Below the pieces are notes generated by a model. That model was not told the DNA's origin, made no database searches, and saw only the letters and a list, made by a program, of their open reading frames with translations. From the NCBI GenBank assembly GCA_950097015.1, contig CATNEN010000010.1, forward strand, positions 1,240,001 through 1,304,000: a stretch of 64,000 bases of DNA, given 5' to 3'. This stretch comes from Macrostomum hystrix (taxonomy: Eukaryota; Animalia; Platyhelminthes). Position 1 is the stretch's first letter; every line of letters starts with the position of its first letter. Both the position numbers and the translations under genes were made by a program. Below are positions 1 through 64,000 of the stretch, piece by piece.

Positions 1-113
1 GACTAAGCCAAGCCAGTCACTTATAGCAACAGCCCGCCCGCTGCTGTTGTCTATGGTCGAATGCCATAGATATGCACTCATGCGCTAACAATTAGTTTAT
101 ACAAGTTTATTTA

Positions 114-964
114 TTACTCATTTGGCGTCTCGTCAAGAATGATGGATTTCATTGTTGTTGGATTGTCAGCAGAAATCGCCTTCTCAATTCTGGTCTTCAT
201 CACGTCTACGTACCGCACACCGTCATACTCTTTGATTTGCAGGTCTCTCTTGCTCAATCCACGCAACCATTTACGTCCTCTAAAACCGAAACCATACACG
301 ATCTTAAAAAGCACTTCCATCTGCAGCCGCGTCGAAGTCGACCGGTCAAAGTACGAGCGCAAGCGCACGAAGTCGTAATACTCAATCGGACAGTAGGTAC
401 TAGCACCTGCTAGTTTCTTCTCCTTATGAGCAGCAGACAAGCACGCCTTAAACGATGCAAACAGTTCGTTTCCAATGATCGTGAGATCCATTCTCTCGGA
501 AATGAAGCGATGAATCGACGCTCGGAAGCAAACTAGAGAACGAACGGCGTAGGATTTGCCATCGGCCATCTTTAGCGACACAAACCATAGCCTGAGGTAT
601 GCGCACAGATAACGCACGGGGATACTCTCGATGTTTTCCGGCAACTTTTGGTCAGGCAAGAAATTCTTTAGTCGTTTCACGTGCACTTTCATTTGCTTAA
701 CGGTCGACTCACGCATCGCTTCATCTTCCACACGCCGCAGATCGCTCTCCTCAGTCTCACTGAGCTCTCGCAGAAGTGATGCATCATCTATCTCAGACGG
801 ATTTTCCAGCTCGGCATCTATCAGTCTCTGATGCGCAGCCGTCAAGCCAGACCATTGACTAATCGCTTGATCTGGTTCGCGACGTCCAAGGCGCGTCAAA
901 AAAATCTAGCTTATCAGAGCTTAGATCGCTAATATCGTCCTCTAGTATTGAATCGTAATCCAAC
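114..964 (-). mobile_element. Crypton-type (DUF3504-like) tyrosine recombinase, copy 1; N-terminal and core part, 3'-truncated
   Basis: ORF 114..899 has LRLWF...DGKSY..RSLVCFRASIHRF and YGFGFRGRKWLR (first catalytic Arg), typical of CryptonA/DUF3504; probable frameshifted ATG at 964; ends before the HxxR, H and Y motifs. Confidence 0.75.
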
Positions 965-1379
965 ATGTCGACGCAGTAAAAAGAATAGATGGCTAAACAA
1001 CACTCTTTATTACTAAAGAATGTATTTTCTCGCAAGAGCTTGAAAGTAATCCTTGTACAACGCTCGAGCGTGCAGATAACACCTATGTCTATGTTAAAAT
1101 CCTATAGTCAATCTATTCAAAAAGCGTGCTGATCAAGGACAACTTAATAACTCTCGTTATTAAGTTAGTTATTAAGTTATTAAGTTATTAAGTTTTCCTT
1201 GGTGCTGATAATAAAGAAACGTGCAGATAATTTATGTCCATGGCAAAGCTTTAACATGGTTTATCAGTGTATATATTTTAAGTAACAACAACAGCCGAAA
1301 CAACAGTACAGCAAAGAACTGTATGAGAGGCCTGCGTCACTTTCGCAGTATTGTTCATTTTAAAGTAGATGTAAAAATG

Positions 1380-2370
1380 TTATTTCGGCAAATTAAAGGT
1401 GCACCTTCTCACGTTTCCATTAAAGTTGAGTGTCAAGGTGACCTGTCGTGGCTCGGCATGGTTGCCGCTGTTAGCCACAGCGCGCTCTGCTGGCATAGAC
1501 GTCTCCATTTGATTTGTGTCGCCCATGGATGAGTTAGCTCCATGCAGCGATGAATGCAGTGCGCTGCACATGGCCCGCATCTCGGATGTGCGTCGAATTC
1601 CGAATTGCAGGTACCGTTCGACTGTTTTCACCTGCTTGTGACCAGTCACCTTACAGATATCGGCATTCGAGTAACCAGCATCAGACAGCTCCTTGATGAC
1701 AGTCGGACGGACACAATGGGCCGTGTAGCGCTTGCTGAAACTGGCAGCCTCCAATATCTTGGTCATCATGGTTGCTAGGGTGTTCACACCAAGCGCTTGC
1801 GAAGCGCAATACCAGTTCGAGTTCTTCCACCTGGTCGTTTTTGGTTTCAATAAAAACTGTGCAGTGCACGTTGAAGCCGAACTTCCAGGCAAAGACTCGC
1901 GCCGTTCGTGCCTACATTCTTGACTTTGCCAGCCAACAGGCGCACTGCTTGCTTACCATCCGACATCGTCTCAAACACCAAGCTGTCTTCCTTCAGGTCC
2001 CTCAGCCATTACCAAAATAGTAAATCATGTTGTAATATACCTCTTGCAGCAGAGTCATTGGAGGCTGCCTGTCAAAGTAGCGCAATAACTTTTGCATGTC
2101 TTCCAGTTCAATAGCTTGAAAATGCTTCGCGCGGCCGCCCTCGGAAATAAACTTGCGAGCCATAGCCTTCAGAGTCGCGTTCGCAGCATAGAAGGCATCG
2201 CCCTCAATGATGTTTAGTTGCCTGACCCGCATCAAATAGCGGTAGATGGCCGCACGAATGCAGATTAGCGACGCTGGTGAATAAAATCCGCCGTCAGGCT
2301 TACGAGCCGTGCCGTAAAACACTCGCAGCACACGGTTGACATACTTCTGCAGGTTGGCCTTGATGCTGCT
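1380..2370 (-). mobile_element. Crypton-type tyrosine recombinase, copy 2; frameshifted, 5'-truncated
   Basis: 2002..2370 reads RVFYGTARKPDGGFYSPASLICIRAAIYRYL...YYFG; a small deletion near 2010 removes the RG motif and the frame resumes WLRDLKEDSL; 1380..1892 has HCVRPT, VTGHK, ERY and a C-terminal FNGNVRRCTFN. Confidence 0.8.
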
Positions 2371-2469
2371 GAAGCCTCGTCTGATGCGACGTCCAAGTTC
2401 AGTGCCGTCCACTGGTGTGCCGATCGTGTCGCCGCAGGTGCCGCCGATCAAGCGTCGGTTTGCATGAAA

Positions 2470-4267
2470 GGAGACGCTGTACCTGGTGTTGGATGTCCGT
2501 CGGTACGGAGAACTCTGGGTTTCGAATGGCTTGCCGATTAGCTAGGAGCACCGGATCCAGCCCTTGTTCGGCGGCTGTCGTGGGCGCCGCATCGTCAGCA
2601 GACATGGCGACCGCAGCGCGGCTGAGGGCGTCGGGCACAATGTTCAGTTTGCCAGGCCGGTAGAACAGTTGGAAGGAGAATTCCTGCAGCATCTGCAGCC
2701 AACGAGCAAGGCGACCGGTCAGTTCAGTGGCGTTGAGGAGCCCGAGGATGGTCTGGTGGTCTGTGAAGGCCTTGAAGGAAGCGGTGTTGTACAGATACAT
2801 CCGGAACTGCTTAAGCGCCCAGACCCAGCGCCAGCAGCTCGCGGTCAGTCGCGCTGTAGTTCCTCTCGGCCTTGTTCAGCGTACGGGAAGCGTATGCGAT
2901 GGGCAGTTCGACGCCGTCCTTCACCTGGCTGGTCACAGCGCCAATGGCCGTGGCACTACTGTCGCAGCTCAATAACATCTCCCGCTCGAAGTCTGGCAGC
3001 TGAAGAACAGGAGGGCTGGAGAGCGCGGCCTTGAGCTGCTGAAGCGCAATCGCGTGGTCCGCCGTCCAACGGAAGCACGAGGCCTTCTGAGTCAGCTGAT
3101 GCAGCGGATGAGCGATAGCTGCGAAGTTCGGCACAAACCGCCGATAAAAGCCTAGCATTCCGATGATGCGTCGCACATCGTCCGCAGACTGTGGTTCTGG
3201 CATGTCAAGGATGGCCTTGACTTTCTCTAGGGCTGGAGAGACACCGCTAGCAGAGACTTCGTGGCCCAAGTAGGTAACTCGTCGAAAGGCAAAGAAACTT
3301 TTGCCCGGGTTCAGTTTGAGGTTCGCTGACCTCAGCCTGTTCAGCACCTTCCGTAGGGAAGCCAGGTGTTCACTGAAGCTCTTGTTAAAGATGATTATGT
3401 CGTCGATGTAGGCGATCACTTCCTCCCAGGTGAGGCCAGGCATTATGAGCTCCATCATTCTCTGGTAGGTTGCAGGAGCATTGCACATTCCGAATCACAT
3501 TTTCCGGAACTGCATCAGGCCACTAGGTGTGTAGAAAGCCGTCTTTGGTCGATCCTCCTCTTTCAGCTCTACCTGCAGGAAGCCCTGGCGCAGATCGATT
3601 GTTGAAAATCACGAGCAGCCGGCCAAGGCGTCCAGAGCTTGATGTAGATGTGGAAGCAGACGCGCATCTTTTACTGTGAGGTCATTGAGCGCGCGCCAGT
3701 CAACGGGTCGCGCTCGTTGATGTAGGAGCCGCAGTGTGTAGCAAAGCTCTCTCAGTGTCTCCGTGGCGCCTCGCTGACGGCCCTCGAACGAATACATGGC
3801 TTCGAAAGAGTCTGATTCTCCCCGTACTGTGTTATCACGGCAATTTTTTAGCGTAACTCTTTGACTTGGCTTCTGGCAAATTCCAGACGTACATCTGGGC
3901 TTCTCCAGTCAGTAGCAACTTCAGTTTCCGAGCAGACTTGGCGTCGTCCCATTCAGCATCTTCGGCGAATTCTTCGAAGAGTCGCAGCCAAGTCCTTATG
4001 TCGGCCTTGTCAGTGCCAGAAAATTTTGGCGGTAAAAGTGCACTGTTTGCCGTGGCCATGACTGGGCAGATTTTAGAGTTCGCTTGGCAAGAGTCACCGC
4101 TGCCACCAGTGTAAGGTTTGCGAAAACGGTCGACTAGTATATTTGCGTGCAAGCGATTTTTATGACAAAGCGAATTACGTAACCGCTTGGGATTGTCTGA
4201 ACTGAACAACCCCAGCGGCAGGAATGAAAGTGTACAATGTATACTCATAACCTCCACAGAACTAACA
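2470..4267 (-). mobile_element. Degenerate Ty3/gypsy LTR retrotransposon (5' LTR remnant, gag, RT, RNase H; protease and integrase absent)
   Basis: gag-like PPKFSGTDKADIRTWLRLFEE (3835..4060); RT VDWRALNDLT...DL..GFLQ (3500..3750) and YIDD (2811..3488); RNase H TDH...RLARW...YRPGKLN.VPDALSR (2600..2800); stops and frameshifts; LTR ends ...TACA at 4110, far LTR boundary near 4267 uncertain. Confidence 0.9.
4095..4108 (-). other. Primer-binding site of the gypsy element (tRNA-Leu type)
   Basis: Minus strand TGGTGGCAGCGGTG one base after the LTR end TACA; complementary to the 3' end of tRNA-Leu (...CACCGCUGCCACCA). Confidence 0.75.
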
Positions 4268-4379
4268 AGGAAGATTTGCATCTATCGCACCTGTTCCCGT
4301 TAAAATGACTGTGGAAGATGAAACCGAATTCCACTCAGCCACTCAGTTTTTAATCTGCAGAAAGTTGCCAATTTGCACA

Positions 4380-4741
4380 GATATTAAAACCTGCACATTC
4401 ATTACAGCTCCGACCCAAAGCGAGTGCTCAGAGGTCTACTCGCGCCTGCTGAATCTTGTCCAGGAGCTCGGCTTCGAAGTCAACTGGCAGAGAAGGTTTT
4501 CCCGCCTACTCAGCGGCTTGTCTTCCAGCGCGTCGAGCTCGACACGCGTACAGGTCAGACGAACCTGCCTGCCGATAAGCGCCTGGCCCTGATTGAGATG
4601 ATCCAGGACTGTGGCGCAAGCAGCACAATCATGAGCAAGAAACTTCAGCGCCTTTGCGGTAAACTGAGCTGGTTCTGCACCGTAGCTGAGCGTGCGCACC
4701 CTTTCCTTCGCAACCTGCTGCAGCTCTGCGACCAGAATTAA
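4380..4741 (+). mobile_element. DIRS/Ngaro-like YR retrotransposon RT fragment
   Basis: Two frames give ELGFEVN..EKVFPPTQRLVF..VELDT....LPADKR...KLQRLCGKLSW, the C-terminal RT signature of DIRS-like elements. Confidence 0.65.
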
Positions 4742-5020
4742 GGAGGCCGCATACCGGAGGCCGCAACCTGGCTTGGCAGAGACAAGCGGTCACCACCTTC
4801 TTCAGCGCTCCAATCTGGCCGGTACCATTTTTCTTCTCCTCTCATCATGGATTTTGCAAATAGGTCGTAAATAGGTGAATATGGATTCTGGAAAAAGCAT
4901 AAACGTTTGTCCTAAAATTCCCATCTTCCCTTCTACTGTGGGAGCTCTAAACTTTTTTCAGCTTAGGAATATATTTTTCAGGCCAAAAAACACAAGACTG
5001 GGCCTGGCTTAGCAGACTCA

Positions 5021-6757
5021 AGTGGATGCTGGCAGCTGCCGAGTCTGATCCCCTGTATGCTCAAGTCCAGCGACCTTCCAGGTGATCTGGTCACGCATTG
5101 GAGCGAGCAGACCAGAGCCTGCTGCCTCTTCCGCTACCAGACGGTCTGTCGCGACATTCGAACCAAGTCACCGAGCAACAGTTCCTGCAGCGTGTTCCGC
5201 ACCTCCTCGCTGACGAGCTGCTCCGAGTCGCTCGCTCAGCAGTTCGACGGTGTGTGGCTGGCAGGAGGTCCCAGCAGGTTCGACAACTTGGTGTGTCAGG
5301 CCGAGCCCAGCAACTACCGACTGAGCAGCCAAAATGTGGCCTGGCTCAGGACGGAGCCGCATTCGACGGCTCAACTTCGTACGCGCTGATCGACGATGTG
5401 GGCAAGGTCGTGAACGGCGGCAGCTTCACCTGGCTGATGAGGCTGAGGAGGCTGCCTTAAATTCAGCCGCTGATGGACACGGTCGACTGCAGCAACCTGG
5501 CTGCTGTAAACCTTGGTCCTGCCTATTGGGAGCATAACGCTTCGAACAAGCTCAGTTTCTATATGCCTGGAACTCCAGGTGCTAATGTTGTGAGCTGCGT
5601 CTCATAACGACCTTGCCCCGACCCCTGCGTCTCCAGCCCTTCCACCCCGGCCGCCTGCTCAATCCGGTTCTGCCCGGCCCCGGCTTTGGCCACCCTCCTT
5701 TGGCGTGTTTGTCATTCGCCTATTGGCTGTCCCCTGTGCCGTCCTCGCTAGTCCAATCAGGCCTCTCGCCAAGGAGGCTTCTGATTGGCTAGCCGGTCTC
5801 CTTCTCTCTCTCTCGGCTTGCAGCCGACCCCAGCCCAGCCCTGTTTGCTACCACCCCAGCCCTGCGTGGCTTAGCCCTACCCCGTCCAGCCCTATGCCCT
5901 CGCCCCACCCCACGCAGTTATTTATTTGCGCGCGCTGCCCGTGGCCAGCCCCCGCGCCTCCAGAGTACTAGGGCGAGAACGTTGGCGAAGCTAATTTAAA
6001 CGTTAGAAGCGATTGGAAAGCGGTAGAAAGTAGAATCCATAATAAACTACGCAGCCTGAAGCACAATTTATTGCATGAGTTCAACGTTCAACCCCTCCCG
6101 GTAAGAAAAGCATTCACGCGTTATTTATTTATTTATTATCGAATCTTGTTCCTCTGCCCGACCTCGGCTGCTGCAAAAAGCTCACCATCATCCTTCTCCT
6201 CCAGAGTCTTCCTCGAGTCTGCGAAGTGTCGGTACGCTTCCAGACCATCATCTACCTCTCTCTTGGGCTGTCGAGTGGCTACCCGCTCGCAGTCAAAACC
6301 TTCAGTCAGGGCTTAGCGAGTGTCGGTACGCTCCAAGTCCATCCCGTCTCTCCTCGGAGTGTCTGGACGCCTCGAGGGTCGCTGCTTCCCCTCCCTCTAC
6401 CCCCGGCAAGCTTTGGGCGGTCCGTACCCGAACCCCCACTACCGCGTTGGCGAACTGCCGACAATACGAAAAAGTACAACACTAACATCGATACACCTGA
6501 AATTCTTCCAAACAATGCGAACACCTGGATTGACGGCTCCTTCGTGGCAACCTTGGCAGCAGGCAGCTTGCTGCTGCTCGCCGACTGTTTGCTTCACTCT
6601 TCAAGTGAGCCGCAGAATTCCTTCAAACTTTTTCAAAGGCACCATCAGTGCCTTGGCGTTGGCCAACAGCTCCATGACGGAGCAGGACATTCGCAAGTTC
6701 ATCTCAGCCCCTGCCCTGAGCCGAAGCCATGACAATTGTATTTCTTACGTTTGTTAA
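5021..6757 (+). pseudogene. Disrupted PAN/apple-like + LamG (concanavalin-A-like) protein
   Basis: Cys-rich segment 5057..5340; then AFDGSTSYALID...SFTWLMRL..*IQPLMD (stop 5458); after a ~900-bp gap TWIDG...FKGTISALALANSSMTEQDI, a LamG C-terminal pattern; at least two frameshifts. Confidence 0.4.
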
Positions 6758-7169
6758 ATCTTCTGTAAGAAAAATCTTAATTTGTGATTTGTTTAATAGG
6801 TGAAAACTCAGCACTGCAGGACCGATAAGAGCGCCAAAAATGACACCCTAGCTTTGTAAACCAGCTTAAATAAACGTTCATCCGACTGTCTAGCCAGAAT
6901 TTTTGTAGGTTCATGGATACGAGTATGCGTAGTCATGCTTGCCTTGTTCAATTCGCGATTAGCCCTAGCTCGCTTTAGAAGGCCAGTCTACTTCTCAACG
7001 GCCATGGATCAAGGAGGGAGTTCAGTTAGTGTATGATTAAAGCGTCGCTGGACACAATGATTGTTAGTGCGTCGAGCATTGGGGATCGAGGTGCCAAGAG
7101 TCAGATTCCCAAGTCGACCACTATCCCAGATTTTTGCTAACGAGTTCGCGAAGTTCTGCAGAGTCGCCG

Positions 7170-7335
7170 CTGACTCACCTGGGCTGCCTTTCGTTCTGTG
7201 AGGGCGGTCCTGCAATCCGAGGCCCAAACTGATCGCTAGAGGGCGGCGATGTTCCAGGCGGTGGTCGAGACCATCCTGCTTTACAACGCCAAGACCTGGA
7301 CGCTGACGGACTCTGCCTGCTGCGCGCAGCCTTTA
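7170..7335 (+). mobile_element. RTE-type LINE fragment (post-RT region)
   Basis: WAAFRSVRAVLQSEA..*RAAMFQAVVETILLYNAKTWTLT matches the RTE VESxLLYxxETWTL motif. Confidence 0.65.
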
Positions 7336-8328
7336 TTCCCAGAACTCATATTCAAGATAATATAATTTCAAAAAGTTTGCTTCCACTTTCAAACCTGTCC
7401 CAATTATGATACCTGGAGGAATGCGAGATGCATCTTAAAACTTCTTATCACTGTTATCTCTGTAGAAAGCCATTTGAATCGAGAGAAATGAGAAATCCCA
7501 CTGTAAGAGATCAGTAATTTCACAAGAAGATATAAAGGAGCAGATCATAAACCTACAACCCTCAAAAGCGATACCCGTGACCAAATTTTTTTCCTGCACA
7601 AGACAAAAGGTTATAAACTTCACATTTAAGTAGCTCGTACATAAGCATAAAATGATCACAAACATCCAACTCCATTTTATATCGCAGGGAACAAAAAAAT
7701 GGAGTGTATTATCATTACAGCTGACAGTTCTTAAGACTTAATAAAGATCAAAGGTTCCTTTAAGGTTTCTAACGGCAATTCTTGACGCTTTGAGTAATTT
7801 TGGCAGGTTGGCAGTGTTCAGAGCCTGTACTCTCATTGTAACCAGGCATGGATCAAGATACCCTCATTTTAGCAACTGACGAACAGCCAAGAACAGCGCT
7901 AAACTGTAGCCTGATTAATTTTCAACAGTAATAGATTGACTATTATTGCTGATGACAACCACTTTACCTTTGATACAGGAGTCAATAAATCAATTTTGAA
8001 TTAATACTAAGCTTTGTTGAATATATTGACAAGTATTGGCAATAAGGTTTTGTTTATTATCAATTATAGAGACACAGCTTTTCAGTACTTCTGAATAAAT
8101 AAAAGCTAGAAAAAATATTTTGGTCAGAGTTTTCCTTACTACTTATATATTTGCATTAGTAGTAGTTGTGCGCTTACTCATCAGTGGTACGATAAAGACA
8201 TTCATTACCAGTATGTTGCCTTTCATTTTCCATTTCTAAGTATAGTTTCATATCCCACAAGGCCTCCGTTGAAATTTGTTTCTCGGCTTGTTTCCCTAGC
8301 AACAAATCTTGCATTTCTGCTCGAGTTT

Positions 8329-9069
8329 TCAATCGAACGGTGACAGACATTCAGCCACAGCGCCGTTGTAAGATGCCGTCATGGAATTGTCGTTGATAAA
8401 TGGGTCATTGTAGTACAGGGAGACCACATTCTCTCCTGAGCCATAGTTGTTTGGCTCGCCGTTCTGCCACAGGCTGCTGTTCATGATGATGCTGTTACCG
8501 CAGCTGGCCCAGATCCATCCGCCGGCGGGTTCCGGACTGCCCGGATGCTGGAATCCGCCAAGCAGCAACATAGTCCAGCCGTTATTGAAAAATGAGAACA
8601 CGTGGTTTAGCTCGCTCGCACTGTCAAGATCGGCCATGATGACGAGGCCCGGCTGGCTCTCGATGTCACTCTTGATCTGGTTCCAGCTGCTGATGCTGCT
8701 GAACACTTTGTACTTGGTGCCGCAGAAGTCGTTGGCGAAGCCGCTGGGGCACAGGCTGGCTCCGGGCTGCACGCCGGCCGGCTTCCTCTTCATGAACAGG
8801 CGGCCCCGACGGCTGCAGCTGCAGTCGCGGACGAACTTGCTGCATTTGTCGAACACGAACAGCTGGCAGGGTCCGTCAGCCACGCTGAAGGCCTGGCAGC
8901 GCCAGTTCTCATTGCAGAGGAAGGCGCAGTGACGCTCGGAGGCCACTTCGAGGCGCGTCTCTGTAAACTGGGCACGCACGCAGAGGAAGGCGTTGTCCAC
9001 GGTGGCGAAGTCCTGCGCCAGAGTCGTGGCGAGAACGGCGATCAGGACAGTCGAGAGGCAGATCTTCAT
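8329..9069 (-). CDS. Secreted PAN/apple + C-type lectin protein, 246 aa, single exon
   Basis: Signal peptide MKICLSTVLIAVLATTLA; PAN pattern C-x3-C-x5-C-xAF-x6-C; CTLD with CPSGF, LLGG, WIW, WQNGEPNN and terminal AEC. Confidence 0.85.
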   Translation of the reverse strand: MKICLSTVLIAVLATTLAQDFATVDNAFLCVRAQFTETRLEVASERHCAFLCNENWRCQAFSVADGPCQLFVFDKCSKFVRDCSCSRRGRLFMKRKPAGVQPGASLCPSGFANDFCGTKYKVFSSISSWNQIKSDIESQPGLVIMADLDSASELNHVFSFFNNGWTMLLLGGFQHPGSPEPAGGWIWASCGNSIIMNSSLWQNGEPNNYGSGENVVSLYYNDPFINDNSMTASYNGAVAECLSPFD

Positions 9070-9636
9070 GACGGCTGCGGGGCTGAGGGCTGGAACGATG
9101 CCGCTGACACCCTTGGCGCTTCTCGCTTCAGATCGCTGTTAGTGCTCATTTTATAGCGCTTCGAGAGTAGCAAAAATAAAAGGCGAAGAAGCCGCCACAC
9201 CAACTGGATCTTAACAGCTGTGAATTAAATCCCGTTCCGCTTGACAACCAGGTGTCAGCAGAGGGCTTACAGCATGAGTGGTATTTTTTTATATCTACTC
9301 AGCCGGTTATCGCATGAACTAAATGAAGCTGCTTTCAGATTTAAAGGAAACAAAAATTCAAGCTTGATGGCTCAAATCATTCACAAAACAAAAACTAGCT
9401 GGCAGAAAAATGCGTGTTAATAGCTGGTAAATTTTTTACACGATTGAGAAGTGCTCCTGCTGCTGCTGGCGCTGCCTTAAAATATTGAAAATGGGAGTTA
9501 AAAATACGAGTAGATACAATAGAACCACGTGTCGGTTAGAAAAGAATTGATGCATGACTTTAGCAAAATAGGTGCATCGAAATACAATTATTAAATATCA
9601 AATTCTATCACTTTATTTAACTCTCTGTCATGAACA

Positions 9637-10078
9637 AGACAAGCCCGGCCCCAAACCCCGCAAGTCAGGACTAGCCCTACCCCAAACCCCGCAAGTCAAG
9701 ACTAGCCCTACCCCAAACCCCGCAAGTCAAGACTAGCCCTACCCCAAACCCCGCCAGTCAAGACTAGCCCTACCCCAAACCCCGCCAGTCAAGACTAGCC
9801 CTACCCCAAACCCCGCCAGTCAAGACTAGCCCTATCCCAAACTCCGCAAATCAGGACTAGCCCTACCCCAAACCCCGCCAGTCAAGACTAGCCCTACCCC
9901 AAACCCCGCCAGTCAAGACTAGCCCTACCCCAAACCCCGCCAGTCAAGACTAGCCCTACCCCAAACCCCGCAAGTCAAGACTAGCCCTATCCCAAACTCC
10001 GCAAGTCAAGACAAGCCCTATCCCAAACTCCGCAAGTCAAGACTAGCCCTATCCCAAACTCCGCAAGTCAAGACTAGC
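9637..10078. repeat. 31-bp minisatellite, ~14 copies (CAAGACTAGCCCTACCCCAAACCCCGCCAGT)
   Basis: Direct period 31 (CAAGTC at 9661, 9692). Confidence 0.95.
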
Positions 10079-11121
10079 ACTTTTTAATTGGCTAAGAGTC
10101 AAGACAGCCAAGACCATCAGGGCGGGTGCTTACTGCTGTCGGAAAAATCTTCCGGAGCCACAATAAATCCGAATGCGAAAACGTCCTGCCTAATGGAGTC
10201 TTCCTTTTTCGTCAAACATGACAAGCCATCTTAGTTTTGATGTTTAACAGATTCTCAGCTCTATATTATTGACAATTTTTTAATGGCAAGCTTGCTGGCG
10301 TGGGAGGCTGAAAATGTACTTTTAGGTCCCGCCACTAAGCTAGGAGGTTTGGCCAGCTTTTCTAACTCAGCCAGCTGTCTCGCAGATCATATCCTAAGCT
10401 TGATTGTCTCCCAAAAGTGGGTGCTACCTGGAGCAAAAATGTTACTAAATGCGATATTGACACAGCTAGTTGTTCTTGCTTAGCTGCTTCAGTGAGAAAA
10501 TGAGACAGTCAGTGATGAAGCCAAAAACTTATTTTTTAAAGAATTCTTTTATTTAGCTATTTACTATGCGAGCCGAGCCGCCTTTGTCGGCGGAATTCAT
10601 GAAAAAAAACGAATTGTGGAGCTGCTCTCAGTTGTCCATTGTTTCCGTGGCGACAGGAAAAAGTTTTTTTCTAGCGATGCAGACAGGACAATATGAGTAA
10701 CGAAAGACACAACAATTAAATAGAAATTCAACGGCTCGCTTTACGACTGAGTTGTTTTATATTGAGTTGAATCAGGAACCCGAACCGGTTATAAAATTCC
10801 AGGAAACAAGCTAGTGAAACGGCTTTCTTTTCAGCAGGCCCTGCTTGTTGTTTCTTTCGCGCCAAACAATTTTCAGAATGAGTTTCCTGGAATTTTGCGA
10901 GTACCTTAAGGTACTTTAAGGTAGATCGGCAGTTTCAAGGAAGTGAAAACTCAGAAACGGCAGCGTTGGAATATCTTGCCAGAAGTGGTGGCAGTCGAGT
11001 TTGCTGGAGCTTCAGAATCCTCAACTAAGAGGTCGCGAGTTCGAAACTCGTGACACAGGGTTCCAATTTGTATCATTAGCTGAGAGATTTGATTCCATAA
11101 ACAATAATAATTGCAGGAGGG

Positions 11122-11457
11122 CTGCGGGCAGTGGCACATCATTTGGTGACCGGCAGCCGGCGAGGAGGCAATTCTGCCCGTTTCGCTGACTCCTGAGCAT
11201 ACACTCACACAGATTCTGAACGCAGGCACACGCTGACACAAGTGTGTCCATCTGCCTTGACTTTCTCAGCGTCAGGCAGTGTACACTTTCACTGTGCCTT
11301 GGAGGTCGGCCCTCAGGGGTGTAAATTGCACGACAAGCCCCCAAGCCTTCTCCCCGCGGCTGCGCCCCAACTAAATGCGACCTCGCCGCGGAATCGAGCT
11401 CAGGGACCTTGGTGGGAGTGGCAAATGGGTTAACCGCTGTGCTACTCACCCCCTTAA
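11122..11457 (-). mobile_element. tRNA-derived SINE family B, copy 1
   Basis: Minus-strand head with A box TAGCACAGCGGTTAA and B box GAGCTCGATTCC; aligns with 19088..19386 (+) and 21170..21300 (-). Confidence 0.7.
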
Positions 11458-11608
11458 TCCCTTAGATGTGTATGGACTGAAAAGCTGCACACAGCCTTTT
11501 GAATTGCCGCGCAAAAATCTCCTGTTGGGTGCCTGGACAATTGCGTTGGCGGGTTCTATGAGCTATAAGCATTTAGCAGTTCAGGGATTCTTAGACCTAC
11601 CCCCTAGC

Positions 11609-12694
11609 TCAGCTGCCGCATCCTCTGCGGCGTTGGAAGGCCCTCCGAACTCCGCCGCGAATGCCTCGGTTGAAAGCCAGGGTGATGCAGGGCACGGCAG
11701 CGGAGTTCACGTACAGTATGTAGTAGACGCTGATCTCCAGGTGTGCCAGGCCCATGTTGTCCAGGACCATTGGGACCAGACTCAGGAACTGCACCAGATT
11801 GCCTACTATCAGTGCTAGCAGTGGCCTAAGCATTTGCTGCTCACTGGCCTGCTGCTGCTGCTGCTGCTCCTTCTCGCTGCTGTTCGAGGCGCATGGCGCG
11901 GGCGCCGGCCTCCGGGCTCTCTGGCGCCACCGGCCAATCAGCAGAGCCCCGGTGCCCAGGTAGCTAGCCAGCGACACGGCGTAGTTGATGACAGCCAGAA
12001 CCGCCTTCACCAGAGCATTCGTGCCCCGGTGGCTAGTCAGCAGGAGGCAAACCGCTTCGTCGTTGCCACCCAGCTGGGCCAGCCCGACCATCAGCCAGGC
12101 CTGCAGGCCGGCCTCGCCAACGATGGCGATCGCAGCCACGCTGGCGGCCAGGCCGCGAGCCGCCTCCAGACTCCAGCGCCGGCTGAGCGGCGCCGCCACG
12201 GCCAGCAGGCGGTCGAAGGCCAGCAGGCAGTAGGCGTTGACTTCTAGGCCGACTGTCACATCGCGCAGGCTGGTGAGAAACTTCGGCAGCGAGTAGCCGC
12301 GGTTCAGGTAGACATTCTCGTCCTCGGAGGTCCAGCCGGGCCAGACTGGGCTGGAGCCGGAGGTTCTGTTGTGATAGCCGACGCCCAGGTAGAACAGCAT
12401 GAGCACCAGGACACCGCCGGCCAGCAGCTCGTAACTGCTCAGCAACAGCGTCAGGAAGCGGAATGTCCGCCTGGCGCCCGCCTGGAAGCCGCCGCCGACG
12501 GTGACCGCGGCGATGATGAGCGAGTTGCCCAGGATGGCGGACAGGGCCAGGCAGGCATAAATGACGAAGAAGTGCGCGCCAGTGGCAAGTCTAGGCTGGT
12601 ACAGCTCGATGAAGAAGGCGCAGTGATGGCCCTCCTGAACTGTTGCATTGGTGAACTGGGATGTGTTTGTTGTGGTCGCCTCTGTTGTTGTCAT
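11609..12694 (-). CDS. Orphan rhodopsin-class (class A) GPCR, 361 aa, intronless
   Basis: N-terminal sequons NTS/NAT, seven hydrophobic segments, TM1 GNSLII, TM3 end FDRLLAV..P, polyQ third loop, TM7 NSAAVPC. Confidence 0.85.
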   Translation of the reverse strand: MTTTEATTTNTSQFTNATVQEGHHCAFFIELYQPRLATGAHFFVIYACLALSAILGNSLIIAAVTVGGGFQAGARRTFRFLTLLLSSYELLAGGVLVLMLFYLGVGYHNRTSGSSPVWPGWTSEDENVYLNRGYSLPKFLTSLRDVTVGLEVNAYCLLAFDRLLAVAAPLSRRWSLEAARGLAASVAAIAIVGEAGLQAWLMVGLAQLGGNDEAVCLLLTSHRGTNALVKAVLAVINYAVSLASYLGTGALLIGRWRQRARRPAPAPCASNSSEKEQQQQQQASEQQMLRPLLALIVGNLVQFLSLVPMVLDNMGLAHLEISVYYILYVNSAAVPCITLAFNRGIRGGVRRAFQRRRGCGS

Positions 12695-12760
12695 GGCGAC
12701 CGCTAAAAGTTCAGAGTTGAAGCTTCATTATTTAAGTTGCTACGATTTTACAGCTGTGTC

Positions 12761-12836
12761 TACAGCTGTTACAGTCCATGGACTGGGGACGCCACACCCC
12801 CTCAATTACCCCAGCTAATGCAGGTACCCATTTAAC
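12761..12836 (-). mobile_element. Inverted 3' tail of SINE family A
   Basis: 76 bp that are the near-perfect reverse complement of 12996..13071. Confidence 0.85.
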
Positions 12837-12871
12837 CTGCATTAGCCAGCTAAACCTACAAACTTCAACCA

Positions 12872-13071
12872 GGGAGGTTGTAGCCTTGCGGTTAAAGCAT
12901 CGAACTAACGACTTGAAGGTCGGGGTTCGATTCCTGACTCCACTGGAACAATTTGTGTCCTTTTGCAAGACACTTAACTCTGCATTGCTACAGCTGTTGA
13001 ATGGGTACCAGCATTAGCTGGGGTAATTGAGGGGGTGTGGCGTCCCCCAGTCCGTGGACTGAACAGCTGTA
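12872..13071 (+). mobile_element. tRNA-derived SINE family A with CORE-like domain
   Basis: A box TAGCCTTGCGGTTAA, B box GGTTCGATTCC (12924), then TGTGTCCTTTTGCAAGACACTTAACTC resembling the CORE domain; near-full second copy at 31583..31797. Confidence 0.75.
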
Positions 13072-14239
13072 CGCAGCCGTTGGCTGCACATGTCTCAACT
13101 GGGGCAGGTGTAATTAAGAATAATAAAAATTATTTTTACTGAAGGACAGAAGCTAATCCAGTGGAGCGGGAATGGAACCTCCGACCTTTAAGTTTTGTTC
13201 CTAGGGTACAACCCTCGCAACCCCATACTCTTTTAAATGTTGCATAGCAGGGTGGCCTACATAATTTTTCCTGCAATGGCCCGCCAGGATTTTAACTTAC
13301 TTGGATTATTGCCTTGCAGTTACTAAACTTGATTTTGAGAATACGCGGACTAGGTTGATCCCTGTTTAGACTTGAGTCTAAGCTCAAAAAAGAGATTAGA
13401 AAAAATAAAGTTTCTAAAGAAATCGATAGTGGAATAGTTTTTATAAATCTCTGCTCAGGGGAGAAGCGGCAGTGGAAGCTTCCCTATTGGACGATGAGCT
13501 CCCTATGCTCAACTGATCTCGTTGGAGAAGGGCGGCTATGGTGGCCCGCGCACTTTGAGTCCATGCCGCTTTATTAACAAACACCCGGCCGTTTGCGGGT
13601 CACGCCACTACTCACAGATACCGGCTCGCGGTGTAGCCCCAGATTTCTCGATGCTGAAGATGGCGCCATTGAACATTGCTGTGACTTGCGGACTCTTATC
13701 TGAAAATACTCAACATTTGAGCATAGGATTGAGCAACGAGCCGACTGAAAATACTCAATATTTGAGTATAGAGTTAAGGAGACAAATTATTCCAGTGATT
13801 ATCACCAGGCTACATGAAGGCTAGATGTGCAGCATGTATTATACTCGTAGCTAGATGCAGCAGTGCTTTCTCAAAACAACTGCTCAAAATTCCAAGACAA
13901 TTCCAAGTCCCCAACAAGAGACTGCAGAACATCCTGTGAGAGCCATTGAGAGTGCGCCCATTGTTTAGAGCGAATCGATGCCTCCCAATTGAGATCTGGA
14001 GCGCAGAAACACAGGAGCATAGACCTCTCTTCCACTGATAAGGAAGTGCCAAAGCTGCCAAAGCATAGAATTCTAGATTATATGGAAGTGATAGCTTTTT
14101 GGGAGCTTTACATAACCGGGTCAACTTGAAAATACAGGAATAGATGATTCCGAAAAAAATATTCTTCCTCTTAAAGCAGTAAAGCAGTTGTAAAATGGGA
14201 TGCTGATGCTCACAATGCGTTTGCATTCACAGGTCCGAT

Positions 14240-15200
14240 AGATCCTCAAATATAATTGAGCATGCTGACTCGAGCAGAACGGTGTGCCGATGTCGTGAAT
14301 TAAGAAACCTGTCACTACCCTGAAGCTTTGAAATTATCTTCCAGGCTTCCTTGCAGACGGAAAATGAAAGTTCAGACGGCTCAGTCAAGCCACCACAATT
14401 GATCTGTCGCAGGAACGTGAAGTGACCAAGTTCTCTGCTTGCGAATCAGGAGCAGCAACCACAACAGCTCGGCACAAGACGGACAGTCCTTTTGCGCTGC
14501 AATGGACTTTTTAAACTTTCCTGTGACGTAAAATGTTACTGCGTCATCGCCTTGATTCTGTCCGCTCACTCAAGTTGAGTTCGCTCATCGTGGACTTTGT
14601 GCGAACAACATTACAATCGGAATTTCTCACCGTCGATGAAGCAAAGTGTTGATGGAGTTGGTTTCAACAGGATACAAAGTCAGCGGGCATCAAGTTGCTA
14701 TCTACCTGCACCTAAATTTCAGTCAGTGAGCTGATTCTGCCAGATGTTAGGAAGTCCTGCGCTGCATGGTCATTCGCTCTTGATCGGCTTGCAGCCTTTT
14801 CTCGGCAGTGACGGAAATTCCTCGGGCTTGAGGTAACTGGCGGCAGCAGACGTTCTGGAAGCTCCGGGAAAACGGAGGGAACTGCTCTCCTTTGAAGTAT
14901 TCTCCTCCGTAGCAGCTGACCCTCTCTATCACGCTTGTGAGTAGAGTTACAGTGCTGTGACACACAGACGAAGTCTGCGTCGGTAAAGTGCTTCAAGCAG
15001 AGACGAGACTCCTTGGTGGGAATATAGTCCTCACGCCGGTTGCATCGCAGTCATTCTTGGAGTAGCTCTGGTTGTTGCAGTGGAAATTCATGGAATGGAA
15101 ACTCTGGCGTCCAATGTACTTTCAGACGATGCAGAAGCATCTTTGCTGGGATAGCCAGAACGGCAAGCAATGTGTTTCTTGATTCTTATACGATCGTATC
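14240..15200 (-). mobile_element. THAP-domain / P-element-like (THAP9) transposase remnant, internally deleted
   Basis: Across frames: CRSGY...FHEFP...*LRCNRREDYIPTKESRLCLKHF...AVPSVF (THAP C2CH); 14381..14569 FYVTG...CPSC resembles the P-transposase C-terminal YxxG..CxxC motif; catalytic core missing. Confidence 0.7.
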
Positions 15201-15485
15201 TTGTCATTATGACCAAGACCTTTGCACAAAGAACTGTACAATCCCTCCTCCCATACCACCCTTCCATTCACAGAATATGATTTAGTACACTCGTACATGT
15301 ATATACAAAACCATGGCCCTTATCTCAACTTAGGATTTCAATTTCGTAAACCTCCTAGACCATTTGTGCACAGCTAACACTCATTGAGGCAACATTCAAA
15401 TTATAATGTTAACATTTAAATTATGACCACTATTATCCTCACAAATCAGTTCTATATTCACCTAAATTTCAAACAATCGGACCTA

Positions 15486-16180
15486 AGGAAACCTAATAAA
15501 CCTTAGGGAAAACTAAGAAAATGTAGGGAAACCTAAGGAAATGTAGGGAAAACTAAGAAAATGTATGGAAACCTAAGAAAATGTAGGGAAAACTAAGAAA
15601 ATGTAGGGAAAACTAAGAAAATGTAGGGAAAACTAAGAAAATGTATGGAAACCTAAGAAAATGTAGGGAAAACTAAGAAAATGTAGGGAAAACTAAGAAA
15701 ATGTAGGGAAAACTAAGAAAATGTAGGGAAAACTAAGAAAATGTAGGGAAAACTAAGGAAATGTAGGGAAAACTAATAAAATGTAGGGAAAACTAAGAAA
15801 ATGTAGGGAAAACTAAGAAAATGTAGGGAAAACTAAGAAAATGTAGGGAAAACTAAGAAAATGTAGGGAAACCTAAGAAAATGTAGGGAAAACTAAGAAA
15901 ATGTAGGGAAAACTAAAAAAATGTAGGGAAACCTAAGGAACTGTAGGGAAAACTAAGGAAATGTAGGGAAAACTAAGGAAATGTAGGGAAAACTAAGGAA
16001 ATGTAGGGAAAACTAAGAAAATGTAGGGAAAACTAAGAAAATGTATGGAAACCTAAGAAAATGTAGGGAAAACTAAGAAAATGTAGGGAAAACTAAGAAA
16101 ATGTAGGGAAACCTAAGGAACTGTAGGGAAAACTAAGGAAATGTAGGGAAAACTAAGGAAATGTAGGGAAACCTAAGAAA
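15486..16180. repeat. 20-bp minisatellite, ~34 copies (TAGGGAAAACTAAGAAAATG)
   Basis: Direct period 20. Confidence 0.95.
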
Positions 16181-16226
16181 CAATTTCGGAACTTAAAAAA
16201 CCTGAAGAAAAGCTACGAGTAAGAAA

Positions 16227-16493
16227 CAAGGACCACTCGGAGAAAATGGTCGGGTCACTTTGTTTCTTGGAAATTTTATTAAAGGCTGATTTTCACGCAA
16301 AATGCACTAGCGAAATAGGAATAGAAATAGAAATACATTTTTTCTCATCTGCTTCCAATAAAAATCTATCAACTTTTTAATATGCAAAATTTGAAAAGTT
16401 CCTATCTCGCTTGTGCATTCTTGCGTGAAAATCTGCCTTCAATAAATTTTCCAAGAAACGAAGTGTCCCATCTTCTCCTTCTAGTGGTCCTTG
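16227..16493. mobile_element. 267-bp MITE with ~95-bp TIRs and 8-bp TSD
   Basis: Termini CAAGGACCACT...AGTGGTCCTTG; GTAAGAAA duplicated at 16219..16226 and 16494..16501. Confidence 0.9.
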
Positions 16494-16729
16494 GTAAGAA
16501 ACCTCAGGGAGACCAAAAAGACTTGGGCAATTCTAATTTTCCAAACTAGAGCTATCATATGTACGCATCATTTATTGCTATCATATCATATATCTATGTC
16601 CAAAGAGCAACCAAATTAAAACTGAAGGCTTATAATTTTGGCGTCTATAGCTTAGCTTAGTTTAACCAGCGAAAAATAGATAACAAGCCTCTCTGACAAC
16701 TCTGGCAGCCCTTGAACATCCGCGTCTCC

Positions 16730-18279
16730 ATGGCAACAAAGACCGTCACAAATCGTGTGCTGAATCCTGAAGAGCTGCACCTCAGCATTAATGTGAATCA
16801 TGAACTGTATTTCACTCTGCTGAAGGACTCTGAGAGTCCAGGTGGACCCGCGAACCTTGACGACGTTGAAGCCGACAGTCCGGATGCCCCGATTGGCTCC
16901 CGCTTGGAAGGTGAGGCAATGAAACTTAAGAACATTGAAGTCTTCATTCTATCGAATCCTGAAGGCATTGGTGTGTGGTCCAACCCTCATTCTATCGAAT
17001 CCTGAAGGCATTGGTGTGTGGTCCAACCCTCATTCTATCGAATCCTGAAGGCATTGGTGTGTGGTCCAACCCTCATTCTATCGAATCATGAAGGCATTGG
17101 TGTGTGGTCCAACCCTCATTCTATCGAATCCTGAAGGCATTGGTGTGTGGTCCAACCCTCACTCTATCGAATCCTGAAGGCATTGGTGTGTGGTCCAACC
17201 CTCACTCTATCGAATCCTGAAGGCATTGGTGTGTGGTCCAACCCTCACTCTATCGAATCCTGAAGGCATTGGTGGGCAGGCCTCACGCTGCCACAAGAGC
17301 TTGAGCCGGAGCAACTCAGGTACGTCTGCGCTGTCGCCTTTCCTGCACAGCGAAGACCTGCAGTCGGACCGTCCGCCCTTTGAAGGCGACAAAAACAGCC
17401 AGGCCTACTTCCGGCGGATGCTGCAGGCTCCCGAGTTTGCTCGCCATCGCCTCCTGCTCGCCGTGGAGCCGAGGAAAATGTTGCCGCGGCACCGGTGGAT
17501 CCTCGCCGATCCGGACTCGTTAGACAGCGAAAGCTGCCGCGGTCCGCCGCCTCTGATGACGGACTTTTGCGTCCCTTTTAGTCGGGAGCTGCTGCAGAAG
17601 CTGAAGGTCAACCGCGAGTTGCTGCAGTTAATCGCTGACAGGACCTGCAGTCTGATCTACATCAGGAAGACGCTGCTGCTGCGCGAATTCAGCCGGACTA
17701 AAACCTGGGCCAAATACCTGATGTGCCGCATTTTTTGCTTCAAAGAGCCACTGCTCAACAGGTGAGCTCAGTCGCGCGGTGTTGATGCTTAGCGAAGCAT
17801 TCTCAGAGAAGTTTGCTCAGACTGGGCTGGCCAAATTGTCGGCGCAGTTGCCAATAAAGTGAGCTTTGTTGTCTTAGAGCTTGTTCATCGAAGTGCTTGC
17901 TGTTTCTGTACTTTTGCCGGTAGCTTCGTATTAGGCTGATTAGGTAGCAGAGCTCCGAGCTACGGAATGCACCTAAGGCACCGCCCACTCTACACTGCCA
18001 TCCAGGTGCTTCCACCTGCTTGAGCAGTTCGATGTGGCCTTCCAAACGCGCCACTCCTGCCAGCAAGACCGGCCCCGCGTCACCCTAGTGCCGAACCAGT
18101 CCGTGCCGGAGAATACGGCGCTGCAGCTCAGACGCCAGCGACTGGGGAAGTACAGCAACTACTTTGACAAGATGCCACTGCTGCCGGGACAGCACCTGAG
18201 CAGCCTGGCAGCCAGACTCAGCAGCAAATGCCTGAACGAGCGCTCCCTGCTGGCCCAGCTGGTCGTCATTGAGAACTAA
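16730..18279 (+). CDS. Unknown protein, ~340 aa, 3 exons (16730-16970, 17266-17761, 18006-18279)
   Basis: Kozak ATG 16730; frame restored across the 43-bp array; GTGAGC donor at 17762 and CCAG acceptor at 18005 join in phase (LLNR/CFHLLEQF); GC-rich codons; no family recognised. Confidence 0.55.
16945..17273. repeat. 43-bp minisatellite, ~7.7 copies, inside a coding region
   Basis: GAATCCTGAAGGCATTGG recurs at 16954, 16997, 17040, 17083, 17126, 17169, 17212, 17255. Confidence 0.95.
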
Positions 18280-18889
18280 CTTTGCAGTCCCGACTTGTAC
18301 CAATATTCCTGAAACTCTGACTGAATTATACAGCTCTGCTTTACTCAGGAACACTTAATTATTGCAGCCTCATCCAGGTATTCCGTAAATGGCCAAGCAT
18401 AAGAAAAGTCTTAAAAAGTCTTAAAAGTATTGGTCTCTTTCTGCAAGAACTCTTAAAGCAAGCATGACATCAGTTTTCGATAAAATACAGATACCTCGCG
18501 CAGATGTGTTTCAATATTTGGCAACGATGTGGCTCGCAGATATAGACACACACTGACCCGGATGCGGCTATGAAAGGACTGATGTCACACTCTAAGATGG
18601 GCCTTTGCTGGGAATTTATCAGTTGAAAACATCAGTCAGGTATGGGCTTGCCTCATTACCGCATTTATAATGCTTATGTCATACTACTGTCCTGAGTAGT
18701 GGGTTCGCGATAGACCTGCTTCTCACTACTCCTCCCCTCCTACGCTGACCAACTGCCCTATTGGGCAGTTCAGCTGTTCGCGGCTTCAAAGATAAGAGTA
18801 GAGGCCTTAAAAGCGCGAACTCCGCTAGCCAGAGCAGTGAGATAAGAAGTGGCCTCCAATAATTGAGGGCCTGTCAAAGTTTTTAAGTC

Positions 18890-21800
18890 ATGCTTATCTT
18901 TGTGCATTCTGTCTGGGCTACAGTCATTTTGGTTGTAAACTGTGAGGTGAGCTCCGTTTTTTCACTTCAAAAGTTTCTTTATAAGTTTTCTTATGAGTAC
19001 TTGAGTTACCTAGAATATCAACAGGCGCCTCATTCAGTTGGGCGCTGGCCCCATCTATCGTGTGGTTTGTGCGAACCATTGCAACCAAGGGGGTGAGCGG
19101 TTAACACGTTTGCCTCTCGCAGCAAGGTCACTGAGCTCGATTCAGCGAGGTGGCCACATTCATCCGGGGCGCTGCCCCGGCGGAGAGAAGGCTTGTCATG
19201 CAATTTACGCCCTTAAGGGCCAACCTAAAAGGCACACTGAAAGTGTACACTGCCTGAGGATGCGAAAGTCAGGGCAGATGTACACACCTGTGTGCGTGTG
19301 TGCTCACGAGTCAGCGAAATGGACAGAATTGCCTCCTCGCTGGCTGCAGGTCTAGTGTCACCAAATTATGTGCCATTGCCTGCAGACCTGCTGAAATTCT
19401 TATTATAGCAACCATAGCAACCATAGTGACCATAGCAACCTTAACAAACATAGCAAAAACCGGGTGTTCCATTTGCAAACTAATAAATTATAAGACCAAA
19501 TATTCCGGTACTGCGAAGGGGATGTAACAGTGGGTACTGCCCGCCCCACCTGACAACTCTAGCTCACTGCCGGCAGTGCACCGCCAGCCAGCCTCGGACA
19601 CAGCTGCAGCGCAGCCAGTGACGACCAGCAGTGGAGCTGGGTGAGCCTGAGCCTGGCCCTGCCGCAGCCGCTGCACGAGCTCAAATGTGAGAACGTCAGT
19701 GCGCTCACCGGACTAGTTGAAATGCGATACGCAGAGACACGTTGGGTGAGCACAAATCTCTGCTGCAATCAGAGGCGGCAGCAGGGCCTGGTCCACATGA
19801 AACTCTGGCGACAGGGCCTGGCGGTGCAGGACGAAGTCTTTGTGAACTCGGTTCGCTTCGACTTCCAGAGAGGCGGCGGTGTCTCACTGTGGCTGTACTT
19901 CTCATTCGAAGGAAATCTAAGTGAGGAAACGAGAGCTTGTGTTGCGATTTCAAATGGCTAAAACTGTTTGGCACCCTCGTCAACCAGAAAAATAATGCTC
20001 GGAACTATCGATAGAATTGATGGGAAAATTGAAAGCGGAGTGATTTGACGATTTTTCAGTCGCCTCGCTTAGGGACGGCTGCCATGTCTATAATTCGGGA
20101 AATGAGAGTGGGAAATTATACTATTGGAATGATGTTCGTGTGTCATTTGAATTGTTAATTACTTGTGAATCAACTACAAAAATAAGCTGCTTGTCTTAAT
20201 TTGCAGCACTGGAATGCAATGTACAAATACGTGCATCTCTTGCACATTATTGGGTCAATGATTGACAGCTTAGGTACGTGTATAGCTAGGGCGGCTGTAC
20301 ATGGATGTATTGTAATTTGTTATACCGTGCAGACGTACCGTGGTACAGTGGTATTTGGTAGGTGACTCGCTAGAGCTTTTGCGATTATCAAACATTTAAA
20401 CTATAGTACATACGAGCTAGAATGGACCAGGCATTATGGCGGGCCGCGCCCCGAAGCACTCAGTATTTCACAAGTTGTCCTCCGTCAAAATCTCCAGATT
20501 GCATGCGACGCCAGCGCAACGGGTATCACCGCCGCCCCGCTGCTATAGTCATCGCCAGCGAGGCCACCCTTGGCATCGTCCGTTGGCAGCTGCTGGTTGA
20601 GTCGCTCGACGAAGTCAAGGAATTCAATTTGAAATTATTTGCTAATGGAATCTCTGAATCGTTAGACGAAAAAAATGTGAGTGATGATGATGTTTAAATA
20701 TTAGTTAATGCGAACAGTCGGTATAGATAGGCAGTAAATTGGGGTACAGCTCCACATCGTGCAAAGTTGCGATGCCTGCGCCTATCACGCGGGCGCTGCG
20801 TGAATAACATTGATGCTAAAAATAGCACAAATCATGTGACAGTTAAGCAGCGAAATTTAAGCGATTTTGGAAAATATAGAGACTTCGTACTGCAGCAATG
20901 TGACATAAAAAGCGATGTCCCGCTTTTTCAGTTCTCACTAATATCAGACTCCACGAAATCAGTAAGTTGGTGGCGAGCCGACCTCACCAAGTTCAACAAC
21001 ATTCGAAGAGGCGACTTAGAAATGGTAGGCTTGGTTGTAAACATTTAGAAAACTATTTCTATTGCTCTCTGATATTACAGGTGAATCAAACCAATTCCAG
21101 GTGCAATATTTTATTAAAGGAAGGATTAGTGCCTCACTATGTAAGTTATCTCTCCTGAATCATTGCTTTGAGAACGGGCACATCATTTAGTGATAGTAGA
21201 CCTGCAGCCAGCGAGGATGCAATTCTGCCCAATATGGCGACTCCTGAGCACACACGCACACACACACAGGCACACACGCAGATAGAGATTCCGGACGCGG
21301 GTACAGACTCACACAGGGGTGAACATCTGTCGTAACTTTTTTATCGTCTGGCAGCATACAGTCTCAAGGGCTTCAGTGGCACAACAAGCCCCAAAGCCTA
21401 ATGCTTCGTATAAAGAGAAAAACGGATAAATAAAACATTCAGTTCTTAGTCTTGCGAAGAAAAACGGATATCTCACAATGATCTTTTCACGCCCAGTCAA
21501 CAGAAACGACATGAGCCCACTGAAGCAGAGCGAAATCGTCTCTGGGAATTGCTCAGAAACCGACTTGAGAGGCAGTGTTGCTGGCGTCGGCAACCTGTTC
21601 GACCCGTGGCTGCTGGGCTGCCTGTGCGCGCTGCTGGCAACGGTGTCGCTAGCGGGGCTCAGTAAGGAGCTTGAGTCATATGTGCCGTGTGCTAGAAATA
21701 TTTTAACAGTTCGAACAGAACTCCCTCCCGCTTGACAGTAGAACTACCAAGCCATTTTGCCGCCCGTTCTTTCACCAAGGGCAGGATACTTTTTGCGCTG

Positions 21801-22775
21801 CACCCGAACGGAGCAACGCGAGCACACGAGACTCAAGAACTCGGGCCAACTTTTTGTTTCGCAAAGTTTAATTAATTAATTATTTAATTTATTTAATTTA
21901 TTTAATTTAATTAAGCATGTCACCCAAATGTGCCTGCATCATCTCCGACTTCGGTAGTCACTGACTTTTATCTAGACGAAGCTGCTGGACAAGGCCTAGC
22001 AAGGCCGCACTGAGGCGCAGTGCAAGTTTGTATTTAGGGGGTATGAAATACAGTAGCTTTTGTGGGAAAAATTTACCTTCGGCCAGAACCGTTGAATATC
22101 TTGACAGTCTGAAAGGCTGGCGACTTGATTAATGTTTCAGAAAATGCGGAACAAAAAGTTGGCCCCTGTTCTTGAGTTTGTGTGCTCGCGTTGCTCCGTT
22201 CGGATGCAGCGCAAAAAATGACTGGGGGGGGGGAATTCCCCCTTGGTATTTCTACAGTTCACCTAAACTAATTTGCTGCAGTTGTCTTCAAGAAGGTCAA
22301 CTTCGCCGCTTTATTCCCGAATCGACGGCCGCGCTTTCGCGTGGCTCTCGTCGACTGCGACTGTCTCCAGGCACGGCGAGCGGCCCGCAGCGGCAGCTGG
22401 CTCGGCGTCGTGCGGCGCCACCTGGGCCGGAACGCCGCTGACCCCAATATCCACGTCTTTTCCGGAGCAAATTTTGACGATTTGCGCGATCGCTCGACCA
22501 ACTTTGACCTGGTGGTGATGTGCCTGAGACACGGTCAGCAGCTGACCGAGGCGCAGAGGCAACTGGCTGAGCAAGAGCGCTGGCGATTCCGCGTCCTGAT
22601 GCTGGCGAACGTGCCAGAGGTCGCGGAAGACACTCAGCCGATGCTCCAGCAGCTGGGCAGAGATGGCAGCTGCACCGTCTGTTGCGACGCCAGAGAGGAC
22701 TGGGCGGAGGCGCTGTTCCAGCACGCGAAGTCGGCCTATCTGGAGAAGCTCCGAGCCGACGATGCAGAGAATTGA
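18890..22775 (+). CDS. Orphan type-I transmembrane protein (signal peptide, beta-rich ectodomain, TM, alpha/beta TIR/SEFIR-like tail); exons 18890-18946, 19563-19920, 21497-21661, 22282-22775
   Basis: All three introns are GT-AG and phase-compatible (0,1,1); MLIFVHSVWATVILVVNCE signal; TM WLLGCLCALLATVSLAGLIVF followed by KK. Confidence 0.65.
19088..19386 (+). mobile_element. tRNA-derived SINE family B, copy 2
   Basis: Reverse complement of 11122..11457 with indels; lies in intron 1 of the receptor gene. Confidence 0.7.
21170..21300 (-). mobile_element. SINE family B, partial copy 3
   Basis: GGCACATCATTT...GCAATTCTGCCC...GACTCCTGAGCA shared with 11135..11200. Confidence 0.6.
21774..22247. 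mobile_element. MITE-like element with ~90-bp imperfect TIRs
   Basis: 21790..21865 is the reverse complement of 22145..22218; outer ends ACCAAGGG/CCCTTGGT; no TSD found. Confidence 0.7.
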
Positions 22776-22919
22776 TTAGCAGGCTGAACACACTGCCTGG
22801 GAATTGGGACTTGGGAAAGAAACTGCGCCTGCGTTGGCCTTTGCGTTCAGAAGGAAGGTTGACATTTTCCTCAATTGAAATGATACGAGCGTGTGCCCCG
22901 ACAATAAGCGACTTAGCAT

Positions 22920-23346
22920 GGGGCATTGTGGAAGTGGGGTTGAATAACCTGTATTGGGTGATGGGTGCTGCGGCATGGCTGTTGAATTATCTGCATTGGG
23001 TGGATGAGGCAGCAGCATGGCTGTTGAATGACCTGTATTGGGTCATGGGTGCTGCGGCATGGCTGTTGAATGACCTGTATTGGGTCATGGGTGCTGCGGC
23101 ATGGCTGTTGAATGACCTGTATTGGGTGGATGGTGCAGCAGCATGGCTGTTGAATGACCTGTATTGGGTGATGGGTGCTGCGGCATGCTGTTGAATGACC
23201 TGTATTGGGTGATGGGTGCTGCGGCATGCTGTTGAATGACCTGTATTAGGTGATGGGTGCTGCGGCATGGCTGTTGAATGACCTGTATTGGGTGATGGGT
23301 GCTGCGGCATGGCTGTTGAATGACCTGTATTGGGTGGATGGTGCAA
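22920..23346. repeat. 41/42-bp minisatellite, ~10 copies
   Basis: Unit GGGTGCTGCGGCATGGCTGTTGAATGACCTGTATTGGGTGAT. Confidence 0.95.
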
Positions 23347-24204
23347 TGACTGCCAAATCCAGCATGTACTAAATCATCCTCCTCCTGAAGCCGCAAGCCG
23401 CGCCGCCTCTGTTCCAAATATTTAAGCAGCTTTTATTGGTGCGCCAATAATCCAACTATCTTATGTTACCTGTTAAAACATGAAACGCACCGCAACTGAT
23501 ATCTTGTTCAATAGTGGCCAGCACAATAGCAATATGTACAATGCCAGTCCCTCACAGTGCCATGTAAAGTATACAAAGTTGACTATGCCTTAATGGATAG
23601 AATATCACGTACCATTTAAACTGTTTTGTATAGCGCGTTCGCACTATCCCCACCGGTACCTGCGTGCTCACTATGCTCTTGATCTAAACTGAAATTCGCG
23701 AAGTCATTTTTGGTTAAACTTGCTAATGTTCGCAATACCAATCAAATATATTTTTTTCAACGGTTTGGAACTCAAAGGGCTTTTAATTTATTGAGATTTC
23801 AAGCTAGGAATGGAGGCAACAGTGTTGAAACACCACTGACCTGGGTCTCAGCACCACCCAACGCCTATCAGATCGCAACTGTACGCCAATCTCAAGAGTG
23901 TCATCGCGGATGCAGGACACCCACCCCACCTACCCTGACAGACCTGCCTGTAAACTGATTTCATGAGACGGGCAAACACTCGACTCAGCCAGCTGTGCTC
24001 AACTGCTTCAGCGCATAAAAGTTAAGCAAACTTGTGAAATAAAAGTACAGCTTATCAGCCAAAGCAGACGTGACCGATACGCAAGTACATCTTTGGTTGG
24101 CCAGCCAGAACAGGCTCGCCTATCCCGTGTAGTATCACCCTCATGTTAGCATTAGCAATATTGATTGGAAAATGTGTCACATCTAACCTGCCTAAATCAG
24201 CTTG

Positions 24205-24390
24205 GTCTAATGTGCAGCCAGTGGTCCATGGACTGGAAGGGCTGCCACACCCACGCGAGTTTCTATCTCAGCTGAAGCAACGGGACACTACGAGCATACG
24301 TGGCGTGCTCAAGACACAGTGCTTGCACTGACCTGAAATTCAAACCTTAGACCTCTCGATTATGAGTAAAAAAACTAACCGCTACGAGTT
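24205..24390 (-). mobile_element. Degenerate SINE family A-like copy
   Basis: GTCCATGGACTGG..GCCACACC tail and decayed A/B boxes on the minus strand. Confidence 0.4.
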
Positions 24391-24631
24391 GTGCAGATTT
24401 TGTAGAAAAATTTATAACGCTTGTTTAAACTTGCTAAAACTTCAAACAAAAACGGTTCACAAAACTAATTTGAATTATCGTAGCTCCGTATAAGTTTTAC
24501 TTTTATAAAGACTTTGTTAATTTTTATAAAAAAAACTATAAAAGGGCACGACTGATATTCGAGCAAACTGGAAAAGCAAAAACTGGATAGTACAAAAGAA
24601 ACACAATCAGTATTTAACTAACAGCCTCATT

Positions 24632-24858
24632 CCGCCAGCCACCTCACTCCGCCAGCCACCTCACTGCGCCAGCCACCTCACTGCGCTAGCCACCTCACTG
24701 CGCCAGCCACCTCACCACCTCACTCCGCCGGCTACCTCACTCCGCCAGCCACCTCACTCCGCCGGCTACCTCACTCCGCCAGCCACCTCACTGCGCCAGC
24801 CACCTCACTGCGCCAGCCACCTCACTCCGCCGGCTACCTCACTCCGCTAGCCACCTTA
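24632..24858. repeat. 17-bp minisatellite, ~13 copies (CCGCCAGCCACCTCACT)
   Basis: Direct period 17. Confidence 0.95.
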
Positions 24859-25532
24859 TTATGCTAGCAACGTAAATAAAAAACTTCGATAAGCTATTAT
24901 AAACCATTAGAAAAGAAATTGAAAATTGGGGTTGAAAATTGAAAATTTCTTTCCTACCTGATAGTAGTGAGTTGCGGCAACTCGACTAAAATGCAGCAAG
25001 CATTACATGCGCACAATTCCATCTGCCTGCCAACTCACTTCACTCGCTAGCCCTAGCGACCAAAAGAAGTGCCGAATAGACCACAAATGACAAGCAATGA
25101 CCTGTATTAAGTCAGAAAACCAAAAAACCAAAAAAAGAGAAGTACAAAAATACAAAAAACCGATAGTTACAAAGTTTGAACCACAAGACATAGGATTGAT
25201 CTGTTGCAGCAACTGTTTGATTCGAACGCAGAATAAAAATGTAAGGTAGTCCTCACAGCACTACCCAAAAGACAATGGTAGTGCTGCAAATCTAAGCTAG
25301 AGGATTTTGGAACTTCACGAAGCACTTTTAGGCATGAATTATGCACAGAAAAATGCGAAGATAATACAAACATTTGCGAGTTCAGCAGATGAGTCTTCCT
25401 AAATATTATTATTAATACAATACGGCTCGTAAAACTAAATACGAGCGTAGATAAGTTAATATAAGCTTAAAAGAACCATATTTCGCGCCGAATAATCCAA
25501 TTTTCTCCACTAACAAACTCGCAGATATCATC

Positions 25533-25828
25533 ACCCACTCCGCTAACACCACCCCACTCCGCTAACACCACCCCACTTCGCTAACACCACCCCACTCCGC
25601 TAACACCACCCCACTCCGCTAACACCACCCCACTCCGCTAACACCACCCCACTACGCTAATACCACCCCACTCCGCTAACACCACCCCACTCCGCTAACA
25701 CCACCCCACTACGCTAATACCACCCCACTCCGCTAACACCACCCCACTCCGCTAACACCACCCCACTCCGCTAACACCACCCCACTCATCTAAGACCACC
25801 CACTCCTCTAATACCACCCCATTCTACT
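25533..25828. repeat. 19-bp minisatellite, ~15 copies (CACTCCGCTAACACCACCC)
   Basis: Direct period 19. Confidence 0.95.
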
Positions 25829-25875
25829 AAAACTAAATGACTTTGCAAACAACTTAATCAACCATTGTGTTTAGT

Positions 25876-27655
25876 TTATACGCCAGCACGCTTGGCCTTG
25901 ATGATGCTAATAGTCTTTGGTGTCTCCCTGATGGTCAGGCTGGCATCAAGAGCCTTGGCGGTGGACACCAGCTGTCTACACTCGACCTCAGTCAGGGTCG
26001 ACTTGCCCAAGACAATATTGGGCTTGCTGGCATCGGCCAAGAAGTCGGTCAGCCGTTGGCGCAGTTCAGCATTCGGCTGCAGCTGCTCAGCCTGCTGCTG
26101 CTGTTGCTGCACGAGGGTGACGCCGGCGGCGCCAGACAAGCCAGTGGCCATTCTACGGTAGAGTTGGCGCTGCTCATCGTTATACTTTCTCTGCTCGTCA
26201 TCGTTGCGCCGAATGGCCTCCTCGATCCGGGCGCGCGAATCCGTGGACAGACCGCTGCCGTGGATGCGGCGGCAGGCCTCCAGCGATTTGGCAGCTTCGG
26301 CGTACTGGCCCATGGAGCATAGTGCTTCGCCGCGCCACAGCAGCGCCTTGGAATTGCGCTCGTCTCGCTTCAGGGCCTCGTTGCACTCCCGAACCACGGA
26401 GGGAAACTTGCCCAGCCGGTACAGCGTGATGGCCTTGTTCACGCAGATCACAGCGAGCTCGCGGTTCATGCGGGTCTCCTCCTGTTTTCATAGAGGGAAA
26501 GGCGGTTAACACTAAAGCGATGGGGTTCAATCAATCAAACTGTGACCAGCTCCCATGCAATCAATTCGGCAACTCGCCTCGTCGTTAGAAATGTTCATAG
26601 AGGCCAGCACGGACTCTGCGCAGCGGTACTTCTGGAATGCCAGGAAGTACATCCGCCTATTGAACAATTCCTTTGCGGAGTGGCGGAGGCTCTGCACAAC
26701 GCCCAGCTGCACCCGGAAGGGCACCTGGCGCCGTTCTTCTTCGTCGCGCGAGTAGAAGGCGTCCACCGAGTGGCTGTCGCAGAAGCTGACCAGCTCGATT
26801 TCGGCCAGCACCGGCTCGCCGCCTGGAATCCGGGGCGGAGCGCCGCGCTCGCCAAGGAAGGCCTCCGGGCGGATGATAAACTGGGACCGCTCCCCCTTGC
26901 ACATGCTCGCGAGGGCCCAGTCGATGCCAATGATCAGGCTGCCGCTGTTAAGCCGCTTGGTGTACGGCTTGGCGTCAAAGTGCTGCCTGGTTGAGTCGAA
27001 CGGCTCCACCAGAGACTCGGCAAACAAGGTGTAGTGGAAAGAGACCAGGGCGTCTGGAGGCGGCGGGCTGCCGGAGCCGAACTTCTTCACCCGCTTAAAC
27101 AGCACGCCGTGCCGGTCGGAGCTCGGGTCGGGGAACACGTCAGTCATTGTACGCCGCTTCCGTTCGAACAGGGAGACTTTGCCATCCTCTTCCTCACCAT
27201 CATCCAGCTCATCATCGCTGATGCCAACCTGCATGGTCAATACAAAATGGACAGAGATTGCTTTGTTATTGCGGATCGCTACTGACAGTAGTCCGTTAGG
27301 GTGCCAGAATACTGGCTATTTGCAATACATTTTTATTAAAAAAGGCATTCAATCAGCCGACCTGCTCCATGCGCCGCAGGAACTCCGGGTCGCGGAACAG
27401 GCCCTGCAGCAGCTCAGCCTCCTGGTCCTCCTCATTGTTGGCCGCAACGGAGAATTCCACACCGGCGCTGGACTGGATCTGGGAGCGCCTGATCGGCTGG
27501 CTCAGGCGCGAGCCGGACGCATCGACGAGACCGCCGTCTGACGGCATCTGGCGGATGATGCATTTGATACGGTTCTTCTCGTCCTCGGTGAGGTTCAGTT
27601 CCTGCTGCTGCTTATCGCCGCAACCTTCGACACGGCTAGCTTCCATTGAAGGCAT
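25876..27655 (-). CDS. FKBP6: FKBP6/shutdown-type PPIase + TPR co-chaperone, 516 aa; exons 27655-27362, 27228-26578, 26481-25876
   Basis: FKBP domain (GVLFKRVKKFG, HYT..EPFDST, PPRIP..VLAEIEL) plus three TPRs (NSKALLWRGEA) and a GVEF + acidic N-terminus as in shutdown; intron 1 GT-AG, intron 2 GC-AG, both phase 0. Confidence 0.88.
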
Positions 27656-27704
27656 CTTTAAATTGACTGCCAAGGCGGTAGGTTTGCAGGTTGCTCTGCA
27701 GGCG

Positions 27705-28344
27705 GACTGACTGACTGACTGCCTGACTGCCTGACTGACTGACTGACTGACTGCCTGACTGCCTGACTGACTGACTGCCTGACTGACAGCCTGACTGACT
27801 GACTGCCTGACTGACTGACAGCCTGACTGACTGACTGCCTGACTGACAGCCTGACTGACTGACTGCCTGACTGACTGACAGCCTGACTGACTGACTGCCT
27901 GACTGACTGACTGACTGACTGCCTGACTGACTGACAGCCTGACTGACTGACTGACAGCCTGACTGACTGAATGACTGACTGACTGACTGACTGACTGACA
28001 GCCTGACTGACTGACAGCCTGACTGCCTGATTGACTGACAGCCTGACTGACTGACTGCCTGACTGACTGACTGCCTGACTGACTGACTGACTGACTGCCT
28101 GACTGACTGACTGACTGACTGCCTGACTGACTGACTGCCTGACCTGACTGACTGACAGCCTGACTGACTGACAGTCTGACTGACTGACTGACTGACTGAC
28201 TGACTGCCTGACTGACTGACTGACTGCCTGACTGACTGACTGCCTGACTGACTGACAGCCTGACTGACTGACTGCCTGACTGACTGCCTGACTGACTGAC
28301 TGACTGCCTGACTGACTGACTGACTGACTGCCTGACTGACTGAC
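27705..28344. repeat. Compound tetranucleotide microsatellite (GACT/GCCT/GACA)n, ~640 bp
   Basis: Direct reading; ends 50 bp upstream of the FKBP6 ATG. Confidence 0.97.
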
Positions 28345-28860
28345 AAAAAATACATGCAAGACACAAAGCAGCTAAGGACGAGCTGCAAATGGCATTTAAA
28401 AAATATATTTGTGCTTAATAAATTCCATAAATAACAGTAAATAGAAGTTTCACATGCATATTTGTTTCGTCAGACAAAATGATTTAGAAGTTTGCTAAGC
28501 TAATTTTTGCATTTTGTGGTACCACTTTAGAGTGAGATTTGAAGTCATTCTTTAAATGACAAACGAATTACGAAATGACAAAAAATGAAATTTGCTTTGG
28601 AGGCAAAAAATATTGCACAATTCAACCAGAATCACAGAACACCAAATCGACAGCTGGCGACTGCTTTCGCCAAAGCAACAGCAGCCAGCAATGGGATTGT
28701 GGAGTTATTCTCTATTGCACACAACAAGCAATTAGCTGATAAAACTGATATGACACACTCTAATAAACAGGAAATTAACACGGGATAAAATCTGTCCTCA
28801 AGTCTGATTAGCTGAAGCAGAACCAGAAAACCTATCGCTAAAGAAAATACGCTGCTCCCT

Positions 28861-29014
28861 TAGCATGAACAATGCATTTCGGATAGCATGAACAATGCAT
28901 TTCGGATAGCATGAACAATGCATTTCGGATAGCATGAACAATGCATTTCGGATAGCATGAACAATGCATTTCGGATAGCATGAACGATGCATTTCGGATA
29001 GCATGAACGATGAA
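28861..29014. repeat. 23-bp minisatellite, ~6.5 copies (TAGCATGAACAATGCATTTCGGA)
   Basis: Direct period 23; in the probable SNAP-25 3' UTR. Confidence 0.95.
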
Positions 29015-29148
29015 CAAAAAATGATCAGTGAATGCGCGAACACGGCCAGCCAAAACGGGGCAAAGTTGACGGCGGCGAAAACACACTGATGAAAACACTA
29101 TCGAATGTGGCAACCCCCCACGCTGAGCATCTGGTCTGTCAGTAGGGG

Positions 29149-32100
29149 CTACTTCAGCATCTTATTTGCCCGGTCATTGGCCTCCTGAATGCGCTTGTCG
29201 TTTGATTCCACCTGCGGGGATATTCGCGGCGCATTCGCTGCTTAAATTTTGCGCTAAAAAGCTTTGAGAAAAGTAAATAAGTACATAAAAATCAAGGCAG
29301 GTGCGGGTGTCCGCTCTGAATCTCAGTGGGTAGGTGTGGGTGTCCATTCAATCTGCACTGAATCTCAGTGACTGAATCTCTCTGCACTGACTGTCCTGAA
29401 TCTCATTGGGAGATGTGTGGTGTCTGATCAAACTGCACTGAATCTCATTGGGACATGTGTGGTGTCTGATCAAACTGCACTGAATCTCATTGGGACATGT
29501 GTGGTGTCTGATCAAACTGCACTGAATCTCATTGGGACATGTGTGGTGTCTGATCAAACTGCACTGAATCTCATTGGGACATGTGTGGTGTCTGATCAAA
29601 CTGCACTGAATCTCATTGGGACATGTGTGGTGTCTGATCAAACTGCACTGAATCTCAGTGGACATGTGTGATGCGTGATCAAACTGCACTGAATCTCATT
29701 GGGACATGTGTGGTGTCTGATCAAACTGCACTGAATCTCAGTGGACATGTGTGATGCGTGATCAAACTGCACTGAATCTCATTGGGACATGTGTGATGTC
29801 TGATCAAACTGCACTGAATCTCATTGGGACATGTGTGGTGTCTGATCAAACTGCACTGAATCTCATTGGGACATGTGTGGTGTCTGATCAAACTGCACTG
29901 AATCTCATTGGGACATGTGTGGTGTCTGATCAAACTGCACTGAATCTCATTGGGACATGTGTGGTGTCTGATCAAACTGCACTGAATCTCAGTGGACAGG
30001 TGTGGGTGTCCACTCTGCTAGGTGGTGTGCATGCACTAAATCAGACGAGCCAGAATCTTAAGTAGCATTTTTCTCTTACTAGTTACTAATTGACTGGCGT
30101 ACAATAAAATGCTACACTTTCAAATCCGACGCGGCAGTGCCCGGAGGTGCTAGCCGAGTTGACCTAGGAGCAGTTCGACCCAGTTAGCAACTCAGCTTTG
30201 CCCTTCCCCCGCATTCCCTGCGGCTTTTCCATTCCATTTATTTTTCATGCGAGTCCATAAATAGAGTCGATCGCTCGGCGCTGCTAATCTGTATAACGCA
30301 GACTGGCTTCCTGCCACGGCAGCTGCAGCTCCGAGCAAATAGGAACTGGGAGAGAGAAAGCCTATTAAACTGCGAATAACTGGGCTGAGCAAATACAACA
30401 AGGCTACATTTAAATACAATAAGACGTGCAAACATCAGATGAAAGAGCGATTGGCAAAGGAAAGCTTTGAGAGAAGGGCGGGAGACAGCCCACAAGAATC
30501 CAGCGGGCAGCACTGGGAGGTGGGCCAAGGGGTGTTGTAGGTTTAGTTTCCGAGCAGAATCTGCAGCCATGCTCACAGCAGGCTATCATGAGCAGACTTA
30601 CTCACGGCCTGTCAACCTCTTGTCGTAGGCCTTCAATCCGCGTGTCCTACTCAGCACTCGGTTCTCAGCCTTATCTGACTGCACTAGAGTAAACACCAAG
30701 ACTGACCTTCAGTTGCTGATATCAAGGCAGATTGCATCTACAGCTAGTGTGGATGGTGACAAATGGGATACAGAAATACTTTTGAACTCCCCCTCGATAT
30801 GGGGTTAAACACGGATTGAAAGACTGAACTCGCTAGACCGATGTAAATAAATGCAAAATGATAAGCTGCGTGGGTGTGGTGGCTGATCAAACTGCCTGAA
30901 TCTCAGTGGACATGTGTGATGCCTAATCAATCTGTCCTGAATCTCAGTGGACATGTGTGATGTCTGATCAAACTGCACTGAATCTCAGTGGACATGTGTG
31001 ATGTCTGATCAAACTGCACTGAATCTCAGTGCAGTTTTGTTTGATTGATTTCTAGCGAAGACAAATGGCTGACCCGAGATATAAAAGTGCGCAATTTTTT
31101 AGCACAATAAAACAACAAATCACAAGCAGCGCATTGGCAGTCCTGCAAGATCATGACAAGCCAAGGTTGAAATGGCTGCAGGTCATCAGGGAGGATTAGC
31201 CAGGAGTTATCCCTTGCAGACCGGCAGGTAATCCGAGAAAAAATGCCCAGTTGGAAGTCAAAGAGATAAATAAGCTCAGGCATTGGACCACTCCCCCCGG
31301 CTGTGATTGATTCTGGGGAGACTGCCGAGCCCAGGCAACATGCAGGGCGTTGAGCGCTGGAATTTTATCCCCAATCCTGATCTCTGCCGCAGCTGGGCAG
31401 GCCAGCCCGATTGGCTGGGCATCCCAACGGCAGCCTTGAGTACACAGCACATCGCGACACAAAATTTGCAGACAATCGCGCTGCTTCTTAATAGCTCTCC
31501 TCGCCTCACTCACTTCCTGTCATGCATCAGGAGTCATGCATCAGCTTTTTCTCCTCACCTTGTTCTACCCATTATGGTAGGAAGGGGCTGTAGCCTAGTG
31601 GTCAGTGGTCAGACTTGAAGGTTGGGCGTTCGATTCCCGACTCCACTGGAACAATTTGTGCCCTTTAGCAAGACACCTAACTCTGCATTGCTTCAATTCA
31701 TTCAGCTGTTAAATGGGTGCTAGCATTAGCTGGGATAATTGAGGGTTGGTGTGGCACCCCCTCCCTCAGTCCATGGACTGAACAGCCGTACGTCCATGGA
31801 ATAATGACTAATCGACTAATGTAAAAGAAGGGAGCTCGCCTTGACTTTGATGCGGTCCAGCTGGCGATTCTGCGAGTCGATCTCGCTGCCCATGTCGATG
31901 GCCATGTTGCGCAGATTGCTGACCATGTTGCCCACCTCCTGAATGTTGTTGTCCATTTCGTCCTCCCGGGCGTCTTTTGTGATGCTGAAATTGCACCAAT
32001 AACAAGAGTGAAACAAGAGTGACACTGCTGAGAGTGAAACAAGAGTGACATTGTTGAGAGTGAAACAAGAGTGTCATTGTTGAGAGTGAAACAAGAGTGA

Positions 32101-35100
32101 CGCTGCTGAGAGTGAAGGAGTGACAGCAGGAGCGCAGAGGACTAACCGAGTTATGTAGCCGCCGTGCACAGCCATGCCATTCTGGTCGACCAGAACCCGG
32201 GGCCCGTTGGTATTCACGGCGCCATCGTCGTCCTTCTTGAACTTCTTGTCAAAGTCGCCTTTGCCAGCTCTGCAGCGGTGAGACGTGCGGCTTTTTATTA
32301 TTTGCGAAATCCTTATCAGTAAATACAATTATCGGCTATGCTGTGGTCATAAGTAACATAAATTCTAGGTTAAACCAAGTTATTTCGCACAAGATAAAGA
32401 TGACAAAAATGGTACGACTTATTCTGTAGTTATTATCGCGAAGGGAGCAAAATGGATAGAATGTGAAGAGTTTTAGGGGTAGAAAGAGGAGACTAGGAGG
32501 GTAGTAGGAGGGGTAGAAAGAGGAGACTAGGAGGGTAGTAGGAGGGGTAGAGAGAGGAGACTAGGAGGGTAGTAGGAGGGGTAGAAAGAGGAGACTAGGA
32601 GGGTAGTAGGAGGGGTAGAAAGAGGAGACTAGGAGGGTAGTAGGAGGGGTAGAAAGAGGAGACTAGGAGGGTAGTAGGAGGGGTAGAAAGAGGAGACTAG
32701 GAGGGTAGTAGGAGGGGTAGAAAGAGGAGAGTATTATAGGTATAAAAGTATAGAAGGGGGTAGAAAAGAGTAAAAGGGGTAGACAGTGAAGAGTAGGTGG
32801 GTAAATAGGCAAGTTTAAGATAAGAGGAAAAAAAAAGTTAAAATCCTACTGCATTATAAAAAGCATCAAAGTTAAATTAATATTTCCTGAATTACAATAT
32901 TTCTCAATACAGTCATTTATCACGCAAAAATCTATCTTATCTTTACTTCATGATTTATAATCACTGTGAAGCCTAAACTAATAATAAATTTGACCTAGAT
33001 TTGCTTCCTTGTGCTTTTGTGCCGAGCAGGAGAGCCCCTGGACTAGGGAAAAATTTCGGACGGGGAAGCTAAGCCTAAACTGTCTGGTTATGAAGATAAT
33101 TAATGCCGCAAAAGTTTGGGATATAAAAACCAGCCGCGACTCCATCCATTCCCTGAAATCCCCAATTCCATATTAAAGCAGATCTGCGGAGCCTGTTTTG
33201 AATGCTGAAGCAAAGCTAGAAAAGCTACCAATTGCTTTTGCTATCAACTAAATGCAATGTTTAACTTGATCTTTGGCTAGCTGTGAGCTAGTTTTATCGT
33301 GTACATACTATATATTGGAAGTCAAATGGAGACTAGAATTAGGTTTAATTTAACTAGGCCAGAACACACGAGCCACGCCTTTCGCCTGTCAGTAGCTTGC
33401 AGTGCAAAGGAAGGCAAAAGAAGCTGTGAAACCGGGCCTTCTTGATACCGGGTGGGTAGGGGGTAGGGCACAAAGGCCCCCACCCGGCGGCCCGCCTTTG
33501 AACGGGGAAATAAAATGAGAAGGAAGCGAATCAAGCCAGGACAGGAAGAGGCAGAGCTTGGAGTGGAGGCGGGAATCAAAATTGCAGATGAAAAGGGAAC
33601 GGGTAAAAAAGGCGAAACGGGTTCCGATGAAAAGTGCAGCAGAAACGGAGTAGGATATTAGAATGCTGAAGAGCAGAGAACGCCAAGATGAAAAGGGCAT
33701 TTCGTTTTCGATCATTCATTCATTACGAGCTAGCAGCATAGTCGGGCAGTCAGCTTGGTGCCAAACAAGTTCCAGGCCATCTCCGCTAAACAAACACGGA
33801 CAGAAATGCTGCTTTAAGGGCCTCTCATAGACGCAGCAAACACACTCAGCTTGTTAGTATCAAGCGCTAGGCAACAGGCGACACTGAATCTACTCACGCA
33901 CTCAGCTGAGCAATACGACTTACGTTTTTTTCACATGAGACCTAACGAAATGAAATCTAGGCCAATAGGAATTCGTTCAGTCAAGGACAATGAGGATGAT
34001 GGAGCAATTATTGAACTATTTTGCTGTAGAAATTCATCGCTCACAAGCGTTCAGCTAGGTGTCAAGTGTTGGCTGGCTGCTGCAGCGCTTACGAGTGGAA
34101 AATGACGAAGTTGGAGGAGGAAACCAATTGGGAAAAAGCAAGCTAGGCTTTGGGCTGAGCTGGCAGTCTGGGACAGAAAGAGGCCGCGTGGACTTTTTCA
34201 CCCTACGGGAGAATGCCTTCACCACAACCGCATGGATTCATTTCAGTCTGATGGAAGCGTTCAAATTAGCAGGAGTGCCTGGATAGCCAGCAACTCAGAC
34301 CTGTGTGCGCACACGTGTACAGAAAAAAGACAGCGGCATCTTGAAAGAATTCTTTCGTTAAAGGAGGACGTAAGTGTTGAATAGCAAACTATGCAGGCAC
34401 AGTCTAGATGAGCATTGAACAAAAATAGTCCGCAGTCCAACCGCGGGCCATAAGAAATGAAAGGCTGGCTCGCTAGCAGGGCCTGGCCGCATTAAAAGCA
34501 GCCAGGCGATGTGCGGCAGTTGTGGCAAGGCTGCCGGATTCAAAAATGGAAAGTGAGGAAAATTAGAGGCAGAGCAGAGTGAGGTGGTTAGCTGTGGGAA
34601 ATTGCGGATGATGGAGGACACCAGCGGTGCTCAATAATTCAGTGAGGAGGATCTAAGTAGGTGCGCGGAGAAGAACGAGTTCGTGGAGTAGCACGGTGTG
34701 TGGCTAAAAGTTTTAGCACGCCACTGAACTCAAGAAAAAAACTAGTCGACATGTTTTATCACCGACGAGTGAGGAAGGCTGAACAGATAATAAAGCAGCC
34801 CTGCAGCCTAATGTATGCGAGGCGACTTTTTTACGTTCTGAGACAGAACAGGAAAAAGATCCCATCTGGTTGTTAGGCGCCGATGTTTTTTCTAGGTGCC
34901 GACTATGTTTCAGACTTTCTCAGACTTGAAACTGAAAATACAGCTTTTGCACTTTGCCACTTGTGCAATATTGAGCTTGTCTTCCCATTAGACAAGTTTA
35001 AATGTGTACACAGCCATACCAGGGCAATAAAAGATAGCCAGCATAGAGATTCACAGCGTGGGATTTCGGGAGCTGCTTGCCGTGAGCAATAAAAGATTTG

Positions 35101-38100
35101 GGCCTGGTTCGCGCGAGATGAAGCCAAGCCCGCAACGCAGAATGAGGTCTGGGAAGTGGGGGAATTTTCCCAGAGATTATACTAGAGTGAATACGAGCGT
35201 TTGAGGGGCGATAATGAGATGTGGGAGTTTCGAGCAAAATGGGAAGCCAGCGAGCGAGTGGATAGTCCCAACAGAGCACGAGAGACGATAGGGAAGTTAG
35301 GGAGATTGTGGGAGCATTTGGGAACTGAGTAGGCCTACTGCTGAGCAGGAGAAGTCCCAATTACGCTTATCAATCGGTAGCAGAGTGACTGGGGAGTAGC
35401 GGACCTGCCGGCTGGAATGAATTGAGATGGCAATCTCGCGCGCATTAGGATCCCGCCACAAATGCGACTCTCGAAATAAATATATGAAGCACCCACAGTA
35501 TCGATTTTCAACAGTGCGCGGGACTATTCGGCTATAAATCCAAGCGGGTGGAAAGCCATAAAGTAATAAAAATGCGAGTCGATTGCAAAGACTTCGGGTA
35601 GACTAGAAATTAGCATGGCAACACCTTCGGCAACGTCAATCAGAGGACAGCGGAATGCTCACTTGTTCCACGGCAGGATGCACAACCCGCAGCACTTGTT
35701 TAGATCGTCCAAATTCTTTTCGGCGTCCTTCATGTCCTGATTGATCTGGTCCATGCCCTCCTCGATGCGGTCGAGTTGTTCTGTGGATGCGAGCATATTT
35801 CAGTGGCTAGCATTGCTGCTCAAGATGTGTACAGCCAAAATCTATAATATTGATTATTAAATATGTGCAGCTGAATGCTACATCTGGTTTTTAGCTGGAG
35901 ACAATCTACAAATTGTCTCTGTCTTCCTCCTTCAAACACTTCGTCTACCCGTTCTAAGCTAGCCGCACATGTCTATAGGCCAGACTAGCTGGTTAAAAGT
36001 CCAACGATGCAAAAATAGGTTAGCATCTATTGTGCGGAAAATTGGAGTAAAATGTAAAAAATTAAACAACAGCTAAATCTAAGCTGCAAAGCTTTCTCAT
36101 AAATCCCTTCTCCTAATATATGGGAGACATGCAACAATCGTTTTATTGGAGTGGGAAAAACGCTGATAACAATAGACTGACTGGGTGGAATAGCCTTCGC
36201 TAAAACTAGACAATCTGTAGCAAGTAACAATGCCACTATTGTTGAACCTATTGTTAGTAGCATGTCATATGCCACCAGATAACTGGGCTGAATCTAACTA
36301 GAAATCATAGGAAACATTTGAATTGAAAAAGAAAAGCTTAAAGTTTGCAAAAATCTATTTAAAAGATTCTATATATAAAAGAAACACAACAATCGATTAG
36401 TTATGCATAGACACAGCAATAAATAGAGTGGATAGTTAAGCAAGCCAACTGACACAGAATGCGCTCTCTCTCTTACCGCCCTGATCGTCAAGCATGACGA
36501 GAGTCGAAATTCCGGCCTCCTTAGCCTGCGTTAGCGGTGTGTTTGTATGGTTGTTGTTCTTGTGGTTAAATATTGCGCAACGTGTGTGAGGTGCGAGAAA
36601 TAAGCGGTGCGACTCAAGTATCTGGCAATTCGATTCCGTTACAAATTTATAAACGATATTATACTAGTGTGGGTCTAAGATTATGTACTAATAAATGCAA
36701 TTAAGCTACATTAGAATGTAATCGGTTAGCCACAATAGCCAGATAGGAGCTTGTTAAGTCCTCGCCGAGCTTCACCATTTGAATCAGATCCGAATAATAA
36801 ATCGCCTAATTTTTTGGTCAATATCGCCAAAGGATCAATATCTAGGTCCTGATTTTCACTTCATTTAACTGAGCAACATTCCAGCTAAGTGACACATTGC
36901 CCATTCCGAAAACAAGCTTTGTTGTCACGGATATAGCATATAGCTAGTAGCATTAACATGGAAGACCTACTGGCGTCTTGGTTCAGAGTTAATAACTTAT
37001 TTTAATAGGGGTATCCAAGGCTAACGCTGGTTGCTATGCAGCAAGCAGGCCGGATATATCGATATAATTAGACGGCATTAGAAGCGACACAATCAATGAG
37101 AAAAAAAACAAATTTTGTCCCCTAAAGCAGCTCGGCTTTGGCTTGAATGAAACCTCCAATCACTCGTTAGCCAATAATGGCATGAAACAAAGGCAAAGAC
37201 CGACGTTAAGCTTGGCGGAACAACAAAGAAGCATATCAAGCGCCACCAACATTTAGCTTGACAAGAGGGCCTGACAGCTTGAATAGCCCTAACTTCGGCC
37301 ACTCTTACCGCCTTGATCGTCCAGATGTACCAATGTAGTAATGGCTGATTCCTTTGCCTGTGCAGTACATGCGCGGAGGTCAGCGCAATAAGTTATCGTT
37401 ATAACAAAAAGCCCACTAGAATCTATACATCTATAGCATCTATGAATAATGGAGTTGACAGACCGAACCGATAATAGACAGTTTGCACCTTGTAAAAGCT
37501 TATCGGCTAGCTTGAGCATGAAAGCCCTATGCATCAGTCTGAGCAAGACAGTTCATGTGATCTTCAATTGTCTTCACATGTGTCAAAACCCAACACTTCA
37601 AGTCCTTGGTAGTGAGCGATGCGATTTAAACTCACTACGGAAGGCACAGCATAACACAGATCTGCAGTCGACACTGAGAATAAAGCACCAGGCATTGCTG
37701 TCATCTACTGCAAACGAGGTTGCTATAGCTTCAAAAAACGCCCTCCGGAGGGGCCAAATGACAGACAGCTCAAGGCAGGACTTAATCAAATTTCCCCCTT
37801 TTCTTTCTCTATAAATTAATTACTCGGAGCTGCTTAATCCGTGTGTCCAAGGGCGCGCACTTCCAATCAGATCAGCTCGCTGCCCTGCTCAATCTGGAAA
37901 TTATATTCACTTCTGGTCGACTAGACCGAAAAAATCGACAGAAATTCTAGAGCTTCCGACCGCCGCAGGCGCCTTGTCTATGCAACTGTGTGTAGTGCAT
38001 AGCTCTGCAGATATGCCACTTCAACAGAAGAACAATCTTTTCTTGCCAACAAGTACACACGCAGTGCAGCTTCCCACAAAAGGAAATCCGCATTCCCTTT

Positions 38101-41100
38101 CTACGCCTGAGAAGCAAGTTGAAGGGCTGGTGGGCGAGAGTGAAGTGCAAGGAGCGGAGAAGACCCGCTCTCCGCCTCACATCAGATGAGAGTCTCGAGC
38201 TGGCCCGCCACCACCTGATGCCGGAGTCACTCGATGAACGTCAAGGCTGGCATGCGATTGGGCTGGGGCATCGATGGCCATTCAATATATGCAAATAAAC
38301 AGATGCTGGCCCGGTCAGGAAACTGCAGAACAGCTGCTTCTGCCAGCAGAGACAAAAACAAATTTATCCACAGCAAAACTATAGGAAAGCAATTTACATG
38401 AGCCATTAAAAACAACTGACAAACAATAAACTATGAACCATGGCGGGCAATGAGAAACAAGGCCCAGCTTACCTCTTCGCAGAGAGCAACCATTCTTCGT
38501 GTGGACTCCAGCGACTGAAATTGAGAGAAGGATGAAGCAGTTGGATTACTGAGTGCCTCGCATGGAGAAAAAAATCATTATCTTAACCTTAACAGATTTT
38601 CAAAGAAAATTACACCAAAGGGCTACATGTTGGGATGAGAAGGAATGATATTATCTACCATAGCATAGCGAACTATAAGACGATTATTGTTAAAAGCATT
38701 TCTCCGCCTTTCACCCCGCCAGGGCAGGACGGGATGGACAGCCGGCGAGATGGGAGAAAGTGATCCCTGTGGGTGAGGGGGGGGGGCAACCCGCGTTAAG
38801 TCGGCTGCAGCGATGAGGAAGGCAGATGGAATGCAGGGCGGGGCCGTAAGCCCTCCGGGTTGTGAGGTGGGTCCAGCGCTGGCACGGACGGATACGAATC
38901 GGCGTCGACTGAAGCAGAAACAAGCGGCCGAGACAGAGCGGAATAATAATAATAAAACACGAAACACAAGTGGGCAGTAAAAGCCGAGCTGTCACACACA
39001 CACAGAGCCGGACAGTTGGGGCAGCGGGAGACGCACAAAAAACTGGAGAACAGATTGAACGCAGCATCCGCCCGGCGCATCTCAGGGTTCTCAGTTCTCA
39101 CGCACGATCAATCCCTTAGTTCTTGAGCGCACAGAAAGAAGGCACGATTGAGAGTCGACTTTGACATTAAAATGACAAGAAGCGGCCGAGCTTTTCTCGT
39201 ACAAATTTCCTAGTTTTTTCTATTCTCATCTCAGCCAACTGGAGCAGCTAATTCGGGGAGAAAGCTGGAAAAACTTTATTTGAAAGAAGAGGAAGGCCTC
39301 AGAAATAGCTAAAGAGAAATGCAAAGAGACGGTGAGCGGAAGAGGCACAAAGGACGCTGTCAAGTATTACGCTCGTATATAGTGGCTGCAGCGGATACAA
39401 TGGAACGAGCACTAACTTTTAGTACTTGGCAGTGAGAGCTACGTGACCCTGGCACTGTTGCCCGAGGGCAATCCGATAGGAATTATGGGAAAATGCGAAT
39501 AACTCTTTCTCTGTTATCCTTAATCACAAGTACGATACTCGCAAAAAAGAGAAATAATCGTTATTTCAATTTTTTGCATCCTTATGATCAAACATAGAGA
39601 ATAAGATATCTTGTCCGCTCATTTTGAGGATCTAGATATCTTGTCCGCTCATTTTGAGGATCTAGATATCTTGTCCGCTCATTTTGAGGATCTAGATATC
39701 TTATCCGCTCATTTTGAGGATCTAGATATCTTATCCGCTCATTTTGAATATCTAGATATCTTATCCGCTCATTTTGAATATCTAGATATCTTATCCGCTC
39801 ATTTTGAGGATCTAGATATCTTATCCGCTCATTTTGAGGATCTAGATATCTTATCCGCTCATTTTGAGGATCTAGATATCTTATCCGCTCATTTTGAATA
39901 TCTAGATATCTTATCCGCTCATTTTGAGGATCTAGATATCTTATCCGCTCATTTTGAATATCTAGATATCTTGTCCGCTCATTTTGAGGATCTAGATATC
40001 TTGTCCGCTCATTTTGAGGATCTAGATATCTTGTCCGCTCATTTTGAGGATCTAGATATCTTGTCCGCTCATTTTGAGGATCTAGATATCTTGTCCGCTC
40101 ATTTTGAGGATCTAGATATCTTATCCGCTCATTTTGAGGATCTAGATATCTTATCCGCTCATTTTGAGGATTTAGATCTATAGCCTGCTCATTTTGAATA
40201 TCTAGATATCTTATCCGCTCATTTTGAGGATCTAGATATCTTATCCGCTCATTTTTGAGGACCTAGATATCTTATCCGCTCATTTTGAGGATCTAGATAT
40301 CTTATCCGCTCATTTTGAGGATTTAGATCTATAGCCTGCTCATTTTGAATATCTAGATATCTTATCCGCTCATTTTGAGGATCTAGATGTCTTGTCCGCT
40401 CACTTTGAGTATCTAGATGTCTTGTCCGCTCATTTTGAGGATCTAGATATCTTATCCGCTCATTTTTGAGGACCTAGATATCTTATCCGCTCATTTTGAG
40501 GATCTAGATATCTTATCCGCTCATTCTGATGAACTAGATCTATTGCTGCTCATTTTGAGGATTTAGATCTATAGCCTGCTCATTTTGAATATCTAGATAT
40601 CTTATCCGCTCATTTTGAGGATCTAGATGTCTTGTCCGCTCACTTTGAGTATCTAGATGTCTTGTCCGCTTATTTTGAGTATCTAGATATCTTATCCGCT
40701 CACTTTGAGTATCTAGATGTCTTCTCCGCTTATTTTGAGTATCTAGATGTCTTGTTCGCCTATTTTGAGTATGTAGATATCTTATCCGCTCACTTTGAGT
40801 ATCTAGATGTCTTCTCCGCTTATTTTGAGTATCTAGATATCTTATCCGCTGTTTTTGAGTATCTAGATGTCTTGTCCGCTTATTTTGAGTATCTAGATAT
40901 CTTATCCGCTCATTTTGAATATCTAGATATCTTATCCGCTCATTTTGAGGATCTAGATATCTTATCCGCTCATTTTGAGGATCTAGATATCTTATCCGCT
41001 CATTTTGAGGATCTAGATATCTTATCCGCTCATTTTGAATATCTAGATATCTTATCCGCTCATTTTGAGGATCTAGATATCTTATCCGCTCATTTTGAAT

Positions 41101-44100
41101 ATCTAGATATCTTGTCCGCTCATTTTGAGGATCTAGATATCTTGTCCGCTCATTTTGAGGATCTAGATATCTTGTCCGCTCATTTTGAGGATCTAGATAT
41201 CTTGTCCGCTCATTTTGAGGATCTAGATATCTTGTCCGCTCATTTTGAGGATCTAGATATCTTATCCGCTCATTTTGAGGATCTAGATATCTTATCCGCT
41301 CATTTTGAGGATTTAGATCTATAGCCTGCTCATTTTGAATATCTAGATATCTTATCCGCTCATTTTGAGGATCTAGATATCTTATCCGCTCATTTTTGAG
41401 GACCTAGATATCTTATCCGCTCATTTTGAGGATCTAGATATCTTATCCGCTCATTTTGAGGATTTAGATCTATAGCCTGCTCATTTTGAATATCTAGATA
41501 TCTTATCCGCTCATTTTGAGGATCTAGATGTCTTGTCCGCTCACTTTGAGTATCTAGATGTCTTGTCCGCTCATTTTGAGGATCTAGATATCTTATCCGC
41601 TCATTTTTGAGGACCTAGATATCTTATCCGCTCATTTTGAGGATCTAGATATCTTATCCGCTCATTCTGATGAACTAGATCTATTGCTGCTCATTTTGAG
41701 GATTTAGATCTATAGCCTGCTCATTTTGAATATCTAGATATCTTATCCGCTCATTTTGAGGATCTAGATGTCTTGTCCGCTCACTTTGAGTATCTAGATG
41801 TCTTGTCCGCTTATTTTGAGTATCTAGATATCTTATCCGCTCACTTTGAGTATCTAGATGTCTTCTCCGCTTATTTTGAGTATCTAGATGTCTTGTTCGC
41901 CTATTTTGAGTATGTAGATATCTTATCCGCTCACTTTGAGTATCTAGATGTCTTCTCCGCTTATTTTGAGTATCTAGATATCTTATCCGCTGTTTTTGAG
42001 TATCTAGATGTCTTGTCCGCTTATTTTGAGTATCTAGATATCTTATCCGCTCACTTTGAGGAACTATTGCTGCTCATTTTGAGGATCCAGATCTATAGCC
42101 TGCTCATTTTGAGGATCTAGACGTATTGTCCGCTCATTTTGAGTATCTAGACGTATTTTCCGCTCATTTTGAGGATCTAGATGTATAAAACATTCTGAGA
42201 GTGATAATTGACTTTAGTTTCGGAACAGTAATTAAAGAAAACATCGAGCGAGATAAAAAGGACGCACTTCATTTTGAGCCCGATCAATCTCCATCATCAA
42301 CTCTTCGGCCTCAGTGAGCGGCCTGGGCTCGCCGTTCTCGTCCAGGTGGACATCCCTGGCGTCAGCTGGCTGGTTGCGCCTGTTGGCCATTTTTCGACGT
42401 GGTTGAATGAGTGCCGCTTTAAATCGCAAAGACTTGCGCAGACGAATCAAAAAAAGAAGCAAAGAACCGAAAGAAAAGGAAGCTGGTGACAGGAAACAAT
42501 CTCAGCAGAAAGTGGACTGTAGTTGGCAGGATGACTCAATCACGCTGGCAGCAGCCGCCATGAGGCTCAGATTAGCAAGAGAAAACCAAAAAATTCGCTG
42601 GACCGGGCGCTCCTTCGGTGGCCTCGCGTTTCGGCCTAGTTAAGCCCCTTTTATTTTAAAGCTCAGGACGATGGAAATGGGGAGGAGGCGGGGAAGACTA
42701 AGGAAAATGGGAGATGGGTTTGAGGTGCTGGGGTGGCTGACAAGTTTAGGAATGCCAGCGGGTAGGCCGGCCAGCTTCGCAAAAGGGCTTGGGGGTTGCG
42801 CGAATTCTCAGATTATGCATAGGGGGTATGTTTGCATGGAAAGAGTTGGCCGGAGGCAGATCCGCAGCCATAGACTGGAGCTGGAGTTTGGAAAGGAGAC
42901 GAGGTGGAGGAAAGGAGACACCAGGGATCGAGTGGGACAGCGCGGCACTGGCCAAGGGGGTTCCCGCCAATGACGCCGCTCGTCTACAGGCGAGGGGCAA
43001 GGACGCGCCAACCCCAGACGATCCTCATTGCCAATCATGGAGTAGTTGGCGACGGGCAGTGGCAGCAGCAACTGACACATCAATAGTGAGGCTGTAAAAT
43101 AGAAAGGCTGTCAGGGACAACTGGGATGAAAAAAGCGGGGAAGCAGGATGAATGGCGTGGGGTTGGAGGCTGGAGCTGGAAATCCAGACCGCCCTACGCA
43201 GAATAATTTCTCCGAAGTCCGCTTTCTTTCCAGCCAGAGCAACTTGGCATTTATGCACTCACACTCTCAGCCTCCTCAATCCTTCATCGCCCAACCACTG
43301 AGCAAGCCGTAGATATCTTCTGAGACTGAAAATTTCAGCGCCCTACTCAACCTCCGATAGACTTCCCCTCTGGCCGGCGGGTTAATTAGCAAGTGTGTGT
43401 AAAGCCGGCCGGCATTAGCGACACAGCGCTGGGGCAGAGGCTGGGAGCACTGAGCCAGGGGGATAAAGAAAACGGGTAGTGCTAGGATTTAAAGACCAGA
43501 ACGAGCTGTACTAGAGTCTCAGGGTACAGGGAAATGAGGACAGGGGCTTAGATATATCTAAAGGGGAAATTGAGAAGCGCAGAGAGGGCAACCTTGCATT
43601 GATCAATAAACCTGGAGCAAGTGTGAGCGAAAGAGAGAAGAGACTGTAAACTAATGCGTTCCTGGTAAGTACACGGACCCAAACTGAGTCAACAATAAAG
43701 CGAGAGCAGTAAGACTTGGACTTTCATGCACTTCATCAGCAGAGAAGCGAAGTTCCTGCTCAATCTCTGCGCACCGTAAAAGACACGGTTAATCAATTAC
43801 CGCACTTACTGCCGCCACGGTGAAGATAAAAACCCTATTAAATTGATCAGTGGCTACGGTAGTCTAGTACGCTATCACAGTAAGCCATTCTGAATGGTGC
43901 GACTAAGCATATAGCAAACCGTCATTTTTTGGTCTAAATACATAGCAATAGCTATCTGATTGTAAAAAGCGAATTTACTTATATATTATCACTGAATTAA
44001 AGGCAAGAACAATATTTTACTTTTAATGAGCTGACGACCGAATTGACGCTAAAGAAATTTTATGACGCGTATGATAACGCACGCAAAGGCAGACTTTCTA

Positions 44101-46360
44101 GTAGTATATAAATAATACGAAATTATTATCGACCGATCGACCAATTCAATCAGCTGAGCGCTAGACTGGAGAGCCCAAGCGAAGACGGCAGTTTGGGGCA
44201 ACTGTAACTGGTCTGATCAGTCGGTGAATGCCAAAGTCCTAACTGGCTCCCCATGCATCATCACTCGACACATCCCACCGCTGCCACCCAGTCGACTCCG
44301 CGCTTGTCCGACTTATCATTTGATATTTGATTTGATCGGACGGGCCAAAACTGAGGCAGGGATAGGGTTGCCGGAGAGGAAAGGCGGGGCCAGGAGGGGA
44401 CGAGGAAGGCCTTGACAAACAAGGATCAGAAAGAGAGAAAGAGAGGAGATAAGAGGAGAAGTAAGTCCGATTTGCCAGAGTTAGTCAGTAGGGAAATTAA
44501 CTTAATCAAGGCCGCACCCTAAGCCTCATCCTGACAGCAAGAATATATATAAATAGATATACATATACATAAATGCATGAAGCAGCAGAAGCACGCATGG
44601 CATCGGGCCGCAGGTCTGAGTGAGACCAAACCTTCTGCCTCCGGTCGGACACGGGAACCGTCCGTCAACCCTCCATCCTCCCCGGTCCTTCAAGCGCAAT
44701 TCCACAGGGGACGCGCCGCGCCGGCCTGAAGGCGAGCGAGCGCAAATTGAGATTGCTTCGGGGTCTGGGGAGCAGCAGGACCCGGTTAGAACAGTTCGAT
44801 GAAAAAATGGACAGAAAAGCAGCGGCTACTCGAATTGTTTCGCAAAATAGTTCAGCCAGGATCAGGTGAATGCAGGAACCATAGACTCTTTCTCCATGTT
44901 CGATAGGCATCAAACTAGCTAATTAAAGAGCGTCGCTTGCAGCGGAAACAGTTTTAAGTCAGATAAGTGTACGACTTTGTAAGACTAAGCTTAAGGAAAA
45001 GCGAAAGCAAACTGAACTAAATCGAAATACACACCAGAAAATATGCATTTTAGAACAGTTAGACATGTGCAGAAAGATTGGTAAAAAGATAGTAAAACTA
45101 AAATAAACAAGTACCTCTCATGCACTAATCCGCTTTATGCACAAAGCGATTAACTGGAGATACAAATAAGGAAAAAAACATCTAACACTAATGGAAAATG
45201 TGCGATTGTAAAGACTGAAATTAGGTAATGCATTTGACAACTTAAATGTAAACATAAAGTGTGATTTGTTGATGAAATTCAGGATGAATAATGAGCAACT
45301 TACCCACAGACACGAATTAATATGTTGAATTACATCTGCATCTATAGATATTATTTTGGTTTGGAATCCAAATAAGCTATCAAAAAGATAAGGCTAAAAT
45401 CATCCTCGCAACTGACATTTCCAGCGATTTCTTATGTGCGCATCTGCTAAGTTGCCTAAATCACAAGACCCTACTTATAGTAGAACATTATGAATGCGGA
45501 AGTATTCATAAGATTAAGATTTTTATTATATTATAACAAAATTGTAATAGTATGCTTGCTGCTGTCAGGAACCAGCTGAAGGGAAGGCTGTCAGGAACCA
45601 GCTGAAGGGAAAGCTGTCGGGAACCAGCTGAAGGGAAAGCTGTCAGGAACCAGCTGAAGGGAAAGCTGTCAGGAACCAGCTGATGGGAAAGCTGTCAGGA
45701 ACCTGCTGAAAGAAAGGCTGTCAGGAACCAGCTGAAGGAAAGGCTGTCAGGAACCAGGTAAAGGGAAGGCTGTCAGGAACCAGCTGAAGGAAAGGCTGTC
45801 AGGAACCAGCTAAAGGAAAGGCTGTCAGGAACCAGCTAAAAGGGAAGGCTGTCAGGAACCAGGTAAAGGAAAGGCTGTCAGGAACCAGCTAAAGGGAAGG
45901 CTGTCAGAAACCAGCTAAAGGGAAGGCTGTCAGGAACCAGCTGATGGGAAAGCTGTCAGGAACCAGCTGATGGGAAAGCTGTCAGGAACCTGCTGAAAGA
46001 AAGGCTGTCAGGAACCTGCTGAAGGGAAAGCTGTCAGGAACCAGCTGATGGGAAAGCTGTCAGGAACCAGCTGAAGGAAATGCTGTCAGGAACCAGCTGA
46101 AGGAAAGGCTGTCAGGAACCAGGTAAAGGGAAGGCTGTCAGGAACCAGCTGAAGGAAAGGCTGTTAGGAACCAGCTGAAGGGAAAGCTGTCAGGAACCAG
46201 GTAAAGGGAAGGCTGTCAGGAACCAGCTGAAGGAAAGGCTGTCTTTAGATCAGACTAAAAAGTAAATAAAACTTACCTCATCAGTTTTCTGATTCATTAG
46301 AAGTTGAATTTCTTGCAATTCTGTTTGGGGTCCATCTTGAGCTGAATGAACATGTGCCAT
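29149..46360 (-). CDS. SNAP25: SNAP-25 (Qb/Qc t-SNARE); exons [46360-46277 or 42390-42268], 38514-38473, [37357-37309 or 36525-36477], 35780-35663, 32269-32147, 31984-31840, 29211-29149
   Basis: [14 protein letters not shown]; [29 protein letters not shown] palmitoylation cluster; [36 protein letters not shown]; all phases close; exon sizes 42/49/118/145 as in vertebrate SNAP25. Confidence 0.95.
29320..30015. repeat. 42-bp minisatellite, ~16 copies (GCACTGAATCTCATTGGGACATGTGTGGTGTCTGATCAAACT)
   Basis: Direct period 42; in the last SNAP-25 intron. Confidence 0.95.
30870..31035. repeat. Second cluster (~4 copies) of the same 42-bp unit
   Basis: CTGATCAAACTGCACTGAATCTCAGTGGACATGTGTG as in 29320..30015. 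Confidence 0.9.
31583..31797 (+). mobile_element. tRNA-derived SINE family A copy in SNAP-25 intron
   Basis: TAGCCTAGTGGTCAG A box, GTTCGATTCC B box, CORE-like GCAAGACACCTAACTC and the same tail as 12872..13071. Confidence 0.75.
32001..32125. repeat. 26-bp repeat, ~4.5 copies, filling a 162-nt SNAP-25 intron
   Basis: GAGTGAAACAAGAGTGACACTGCTGA, period 26. Confidence 0.85.
32478..32732. repeat. 34-bp purine-rich minisatellite, ~7.5 copies
   Basis: GAGACTAGGAGGGTAGTAGGAGGGGTAGAAAGAG, period 34. Confidence 0.95.
36477..36525 (-). CDS. SNAP25: SNAP-25 alternative exon 3b ([16 protein letters not shown])
   Basis: 49 nt, CTAACGCAG acceptor, GTAAGA donor, phase 0 to 1. Confidence 0.9.
37309..37357 (-). 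CDS. SNAP25: SNAP-25 alternative exon 3a ([16 protein letters not shown])
   Basis: 49 nt, TGCACAG acceptor, GTAAGA donor, phase 0 to 1. Confidence 0.85.
39598..42185. repeat. 30-bp satellite, ~86 copies, with a 1141-bp higher-order duplication
   Basis: Unit TCCGCTCATTTTGAGGATCTAGATATCTTA; variant blocks recur at +1141 (40183/41324, 40632/41773). Confidence 0.95.
42268..42390 (-). CDS. SNAP25: SNAP-25 alternative first coding exon 1B (MANRR...[18 protein letters not shown])
   Basis: 41 codons, phase-0 GTGCGT donor, aligns with the SNAP-25 PxTELEEL...DE N-terminus. Confidence 0.8.
45561..46243. repeat. 26-bp minisatellite, ~26 copies (CTGTCAGGAACCAGCTGAAGGGAAAG)
   Basis: Direct period 26. 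Confidence 0.95.
46277..46360 (-). CDS. SNAP25: SNAP-25 alternative first coding exon 1A ([28 protein letters not shown])
   Basis: 28 codons, GTAAGT donor in phase 0, strong resemblance to invertebrate SNAP-25 N-termini (PxTELxEIQ..N..TDE). Confidence 0.85.
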
Positions 46361-49300
46361 GTTAAATGTGACCTTTTAGGTTCTGATAAGATGTAGCTAG
46401 ATAGTGTTGAAAAGCTGCAAAATTTAATATGATATTTTATACATAAAAAAATATATATTCACTTTTAAGAAATCAACTATAGATTGCATCTCTTATTGGA
46501 ATACTTAGGGGCACAGTGGGCCATACCTATGTTTCTGGAACTTGGGGGCATGACATCAGTAATGCTTGATCCTTTGTATGTACTACCAGTTAAATATTTG
46601 ATAAAAAGGTTTACCATGGTAGACCTGCATGGTTTAACAATTACAATACATACACATAATGTCAAGTAGCATAGCAATAGTATAGTACTAGCATTGCCTT
46701 CAGACAGCATGTGCGGCTGTTCTGTCAGCTACACATTTGGCCCAATTGGGGTAGGTAAAGGCTATTAATTTTATATTAAAGTTGAACAACAAATCTAACA
46801 ATCCACAACAAAAATAGCAAATACCCAAGCACAAAGTCTTTGCACATGAGAGTATACAATAACATATCTAATATTAATCCAACTTGATTTGCAAATAACT
46901 TTGTAATGTTTATATATTACACTATAGTAAAGTGAATAAAGCCTTACTAATTATCAAAAAGGATAATGTCTATTAGCACTAGCAATCCATAGTGAAGGCT
47001 AAGAAAAAAATAATATATAGCTAAGCTTATGCCTTAGTTGGGTCATTACTTTCAGTTTAGTTTAATATAATTTAAATTGTGTCAAGAAATAAACACGTAA
47101 ATCTTAATTCTAAAACTCATAGTCTAAAAGTGGCTATGCAATTGGGTGAAAAGAGCTGAACAATTGTGAGAAAGCACAACAAAAGAAATTTTGGGTATCA
47201 ATATGGATTATTTTAGGGGGTTAGGAAGTTGATAAGACATTAGTCAGTCAAGGAAATCAGAGTTAGACAGTGAGGAAGGATTCTACCCTATTTTTTCATC
47301 CTTAGATAAGCTTGCTATTATTCTGAAATCTGAGCAATAGAAGATGCATAGGACAAAACTGAGTTTGACAGACTGTTGGAAACTATCACAGTTCACCTGA
47401 CTCTGGTGAGTTTAGTCAACAACAGCCTAGTCAAAATTGAGACAATCGAGGTTGAAGTGCAAGATCACAAGCTGTGCAAAGCTCTATTATGACAGCATAC
47501 TGAGCCTCGACTAGCTAATCTATGAGAGCTATAAGCAAGAGACTGGCCATACCTCAAATTCATGAGCAGGTACCATCTGAGAGCCAGTTGGTGTCCAGAA
47601 TTCTGGTACTAGTACAGTAAGCCTAGACAGGTGACCATCCTCAGGATGATAGCCCAGGAGTCAATTTCAAAGAAATCATGGCCTATCTGAGAAGAGTAGA
47701 AGGTGCTGAAGAACCACTAAAGCTTATTTTAGAGAGGACGGCGTCAAGAGGACAATATAAACAGAGGTTTAAGACAAAACAAAGCACAGTTTTGGCGTGA
47801 ATTAGAACTTCAATAATTAAATGTACGATTAATGTGCCGTAACATATAAATAAAGAGAGCCCCGTACTTAACACCTATCGCAATACTAGCTATAGTCATT
47901 TTCACGAATGCAATTGAGAGGAAGCATGCTTGCTAATAACTTCATACGTAAAATATGACAGTCACAATAATGGACAATCGATGTTTATTTTAGGTCGTAC
48001 TGTTATACCTCCTGAGCTGCTAAAGACATCCTCCGCCGCTAGGACAGCGCATGCAAACTATGTGCATTAAAACATTACGTTCCAATTTAAAAGTTTTTCA
48101 AAAAAAGAAGTCACGAATGTCACGATAATCAAAATATAAGAATATTTCACTTGCATAGAGCGAACTAAAACTAACACCAGAACTAAAACTAACAACAGGT
48201 TAATGCTTCTATTATCTATTTCGGAATAATGGCTTTTAAGTTAGTTCATGACCGGTGGGGCTGCATGACCATAAAAGCAATATGTTTGGTCAAATTCTAC
48301 CTAACTGTCGTATTGCGAATGTGCAATAAATAGGCTTAGACCAGACTTGAAACGCTGAGACAGTACAGAAAATCCTAGCACATGCATTATCTTATTAGTA
48401 GATATTTTTGTATTCAGACATCCAACTGCATTCACATTCACTTAGAACTGAATAAGCACCAAAGCCTACTCAAGTAACGTATATATACTTCAGTAGTCCT
48501 TGGCAAGCTTATTGTTGTTGTCCTTGACTATGGAGAGGAAAAAATATGCAGTCAGAAGTGTCAAATTACAAAAAAGGCATTATAATATAGAGGTAATGCA
48601 AGTGTATTTTGCTGATTATGAGAGCCTCTGCAAGGAGTGATCCTTGATTCTGCAACTAGGAGATTGTAGCGTGTCCTTTTAGCTGGTCGTTCGTTCGGTC
48701 AGATCGTTTCACGCAGCTTTACAGGATACCTACTTAAATTTAATTTGCCGTATAAATTTACTGTTACATATAATGAAGTCATACAGTTCAGCGCAATACA
48801 TATTCATGACGAATACTTGAAAATCTCCAAATGCATCTCCAAATTTCCTAGATTTACAGAAGACAGGCTTCAAAACTTCAAGACAAGAACATGACGAATT
48901 CAAGAAGAATCTCCAGCTCAAATATTCAAAGGCTCCATTTATATTTATTCAAAAGTGACACTGGCACAAGGTTTCGCATGTCGAATAATAAGCATAAAGT
49001 TATTTGGAAACATTAAATCAGCACATTTAAAAACGAGCAGAAAGGGTATTTTCTAGCGGCATGCTTGTCCAACACTCCGTTTTAAACTCAAAACTGAGCT
49101 CGACAAGAGAGAGAGTCTATTATGATCTTAATGATCACAATCTAGTTCTTTTTTTGTTGGACGTTAGATAGTTACCAGGGAGTCACAACCGGTCTTTAAA
49201 GCCATCTCTAAATTCAGCTAAAGGTGCTGGGATTTGTGTTGCGTGTATCCATACGATTAGGGTTTGCACAAGTGTTAGACAGCTGCACGCAGAACTAAAA

Positions 49301-50172
49301 CAAAAATTCTGGCTTGTCGAAAATCTTTACTTAACTTCGCTGCTTGGTGTACCAAAAAGTACATTAAGAAATAAATGATCACGTTTAATCAAAATGAATC
49401 CGTGCTGTATAGCCATATTAACACAGAAAATAGAGGTTAATAGAACAAGCAACTGTTCTATTAATTCACACTCTGCATATGGCGCCAGACAATAACGGGC
49501 AATATCGTGAAGCAAGAGAGACCCATGCGTTGATGAAGGAAGAGGAAAATTACATGTAAGCAAAGTTTGAACTTAAGGAGTCCCATGCGAGCACAAAGAA
49601 TCCGCGTTGATGGCGCTAGCAGTCAAATGTACTCAGGAGAGTGCACAGAGGAGAAACACAGAGCGCTCTCGACAGATACTGCAGACAGATACTTCAAATT
49701 GATGGGTAAGTGACAGAGCATTGTGGTCAGATGAAATTATAAATTTACTTGAAATACTATATTAACGGAGTTAATAGCGCAGCTTCAAACAAGCGCACTT
49801 TTGGAAAGCAGCGCGTTAAATTGCGCCCTCTTGTGAAATTTTTTTTGCGAAACTTAAATTTCGCTTGCTCAAAAATAGTAACATAAAAAACCAGCTAAAA
49901 ATGAAACGAGAGTGTACATGTATTGTTGAGGTGTAGACTCAATTATGGACAATGAAGCCCAAAAAGCAGATGCCCAGCAAGTGTCGCAACATTGCTTACT
50001 TTGCTGGCGTGAGAGTGTTATGCACTTTAGATGCGGGCAAAAGGCAAGTGACAGAATACTGACTGGGAAGTGGCTGCGCGCGCTTTGAGAGCCGTAGCGG
50101 TTTGCGGGTCCTTCTGAGCAGGAGGGGCGGTGCGAGGTGGTCGGTTCGTGCAGCGGAGTTGAGGCGTGGCCC

Positions 50173-52336
50173 CTAGCACCAATACGCGTTTTCCTCGCAC
50201 TCTTCTTCCTCCAAGTATTGGTCCTCCTCATCCTCTGCGGCTTCGCCGTGGCGGATGCCAACGATAGCGGGCAGAGCAGCAGCTGCCTGGTAGCGAAAGG
50301 CGGCCAGGGGACGCAGCGAAGCTACAGCCGCTGTCGCCGTGGACAAAGCTGGTTGCGGCGTTGGACGACGCGCCATAGGTGGCGACATATCGTCGTAGTC
50401 ACCGCTCATTGCTGCTGCCTCTAACCGAGCCTCATCATCGTCCATATCGTCTAGATCGGCTGCAGCGGTTGCCTCAGCTTCGTCGACTATATCAACATCT
50501 GAGTCGATCAAGGCGGCGCAGTTGTCGTCGTCATCTTCATCGCCAGCGACGACGGCAGCTGTGGTAGACCAGCCAGAGCCGACGGCACGGGCCAGAGGAG
50601 GCGGTCGACGCGTCGGCGAGTCGCTCAACCTAGGGAAGTTGATGCAGATCTGGCCCTGAGGAGGAGGCTGTCGGACCCGATTTGCGCGACTTAGAGTTGG
50701 CGATGGCATTACATGCGGCATCCGGTCAGGGGTCAGTGCCGACTGTTGTTGTGCTTGCGGCAAAGAAGGCTGTGCATGATGCCAGGCCGCAGACAGAGGG
50801 ACTCGGATGGGGCGCTGGAGGCTTGACCGAGGCAAAGGACTTGGGCTTCGTGGCTGTTGCTGCTGTTGCTTTTGTTGTTGCTGCTGCATTGGTGTCGCTA
50901 GTAACGGCTGCTGCGACAACGGCAGCTGTAGTGGGGACGCGGAGCCGCCAGCCATGATCCGCGCAGATGTTGAAGGTCCTGGCGCGGTCGGAGAGGGGCT
51001 CTTTGATCGGGACTCGAGCGACGTGGCTTGCATGGTGGGCGGATAGTCTTCGTAGCCATGCCGCAAGCTGCCGGCCAGCCGGCCCAGCCCGCCTAAGCTG
51101 AGATTCGTCGACGTCATCGGTCTGCTCGGTGGCCGACCCGGGTATGATGCGAAGGCGGCTGCGGCGGCCGCGGCGGCTGCATTGGCAGCGGCAACGGCTG
51201 CGGCCTCGTCTGAGGAGCGCTGGCTACTTCGGCCTGTCAATCGTTGTGCGGATGTTGAGGATTTTTCTATTGATACGTGAACCCGAAATTGAAATGCAGA
51301 AGGAAAATATGTCTATATGGAAGTTTTTGAGTTTCTTAACCAATCTGGACAAACTCAGAGTTCAATGTACCAATGAAGAGAAATTAGTACATCAATTCAT
51401 CTAAACTGTATCAATGTACTTGAAAATATGCTTGTTAGTAAAAAATCGATTTCACTATATTGTTAACTCTGTAAAACCTTTGAATATATCCGATACCATT
51501 TCGTCATTAATCTATTAGGCAACTCTGATGGACAAAATTTTTACACATAAAATGGCATTCGTGTATTTTACATACTCTCACTGGTGAAGCGAAAGTTAAC
51601 CAAAATAGTTAAAGCGTGCAAAGCACAGCTGTGATGAAGGGTAAAAACTTGAATCCGATATTTGTATTTCTACCTAACCGTGTTATACTACGAGCGCGGG
51701 CCATTCAGAAGTTAGTGCTAAACGACACAAAAGTTTCTTTAGAAATTTTTTTATGAACGAAAAGTATCTACATTTTCATACTAGAAAGGGTTTCAAAATG
51801 GTTAGTACTTATCTCTTAGTTTCCATGCCTCATTGTAAACAAACAGATTCATTCTTTATTGATAGTTTAGCCGTTTGGTTGGAGGTAAGTTCAAGTCCGA
51901 TCTGATGGGTCAGCTGTGTGTGTCCCTAGAGACCTAAAATATCTGGCACTGGATGGCACAAACTCATGTCCCTGAGGCACAGGCTCAGAGAGTAAGCGGT
52001 TTGGAAGAGCCACCATTATAATACTATGAGGTTAGTATCTGGGCAACACAGCGCACGCGGCAGGCAAGGTGAAGCGAGGCAGGCCGCTGACAGGCGTTGG
52101 AGGAAGCGCACACTAGAGAGAGGGAAGCATCGTGGGTTCGCGCGCGGCGCCCAACATTACCAAAGTAAGCGAATCGCTCATATCGCTCTCTTTCAGCTAG
52201 CCGGTGGGCCTGGTCGATCATGCTAGCCACAGCGTGGGCAAACCCACCTGACTGGGCCGAATGCTGCGGGGGGCTGCCCGGGGACTCCAACTGCTGATAC
52301 AGGAGGTGCTGCTGCTGCTGTTTTTGCTGATGATGA

Positions 52337-52372
<36 letters not shown>

Positions 52373-55300
52373 TGATGCTGAAGCTGGTGCTGCTGCAGGT
52401 GCTGCTGCATCATCGGTTGCGCCTGCTGCTGACGCCAGGATCTGGCATCCACAGGCGTGACCGGAGGGCTGACTGGGCTGCAGGGACTTTGAGGGCTTTG
52501 CTGCGGCTCGGCTGGGTAGTTGCGCATGATGGCCGGGCGCTTCTGCTGCAGCTGAAATGCAGAGCGCGTATGCTTCAGCATCGTGTATCAGGCGTTTTTA
52601 TGAAACAAATAATGAACTCAGTGGTTCACAGTGCAGCGCTCACCTGCTGATGCATCAGTTGCTGAGCAGCCAGATGCTCCGGGATCACTTCCTGCCGCTC
52701 GCATCCAGATTCGGAGCCCGCGTGCTTCAGGATTGAAAAAGTGCGCTTTTGTTGCTGCGTTGATTGTTGTTGCTGCTGCTGTTGCTGCTGATGGTGTCGG
52801 TCAATGCTGGACAATGACATCGGTGGCTGCTGACTGCTAGGCGAACGGAGCGACCCTGTTTGACTGGAGGCAAATCGATTTGAAATTTGAAATATGTTTA
52901 AGAGGTGCAATTGGTTTGATCTGTTTCATGCTGAACAAGATAATGTTTTTTAAGACATTGAAGACTCAAGCATACACATGCATTTGACAAGCAAAGCGCA
53001 CGGCATATAGATTCCAGGGTGGCTTTTGCCGCCTGCTCGAGTGAACTAAAATATATACTCGTAGAAGCACATATTTACTGCGATTGTATCTACCTGTGTT
53101 CGATTCTGAATTAATAGGTACAAGCGTACATTGATATATTAAGTGTACTTTGGACTGAACGTCTACCTTCGAGGTTTGCGAGGGGGTTGAAATTTAGGTG
53201 GTCTGTGCTGTCCATGGACTGAACAGCACACTCAATATTTGTTGTGCTGTAAATCTGACCTTACTGGGCTAGGCATCATTTCTATGAATCGATATTTCTA
53301 ATTAAAGATTTACATGTAGTATCGACCATCAATGCACCTAAAGTCCTTTTTGAAGTTTTAAGTGAACTAAATTTAACATTTAAATACAACTTTTAGACGG
53401 CATTTGATTTGTGGCACTAGCTGTCCAAGTATCTTCGAATCTGAACAGCACCTGTGGGTGGATTTTCCTGCACCTCCGCCATTGCCACTGCTGCTGCCGA
53501 AGACACCGACGCCACCGCCGCGACCGCCGTGAGACTTGTGATGAAGCTGGTGAGGATTCTGTTGAGGATGCTGGTGGTGATGAGGATGCTGCTGGTGTTC
53601 CTCCTCGGATGAGGCACGCGAGTTCAGGCTCTCGTGCGATTTGTGCACGTTGACGCGGATCATGTTGTCCATCAGGCGCGCCAGAATCGAAGCCTGCTTG
53701 GCCTGAAAGAAGGCAGTTTTCATGCGGGTAGCAATCGGAGAGGCTATAAAAGACAAATCAAGCAAATTTAGCAGAAGCCCTTCCTCCAACCCATGCACTG
53801 CTGCTGCATGCTGATAGAAACGCGCAAATAATTGTTTTCGAGAGTACATAATTAAGGCCTTGCAACCAGTTGATCGAGGCAGCCCAGTGACTGGCGACTT
53901 GTTAGCTTACTTTCTTACGACATGCAGTGTTAAGCTCCCGGCCACCAAACAGACTAAGTTTGTTTTGACCCAACCCAGACCTACTCGGCAGTGCTCTCGC
54001 TGGTGGAGCATTCAAGAGTGCACGGGCACTTGTCCAGTGGCTTGTACGAGCGTAAACAGAGAGGGAGACGGTTGGAGAGTGTCTTTGTCTGTACTTAAAA
54101 ACACGGTTCCTAAAAGTGCGAGGGTGCTAAACAACTCGTGGTAAACAAGCTGGTCAAGGGTTGCTCAGAGAGCATTCAAATGTACTCTCGATAGCGTCTT
54201 CTCCGCTCAGAGCACAGGTCAGTGACTGCATCAATGGAATCGGTAACAACTAAATTGAATTCGCTTGATGCTTTCAACAGCCAACAGCCCGTCAACCAAG
54301 GAAATGACTGAAAATGTGAGAAAATCTAAAAAATTCAACGGAAGTGTCGCAAATAATAGCAGAGCAATCTGTCGTGAGAGAAAGAACACACGATTAAATC
54401 AAGCAAATCTGTTGAAAACGAATCCAGAAATGATTGCATGCTCTTAGTGAGAGTCTAGCACATCAGCATCAGCATCGACGAAGATTCCGGACAGAAATAA
54501 ATATATCAAATGAAAATTTGCAAGTGAGTTAGTACGAAAGTCAGTCACTCGTCCCGTCTCTGCTACTATTTTATTAGTAGTATTGTGCGATAAAAATAAG
54601 CATCCAAAATGACACAAGCTGGCCCAATATTTCAAATAGTAAAGCAGATTCGTCTATGGCCAAGCCTATTGATGGATTATTGTGGTAAGTATGGCTGGCC
54701 TTGCAAAATCAGTAAAGCATTGTTAGCCTAGAGCTAGTCTAATGAATTTTATCGTTTGTGTAACTTTTAGTGTGTGCAATGAGTAAAGTAGCTCGTAGTA
54801 ATTTAAGGCACCTCAATTCACATTAGGTCAAATAAACTCAATTTCTCACTATGAAAATGAGCTGACGGGTAGCGATCGGAAATGCTAGTCAAATAAGGCA
54901 ACAAGGTAAACAAGCCGTCTTTCTGTTTGAAGCTTTGTATCATTTTTGTAAGTTCAGCTGCGCCTTAAGGCAAGAAGCGAGGCGTGAGGTTTGAGGTTTT
55001 GACAGACTAGCAAAGTTGAGTAACTTGCTCCCAAAATTTTAATTTTGATGCGACCGTTGAAATGAAAGACACTTCATATTCAACTTACGCACAGGCAGCC
55101 ATGAATTGGGCAGGAAAGTGAGAGAATTAAATAAAAATTAATAAACAAAATTAACAATCCCATCATATATACACACAGAGAGAAAGCAATACATGTCGCG
55201 TGTTGGTGAGTATGGCTGCCATCTTGAGGACTCAAGTTAGCCAAATCAGCAAACTGTACCTCTTCCAGCCCCAAGTTGGGCCGAACCGGCGTTGGCGGCA

Positions 55301-58300
55301 CGGGCGTCACCTGCGGCGCGATTTTTTCAGAGCGCGTGAAAAAGACTTTTCTTTGAACTGGGAAGTTTTACAATGTCACTGTGTCACAATGTCTCTGTGT
55401 CACAATGTCTCTGTGTCACAATGTCTCTGTGTCACAATGTCTCTGTGTCACAATGTCACTGTGTCACAATGTCACTGTGTCACAATGTCACTGTGTCACA
55501 ATGTCACTGTGTCACAATGTCACTGTGTCACAATGTCACTGTGTCACAATGTCACTTTGTCACAATGTCACTATGTCATAATTTCACTGTGTCACAATGT
55601 CACTGTGTCACAATGTCACTGTGTCACAATGTCACTGTGTCACAATGTCACTGTGTCACAATGTCACGTTAATTGTGCCAGAACTAAATTTAGTACGACG
55701 AGTTGCAGGCCAGGATGTCAGGAAAGCTAATGTGCAGAGTTGGGTTCACAGTAAAGCGTGCAGGATTATTTCGGTGGATGCGTACGAGTATGTGCAGTTT
55801 TTACCTGGTGCCCAGCAGACATCTCCACAACAGTGTGTTTGAAGTAAATAACATCGTGTCAGTAAGTATTCAGAGCGGATTCAGAGTTTTAGTTGGAGGA
55901 GTTCCAAGGATTGAAAGAATTCCCAAAAGTGCTGCTGAAGTCTTCTCGAGAGATTTCTTGCTTGTTGATACTCTTGTTTTCCATTTTTTCCATGCAAATA
56001 TAGCTTGGGTGAAGGAAAGCCAACTGTCTACTTCAAGTAGCAGAGAAGTGCACAAACTTGTGAGAATGAAGAGAAAGAAAACAAACTTACGGATCCGGGC
56101 TTGTCCTTGCTGCTCTTGAAGGCCTTCCAATTGTCCACTATGAGGTAGCCGGCGTAAATTTTCCCGACTGTCAGCTTGAACTCGTTCAACTCTAGAGAAT
56201 TTGGGCGAATGCGAATAAAATATTCACCTGGATTGGTCGTGTGACGCATGTGATAAGCTCGTCCACTGCACATAAAAAATTGTATGCAAATACATTTCCG
56301 CAAAAAGATCATTTGGCGACAGTCGAATAGCAACCGGCGAGAAGCCAATCCTGTCAGTAACGTTGGATGAAAATTGTTCGACAAGGCCAAATATACGCTC
56401 GTACCTCTCTCCGCAGCTGCACCCGAACGTGTTAGCTTACCACGGATTCGAACGCCGGGAGGTGGACGCTTTTCCGCTCCACCACTCACCCACATATCTA
56501 TCCAGCCCAATAGCGAAACACTAATCGAAACCCAGTAGTTTTCAAAGTATTTACCGTCGTCCGGTGGCACCAGTTTATTCAGGCACTTCTTTGCCCGCAG
56601 TGGCCACATCTTCTGAATGCTCTGGCGCAGCTCCTCGTTCTTGCGGTCCATCTCTTCCGCGACGGCCATTTTGATGGCTAGCGACTCACGAATCAACGCG
56701 AACAATGTGGTGGTGAAGTGGACCGTGCCATTATCATCCACTGGCATGTTCATTCTGATGAGCTTTCTGTAGGCCAGCTTATTCGGACACTTCTTGCCGA
56801 AGCCGACAGGCGGCTCCATGTTGCGCAGCATTTCGTACATATCTGTGTAGTGAATGCGCCCTGTTGCGGCCGGGTCGAACTCGGCCCACACCCGGCTGTA
56901 CTCGTCCAGGTGATGCGGGCCCAGGATAGACGAGTCCCGAGTCAAGTAGTCGAAGTTGTCCATGATGACGGCCACGAACAGATTGAGCATGAGGAAGTTG
57001 CAGAAGAAGATGAAGGACACGAAGTACATGTACGAGATATTGTTGCCGCAGCTAGCCGTCGCCTCCTCCGACCCCGATGCGGAACCGCTCATTGCACTGG
57101 ACGCTGCTTCCCCTCCCGTGTTGGCGAGAGTCTCGCAGGCCTGGGGGTTTGTACAGGCCAGCATGATTGACTGCCAGGCCTCGCCAGTGGCGCAGCGGAA
57201 TAGCAGCACAAGGCCCTTGTCGAACGACTTGAAGCTGTTGTGCCGGTTGATGTCGCTGTTGTTGTCGATCTTAATGTTGCCGAATACCTGCATGCCAATG
57301 ATGGCGTAGATGAAGAAGAGCATAATGATGAGCAGGCAGACGTAGGGCAGGGCCTTGATGGACTGGATGAAGGTCCACAGCAGGATGCGGATCGTGTAGC
57401 CCTGGCGAAGCAGCTTGATGAGGCGGGCCGCTCGAAACAAGCGCAGGAAGCCGAGATTGGGAAAGTTTTGTTGCTGCGGATGTTGTGGTTTGTTATGGGC
57501 GTTGTTGCCTGGCGAAATGCTTTGACTGTCTCATTGCCCTAATAAATAGTTTTTAGTGCACTAAACCCAATCAACAGTTCACCTGCAGCGCGGAGACCAG
57601 GACATCCGTGATGCTACCGATCACCGTAATGAAGTCGAAGATATTCCAGCGATCCCTGAAGTAGTTCTGAAAGTGATACCGAATTCAAAGCTGCTTAAAA
57701 TGCGACGAATTGAGTTGAATTTTGATCTCTTCTAGTCGTGATTCTTTAATTTTTTCGGCAAAAATTTTATCAGAATCACAACATTGATAGGAAATAGAAA
57801 TTATTCTACACTCATTAGAATATATAAATTTTGCTTTACACATTTAGCTTTTAATACTGCAAATAAACAAGACAAATAGGCATGCGTGAAATAATAAGAC
57901 GAAAAGGTTGGCTCAAAACGACTGAATATTCGGGCCTAATTTCTACTACTCAGTTTCTATGAGTGCTTCTGTAATGGACCCCTACAACAAAAACTACTCG
58001 TAGAAAATAAATTACAACAACTTTGTAAATTTGAGAATTATTTTTACTAGTTTCTATCAAGAAAGTTAACTAAAAACAACAACGTGACAAACTAACGGCT
58101 GTGGAACACCAAAGCGGAAACTGAATGGGACATAGGTTAGGTGAAGCGTTTTACCAATAGATGTACAGAGTGGGAAAGTCAGTTAGGAAGGCGTCTACGT
58201 GAGTTGATGGCTTAAACTAGGTGAAGCAGGAAAATAAAACGCTAGATAAATTCCTAGCAAGTGCATAGCAACTGACTTGAGTATTATCTGAGCTCTACAT

Positions 58301-61300
58301 TTGAGTATTGCATGGTCACACGCCCTGTTCAGGTAGTACCATAGAGTAACCTAAAAAGCCATCACTTGATAAAAGACCGCATTAGTGTCTGCACAATAGG
58401 GACAACATTGTTGCTATGCAGCTTGCTAGCGAATGTGCCTTGTCCAATCGGGATAGCTGCCTGGCTAAACGATTCTGTTCATCACCTTGGGGCCGAAGGC
58501 GAGAATTTTTAGTATGCACTCTACTGAAAACATGACGGTGAAGGCGGAGTTGAGGTACATCAGGGTGCTGCAATAGTGCCGGTAGGACTGGTGCTCCGGG
58601 TCCTCCAGGCCGTCTGGAGTCTGGCTCTCCCGTCTGTAGTACTGCGCGGGAGAAAGTTTTGCGCGAAAGCAGCGGTGCAGTTTTACTATTATTATTGTCA
58701 GGGCCCTCCGTGCATGAAGATTCCCTCACACTTTATGTGAGTTAAATAATGCAAACTGACCAGATCGGCATGCAAATAAATGTGGAAAACTAACCACAAC
58801 TGACAATTGGGGAATTTTGCACTCTACGGACAAAGGGACGCCACCTGGATTCTGAAACCTATCTACTGTTGACTACCGAAAACTTGGGGTATGTCTGATC
58901 CAGTCGTTGCTAGCATATGTTAGTCATGACAATAGCTTCGAAAAATATCCATAATTTGCGGTACGTAAAGCAGCAAGCTTGATATAAATTTACTAGTACT
59001 AATTCGATAGTACCTAGAATCATTGCAGATGCTCCTTGCTTGAACTAGACGTAGCTCAATTTTCGAAGAATTCGACTTCCAAAGTAAGGCTTGAAGCTAT
59101 TCAAAAATGTCACTAGTTCTGTTCCCGTAGAAAAAGGCAGTATGCAAACAATAAATATAGAAGTGGATAAACTAATCAGATACCGCTGATAGACAATGTC
59201 AACGTGCAAATTGTACCGATTCAAACTGCAAATGTGGCACTTAAAACAAAGCAAGCCAAAAATTAGCAAATCGTGCAGCAACTCCATAACCACTTTTGTT
59301 TAAATACGAGCTAGAATGGTTAAATATTTTTTTCCTTTCGGAGCCTGCTGGCCGAGGGGCCATGAGGTCCCTACCCGAATGTCTAATCCGATCATTTTCA
59401 GCAGGCATTCAATTGTGAAAACGATTGTGAACACAGTGTTCAAATTTTTCATTATATCGTTGTACGTGGTGTGGTTTCTGGTCGGGTCGTAGAACTGAAA
59501 TTAACGGAACGACACCAGTTTTTAAGTCAAAGCTCCGCTATCATGCTCCCGAGCTACAGATAATGCTAAAAAGGGTTACATTTTGGACTATCTTAGTGGC
59601 AGACAGCTTACTGTTAGTAGTATGTCGACGGAAAAAATTGTCTTTTTGAAAGGCTTGCGACCTCGAGACCTTAAACAGAACTTCAGCGCGTCACGTAACT
59701 AAGTCACGGCACAGCGATCTTTTGGCTGAAGACGGTGCTCGATTAAAACAGTTAATTATCACAGTTAGGTGAAGCACATTGGGTGCAGGTTGCAAATGTA
59801 CGCGTAAAATATCCCTGCCAAATTGATTGTACTATAATCTAATATGTACGAGCTATTAGACTTTCCGACAGAAAGAAAAGACAAATTAGTCTCTCAAAAA
59901 TCCACCAGGTTGAAATAAATCCAATTATGTTTTCAGCATAAGCACTTGATTACTTAATTCCAACGCAATAGAGTAACCTACCTTCATCATAAGGATAAGT
60001 GTGTTTAGCGCGATCATGACCATGATGAAGTACTCGAACGGCGAGGACACAACTAGGCGCCAGATGCGGTACTTAATCGAGTTTTTATTCTTTGGCATGT
60101 AGCGACATAAAGGCCTGGCGTTTATGGCAAAGTCTATGCACTGCCGCTGGAAAAGAGTAAGGTTAAAAGGGATATTGTTTAGTCACAAGCCCAATCAATT
60201 ATTTTATCATCTGCAAAAAAGCTTTTAACCTGATTCTTATCAATCTCCTGATCTACCAGCTCGTTTTCGCCCTGCTCCTGAAAGGTGATGATGATCAGCG
60301 CGACGAAGATGTTCACGAAGAAGAAGGGGAACACGATGAAAAAGATGACGTAGAAGATAGCCATCTCCTTGCGATAGTCTGGTACCGGGCCCATCTTCAC
60401 GTTTGTGGCGGCCATGGAGTTTTTGAGAACGCTGGAATTGTTTGTTTCGTTTTTGTTGCGTGTACGAGCTATTACTAGCCGTTGTGAACCACTTCGCAGT
60501 AGATTGAAAAAATGCGCTTGTGAACTTACGCAGGCCAGCCTTCTCCGGTAGACACTGTGAACAGAGTTAGCATAGAATTCCCAACGTCATCGTAATGAAA
60601 GTTTTGCTTCTGCCATTGCCGCTCCTTCATTACTGGAATCTGCGAGCTGCCTTCATAGAAAAAGAAGTAGCCGCTGAAAATTTGTACAATGAATGATTTA
60701 CCACGAGCAGTTTAAATTGAGAAATGAGTTGCTTAGTCTAGTTAATGAACCCCTACGTTCATTTTTAGAAAGTGGTTCAGGTTTAGAAAGGGTTGTTCAG
60801 GTTGAGACATGGTGGTTGAGATAAAGACAGCGTGGTTAAGGTAGAGACAGGGTGCTTCAGGTTGAGACCAGACAAGTCCAACCCAAATCAAAAAGAGCAG
60901 ACATGTGACGCACTGGCATTCCCTCTCTGTCTCCTTGGATGCGTCGGTGCAATAGCAGAATTTGCCTTGGAACAGCTGCACCGCAATAACGGCAAATATA
61001 AACTGGAACAGGCAGTACACGATCAAAATGTTGAAGACGTTCTTCAATGAGCTGACCACACAGTTGAATACGGCCTGCGGGATCATTTCATGTACTTGTG
61101 TGTAAAATTGCTGAAAACCTAGCTATGAAAGTGGATTTTGATTTCATACAGAAAGACTTTCATTAGTAAAACCAATCGCACAGTCAATTAACCTTACCTT
61201 CAGCTTCGGTACTCTATTGATGGTCTTTAACGGTCTGAGTACTCGCAGGACGCGAAGGCTTTTGATGGTACTGAAGTTTTTTGCGTTGCCGGGAACAGGA

Positions 61301-64000
61301 GTCCGACTGGAATTGGGTCGCCGGGCGAGGATTACCACTAATTGGTTGCTAAGGGTTATCTCTTGCACTTTTGCTTTTCCAAATGCGAAGTGGTCGAGTC
61401 GAGTTTCGATCAAATCGATATTGGAGAGAGACAGAGGGCAGACGAGGCTGCAGTCAAGATTGGGAAGAAACAAGACAGGATTGAAAATTTATTTTAATCT
61501 TCATTAGAATTCCTCTGCTGCCAGTGATAGCTCGTATTTAAGAAGTTGTATGAATTTGCCTATCAAACTAAATTAATTTGAATTCGTGCGAAAGGCGGAA
61601 TTATTTCTATTTGATTCTTATGTCAACTCGTATTTCAACGTAAAGCATTTTTTCGTATTTCGTTTTCTATTCAGCTCTCTATTTCATGAATAAACCAATA
61701 AAGGGGTTGAGCCACGAAAACGTTTTTATAGGTCGTACTTTTCAGCGCGAATTCAAGTTAACTTTGTTTAGCTGGCCAAATAATGCTGTTTTTCGAATAA
61801 AAATGCGGCCATGAATGTCACGACATCGGCGGGTTGAGTAAAACAATTAAAACCAGACTACTTTGAAAACGAATAATAAAACATGGATTCTTTTAAATGC
61901 TAACTTTTAGAAATTCTCTGCGACCCGCTCAATTGCAGACGATTGAAAACAAATTTAGTGATATAAAAATAATAACGGAAACTTGAAACAAATAAGTGAG
62001 AATAGTACGGACTGAGGCCGGTGGGGTCCGGTGCACGTATGACGGCTGTGAGTTGAATTTAATGCAAGTTCACGAACAATATTGTGCAGACAATATATGC
62101 GACTAAACGAGGCGCTGCAAGTAGTAAGACTGCAATAATGCCATTGTATAATGTACATTTTTGGACTAACAAACTTTTTGCGACTACAACTCAATACTAA
62201 GGTTCTAATCTCTAGTTCGGTGGAATGCAGTACTTCTCGATTTCATGCAGACTTTAAACATTTGGTGGCGTTTCGCAGAGCAAAGTCTCATCATTCAACC
62301 CATCCATCAATTCTAGCCTCATAAAGAGCAACACCAATGACCCAGCAAAGGCAAGCCCACAACTATGCTGCGCCTTGCGACATTGCAGTTCTCACGATGA
62401 AAGTTTAGGAAATAAAAAGCAGTTATAAAATGAACTTCTGCTTAGACTAGCGCTGGACAAAGCCAGTTCTCAGCTCGCAAATTGGCAATCTTTCACTTCG
62501 ATACTCTGCAATGAATGGACGGCACACAATGGCGCGGTCACACGAACGCACGAGATGGCCGCACAAGCAGTCACTCGGGAACACAATGGTGTGAAGTGCG
62601 GCTGGAGCCGAGGGCTCTCAAACCGGTGGTTGCGGGCTCGCGGTTTACTTACGATGCGACGATGGCCGCTTTGGGAGTTGAAGAACTACACAGCGTGAGG
62701 AAAATTGTGACGAGGGAGATTTTAATTGGTGTGAGAAAATTGGCTCGTGATTCTGTACTGCTGTATTGGTGACTGCATTCCAGCAGCAGCTGCATAAAAC
62801 TAGTCTAGTACGCGAAAAATGAGGGAAGGCGATTAAAATTGGGAATGATGGAAGGACGAATATTTTTAAAGCTATGCTTCGAGTTCCTTTGATGTAATAT
62901 TTGGCATGTAGCTCAAACGACTTTAAATTAAGTTACATCTAGCCCTGCAGCTTTAGTCTTGATTTGTGAATTCAAGCCGGGAGTTGGTTTAGAAAATCCA
63001 GAATCGAAAAATTCACCGAAAGCTTTCGCGATTGCATTCGTCTTCTTCTTCACTAAAATGGGACTGAAAGTTAACAACTACCGGGTATCTCAAACGAGGA
63101 TCAACAAGGGTTCCTCTTTTGTTAATTCTTTGGCAAGGTGACCACCGAAACTCGAGCGGAACTAAGTGGCAGTATTGGGTGATACTTGTGCACTACCCTA
63201 TCTTGTGATGCTTGTTTCACAGACAGAATTCACTACTATACCTGGCTTGGGTGCGTTCGCTTGGATGTTTAGGAATAAGAAGTTATGAAAAAATGTTTTT
63301 AGGAAAAAAATGCTTTTAACAGGTCGAATTCCGATGTTGCTTGGGTAAATTACTCGTACATTGGGCATTCGAAGTTTTGATGGTTAGGAACGTAAAGCAA
63401 AATGATAATACATTTACGAGCGTACCCTTGATTCCTTCAATTAGCAATTAAATAAAGAATTTCCGGGATCATGAAGCAACTAACAAATATAATCAGCCTT
63501 TGGTCTGAAGACACCTCTATTGAAATAAACAAAATTCGAAGCACTGACAAGACGTTCATGAAATATACATAAGGCTAGTGCGAGAACGCGACAAGACAAT
63601 GCAGCGGTACTGAAAGAAAGCGAATAAGTAATTTACAGCAGGAGCTAAGTACTTAATATTTTTATCCACTTACTTAATGACGAATGCGAACAGAGCGCAG
63701 AGAACCACTGTGGCATCAAGGATGTTCCAGAGATCGCGGCAGTACGCACCAGGGTGCAGGATGATGCCAACGTCGATAATCTATCGGGCGCCAGGGCATC
63801 ATAATTATCAGGTGATCGGTTCACAAAAACGTTAAAATAATATTACTGTTACGAACCTTGAGAATCATTTCAATAGTAAAGACCAGCGTGAAGGCGTAGT
63901 CAAAGTAGCCCAGGTAGATGTTTTTGAGGGTGACATTCTTGATATCGACCGGGTCCTCGGCTGCCAGTGCTATGCTGCTGGCGCAGATGATTATCATGAT
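50173..64000 (-). CDS. cac: Cav2 (cacophony/unc-2/CACNA1A-B-E class) voltage-gated Ca channel alpha1, 5'-partial (IIIS1 to C-terminus); exons 64000-63857, 63780-63674, [62685-62653], 61306-61198, 61074-60914, 60673-60530, 60431-60230, 60146-59982, [59494-59375 or 58641-58486], 57666-57583, 57473-56555, 56191-56091, 55310-55260, 53702-53452, 52863-52644, 52551-52161, 51233-50173
   Basis: IIIS4 [13 protein letters not shown]; pore motifs TGEGW (III) and TGEAW (IV); Cav2-type IVS4 [13 protein letters not shown]; EF-hand [12 protein letters not shown]; IQ-like TVGKIYAG; C-terminal WC; phases all compatible (distal low-complexity exons less certain). Confidence 0.95.
55370..55667. repeat. 16-bp minisatellite, ~18 copies (TGTCACAATGTCACTG), intronic
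   Basis: Direct period 16. Confidence 0.95.
58486..58641 (-). CDS. cac: Cav2 alternative IVS1-S2 exon B ([52 protein letters not shown])
   Basis: 156 nt, TTCTCCCGCGCAG acceptor, GTGATG donor, phase 0-0, canonical IVS2 motif. Confidence 0.88.
59375..59494 (-). CDS. cac: Cav2 alternative IVS1-S2 exon A ([40 protein letters not shown])
   Basis: 120 nt, TTTCAG acceptor, GTAGG donor, phase 0-0, canonical IVS2 motif. Confidence 0.88.
62653..62685 (-). CDS. cac: Candidate 33-nt Cav2 cassette microexon in the IIIS3-S4 loop
   Basis: GTAG acceptor with upstream TTTTCCTCAC, GTAAGT donor, phase 2-2 matching the flanking exons, no stop ([10 protein letters not shown]). Confidence 0.6.

Follow-up and report, generated by a model that had tools for sequence, protein, structure and literature searches.

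A tandem-duplicated 49-nt exon in the SNAP-25 gene of Macrostomum hystrix as a candidate rare alternative within the first SNARE helix

We describe here a SNAP-25 gene on the minus strand of a 64,000-nt stretch of Macrostomum hystrix DNA (the window, by which the whole stretch is meant), in which a 49-nt exon of the first SNARE helix occurs in two tandem copies, 3a and 3b. The closest match to the gene is the SNAP-25 of Macrostomum lignano. In protein homologue searches the nearest proteins were three M. lignano SNAP-25 models, followed by those of other flatworms; neither the window's own protein nor its 3a isoform was found in the protein databases, where only M. lignano proteins came close. 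The conceptual protein is that of a typical SNAP-25, with a match to the Pfam SNAP-25 family PF00835 on exon 5 (26 bits, cut-off 25), a CCGLC cysteine cluster in exon 4 and two SNARE motifs. The exon 6 peptide used as a query retrieved 1103 relatives, and the assembled protein is a near match to the M. lignano model P0172, which itself carries PF00835. The 0-layer Gln of the first SNARE motif (SN1) is present with either copy, as both 3a and 3b end in DDQG. Taken together, the linker domain with its homology, the cysteine cluster and the 0-layer Gln place the predicted protein among the SNAP-25 (Qbc t-SNARE) proteins, and the PF00835 match and close M. lignano homology bear out the gene identity that had been proposed in an earlier annotation made from the letters of the window (hereafter the sequence-only reading).

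Apart from the duplicated pair, the exons of the gene were pieced together from motif scans, open reading frame scans and direct reading of the sequence. With 3a or 3b used singly, the protein is 207 residues long when translation begins in exon 1A and 189 residues long when it begins in exon 1B. The features of the gene, in the order in which they are transcribed, are the following:

46277..46360, minus strand: exon 1A, the first coding exon, matching the N-termini of M. lignano P0171/P0172
42268..42297, minus strand: exon 1B, an alternative first coding exon used by the dominant RNA contigs, whose loose end at 38514 reverse-complements to it
38473..38514, minus strand: exon 2 (42 nt), ending in phase 0, the common upstream donor, with RNA joints
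37309..37357, minus strand: exon 3a (49 nt, 16 residues plus 1 nt), the divergent upstream copy and minor form
36526..37308, minus strand: intron between 3a and 3b (783 nt, GT..AG), with patchy RNA contig coverage at depth 2-7
36477..36525, minus strand: exon 3b (49 nt, 16 residues plus 1 nt), the canonical flatworm copy and major form
35663..35780, minus strand: exon 4 (118 nt), single, homologue of vertebrate exon 5a/5b and common downstream acceptor
32147..32269, minus strand: exon 5, the linker region, with the PF00835 match
31840..31984, minus strand: exon 6, the second SNARE motif, with an apparent GC donor; its IKVK/VESNDK (slash at the exon border) matches IKVKAESNDK of M. lignano
29149..29211, minus strand: last coding exon including the TAG stop, from sequence reading

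The exon DNA of the window is 84-90% identical to that of M. lignano, and two M. lignano loci (L001 and L002) have in common with the window an FKBP-TPR neighbour downstream of the gene. No alignment was obtained between the introns of the window and those of M. lignano, and intronic synteny is not usable for this comparison.

Both copies of the 49-nt exon are flanked by intact splice sites, the borders reading cag/GCAAAG...AAGGCG/gtaagag for 3a and cag/GCTAAG...AGGGCG/gtaagag for 3b. A repeat search recovered the pair as a 59-nt direct repeat of 71% identity, 832 nt from start to start, and found no similarity in the surroundings past the splice-site consensus. When the entire window was scanned with BLOSUM scoring, the two copies stood out at 79 and 77, the next best score being 36, and there was no third copy. 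The pair consists of tandem homologous exons of equal length and phase. In the gene region the 118-nt exon has no second copy (score 218, next best 15), in agreement with the earlier claim that the duplication concerns another exon than the vertebrate 5a/5b one, which is single here. Either 3a or 3b alone keeps the reading frame. When both are spliced in, the junction reads GGC TAA and places a stop at the start of 3b, and when neither is spliced in, a stop is met 51 nt into exon 4. Because both exons are 49 nt long and the frame is lost with both or with neither, mutual exclusion is at least enforced by the frame. The two stops lie far upstream of several exon junctions, and mRNAs with double inclusion or double skipping would be expected to go to nonsense-mediated decay. 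The coordinates, peptides, exon lengths and frame argument of the sequence-only reading were all reproduced by minus-strand reading and splicing in silico. Competing RNA structures acting as a docking and selector mechanism were considered for the choice between the copies and rejected, as the inverted repeats were just 12-26 nt long, imperfect and at chance frequency.

The RNA data consisted of Logan assembled contigs of four runs, not of raw reads; the runs were found by a search with the last exon and 3' UTR, a 3-kb genomic query having given a single run. In three of these runs, which share one organism label (X1, X3 and X5), the joints 38473>36525 and 36477>35780 are present at depths of 46, 17 and 22, from which it follows that 2-3b-4 is the dominant form of the mRNA. 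The 2-3b-4 contigs extend upstream into exon 1B sequence. The fourth run, of a differently labelled organism (X2), yielded no contig matching the stretch. Run X1 also has a 185-nt contig (depth 3.3) in which the final 29 nt of exon 2 are followed directly by the 3a acceptor, the segment left out having GT..AG ends; past 3a, this contig continues for 107 nt into the downstream intron. The sequence-only reading had held that its proposal would fall if no reads included 3a, and this contig shows that such RNA exists; of the four junctions it had predicted, 38473>37357 (in that one contig), 38473>36525 and 36477>35780 were recovered, but 37309>35780 was not present among the contigs. Among the contigs of the three runs there was likewise none joining 3a to 3b. 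The depth of the 3a joint is at most ~7% of the 3b junction depth and was seen in one of the three runs, and both the presence and the absence of 3a are weakly measured here, as contigs indicate presence, not absence; they drop rare variants, and two alternative exons of equal length form a bubble that assemblers tend to collapse. We conclude that the 3a acceptor is used in vivo at a low level.

The intronic background in the same runs is patchy, at depth 2-7, and we count the similar depth of the 3a contig (3.3) against reading 3a as a used alternative exon. It could be held instead that 3a is not a protein-coding alternative at all but a leftover duplicate whose acceptor is still good, giving rise solely to unproductive RNAs. 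These would be splicing noise, or 3a would act as a 'poison exon' by which the output of SNAP-25 is reduced. Such a view would account for a sole 3a contig that keeps its downstream intron at a depth near that of the intron background, for the lack of a 3a to exon 4 joint among the contigs, for the immediate TAA that follows when 3a and 3b are joined, and for the fact that the copy is missing from M. lignano, the nearest available relative. On the other hand, it is hard to see why a SNARE-compatible peptide should be preserved in an exon that is just noise or poison, and the manner in which 3a has diverged makes us consider this explanation unlikely, although it deserves weight.

The two exons differ at 17 of 48 bases and yet at just 4 of 16 residues, with no stop and no indel, and the heptad and interface residues are kept. 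By the Nei-Gojobori method, synonymous sites are saturated (10.2 of 11.5 sites differ, pS 0.88), against a pN of 0.19 at non-synonymous sites (6.8 of 36.5). For comparison, pS is 0.35-0.45 between 3b and exon 3 of M. lignano, and 0.88 between 3b and the Schistosoma exon, whose peptide is identical. In a simulation in which 3a evolved neutrally and 3b accepted only synonymous changes, none of 4000 runs, at any of the equal branch lengths tried, ended with 17 or more differences, no more than 4 residue changes and no stop (P<0.001), and in the most lenient setting of unequal branches, which gives 3b an unrealistically long branch, the probability was <=0.04; the test covers 16 codons under a simple model of substitution. 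The exon has also kept its exact length and its two splice sites, the probability that the four splice nucleotides stay unchanged being 0.02-0.3 for d=1.0-0.3. The saturation of synonymous sites, the few residue changes and the simulation argue against 3a being a duplicate in decay, and also against its being nothing but a poison exon. At the level of codons the pattern is a clear indication that the 3a peptide is under purifying selection, neutral decay being rejected, and the dead copy that the sequence-only reading had allowed for as an alternative is disfavored accordingly by the same divergence. 3a looks like a preserved minor alternative exon.

With regard to the age of the duplication, the saturated synonymous divergence suggests that it is not recent. 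We looked for a 3a-like copy in four M. lignano loci (L001-L004), of which two are syntenic with the window and two belong to a paralogue, and in the Schistosoma mansoni locus (L006), using regular expressions, blastn with a word size of 9 and sliding BLOSUM scans. Exon 3 is single in all five, and no 3a-like copy was present anywhere in these whole loci. The canonical 3b peptide is identical in 24 of 24 flatworm proteins retrieved, and a second copy of the exon was found in no other flatworm protein or locus examined. In the comparison with related genomes proposed beforehand, no decayed copies of 3a were encountered in these loci; the copy is missing from them, and there is no orthologue to confirm its conservation. 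Judged from these loci, 3a would be either younger than the split from M. lignano or lost in M. lignano after it.

Outside the flatworms, alternative use of this 49-nt exon is widespread in protostomes. Among the proteins retrieved, RefSeq isoforms differing only in this 16-residue exon occur in many species. In molluscs such as Pomacea, Mercenaria, Patella and Babylonia a canonical peptide of the SKEAGIKTLVMLDEQG type is paired with one of the SQDVG(V/I)KT... type, and the same isoform pattern is found in bivalves, horseshoe crabs, scorpions, crustaceans, nemerteans and many insect orders. Three variants of the exon occur in the wasp Copidosoma: SKEAGIRTLVALDDQG, SEELGANTLMMLDHQG and SHEVGMKTLVMLDEQG. 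Four loci were verified at the level of genomic DNA:

Aphis craccivora (aphid), locus L005: three tandem copies
Copidosoma floridanum (wasp), locus L009: three tandem copies
Pomacea canaliculata (gastropod), locus L007: two tandem copies
Owenia fusiformis (annelid), locus L008: three tandem copies

Every copy at these loci is 49 nt long, has AG and GT sites and lies between the homologues of exon 2 and exon 4, and in four of the four clusters examined the canonical (KEAGI) copy comes first with the alternatives downstream. Near-identical alternative peptides, for instance SQDVGVKTLVMLDEQG, are present in horseshoe crabs and molluscs, which implies that the cluster is old, and alternative use of the exon in protostomes is probably ancient. 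Full-text searches found no paper describing the invertebrate 49-nt exon cluster, which public gene models already encode, and no papers were returned on Macrostomum and SNAP-25.

The protostome clusters resemble the flatworm pair in consisting of tandem copies of the homologous exon, 49 nt long, in the same phase and with AG/GT sites. They differ from it in that the canonical copy stands first and the alternatives carry an x-(Q/H/E)-(D/E)-(V/I/L)-G signature, whereas 3a lies upstream, reads A-K-E-S-A and is canonical-like in its K-E and I. The proposal of the sequence-only reading that SNAP-25 isoforms were invented independently here must be narrowed in consequence, as the flatworm copy may be independent but the same exon is duplicated in a wasp, an aphid, a gastropod and an annelid. 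The flatworm pair is a further lineage's case of something that numerous invertebrate gene models already contain, and is less unusual than was first thought.

These clusters raise the possibility that 3a is functional and yet old, namely a flatworm descendant of one of the ancient protostome alternative exons (QDVG, HEVG or EDVGA) that has diverged strongly, or has been partly homogenised towards 3b, and that was lost in M. lignano and the schistosomes. Such a descent would accord with the two- and three-copy clusters of the annelid, gastropod, aphid and wasp loci, with the antiquity implied by the near-identical peptides of horseshoe crabs and molluscs, and with a saturated synonymous divergence between 3a and 3b that fits a great age. 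The sequence of 3a itself does not. 3a is identical to the flatworm canonical exon at 12 of 16 residues and to the canonical exons of other phyla at 9-11 of 16, but to the QDVG, HEVG and EDVGA alternative classes at only 6-8 of 16; it reads K-E at positions 2-3 and I at position 6, as the canonical exon does, and shares the flatworm-specific Ala1 and Asp14. Its upstream position is the reverse of the order in all four protostome clusters, and no second exon was seen in the other flatworm proteins and loci. We regard descent from the ancient alternatives as improbable. The canonical-like sequence of 3a, its upstream position and the single exon of its relatives make a lineage-specific re-duplication the most economical account, and 3a is most likely, to judge from these comparisons, the product of such an event in a group where the exon is otherwise single. 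3a would have arisen by duplication of a flatworm-type canonical exon within the macrostomid lineage and would not have been inherited from the old protostome alternatives.

Our preferred reading, to which we assign a probability of roughly 60%, is that 3a and 3b are tandem-duplicated exons of SNAP-25 that are used as alternatives, with 3b as the default and 3a as a rare substitute, and that the duplication took place in the macrostomid lineage. Under this arrangement 3b would be included in almost all transcripts, and a productive 2-3a-4 mRNA would be made as a rare alternative, probably restricted to certain cell types or states in a minority of cells.

The 49-nt exon corresponds to residues 39-54 of mammalian SNAP-25 and covers the SN1 core layers from about -4 to 0 as well as K40, D51 and E52, which belong to the primary interface with synaptotagmin-1 (PMC9811660). 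In mammalian numbering the changes in 3a are A42S, G43A, S45T and M49H, whereas K40, the acidic pair, the 0-layer Gln and all heptad hydrophobics are retained; the peptide thus reads as had been described beforehand, with His in place of Met49 and with the 0-layer Gln and acidic DD kept. From the SNARE crystal-structure literature we take G43 to be the layer -3 Gly. The position of the Gly to Ala change in 3a is, as also pointed out in the sequence-only reading, G43 of mammals and G50 of Drosophila, the site of the G50E allele (PMC1808484). The Drosophila SNAP-25ts mutation (G50E) hits the same glycine that is changed in 3a, but the Glu there results from induced point mutation and the phenotype is strong, while 3a holds a conservative, naturally encoded Gly-to-Ala in an alternative exon. 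The layer -3 Gly is also replaced by Ala in the X3 isoform of Mya arenaria (SKEMAIKTLVDLDDQG) and in an isoform of Physella acuta (SQDVAVKT...). We assume that 3a would slightly change how the N-terminal part of the SNAP-25 core packs at the layer -3 Gly, or else the helix propensity, and that a neighbouring surface position may be altered as well.

In view of the above, it can be proposed that flatworms lost the ancient alternative copies and that one macrostomid lineage re-created a pair at the same exon by a fresh duplication, which then converged on changes like those of a bivalve isoform (layer -3 Gly to Ala, a polar residue at Met49). We put this forward tentatively, as a scenario with somewhat less than an even chance of being right. 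If it is true, the 16-residue stretch, with its layers -4 to 0 and its share of the synaptotagmin primary interface, would be a recurrent evolutionary tuning knob of neuronal exocytosis.

A known counterpart of such a pair is that of vertebrate SNAP-25a and SNAP-25b, encoded by exons 5a and 5b, which likewise arise from a tandem-duplicated exon of the same gene in the first SNARE helix, are mutually exclusive and differ in few residues (PMC2581893). In vertebrates, however, it is the 118-nt exon (EQL(D/E)RIEEG... with the cysteine cluster) that is duplicated, whereas the flatworm pair is formed by the preceding 49-nt exon, and both vertebrate isoforms are abundant and developmentally switched while flatworm 3a is rare. 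The flatworm pair is analogous, not homologous, to the vertebrate 5a/5b pair. In vertebrates, switching between SNAP-25 isoforms by way of exon 5a/5b has physiological importance. Protostomes of a very wide range exchange another exon of the first SNARE helix, and such a pair seems to have evolved anew, independently, in the flatworm. The tuning of N-terminal zippering and of sensor binding could be probed with the natural variants found at the layer -3 glycine and beside the synaptotagmin-binding acidic residues. The window itself is of modest significance; its extra exon is rare in the RNA at hand, and productive use of that exon is putative.

A change in the splicing of SNAP25 has been reported in a butterfly, in a paper that does not describe the exon concerned. 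Swapping of exons at this part of SNAP-25 is tolerated, as shown by its alternative use in other phyla, and the position of Met49, which is His in 3a, is the most variable one among the natural variants, where M, A, V, D, N, L, F and T are found.

The homologous 49-nt SNAP-25 exon is present in two or three tandem copies at the aphid, wasp, annelid and gastropod loci, placed as follows (locus positions):

Aphid (Aphis craccivora, L005): 49-nt exon copies at 2961, 3855 and 4606
Wasp (Copidosoma floridanum, L009): 49-nt exon copies at 17270, 21858 and 25088
Annelid (Owenia fusiformis, L008): 49-nt exon copies at 53416, 56539 and 57643
Gastropod (Pomacea canaliculata, L007): 49-nt exon copies at 20598 and 22943

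RefSeq isoforms matching such clusters occur across arthropods, molluscs and nemerteans, and no published description of 49-nt SNAP-25 exon clusters was found in the literature searched. Within the QDVG class of alternative-type peptides from other protostomes, the position of E52, a synaptotagmin-interface residue directly before the 0-layer Gln, is hypervariable.

The intron between exons 3a and 3b contains, some 255 nt downstream of 3a, a 12-nt segment (window 37043-37054) with 11/12 complementarity to the 5' part of exon 3b (36511-36522); base pairing of the two in the pre-mRNA could hide the 3b acceptor. This pairing may be due to chance, since eleven short inverted repeats of this kind lie within the 3-kb stretch around the two exons. 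Intronic contigs from RNA sequencing run X1 come in two versions, with six positions unlike the window (at 36791-36843 and 37200), which suggests allelic or strain variation within this 3a-3b intron.

Further features of the gene and its surroundings in the window are as follows:

46277-46360, minus strand: SNAP-25 exon 1A, long alternative first coding exon
42268-42297, minus strand: SNAP-25 exon 1B, short alternative first coding exon, [10 protein letters not shown]
31838-31839, minus strand: apparent GC donor of SNAP-25 exon 6
56031-57530, minus strand: voltage-gated calcium-channel gene, upstream neighbour
25879-27315, minus strand: FKBP/TPR-type gene, downstream neighbour, syntenic with M. 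lignano L001

It is exon 1B, not 1A, of the two alternative first coding exons that the dominant RNA contigs of three runs carry; the annotated M. lignano N-termini match the long exon 1A. At the end of exon 6, the boundary ...GTCAAG|gcgagc is the only one that preserves the SNARE heptad register and agrees with the M. lignano reading ...IKVKAESNDK, and the following intron appears, as read from the genomic sequence, to be of the GC-AG type.

A contig of run X3 (depth 36) coincides with the window over the initial 30 nt of exon 4 (35752-35781), and upstream of the exon 4 start (loose end at 35781) it continues into a differently coded exon, ...[10 protein letters not shown], which indicates that the same organism expresses a second SNAP-25 paralogue. 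Macrostomum lignano has a SNAP-25 paralogue as well (L003/L004).

Two minus-strand repeats lie in and near the gene. One, in the intron that separates exon 4 from exon 5, is a tandem repeat of about 100-nt period (window 32340-32850) with the recurring reading ...[33 protein letters not shown], and downstream of the SNAP-25 3' end a short-period repeat (27400-28400) reads SQSVSQ...

Follow-up and report, generated by a model that had tools for sequence, protein, structure and literature searches.

Two adjacent exons of a Cav2-type calcium-channel gene of the flatworm Macrostomum hystrix, here called A and B, each encode the loop between the first two helices of domain IV together with the S2 helix (IVS1-S2 loop and IVS2). 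The best overall explanation, which we consider likely, is that they are old tandem duplicates of which a single one enters each mRNA, giving two forms of the channel. The A/B pair is probably a member of the old lophotrochozoan Cav2 IVS2 pair described in molluscs. What is new is its presence in Platyhelminthes, where it occurs in two ancient paralogues, and in Annelida, together with an apparent disappearance of the short form from those parasitic flatworms that were examined and a flatworm-specific expansion of the B loop with its Cys residue.

The exon pair and its gene

The window is the whole 64,000-nucleotide stretch of M. hystrix DNA that was analysed (contig CATNEN010000010.1, positions 1,240,001 to 1,304,000). 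Within it the gene is represented from IIIS6 to IVS3, its 5' part extending past the window end. The minus strand was read from position 60200 down to 57500 and translated, giving the features presented in Table 1.

Table 1. Exons at the IVS1 to IVS3 region of the M. hystrix Cav2 gene and the intron between exons A and B (positions within the window).
Feature	Position	Strand	Size and phase	Splice sites	Remarks
IVS1 exon	60146-59982	(-)	55 codons	donor GTAGGT	constitutive; end of III-IV linker and IVS1; ends ...LILMMK
Exon A	59494-59375	(-)	120 nt, 40 codons, phase 0-0	acceptor tttcag, donor GTAGGG	ends ...KMIGLDIR
A-B intron	59374-58642	(-)	733 nt	GT...AG, U2-type	
Exon B	58641-58486	(-)	156 nt, 52 codons, phase 0-0	acceptor cgcgcag, donor GTGATG	ends ...KILAFGPK
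IVS3 exon	57666-57583	(-)	28 codons	acceptor tttcag	constitutive; starts NYFRDRW

The IVS1 exon matched residues 1437-1491 of human Cav2.2 with an E value of 1.8e-23 and human Cav2.1 with 1.9e-23, and it matched Cav1 at 1e-13 or weaker. Because this exon matches Cav2.2 and Cav2.1 clearly better than Cav1, the gene is, judged by its IVS1 exon, a Cav2-type presynaptic calcium-channel alpha-1 gene, in agreement with the initial annotation. The closest proteins in the databases carry the name Cav2 or type A alpha-1. Models from Macrostomum lignano, 98% identical in the IVS1 exon, are the nearest.

All four exons (IVS1, A, B and IVS3) are of phase 0-0. The initial annotation had placed two phase 0-0 exons between the IVS1 and IVS3 exons, and its coordinates proved right against the sequence and its translations. 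The translations also bore out the complete S2 motif (N..FT..F..EC.LK) that it had ascribed to each of the two, and its description of the loops: exon A, whose residues 7-9 form an NHT sequon, encodes a short S1-S2 loop and S2, and the loop of exon B is 12 residues longer, acidic (net charge -2 vs 0 for A) and without a sequon. In exon B there are 29 residues ahead of the LN of S2, and a Cys in the motif xYCxTL is conserved among flatworms. The two adjacent exons match each other, have equal phase and encode the same structural element, and both A and B matched the S2 region of Cav and Nav channels whose structures have been solved. A and B would represent old tandem copies of one exon, which codes for the extracellular IVS1-S2 loop, the S2 helix and the opening residues of the S2-S3 linker.

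Conservation of both exons in a second paralogue

The complete genome assembly (220 Mb, 42 contigs) was searched in six frames, which identified a second, ancient Cav2 paralogue on contig C39 (region 19781800-19785000), in which an IVS1 exon, an A-like exon, a B-like exon and an IVS3 exon follow one another in the identical order. Since the same two exons recur there in the same order, the pair in the window (the C10 copy) is not a chance arrangement. The C39 IVS1 exon is 98% identical to the C10 copy. Synonymous sites are saturated between the two genes (pS 0.63-0.92), and a blastn comparison of their introns with 7-base words found nothing alignable outside the exons. Four remoter Cav paralogues in the genome each gave a single S2 match at the IVS2 position.

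Between the C10 and C39 copies of exon A, pN was 0.159 and pS 0.634 (dN/dS about 0.13) when the final 32 codons were compared, with a nucleotide identity of 77% and non-synonymous changes under-represented (p = 7e-4). The C39 exon A has 37 codons vs 40 in the window, owing to an in-frame three-codon indel at the start of the loop, and 37 codons is also the length found in Cav2 of other animals. For exon B, 48 of the 52 residues are identical (92%), the nucleotide identity is 80%, pN is 0.045 with pS saturated, and non-synonymous changes are again under-represented (p = 4e-12). The corresponding pN values of the constitutive exons are 0.023 (IVS1) and 0.031 (IVS3). Splice sites are canonical at all eight ends in the C10 and C39 genes, so that the paralogue comparison found purifying selection together with usable splice sites in both A and B. 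As the two exons are conserved despite saturated synonymous sites and unalignable introns, A and B are both functional, maintained coding exons, and it is very unlikely that either is a relic or pseudo-exon.

Occurrence in other animals and age of the pair

For the distribution survey, 1.84 billion representative proteins were searched with the IVS1 exon and the residues following ...MMK were inspected. A lone short form, 37 residues long and mostly with a G.R or G.L ending, was found in vertebrates, in nematodes and in models from a periwinkle and Octopus, and exon A is akin in length to the lone IVS2 exon of these vertebrates, nematodes and molluscs. Flukes (Paragonimus, Schistosoma), tapeworms (Hymenolepis, Schistocephalus) and monogeneans (Protopolystoma, Cichlidogyrus) had the B-type only, with 52-55 residues, the long loop, xYCxTL and an AFGPK/R ending. 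In the loci of Paragonimus heterotremus and Schistocephalus solidus no A-type exon was detected by tblastn; the Schistosoma mattheei contig ends too early for this check.

Both exons are contained in two M. lignano models, P0002 (A0A1I8G0I3) and P0152 (A0A1I8J3F4), each exon being one residue off the C39 copy. Among database proteins, exon A was present in M. lignano models only. The initial annotation had raised the possibility that the same pair was already annotated in orthologues, which is true of these UniProt models in that they carry both exons, but the two are co-included there and not given as alternatives. We take the models to be annotation errors, since predictors typically join exclusive exons and the product gains an extra helix.

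In the annelid Dimorphilus gyrociliatus (L014), a 37-codon A-type exon ending AFGIR is followed after 304 nt by a B-type exon of 41 codons, which begins YY and ends AFGPK, and then by the IVS3 exon; the Cav2 gene of this animal is split into three database models exactly at the A/B pair. The same layout, with a 37-codon A-type and a 42-codon B-type exon, was found on an animal contig (L012), and contigs L011 and L015 contained the short form only. The short, R-ending exon lies upstream and the long, K-ending exon downstream in both Macrostomum genes (C10 and C39), in Dimorphilus and on L012. The Cys of the B loop is present in every flatworm B exon and is absent from the annelid B exon. The NHT sequon is confined to the C10 copy, being missing from the C39 exon A, from M. 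lignano and from the annelid, which weakens the idea of an effect on glycosylation, as envisaged by the initial annotation; a glycosylation switch as a conserved function of the pair was rejected on this ground.

In Aplysia, Crassostrea and Octopus a mutually exclusive Cav2 IVS2 pair has been described (Dunn et al. 2018, PMC5818475, Table 1; Sci Rep 2023, PMC10657410, exons 33a/33b), contrary to the initial annotation, which had located the known pairs elsewhere in these channels. Exons 33a/33b (eDIVS2a/b) of Aplysia californica ApCaV2 are obligate mutually exclusive, and isoform pairs match in Crassostrea gigas and Octopus bimaculoides; their usage in sensory neurons differs from that in the whole nervous system, the exon swap in Aplysia left synaptic depression unchanged, and the authors rated the conservation to "bivalve" level only, i.e. 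within molluscs (PMC5818475, PMC10657410). Like A/B, this pair belongs to Cav2, encodes the IVS1-S2 loop and S2, and occupies the same slot, after the ...LMMK exon and before the NYF(R/H)D exon. The Aplysia forms, 37 aa ending R vs 44 residues with a charged loop ending K, resemble the flatworm short and long forms with their R and K endings, and the shorter exon lies upstream as in the flatworm, an order that is approximate because it was taken from exon sizes in a supplementary table. The Aplysia long form is without the S2 glutamate, whereas flatworm B keeps it, and the flatworm long loop, with its 29 residues before LN and its conserved Cys, exceeds that of Aplysia. A literature search found no published report of the pair in annelids or flatworms.

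A tree was constructed from a 30-column S2 block, and the groups compared in the AU tests were defined only once the tree had been seen. The B-types of Macrostomum, Neodermata, Dimorphilus and L012 formed one group with support of 93/86, and of 98/91 in a second run. A duplication internal to flatworms, with all flatworm A and B exons in one clade, was rejected by the AU test (p = 0.003), and placing the annelid A and B exons together was only marginally disfavoured (p = 0.065). Annelid and flatworm B-types are 70% identical over the S2 block and have the same YY start and AFGPK end. The long form of Aplysia was too diverged to be placed: its branch length was 10, and its grouping with B was neither supported nor rejected by the AU test (p = 0.24). 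The second IVS2 copy in an ostracod model did not group with B. The lineage-specific switch proposed by the initial annotation does not agree with these results, as the same pair is present in the annelid and on L012 and the B-types form one group in the tree.

Within the best explanation, these comparisons imply that the pair is older than the annelid-flatworm split and that A was later lost in parasitic flatworms. The pair is probably older than the mollusc split too, and orthology of the Aplysia long form with B is plausible. We suggest only tentatively, with somewhat less than even confidence, an ancestral lophotrochozoan switch in voltage sensor IV that molluscs, annelids and free-living flatworms have kept for more than half a billion years, with the parasitic flatworms (flukes, tapeworms, monogeneans) retaining B only. 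The flatworm, annelid and mollusc pairs could instead have arisen by independent tandem duplications that converged on a short and a long form, in which case the Macrostomum pair would be lineage-specific. Such independent origins gain some weight from an alignment of just 30 columns, from the unplaceable Aplysia long form (at that branch length and AU value), from the ostracod second copy outside the B group and from an annelid-specific duplication that the AU test did not formally reject. We nevertheless regard them as unlikely, given that annelid and flatworm pairs share order, phase, the YY start, the AFGPK end and the S2-block identity noted above, that the B-types group at 93/86 to 98/91, and that an origin within flatworms was rejected.

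The remaining alternatives concern the use of the two exons. If exon A were an unused relic that had not yet decayed, the channel would always contain B as in flukes and tapeworms, and this agrees with the spliced flatworm proteins recovered outside Macrostomum, all of which run from IVS1 through a B-type to IVS3 with no A, with the Paragonimus and Schistocephalus genomes, which are without an A-type exon, and with word searches that yielded no A-bearing transcript. We consider it very improbable nonetheless. In two paralogues with saturated synonymous sites and unalignable introns, exon A is open, in frame and bordered by canonical splice sites, its non-synonymous changes are under-represented at the p value given above with a nucleotide identity equal to that of the constitutive exons, and it is kept also in M. 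lignano and an annelid. An unused exon would not have lasted so long. Constitutive co-inclusion of A and B would put one more helix into domain IV of the channel and keep the reading frame, and A is joined straight to B in A0A1I8J3F4 and A0A1I8G0I3. This outcome can be considered extremely improbable, because the added transmembrane helix would reverse the orientation of S3-S6 in domain IV, the Cav2 of every other animal carries a single S2 at the IVS2 position, and the equivalent Aplysia exons are used as alternatives (PMC10657410); moreover P0152 also joins both copies of a domain II S3-S4 exon, as is characteristic of ab initio predictions that run across exclusive exons.

Proposed splicing and function

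From the topology, the selection on both exons and the mollusc precedent we infer that each mRNA most likely holds exactly one of A and B. The initial annotation had pointed out that joint inclusion would disturb the channel topology, and this was confirmed: either joint inclusion or skipping of both exons would break the six-helix topology. Because both exons are under purifying selection, their alternative use is the only sensible reading, and A and B very probably form an exclusive pair. The donor GTAGGT of the IVS1 exon would have to be joined to the acceptor of either A or B, and the IVS3 acceptor tttcag would take the donor of either exon. Protein word searches revealed no Macrostomum transcript fragment with an A-to-IVS3 or IVS1-to-B junction. 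Exon A alone gave no candidate, exon B alone gave one genomic fragment from another animal, and the IVS1+A part of the M. lignano protein gave 63 fragments, 0 of them from Macrostomum transcripts.

A number of mechanisms that could enforce such a choice were considered. Steric exclusion was ruled out by the 733 nt of the A-B intron, which measures 971 nt in C39, 304 nt in the annelid and 423 nt in L012. There is no U2/U12 incompatibility, the donors GTAGGT, GTAGGG and GTGATG all being U2-type, and frame-based nonsense-mediated decay cannot police errors as both exons are divisible by 3. No conserved intronic elements were found between the C10 and C39 paralogues, and a search of the A-B intron for docking/selector pairing gave nothing convincing, only short AT-rich inverted repeats. 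Trans-acting splicing factors are the default guess and a possible means of regulating A and B, by analogy with PTB, which is reported to act on Cav1.2 exons 8/8a (PMC3060452).

The S2 gating residues, which interact with the charges of S4 and comprise the outer Asn, the charge-transfer-centre Phe, the counter-charge Glu and the Lys, are kept in both A and B, and for this reason the switch is not expected to disable the sensor. Two changes would be introduced by it. With A the outer loop would be short and neutral, whereas with B it would gain 12 residues, an acidic charge and a Cys; and the cytoplasmic end of S2, where the S2-S3 linker starts, would read GLDIR with A vs AFGPK with B. The pair might thereby act as a modulatory switch, the two channel forms differing in the kinetics or voltage dependence of voltage-sensor IV (activation, inactivation) or in binding at the outer face, and by analogy with the Aplysia pair they may be used in a cell-type-specific manner, probably by different neurons.

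Exclusive exons that replace part of a voltage-sensing domain are also known from the Cav2 gene of Drosophila, cacophony, where the swap between IS4A and IS4B shifts the voltage of activation and determines localisation to the presynapse (Bell et al. 2025, PMC11828482). The fly gene has two exclusive pairs only, IS4 and I-II (PMC11828482). In cacophony the swap affects S4 of domain I, the charge carrier itself, while the flatworm pair affects S2 of domain IV, a position at which the fly has no such pair. Vertebrate Cav1.2 exons 21/22 (IIIS2) and 31/32 (IVS3) are likewise exclusive pairs that each replace one voltage-sensor helix, in this case of another high-voltage-activated calcium channel, and aberrant co-inclusion of 21 and 22 is reported to give a defective channel (PMC5059693). 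Unlike the flatworm pair, those of Cav1.2 belong to Cav1, involve other helices, derive from vertebrate-specific duplications and show no extended difference in an extracellular loop.

The A/B pair does not represent a new principle; it is probably an old and functionally important route to two presynaptic channel types from one gene. If the ancestral switch tentatively suggested above is true, the Cav2 channels of all parasitic flatworms would expose an extracellular loop unlike the canonical short one, which vertebrate Cav2 has, and this structural difference, common to the parasites, might be of interest to pharmacology. An exclusive pair at this site would also explain two annotation errors, the extra helix in the M. 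lignano proteins and the Dimorphilus gene that is divided among three models.

Tandem IVS2 exons in public gene models

Both of the tandem exons for the domain IV S1-S2 loop and S2 helix (IVS2) were present in a public gene model of Macrostomum lignano (UniRef A0A1I8J3F4), in which the domain II S3-S4 segment likewise occurred twice in tandem, and the channel encoded by this model is therefore topologically impossible. A second M. lignano model, A0A1I8G0I3, was of the same kind. The Cav2 gene of the annelid Dimorphilus gyrociliatus was split into three annotated genes on contig CAJFCJ010000019.1 (locus L014). The middle model terminated directly after ...MMK, so that both IVS2 exons and the IVS3 exon were left without annotation. 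Coordinates of these features and of those in the M. hystrix genes are presented in the table.

Features of the Cav2 genes of M. hystrix and D. gyrociliatus
Feature	Location	Position	Strand	Remark
Cav2 gene models, three	L014	1940-6198, 8001-12439, 16315-20195		
IVS2 exons, both	L014	~12532-12642 and ~12947-13069		unannotated
IVS3 exon	L014	14505-14588		unannotated
GT-AG intron, 83 nt	window	60147-60229	minus	very short; between IVS1 exon and upstream exon
ttccgttaat	window	59501-59510	minus	just upstream of exon A acceptor
Ancient second Cav2 gene	G000:C39	19782995-19784887 (L008 2496-4388)		same A/B exon pair as the window's gene

IVS2 segments in the mollusc and the ostracod

In the long IVS2 variant of Aplysia the glutamate of the ..EC.. 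motif, conserved in all other S2 versions, is replaced by Gly-Leu-Gly-Phe (PMC5818475, supplement). The counter-charge is therefore lost through the switch in the mollusc, whereas no such loss accompanies the switch in the flatworm or the annelid. Two tandem IVS2 segments were also observed in a Cav2 model of the ostracod crustacean Cyprideis torosa (CAD7224407.1), one ending in AFGVR and the other in AFGFK, and the second of these fell outside the lophotrochozoan B-type (long-loop) group. Judged from the protein model, the ostracod exon may have been duplicated independently, or the two segments may be a further exclusive pair, so far unrecognised, in this arthropod.

The M. hystrix paralogue and the introns around the exon pair

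Synonymous divergence between the ancient second Cav2 gene of M. hystrix and the window's Cav2 gene was saturated, and exon A of the former comprised 37 codons with no sequon. Because the 83-nt intron is very short, the alignment between the paralogues extended beyond the boundary of the IVS1 exon; the upstream exon across this intron has the end ...EIDKNQ. The ttccgttaat motif is similar to the consensus for a U12 branch site but is one base longer. A U12 reading of the intron before exon A was not adopted, since its donor, GTAGGT, is U2-type. Window positions 57370-57407 are located a short distance downstream of the IVS3 exon and close to the next conserved exon.
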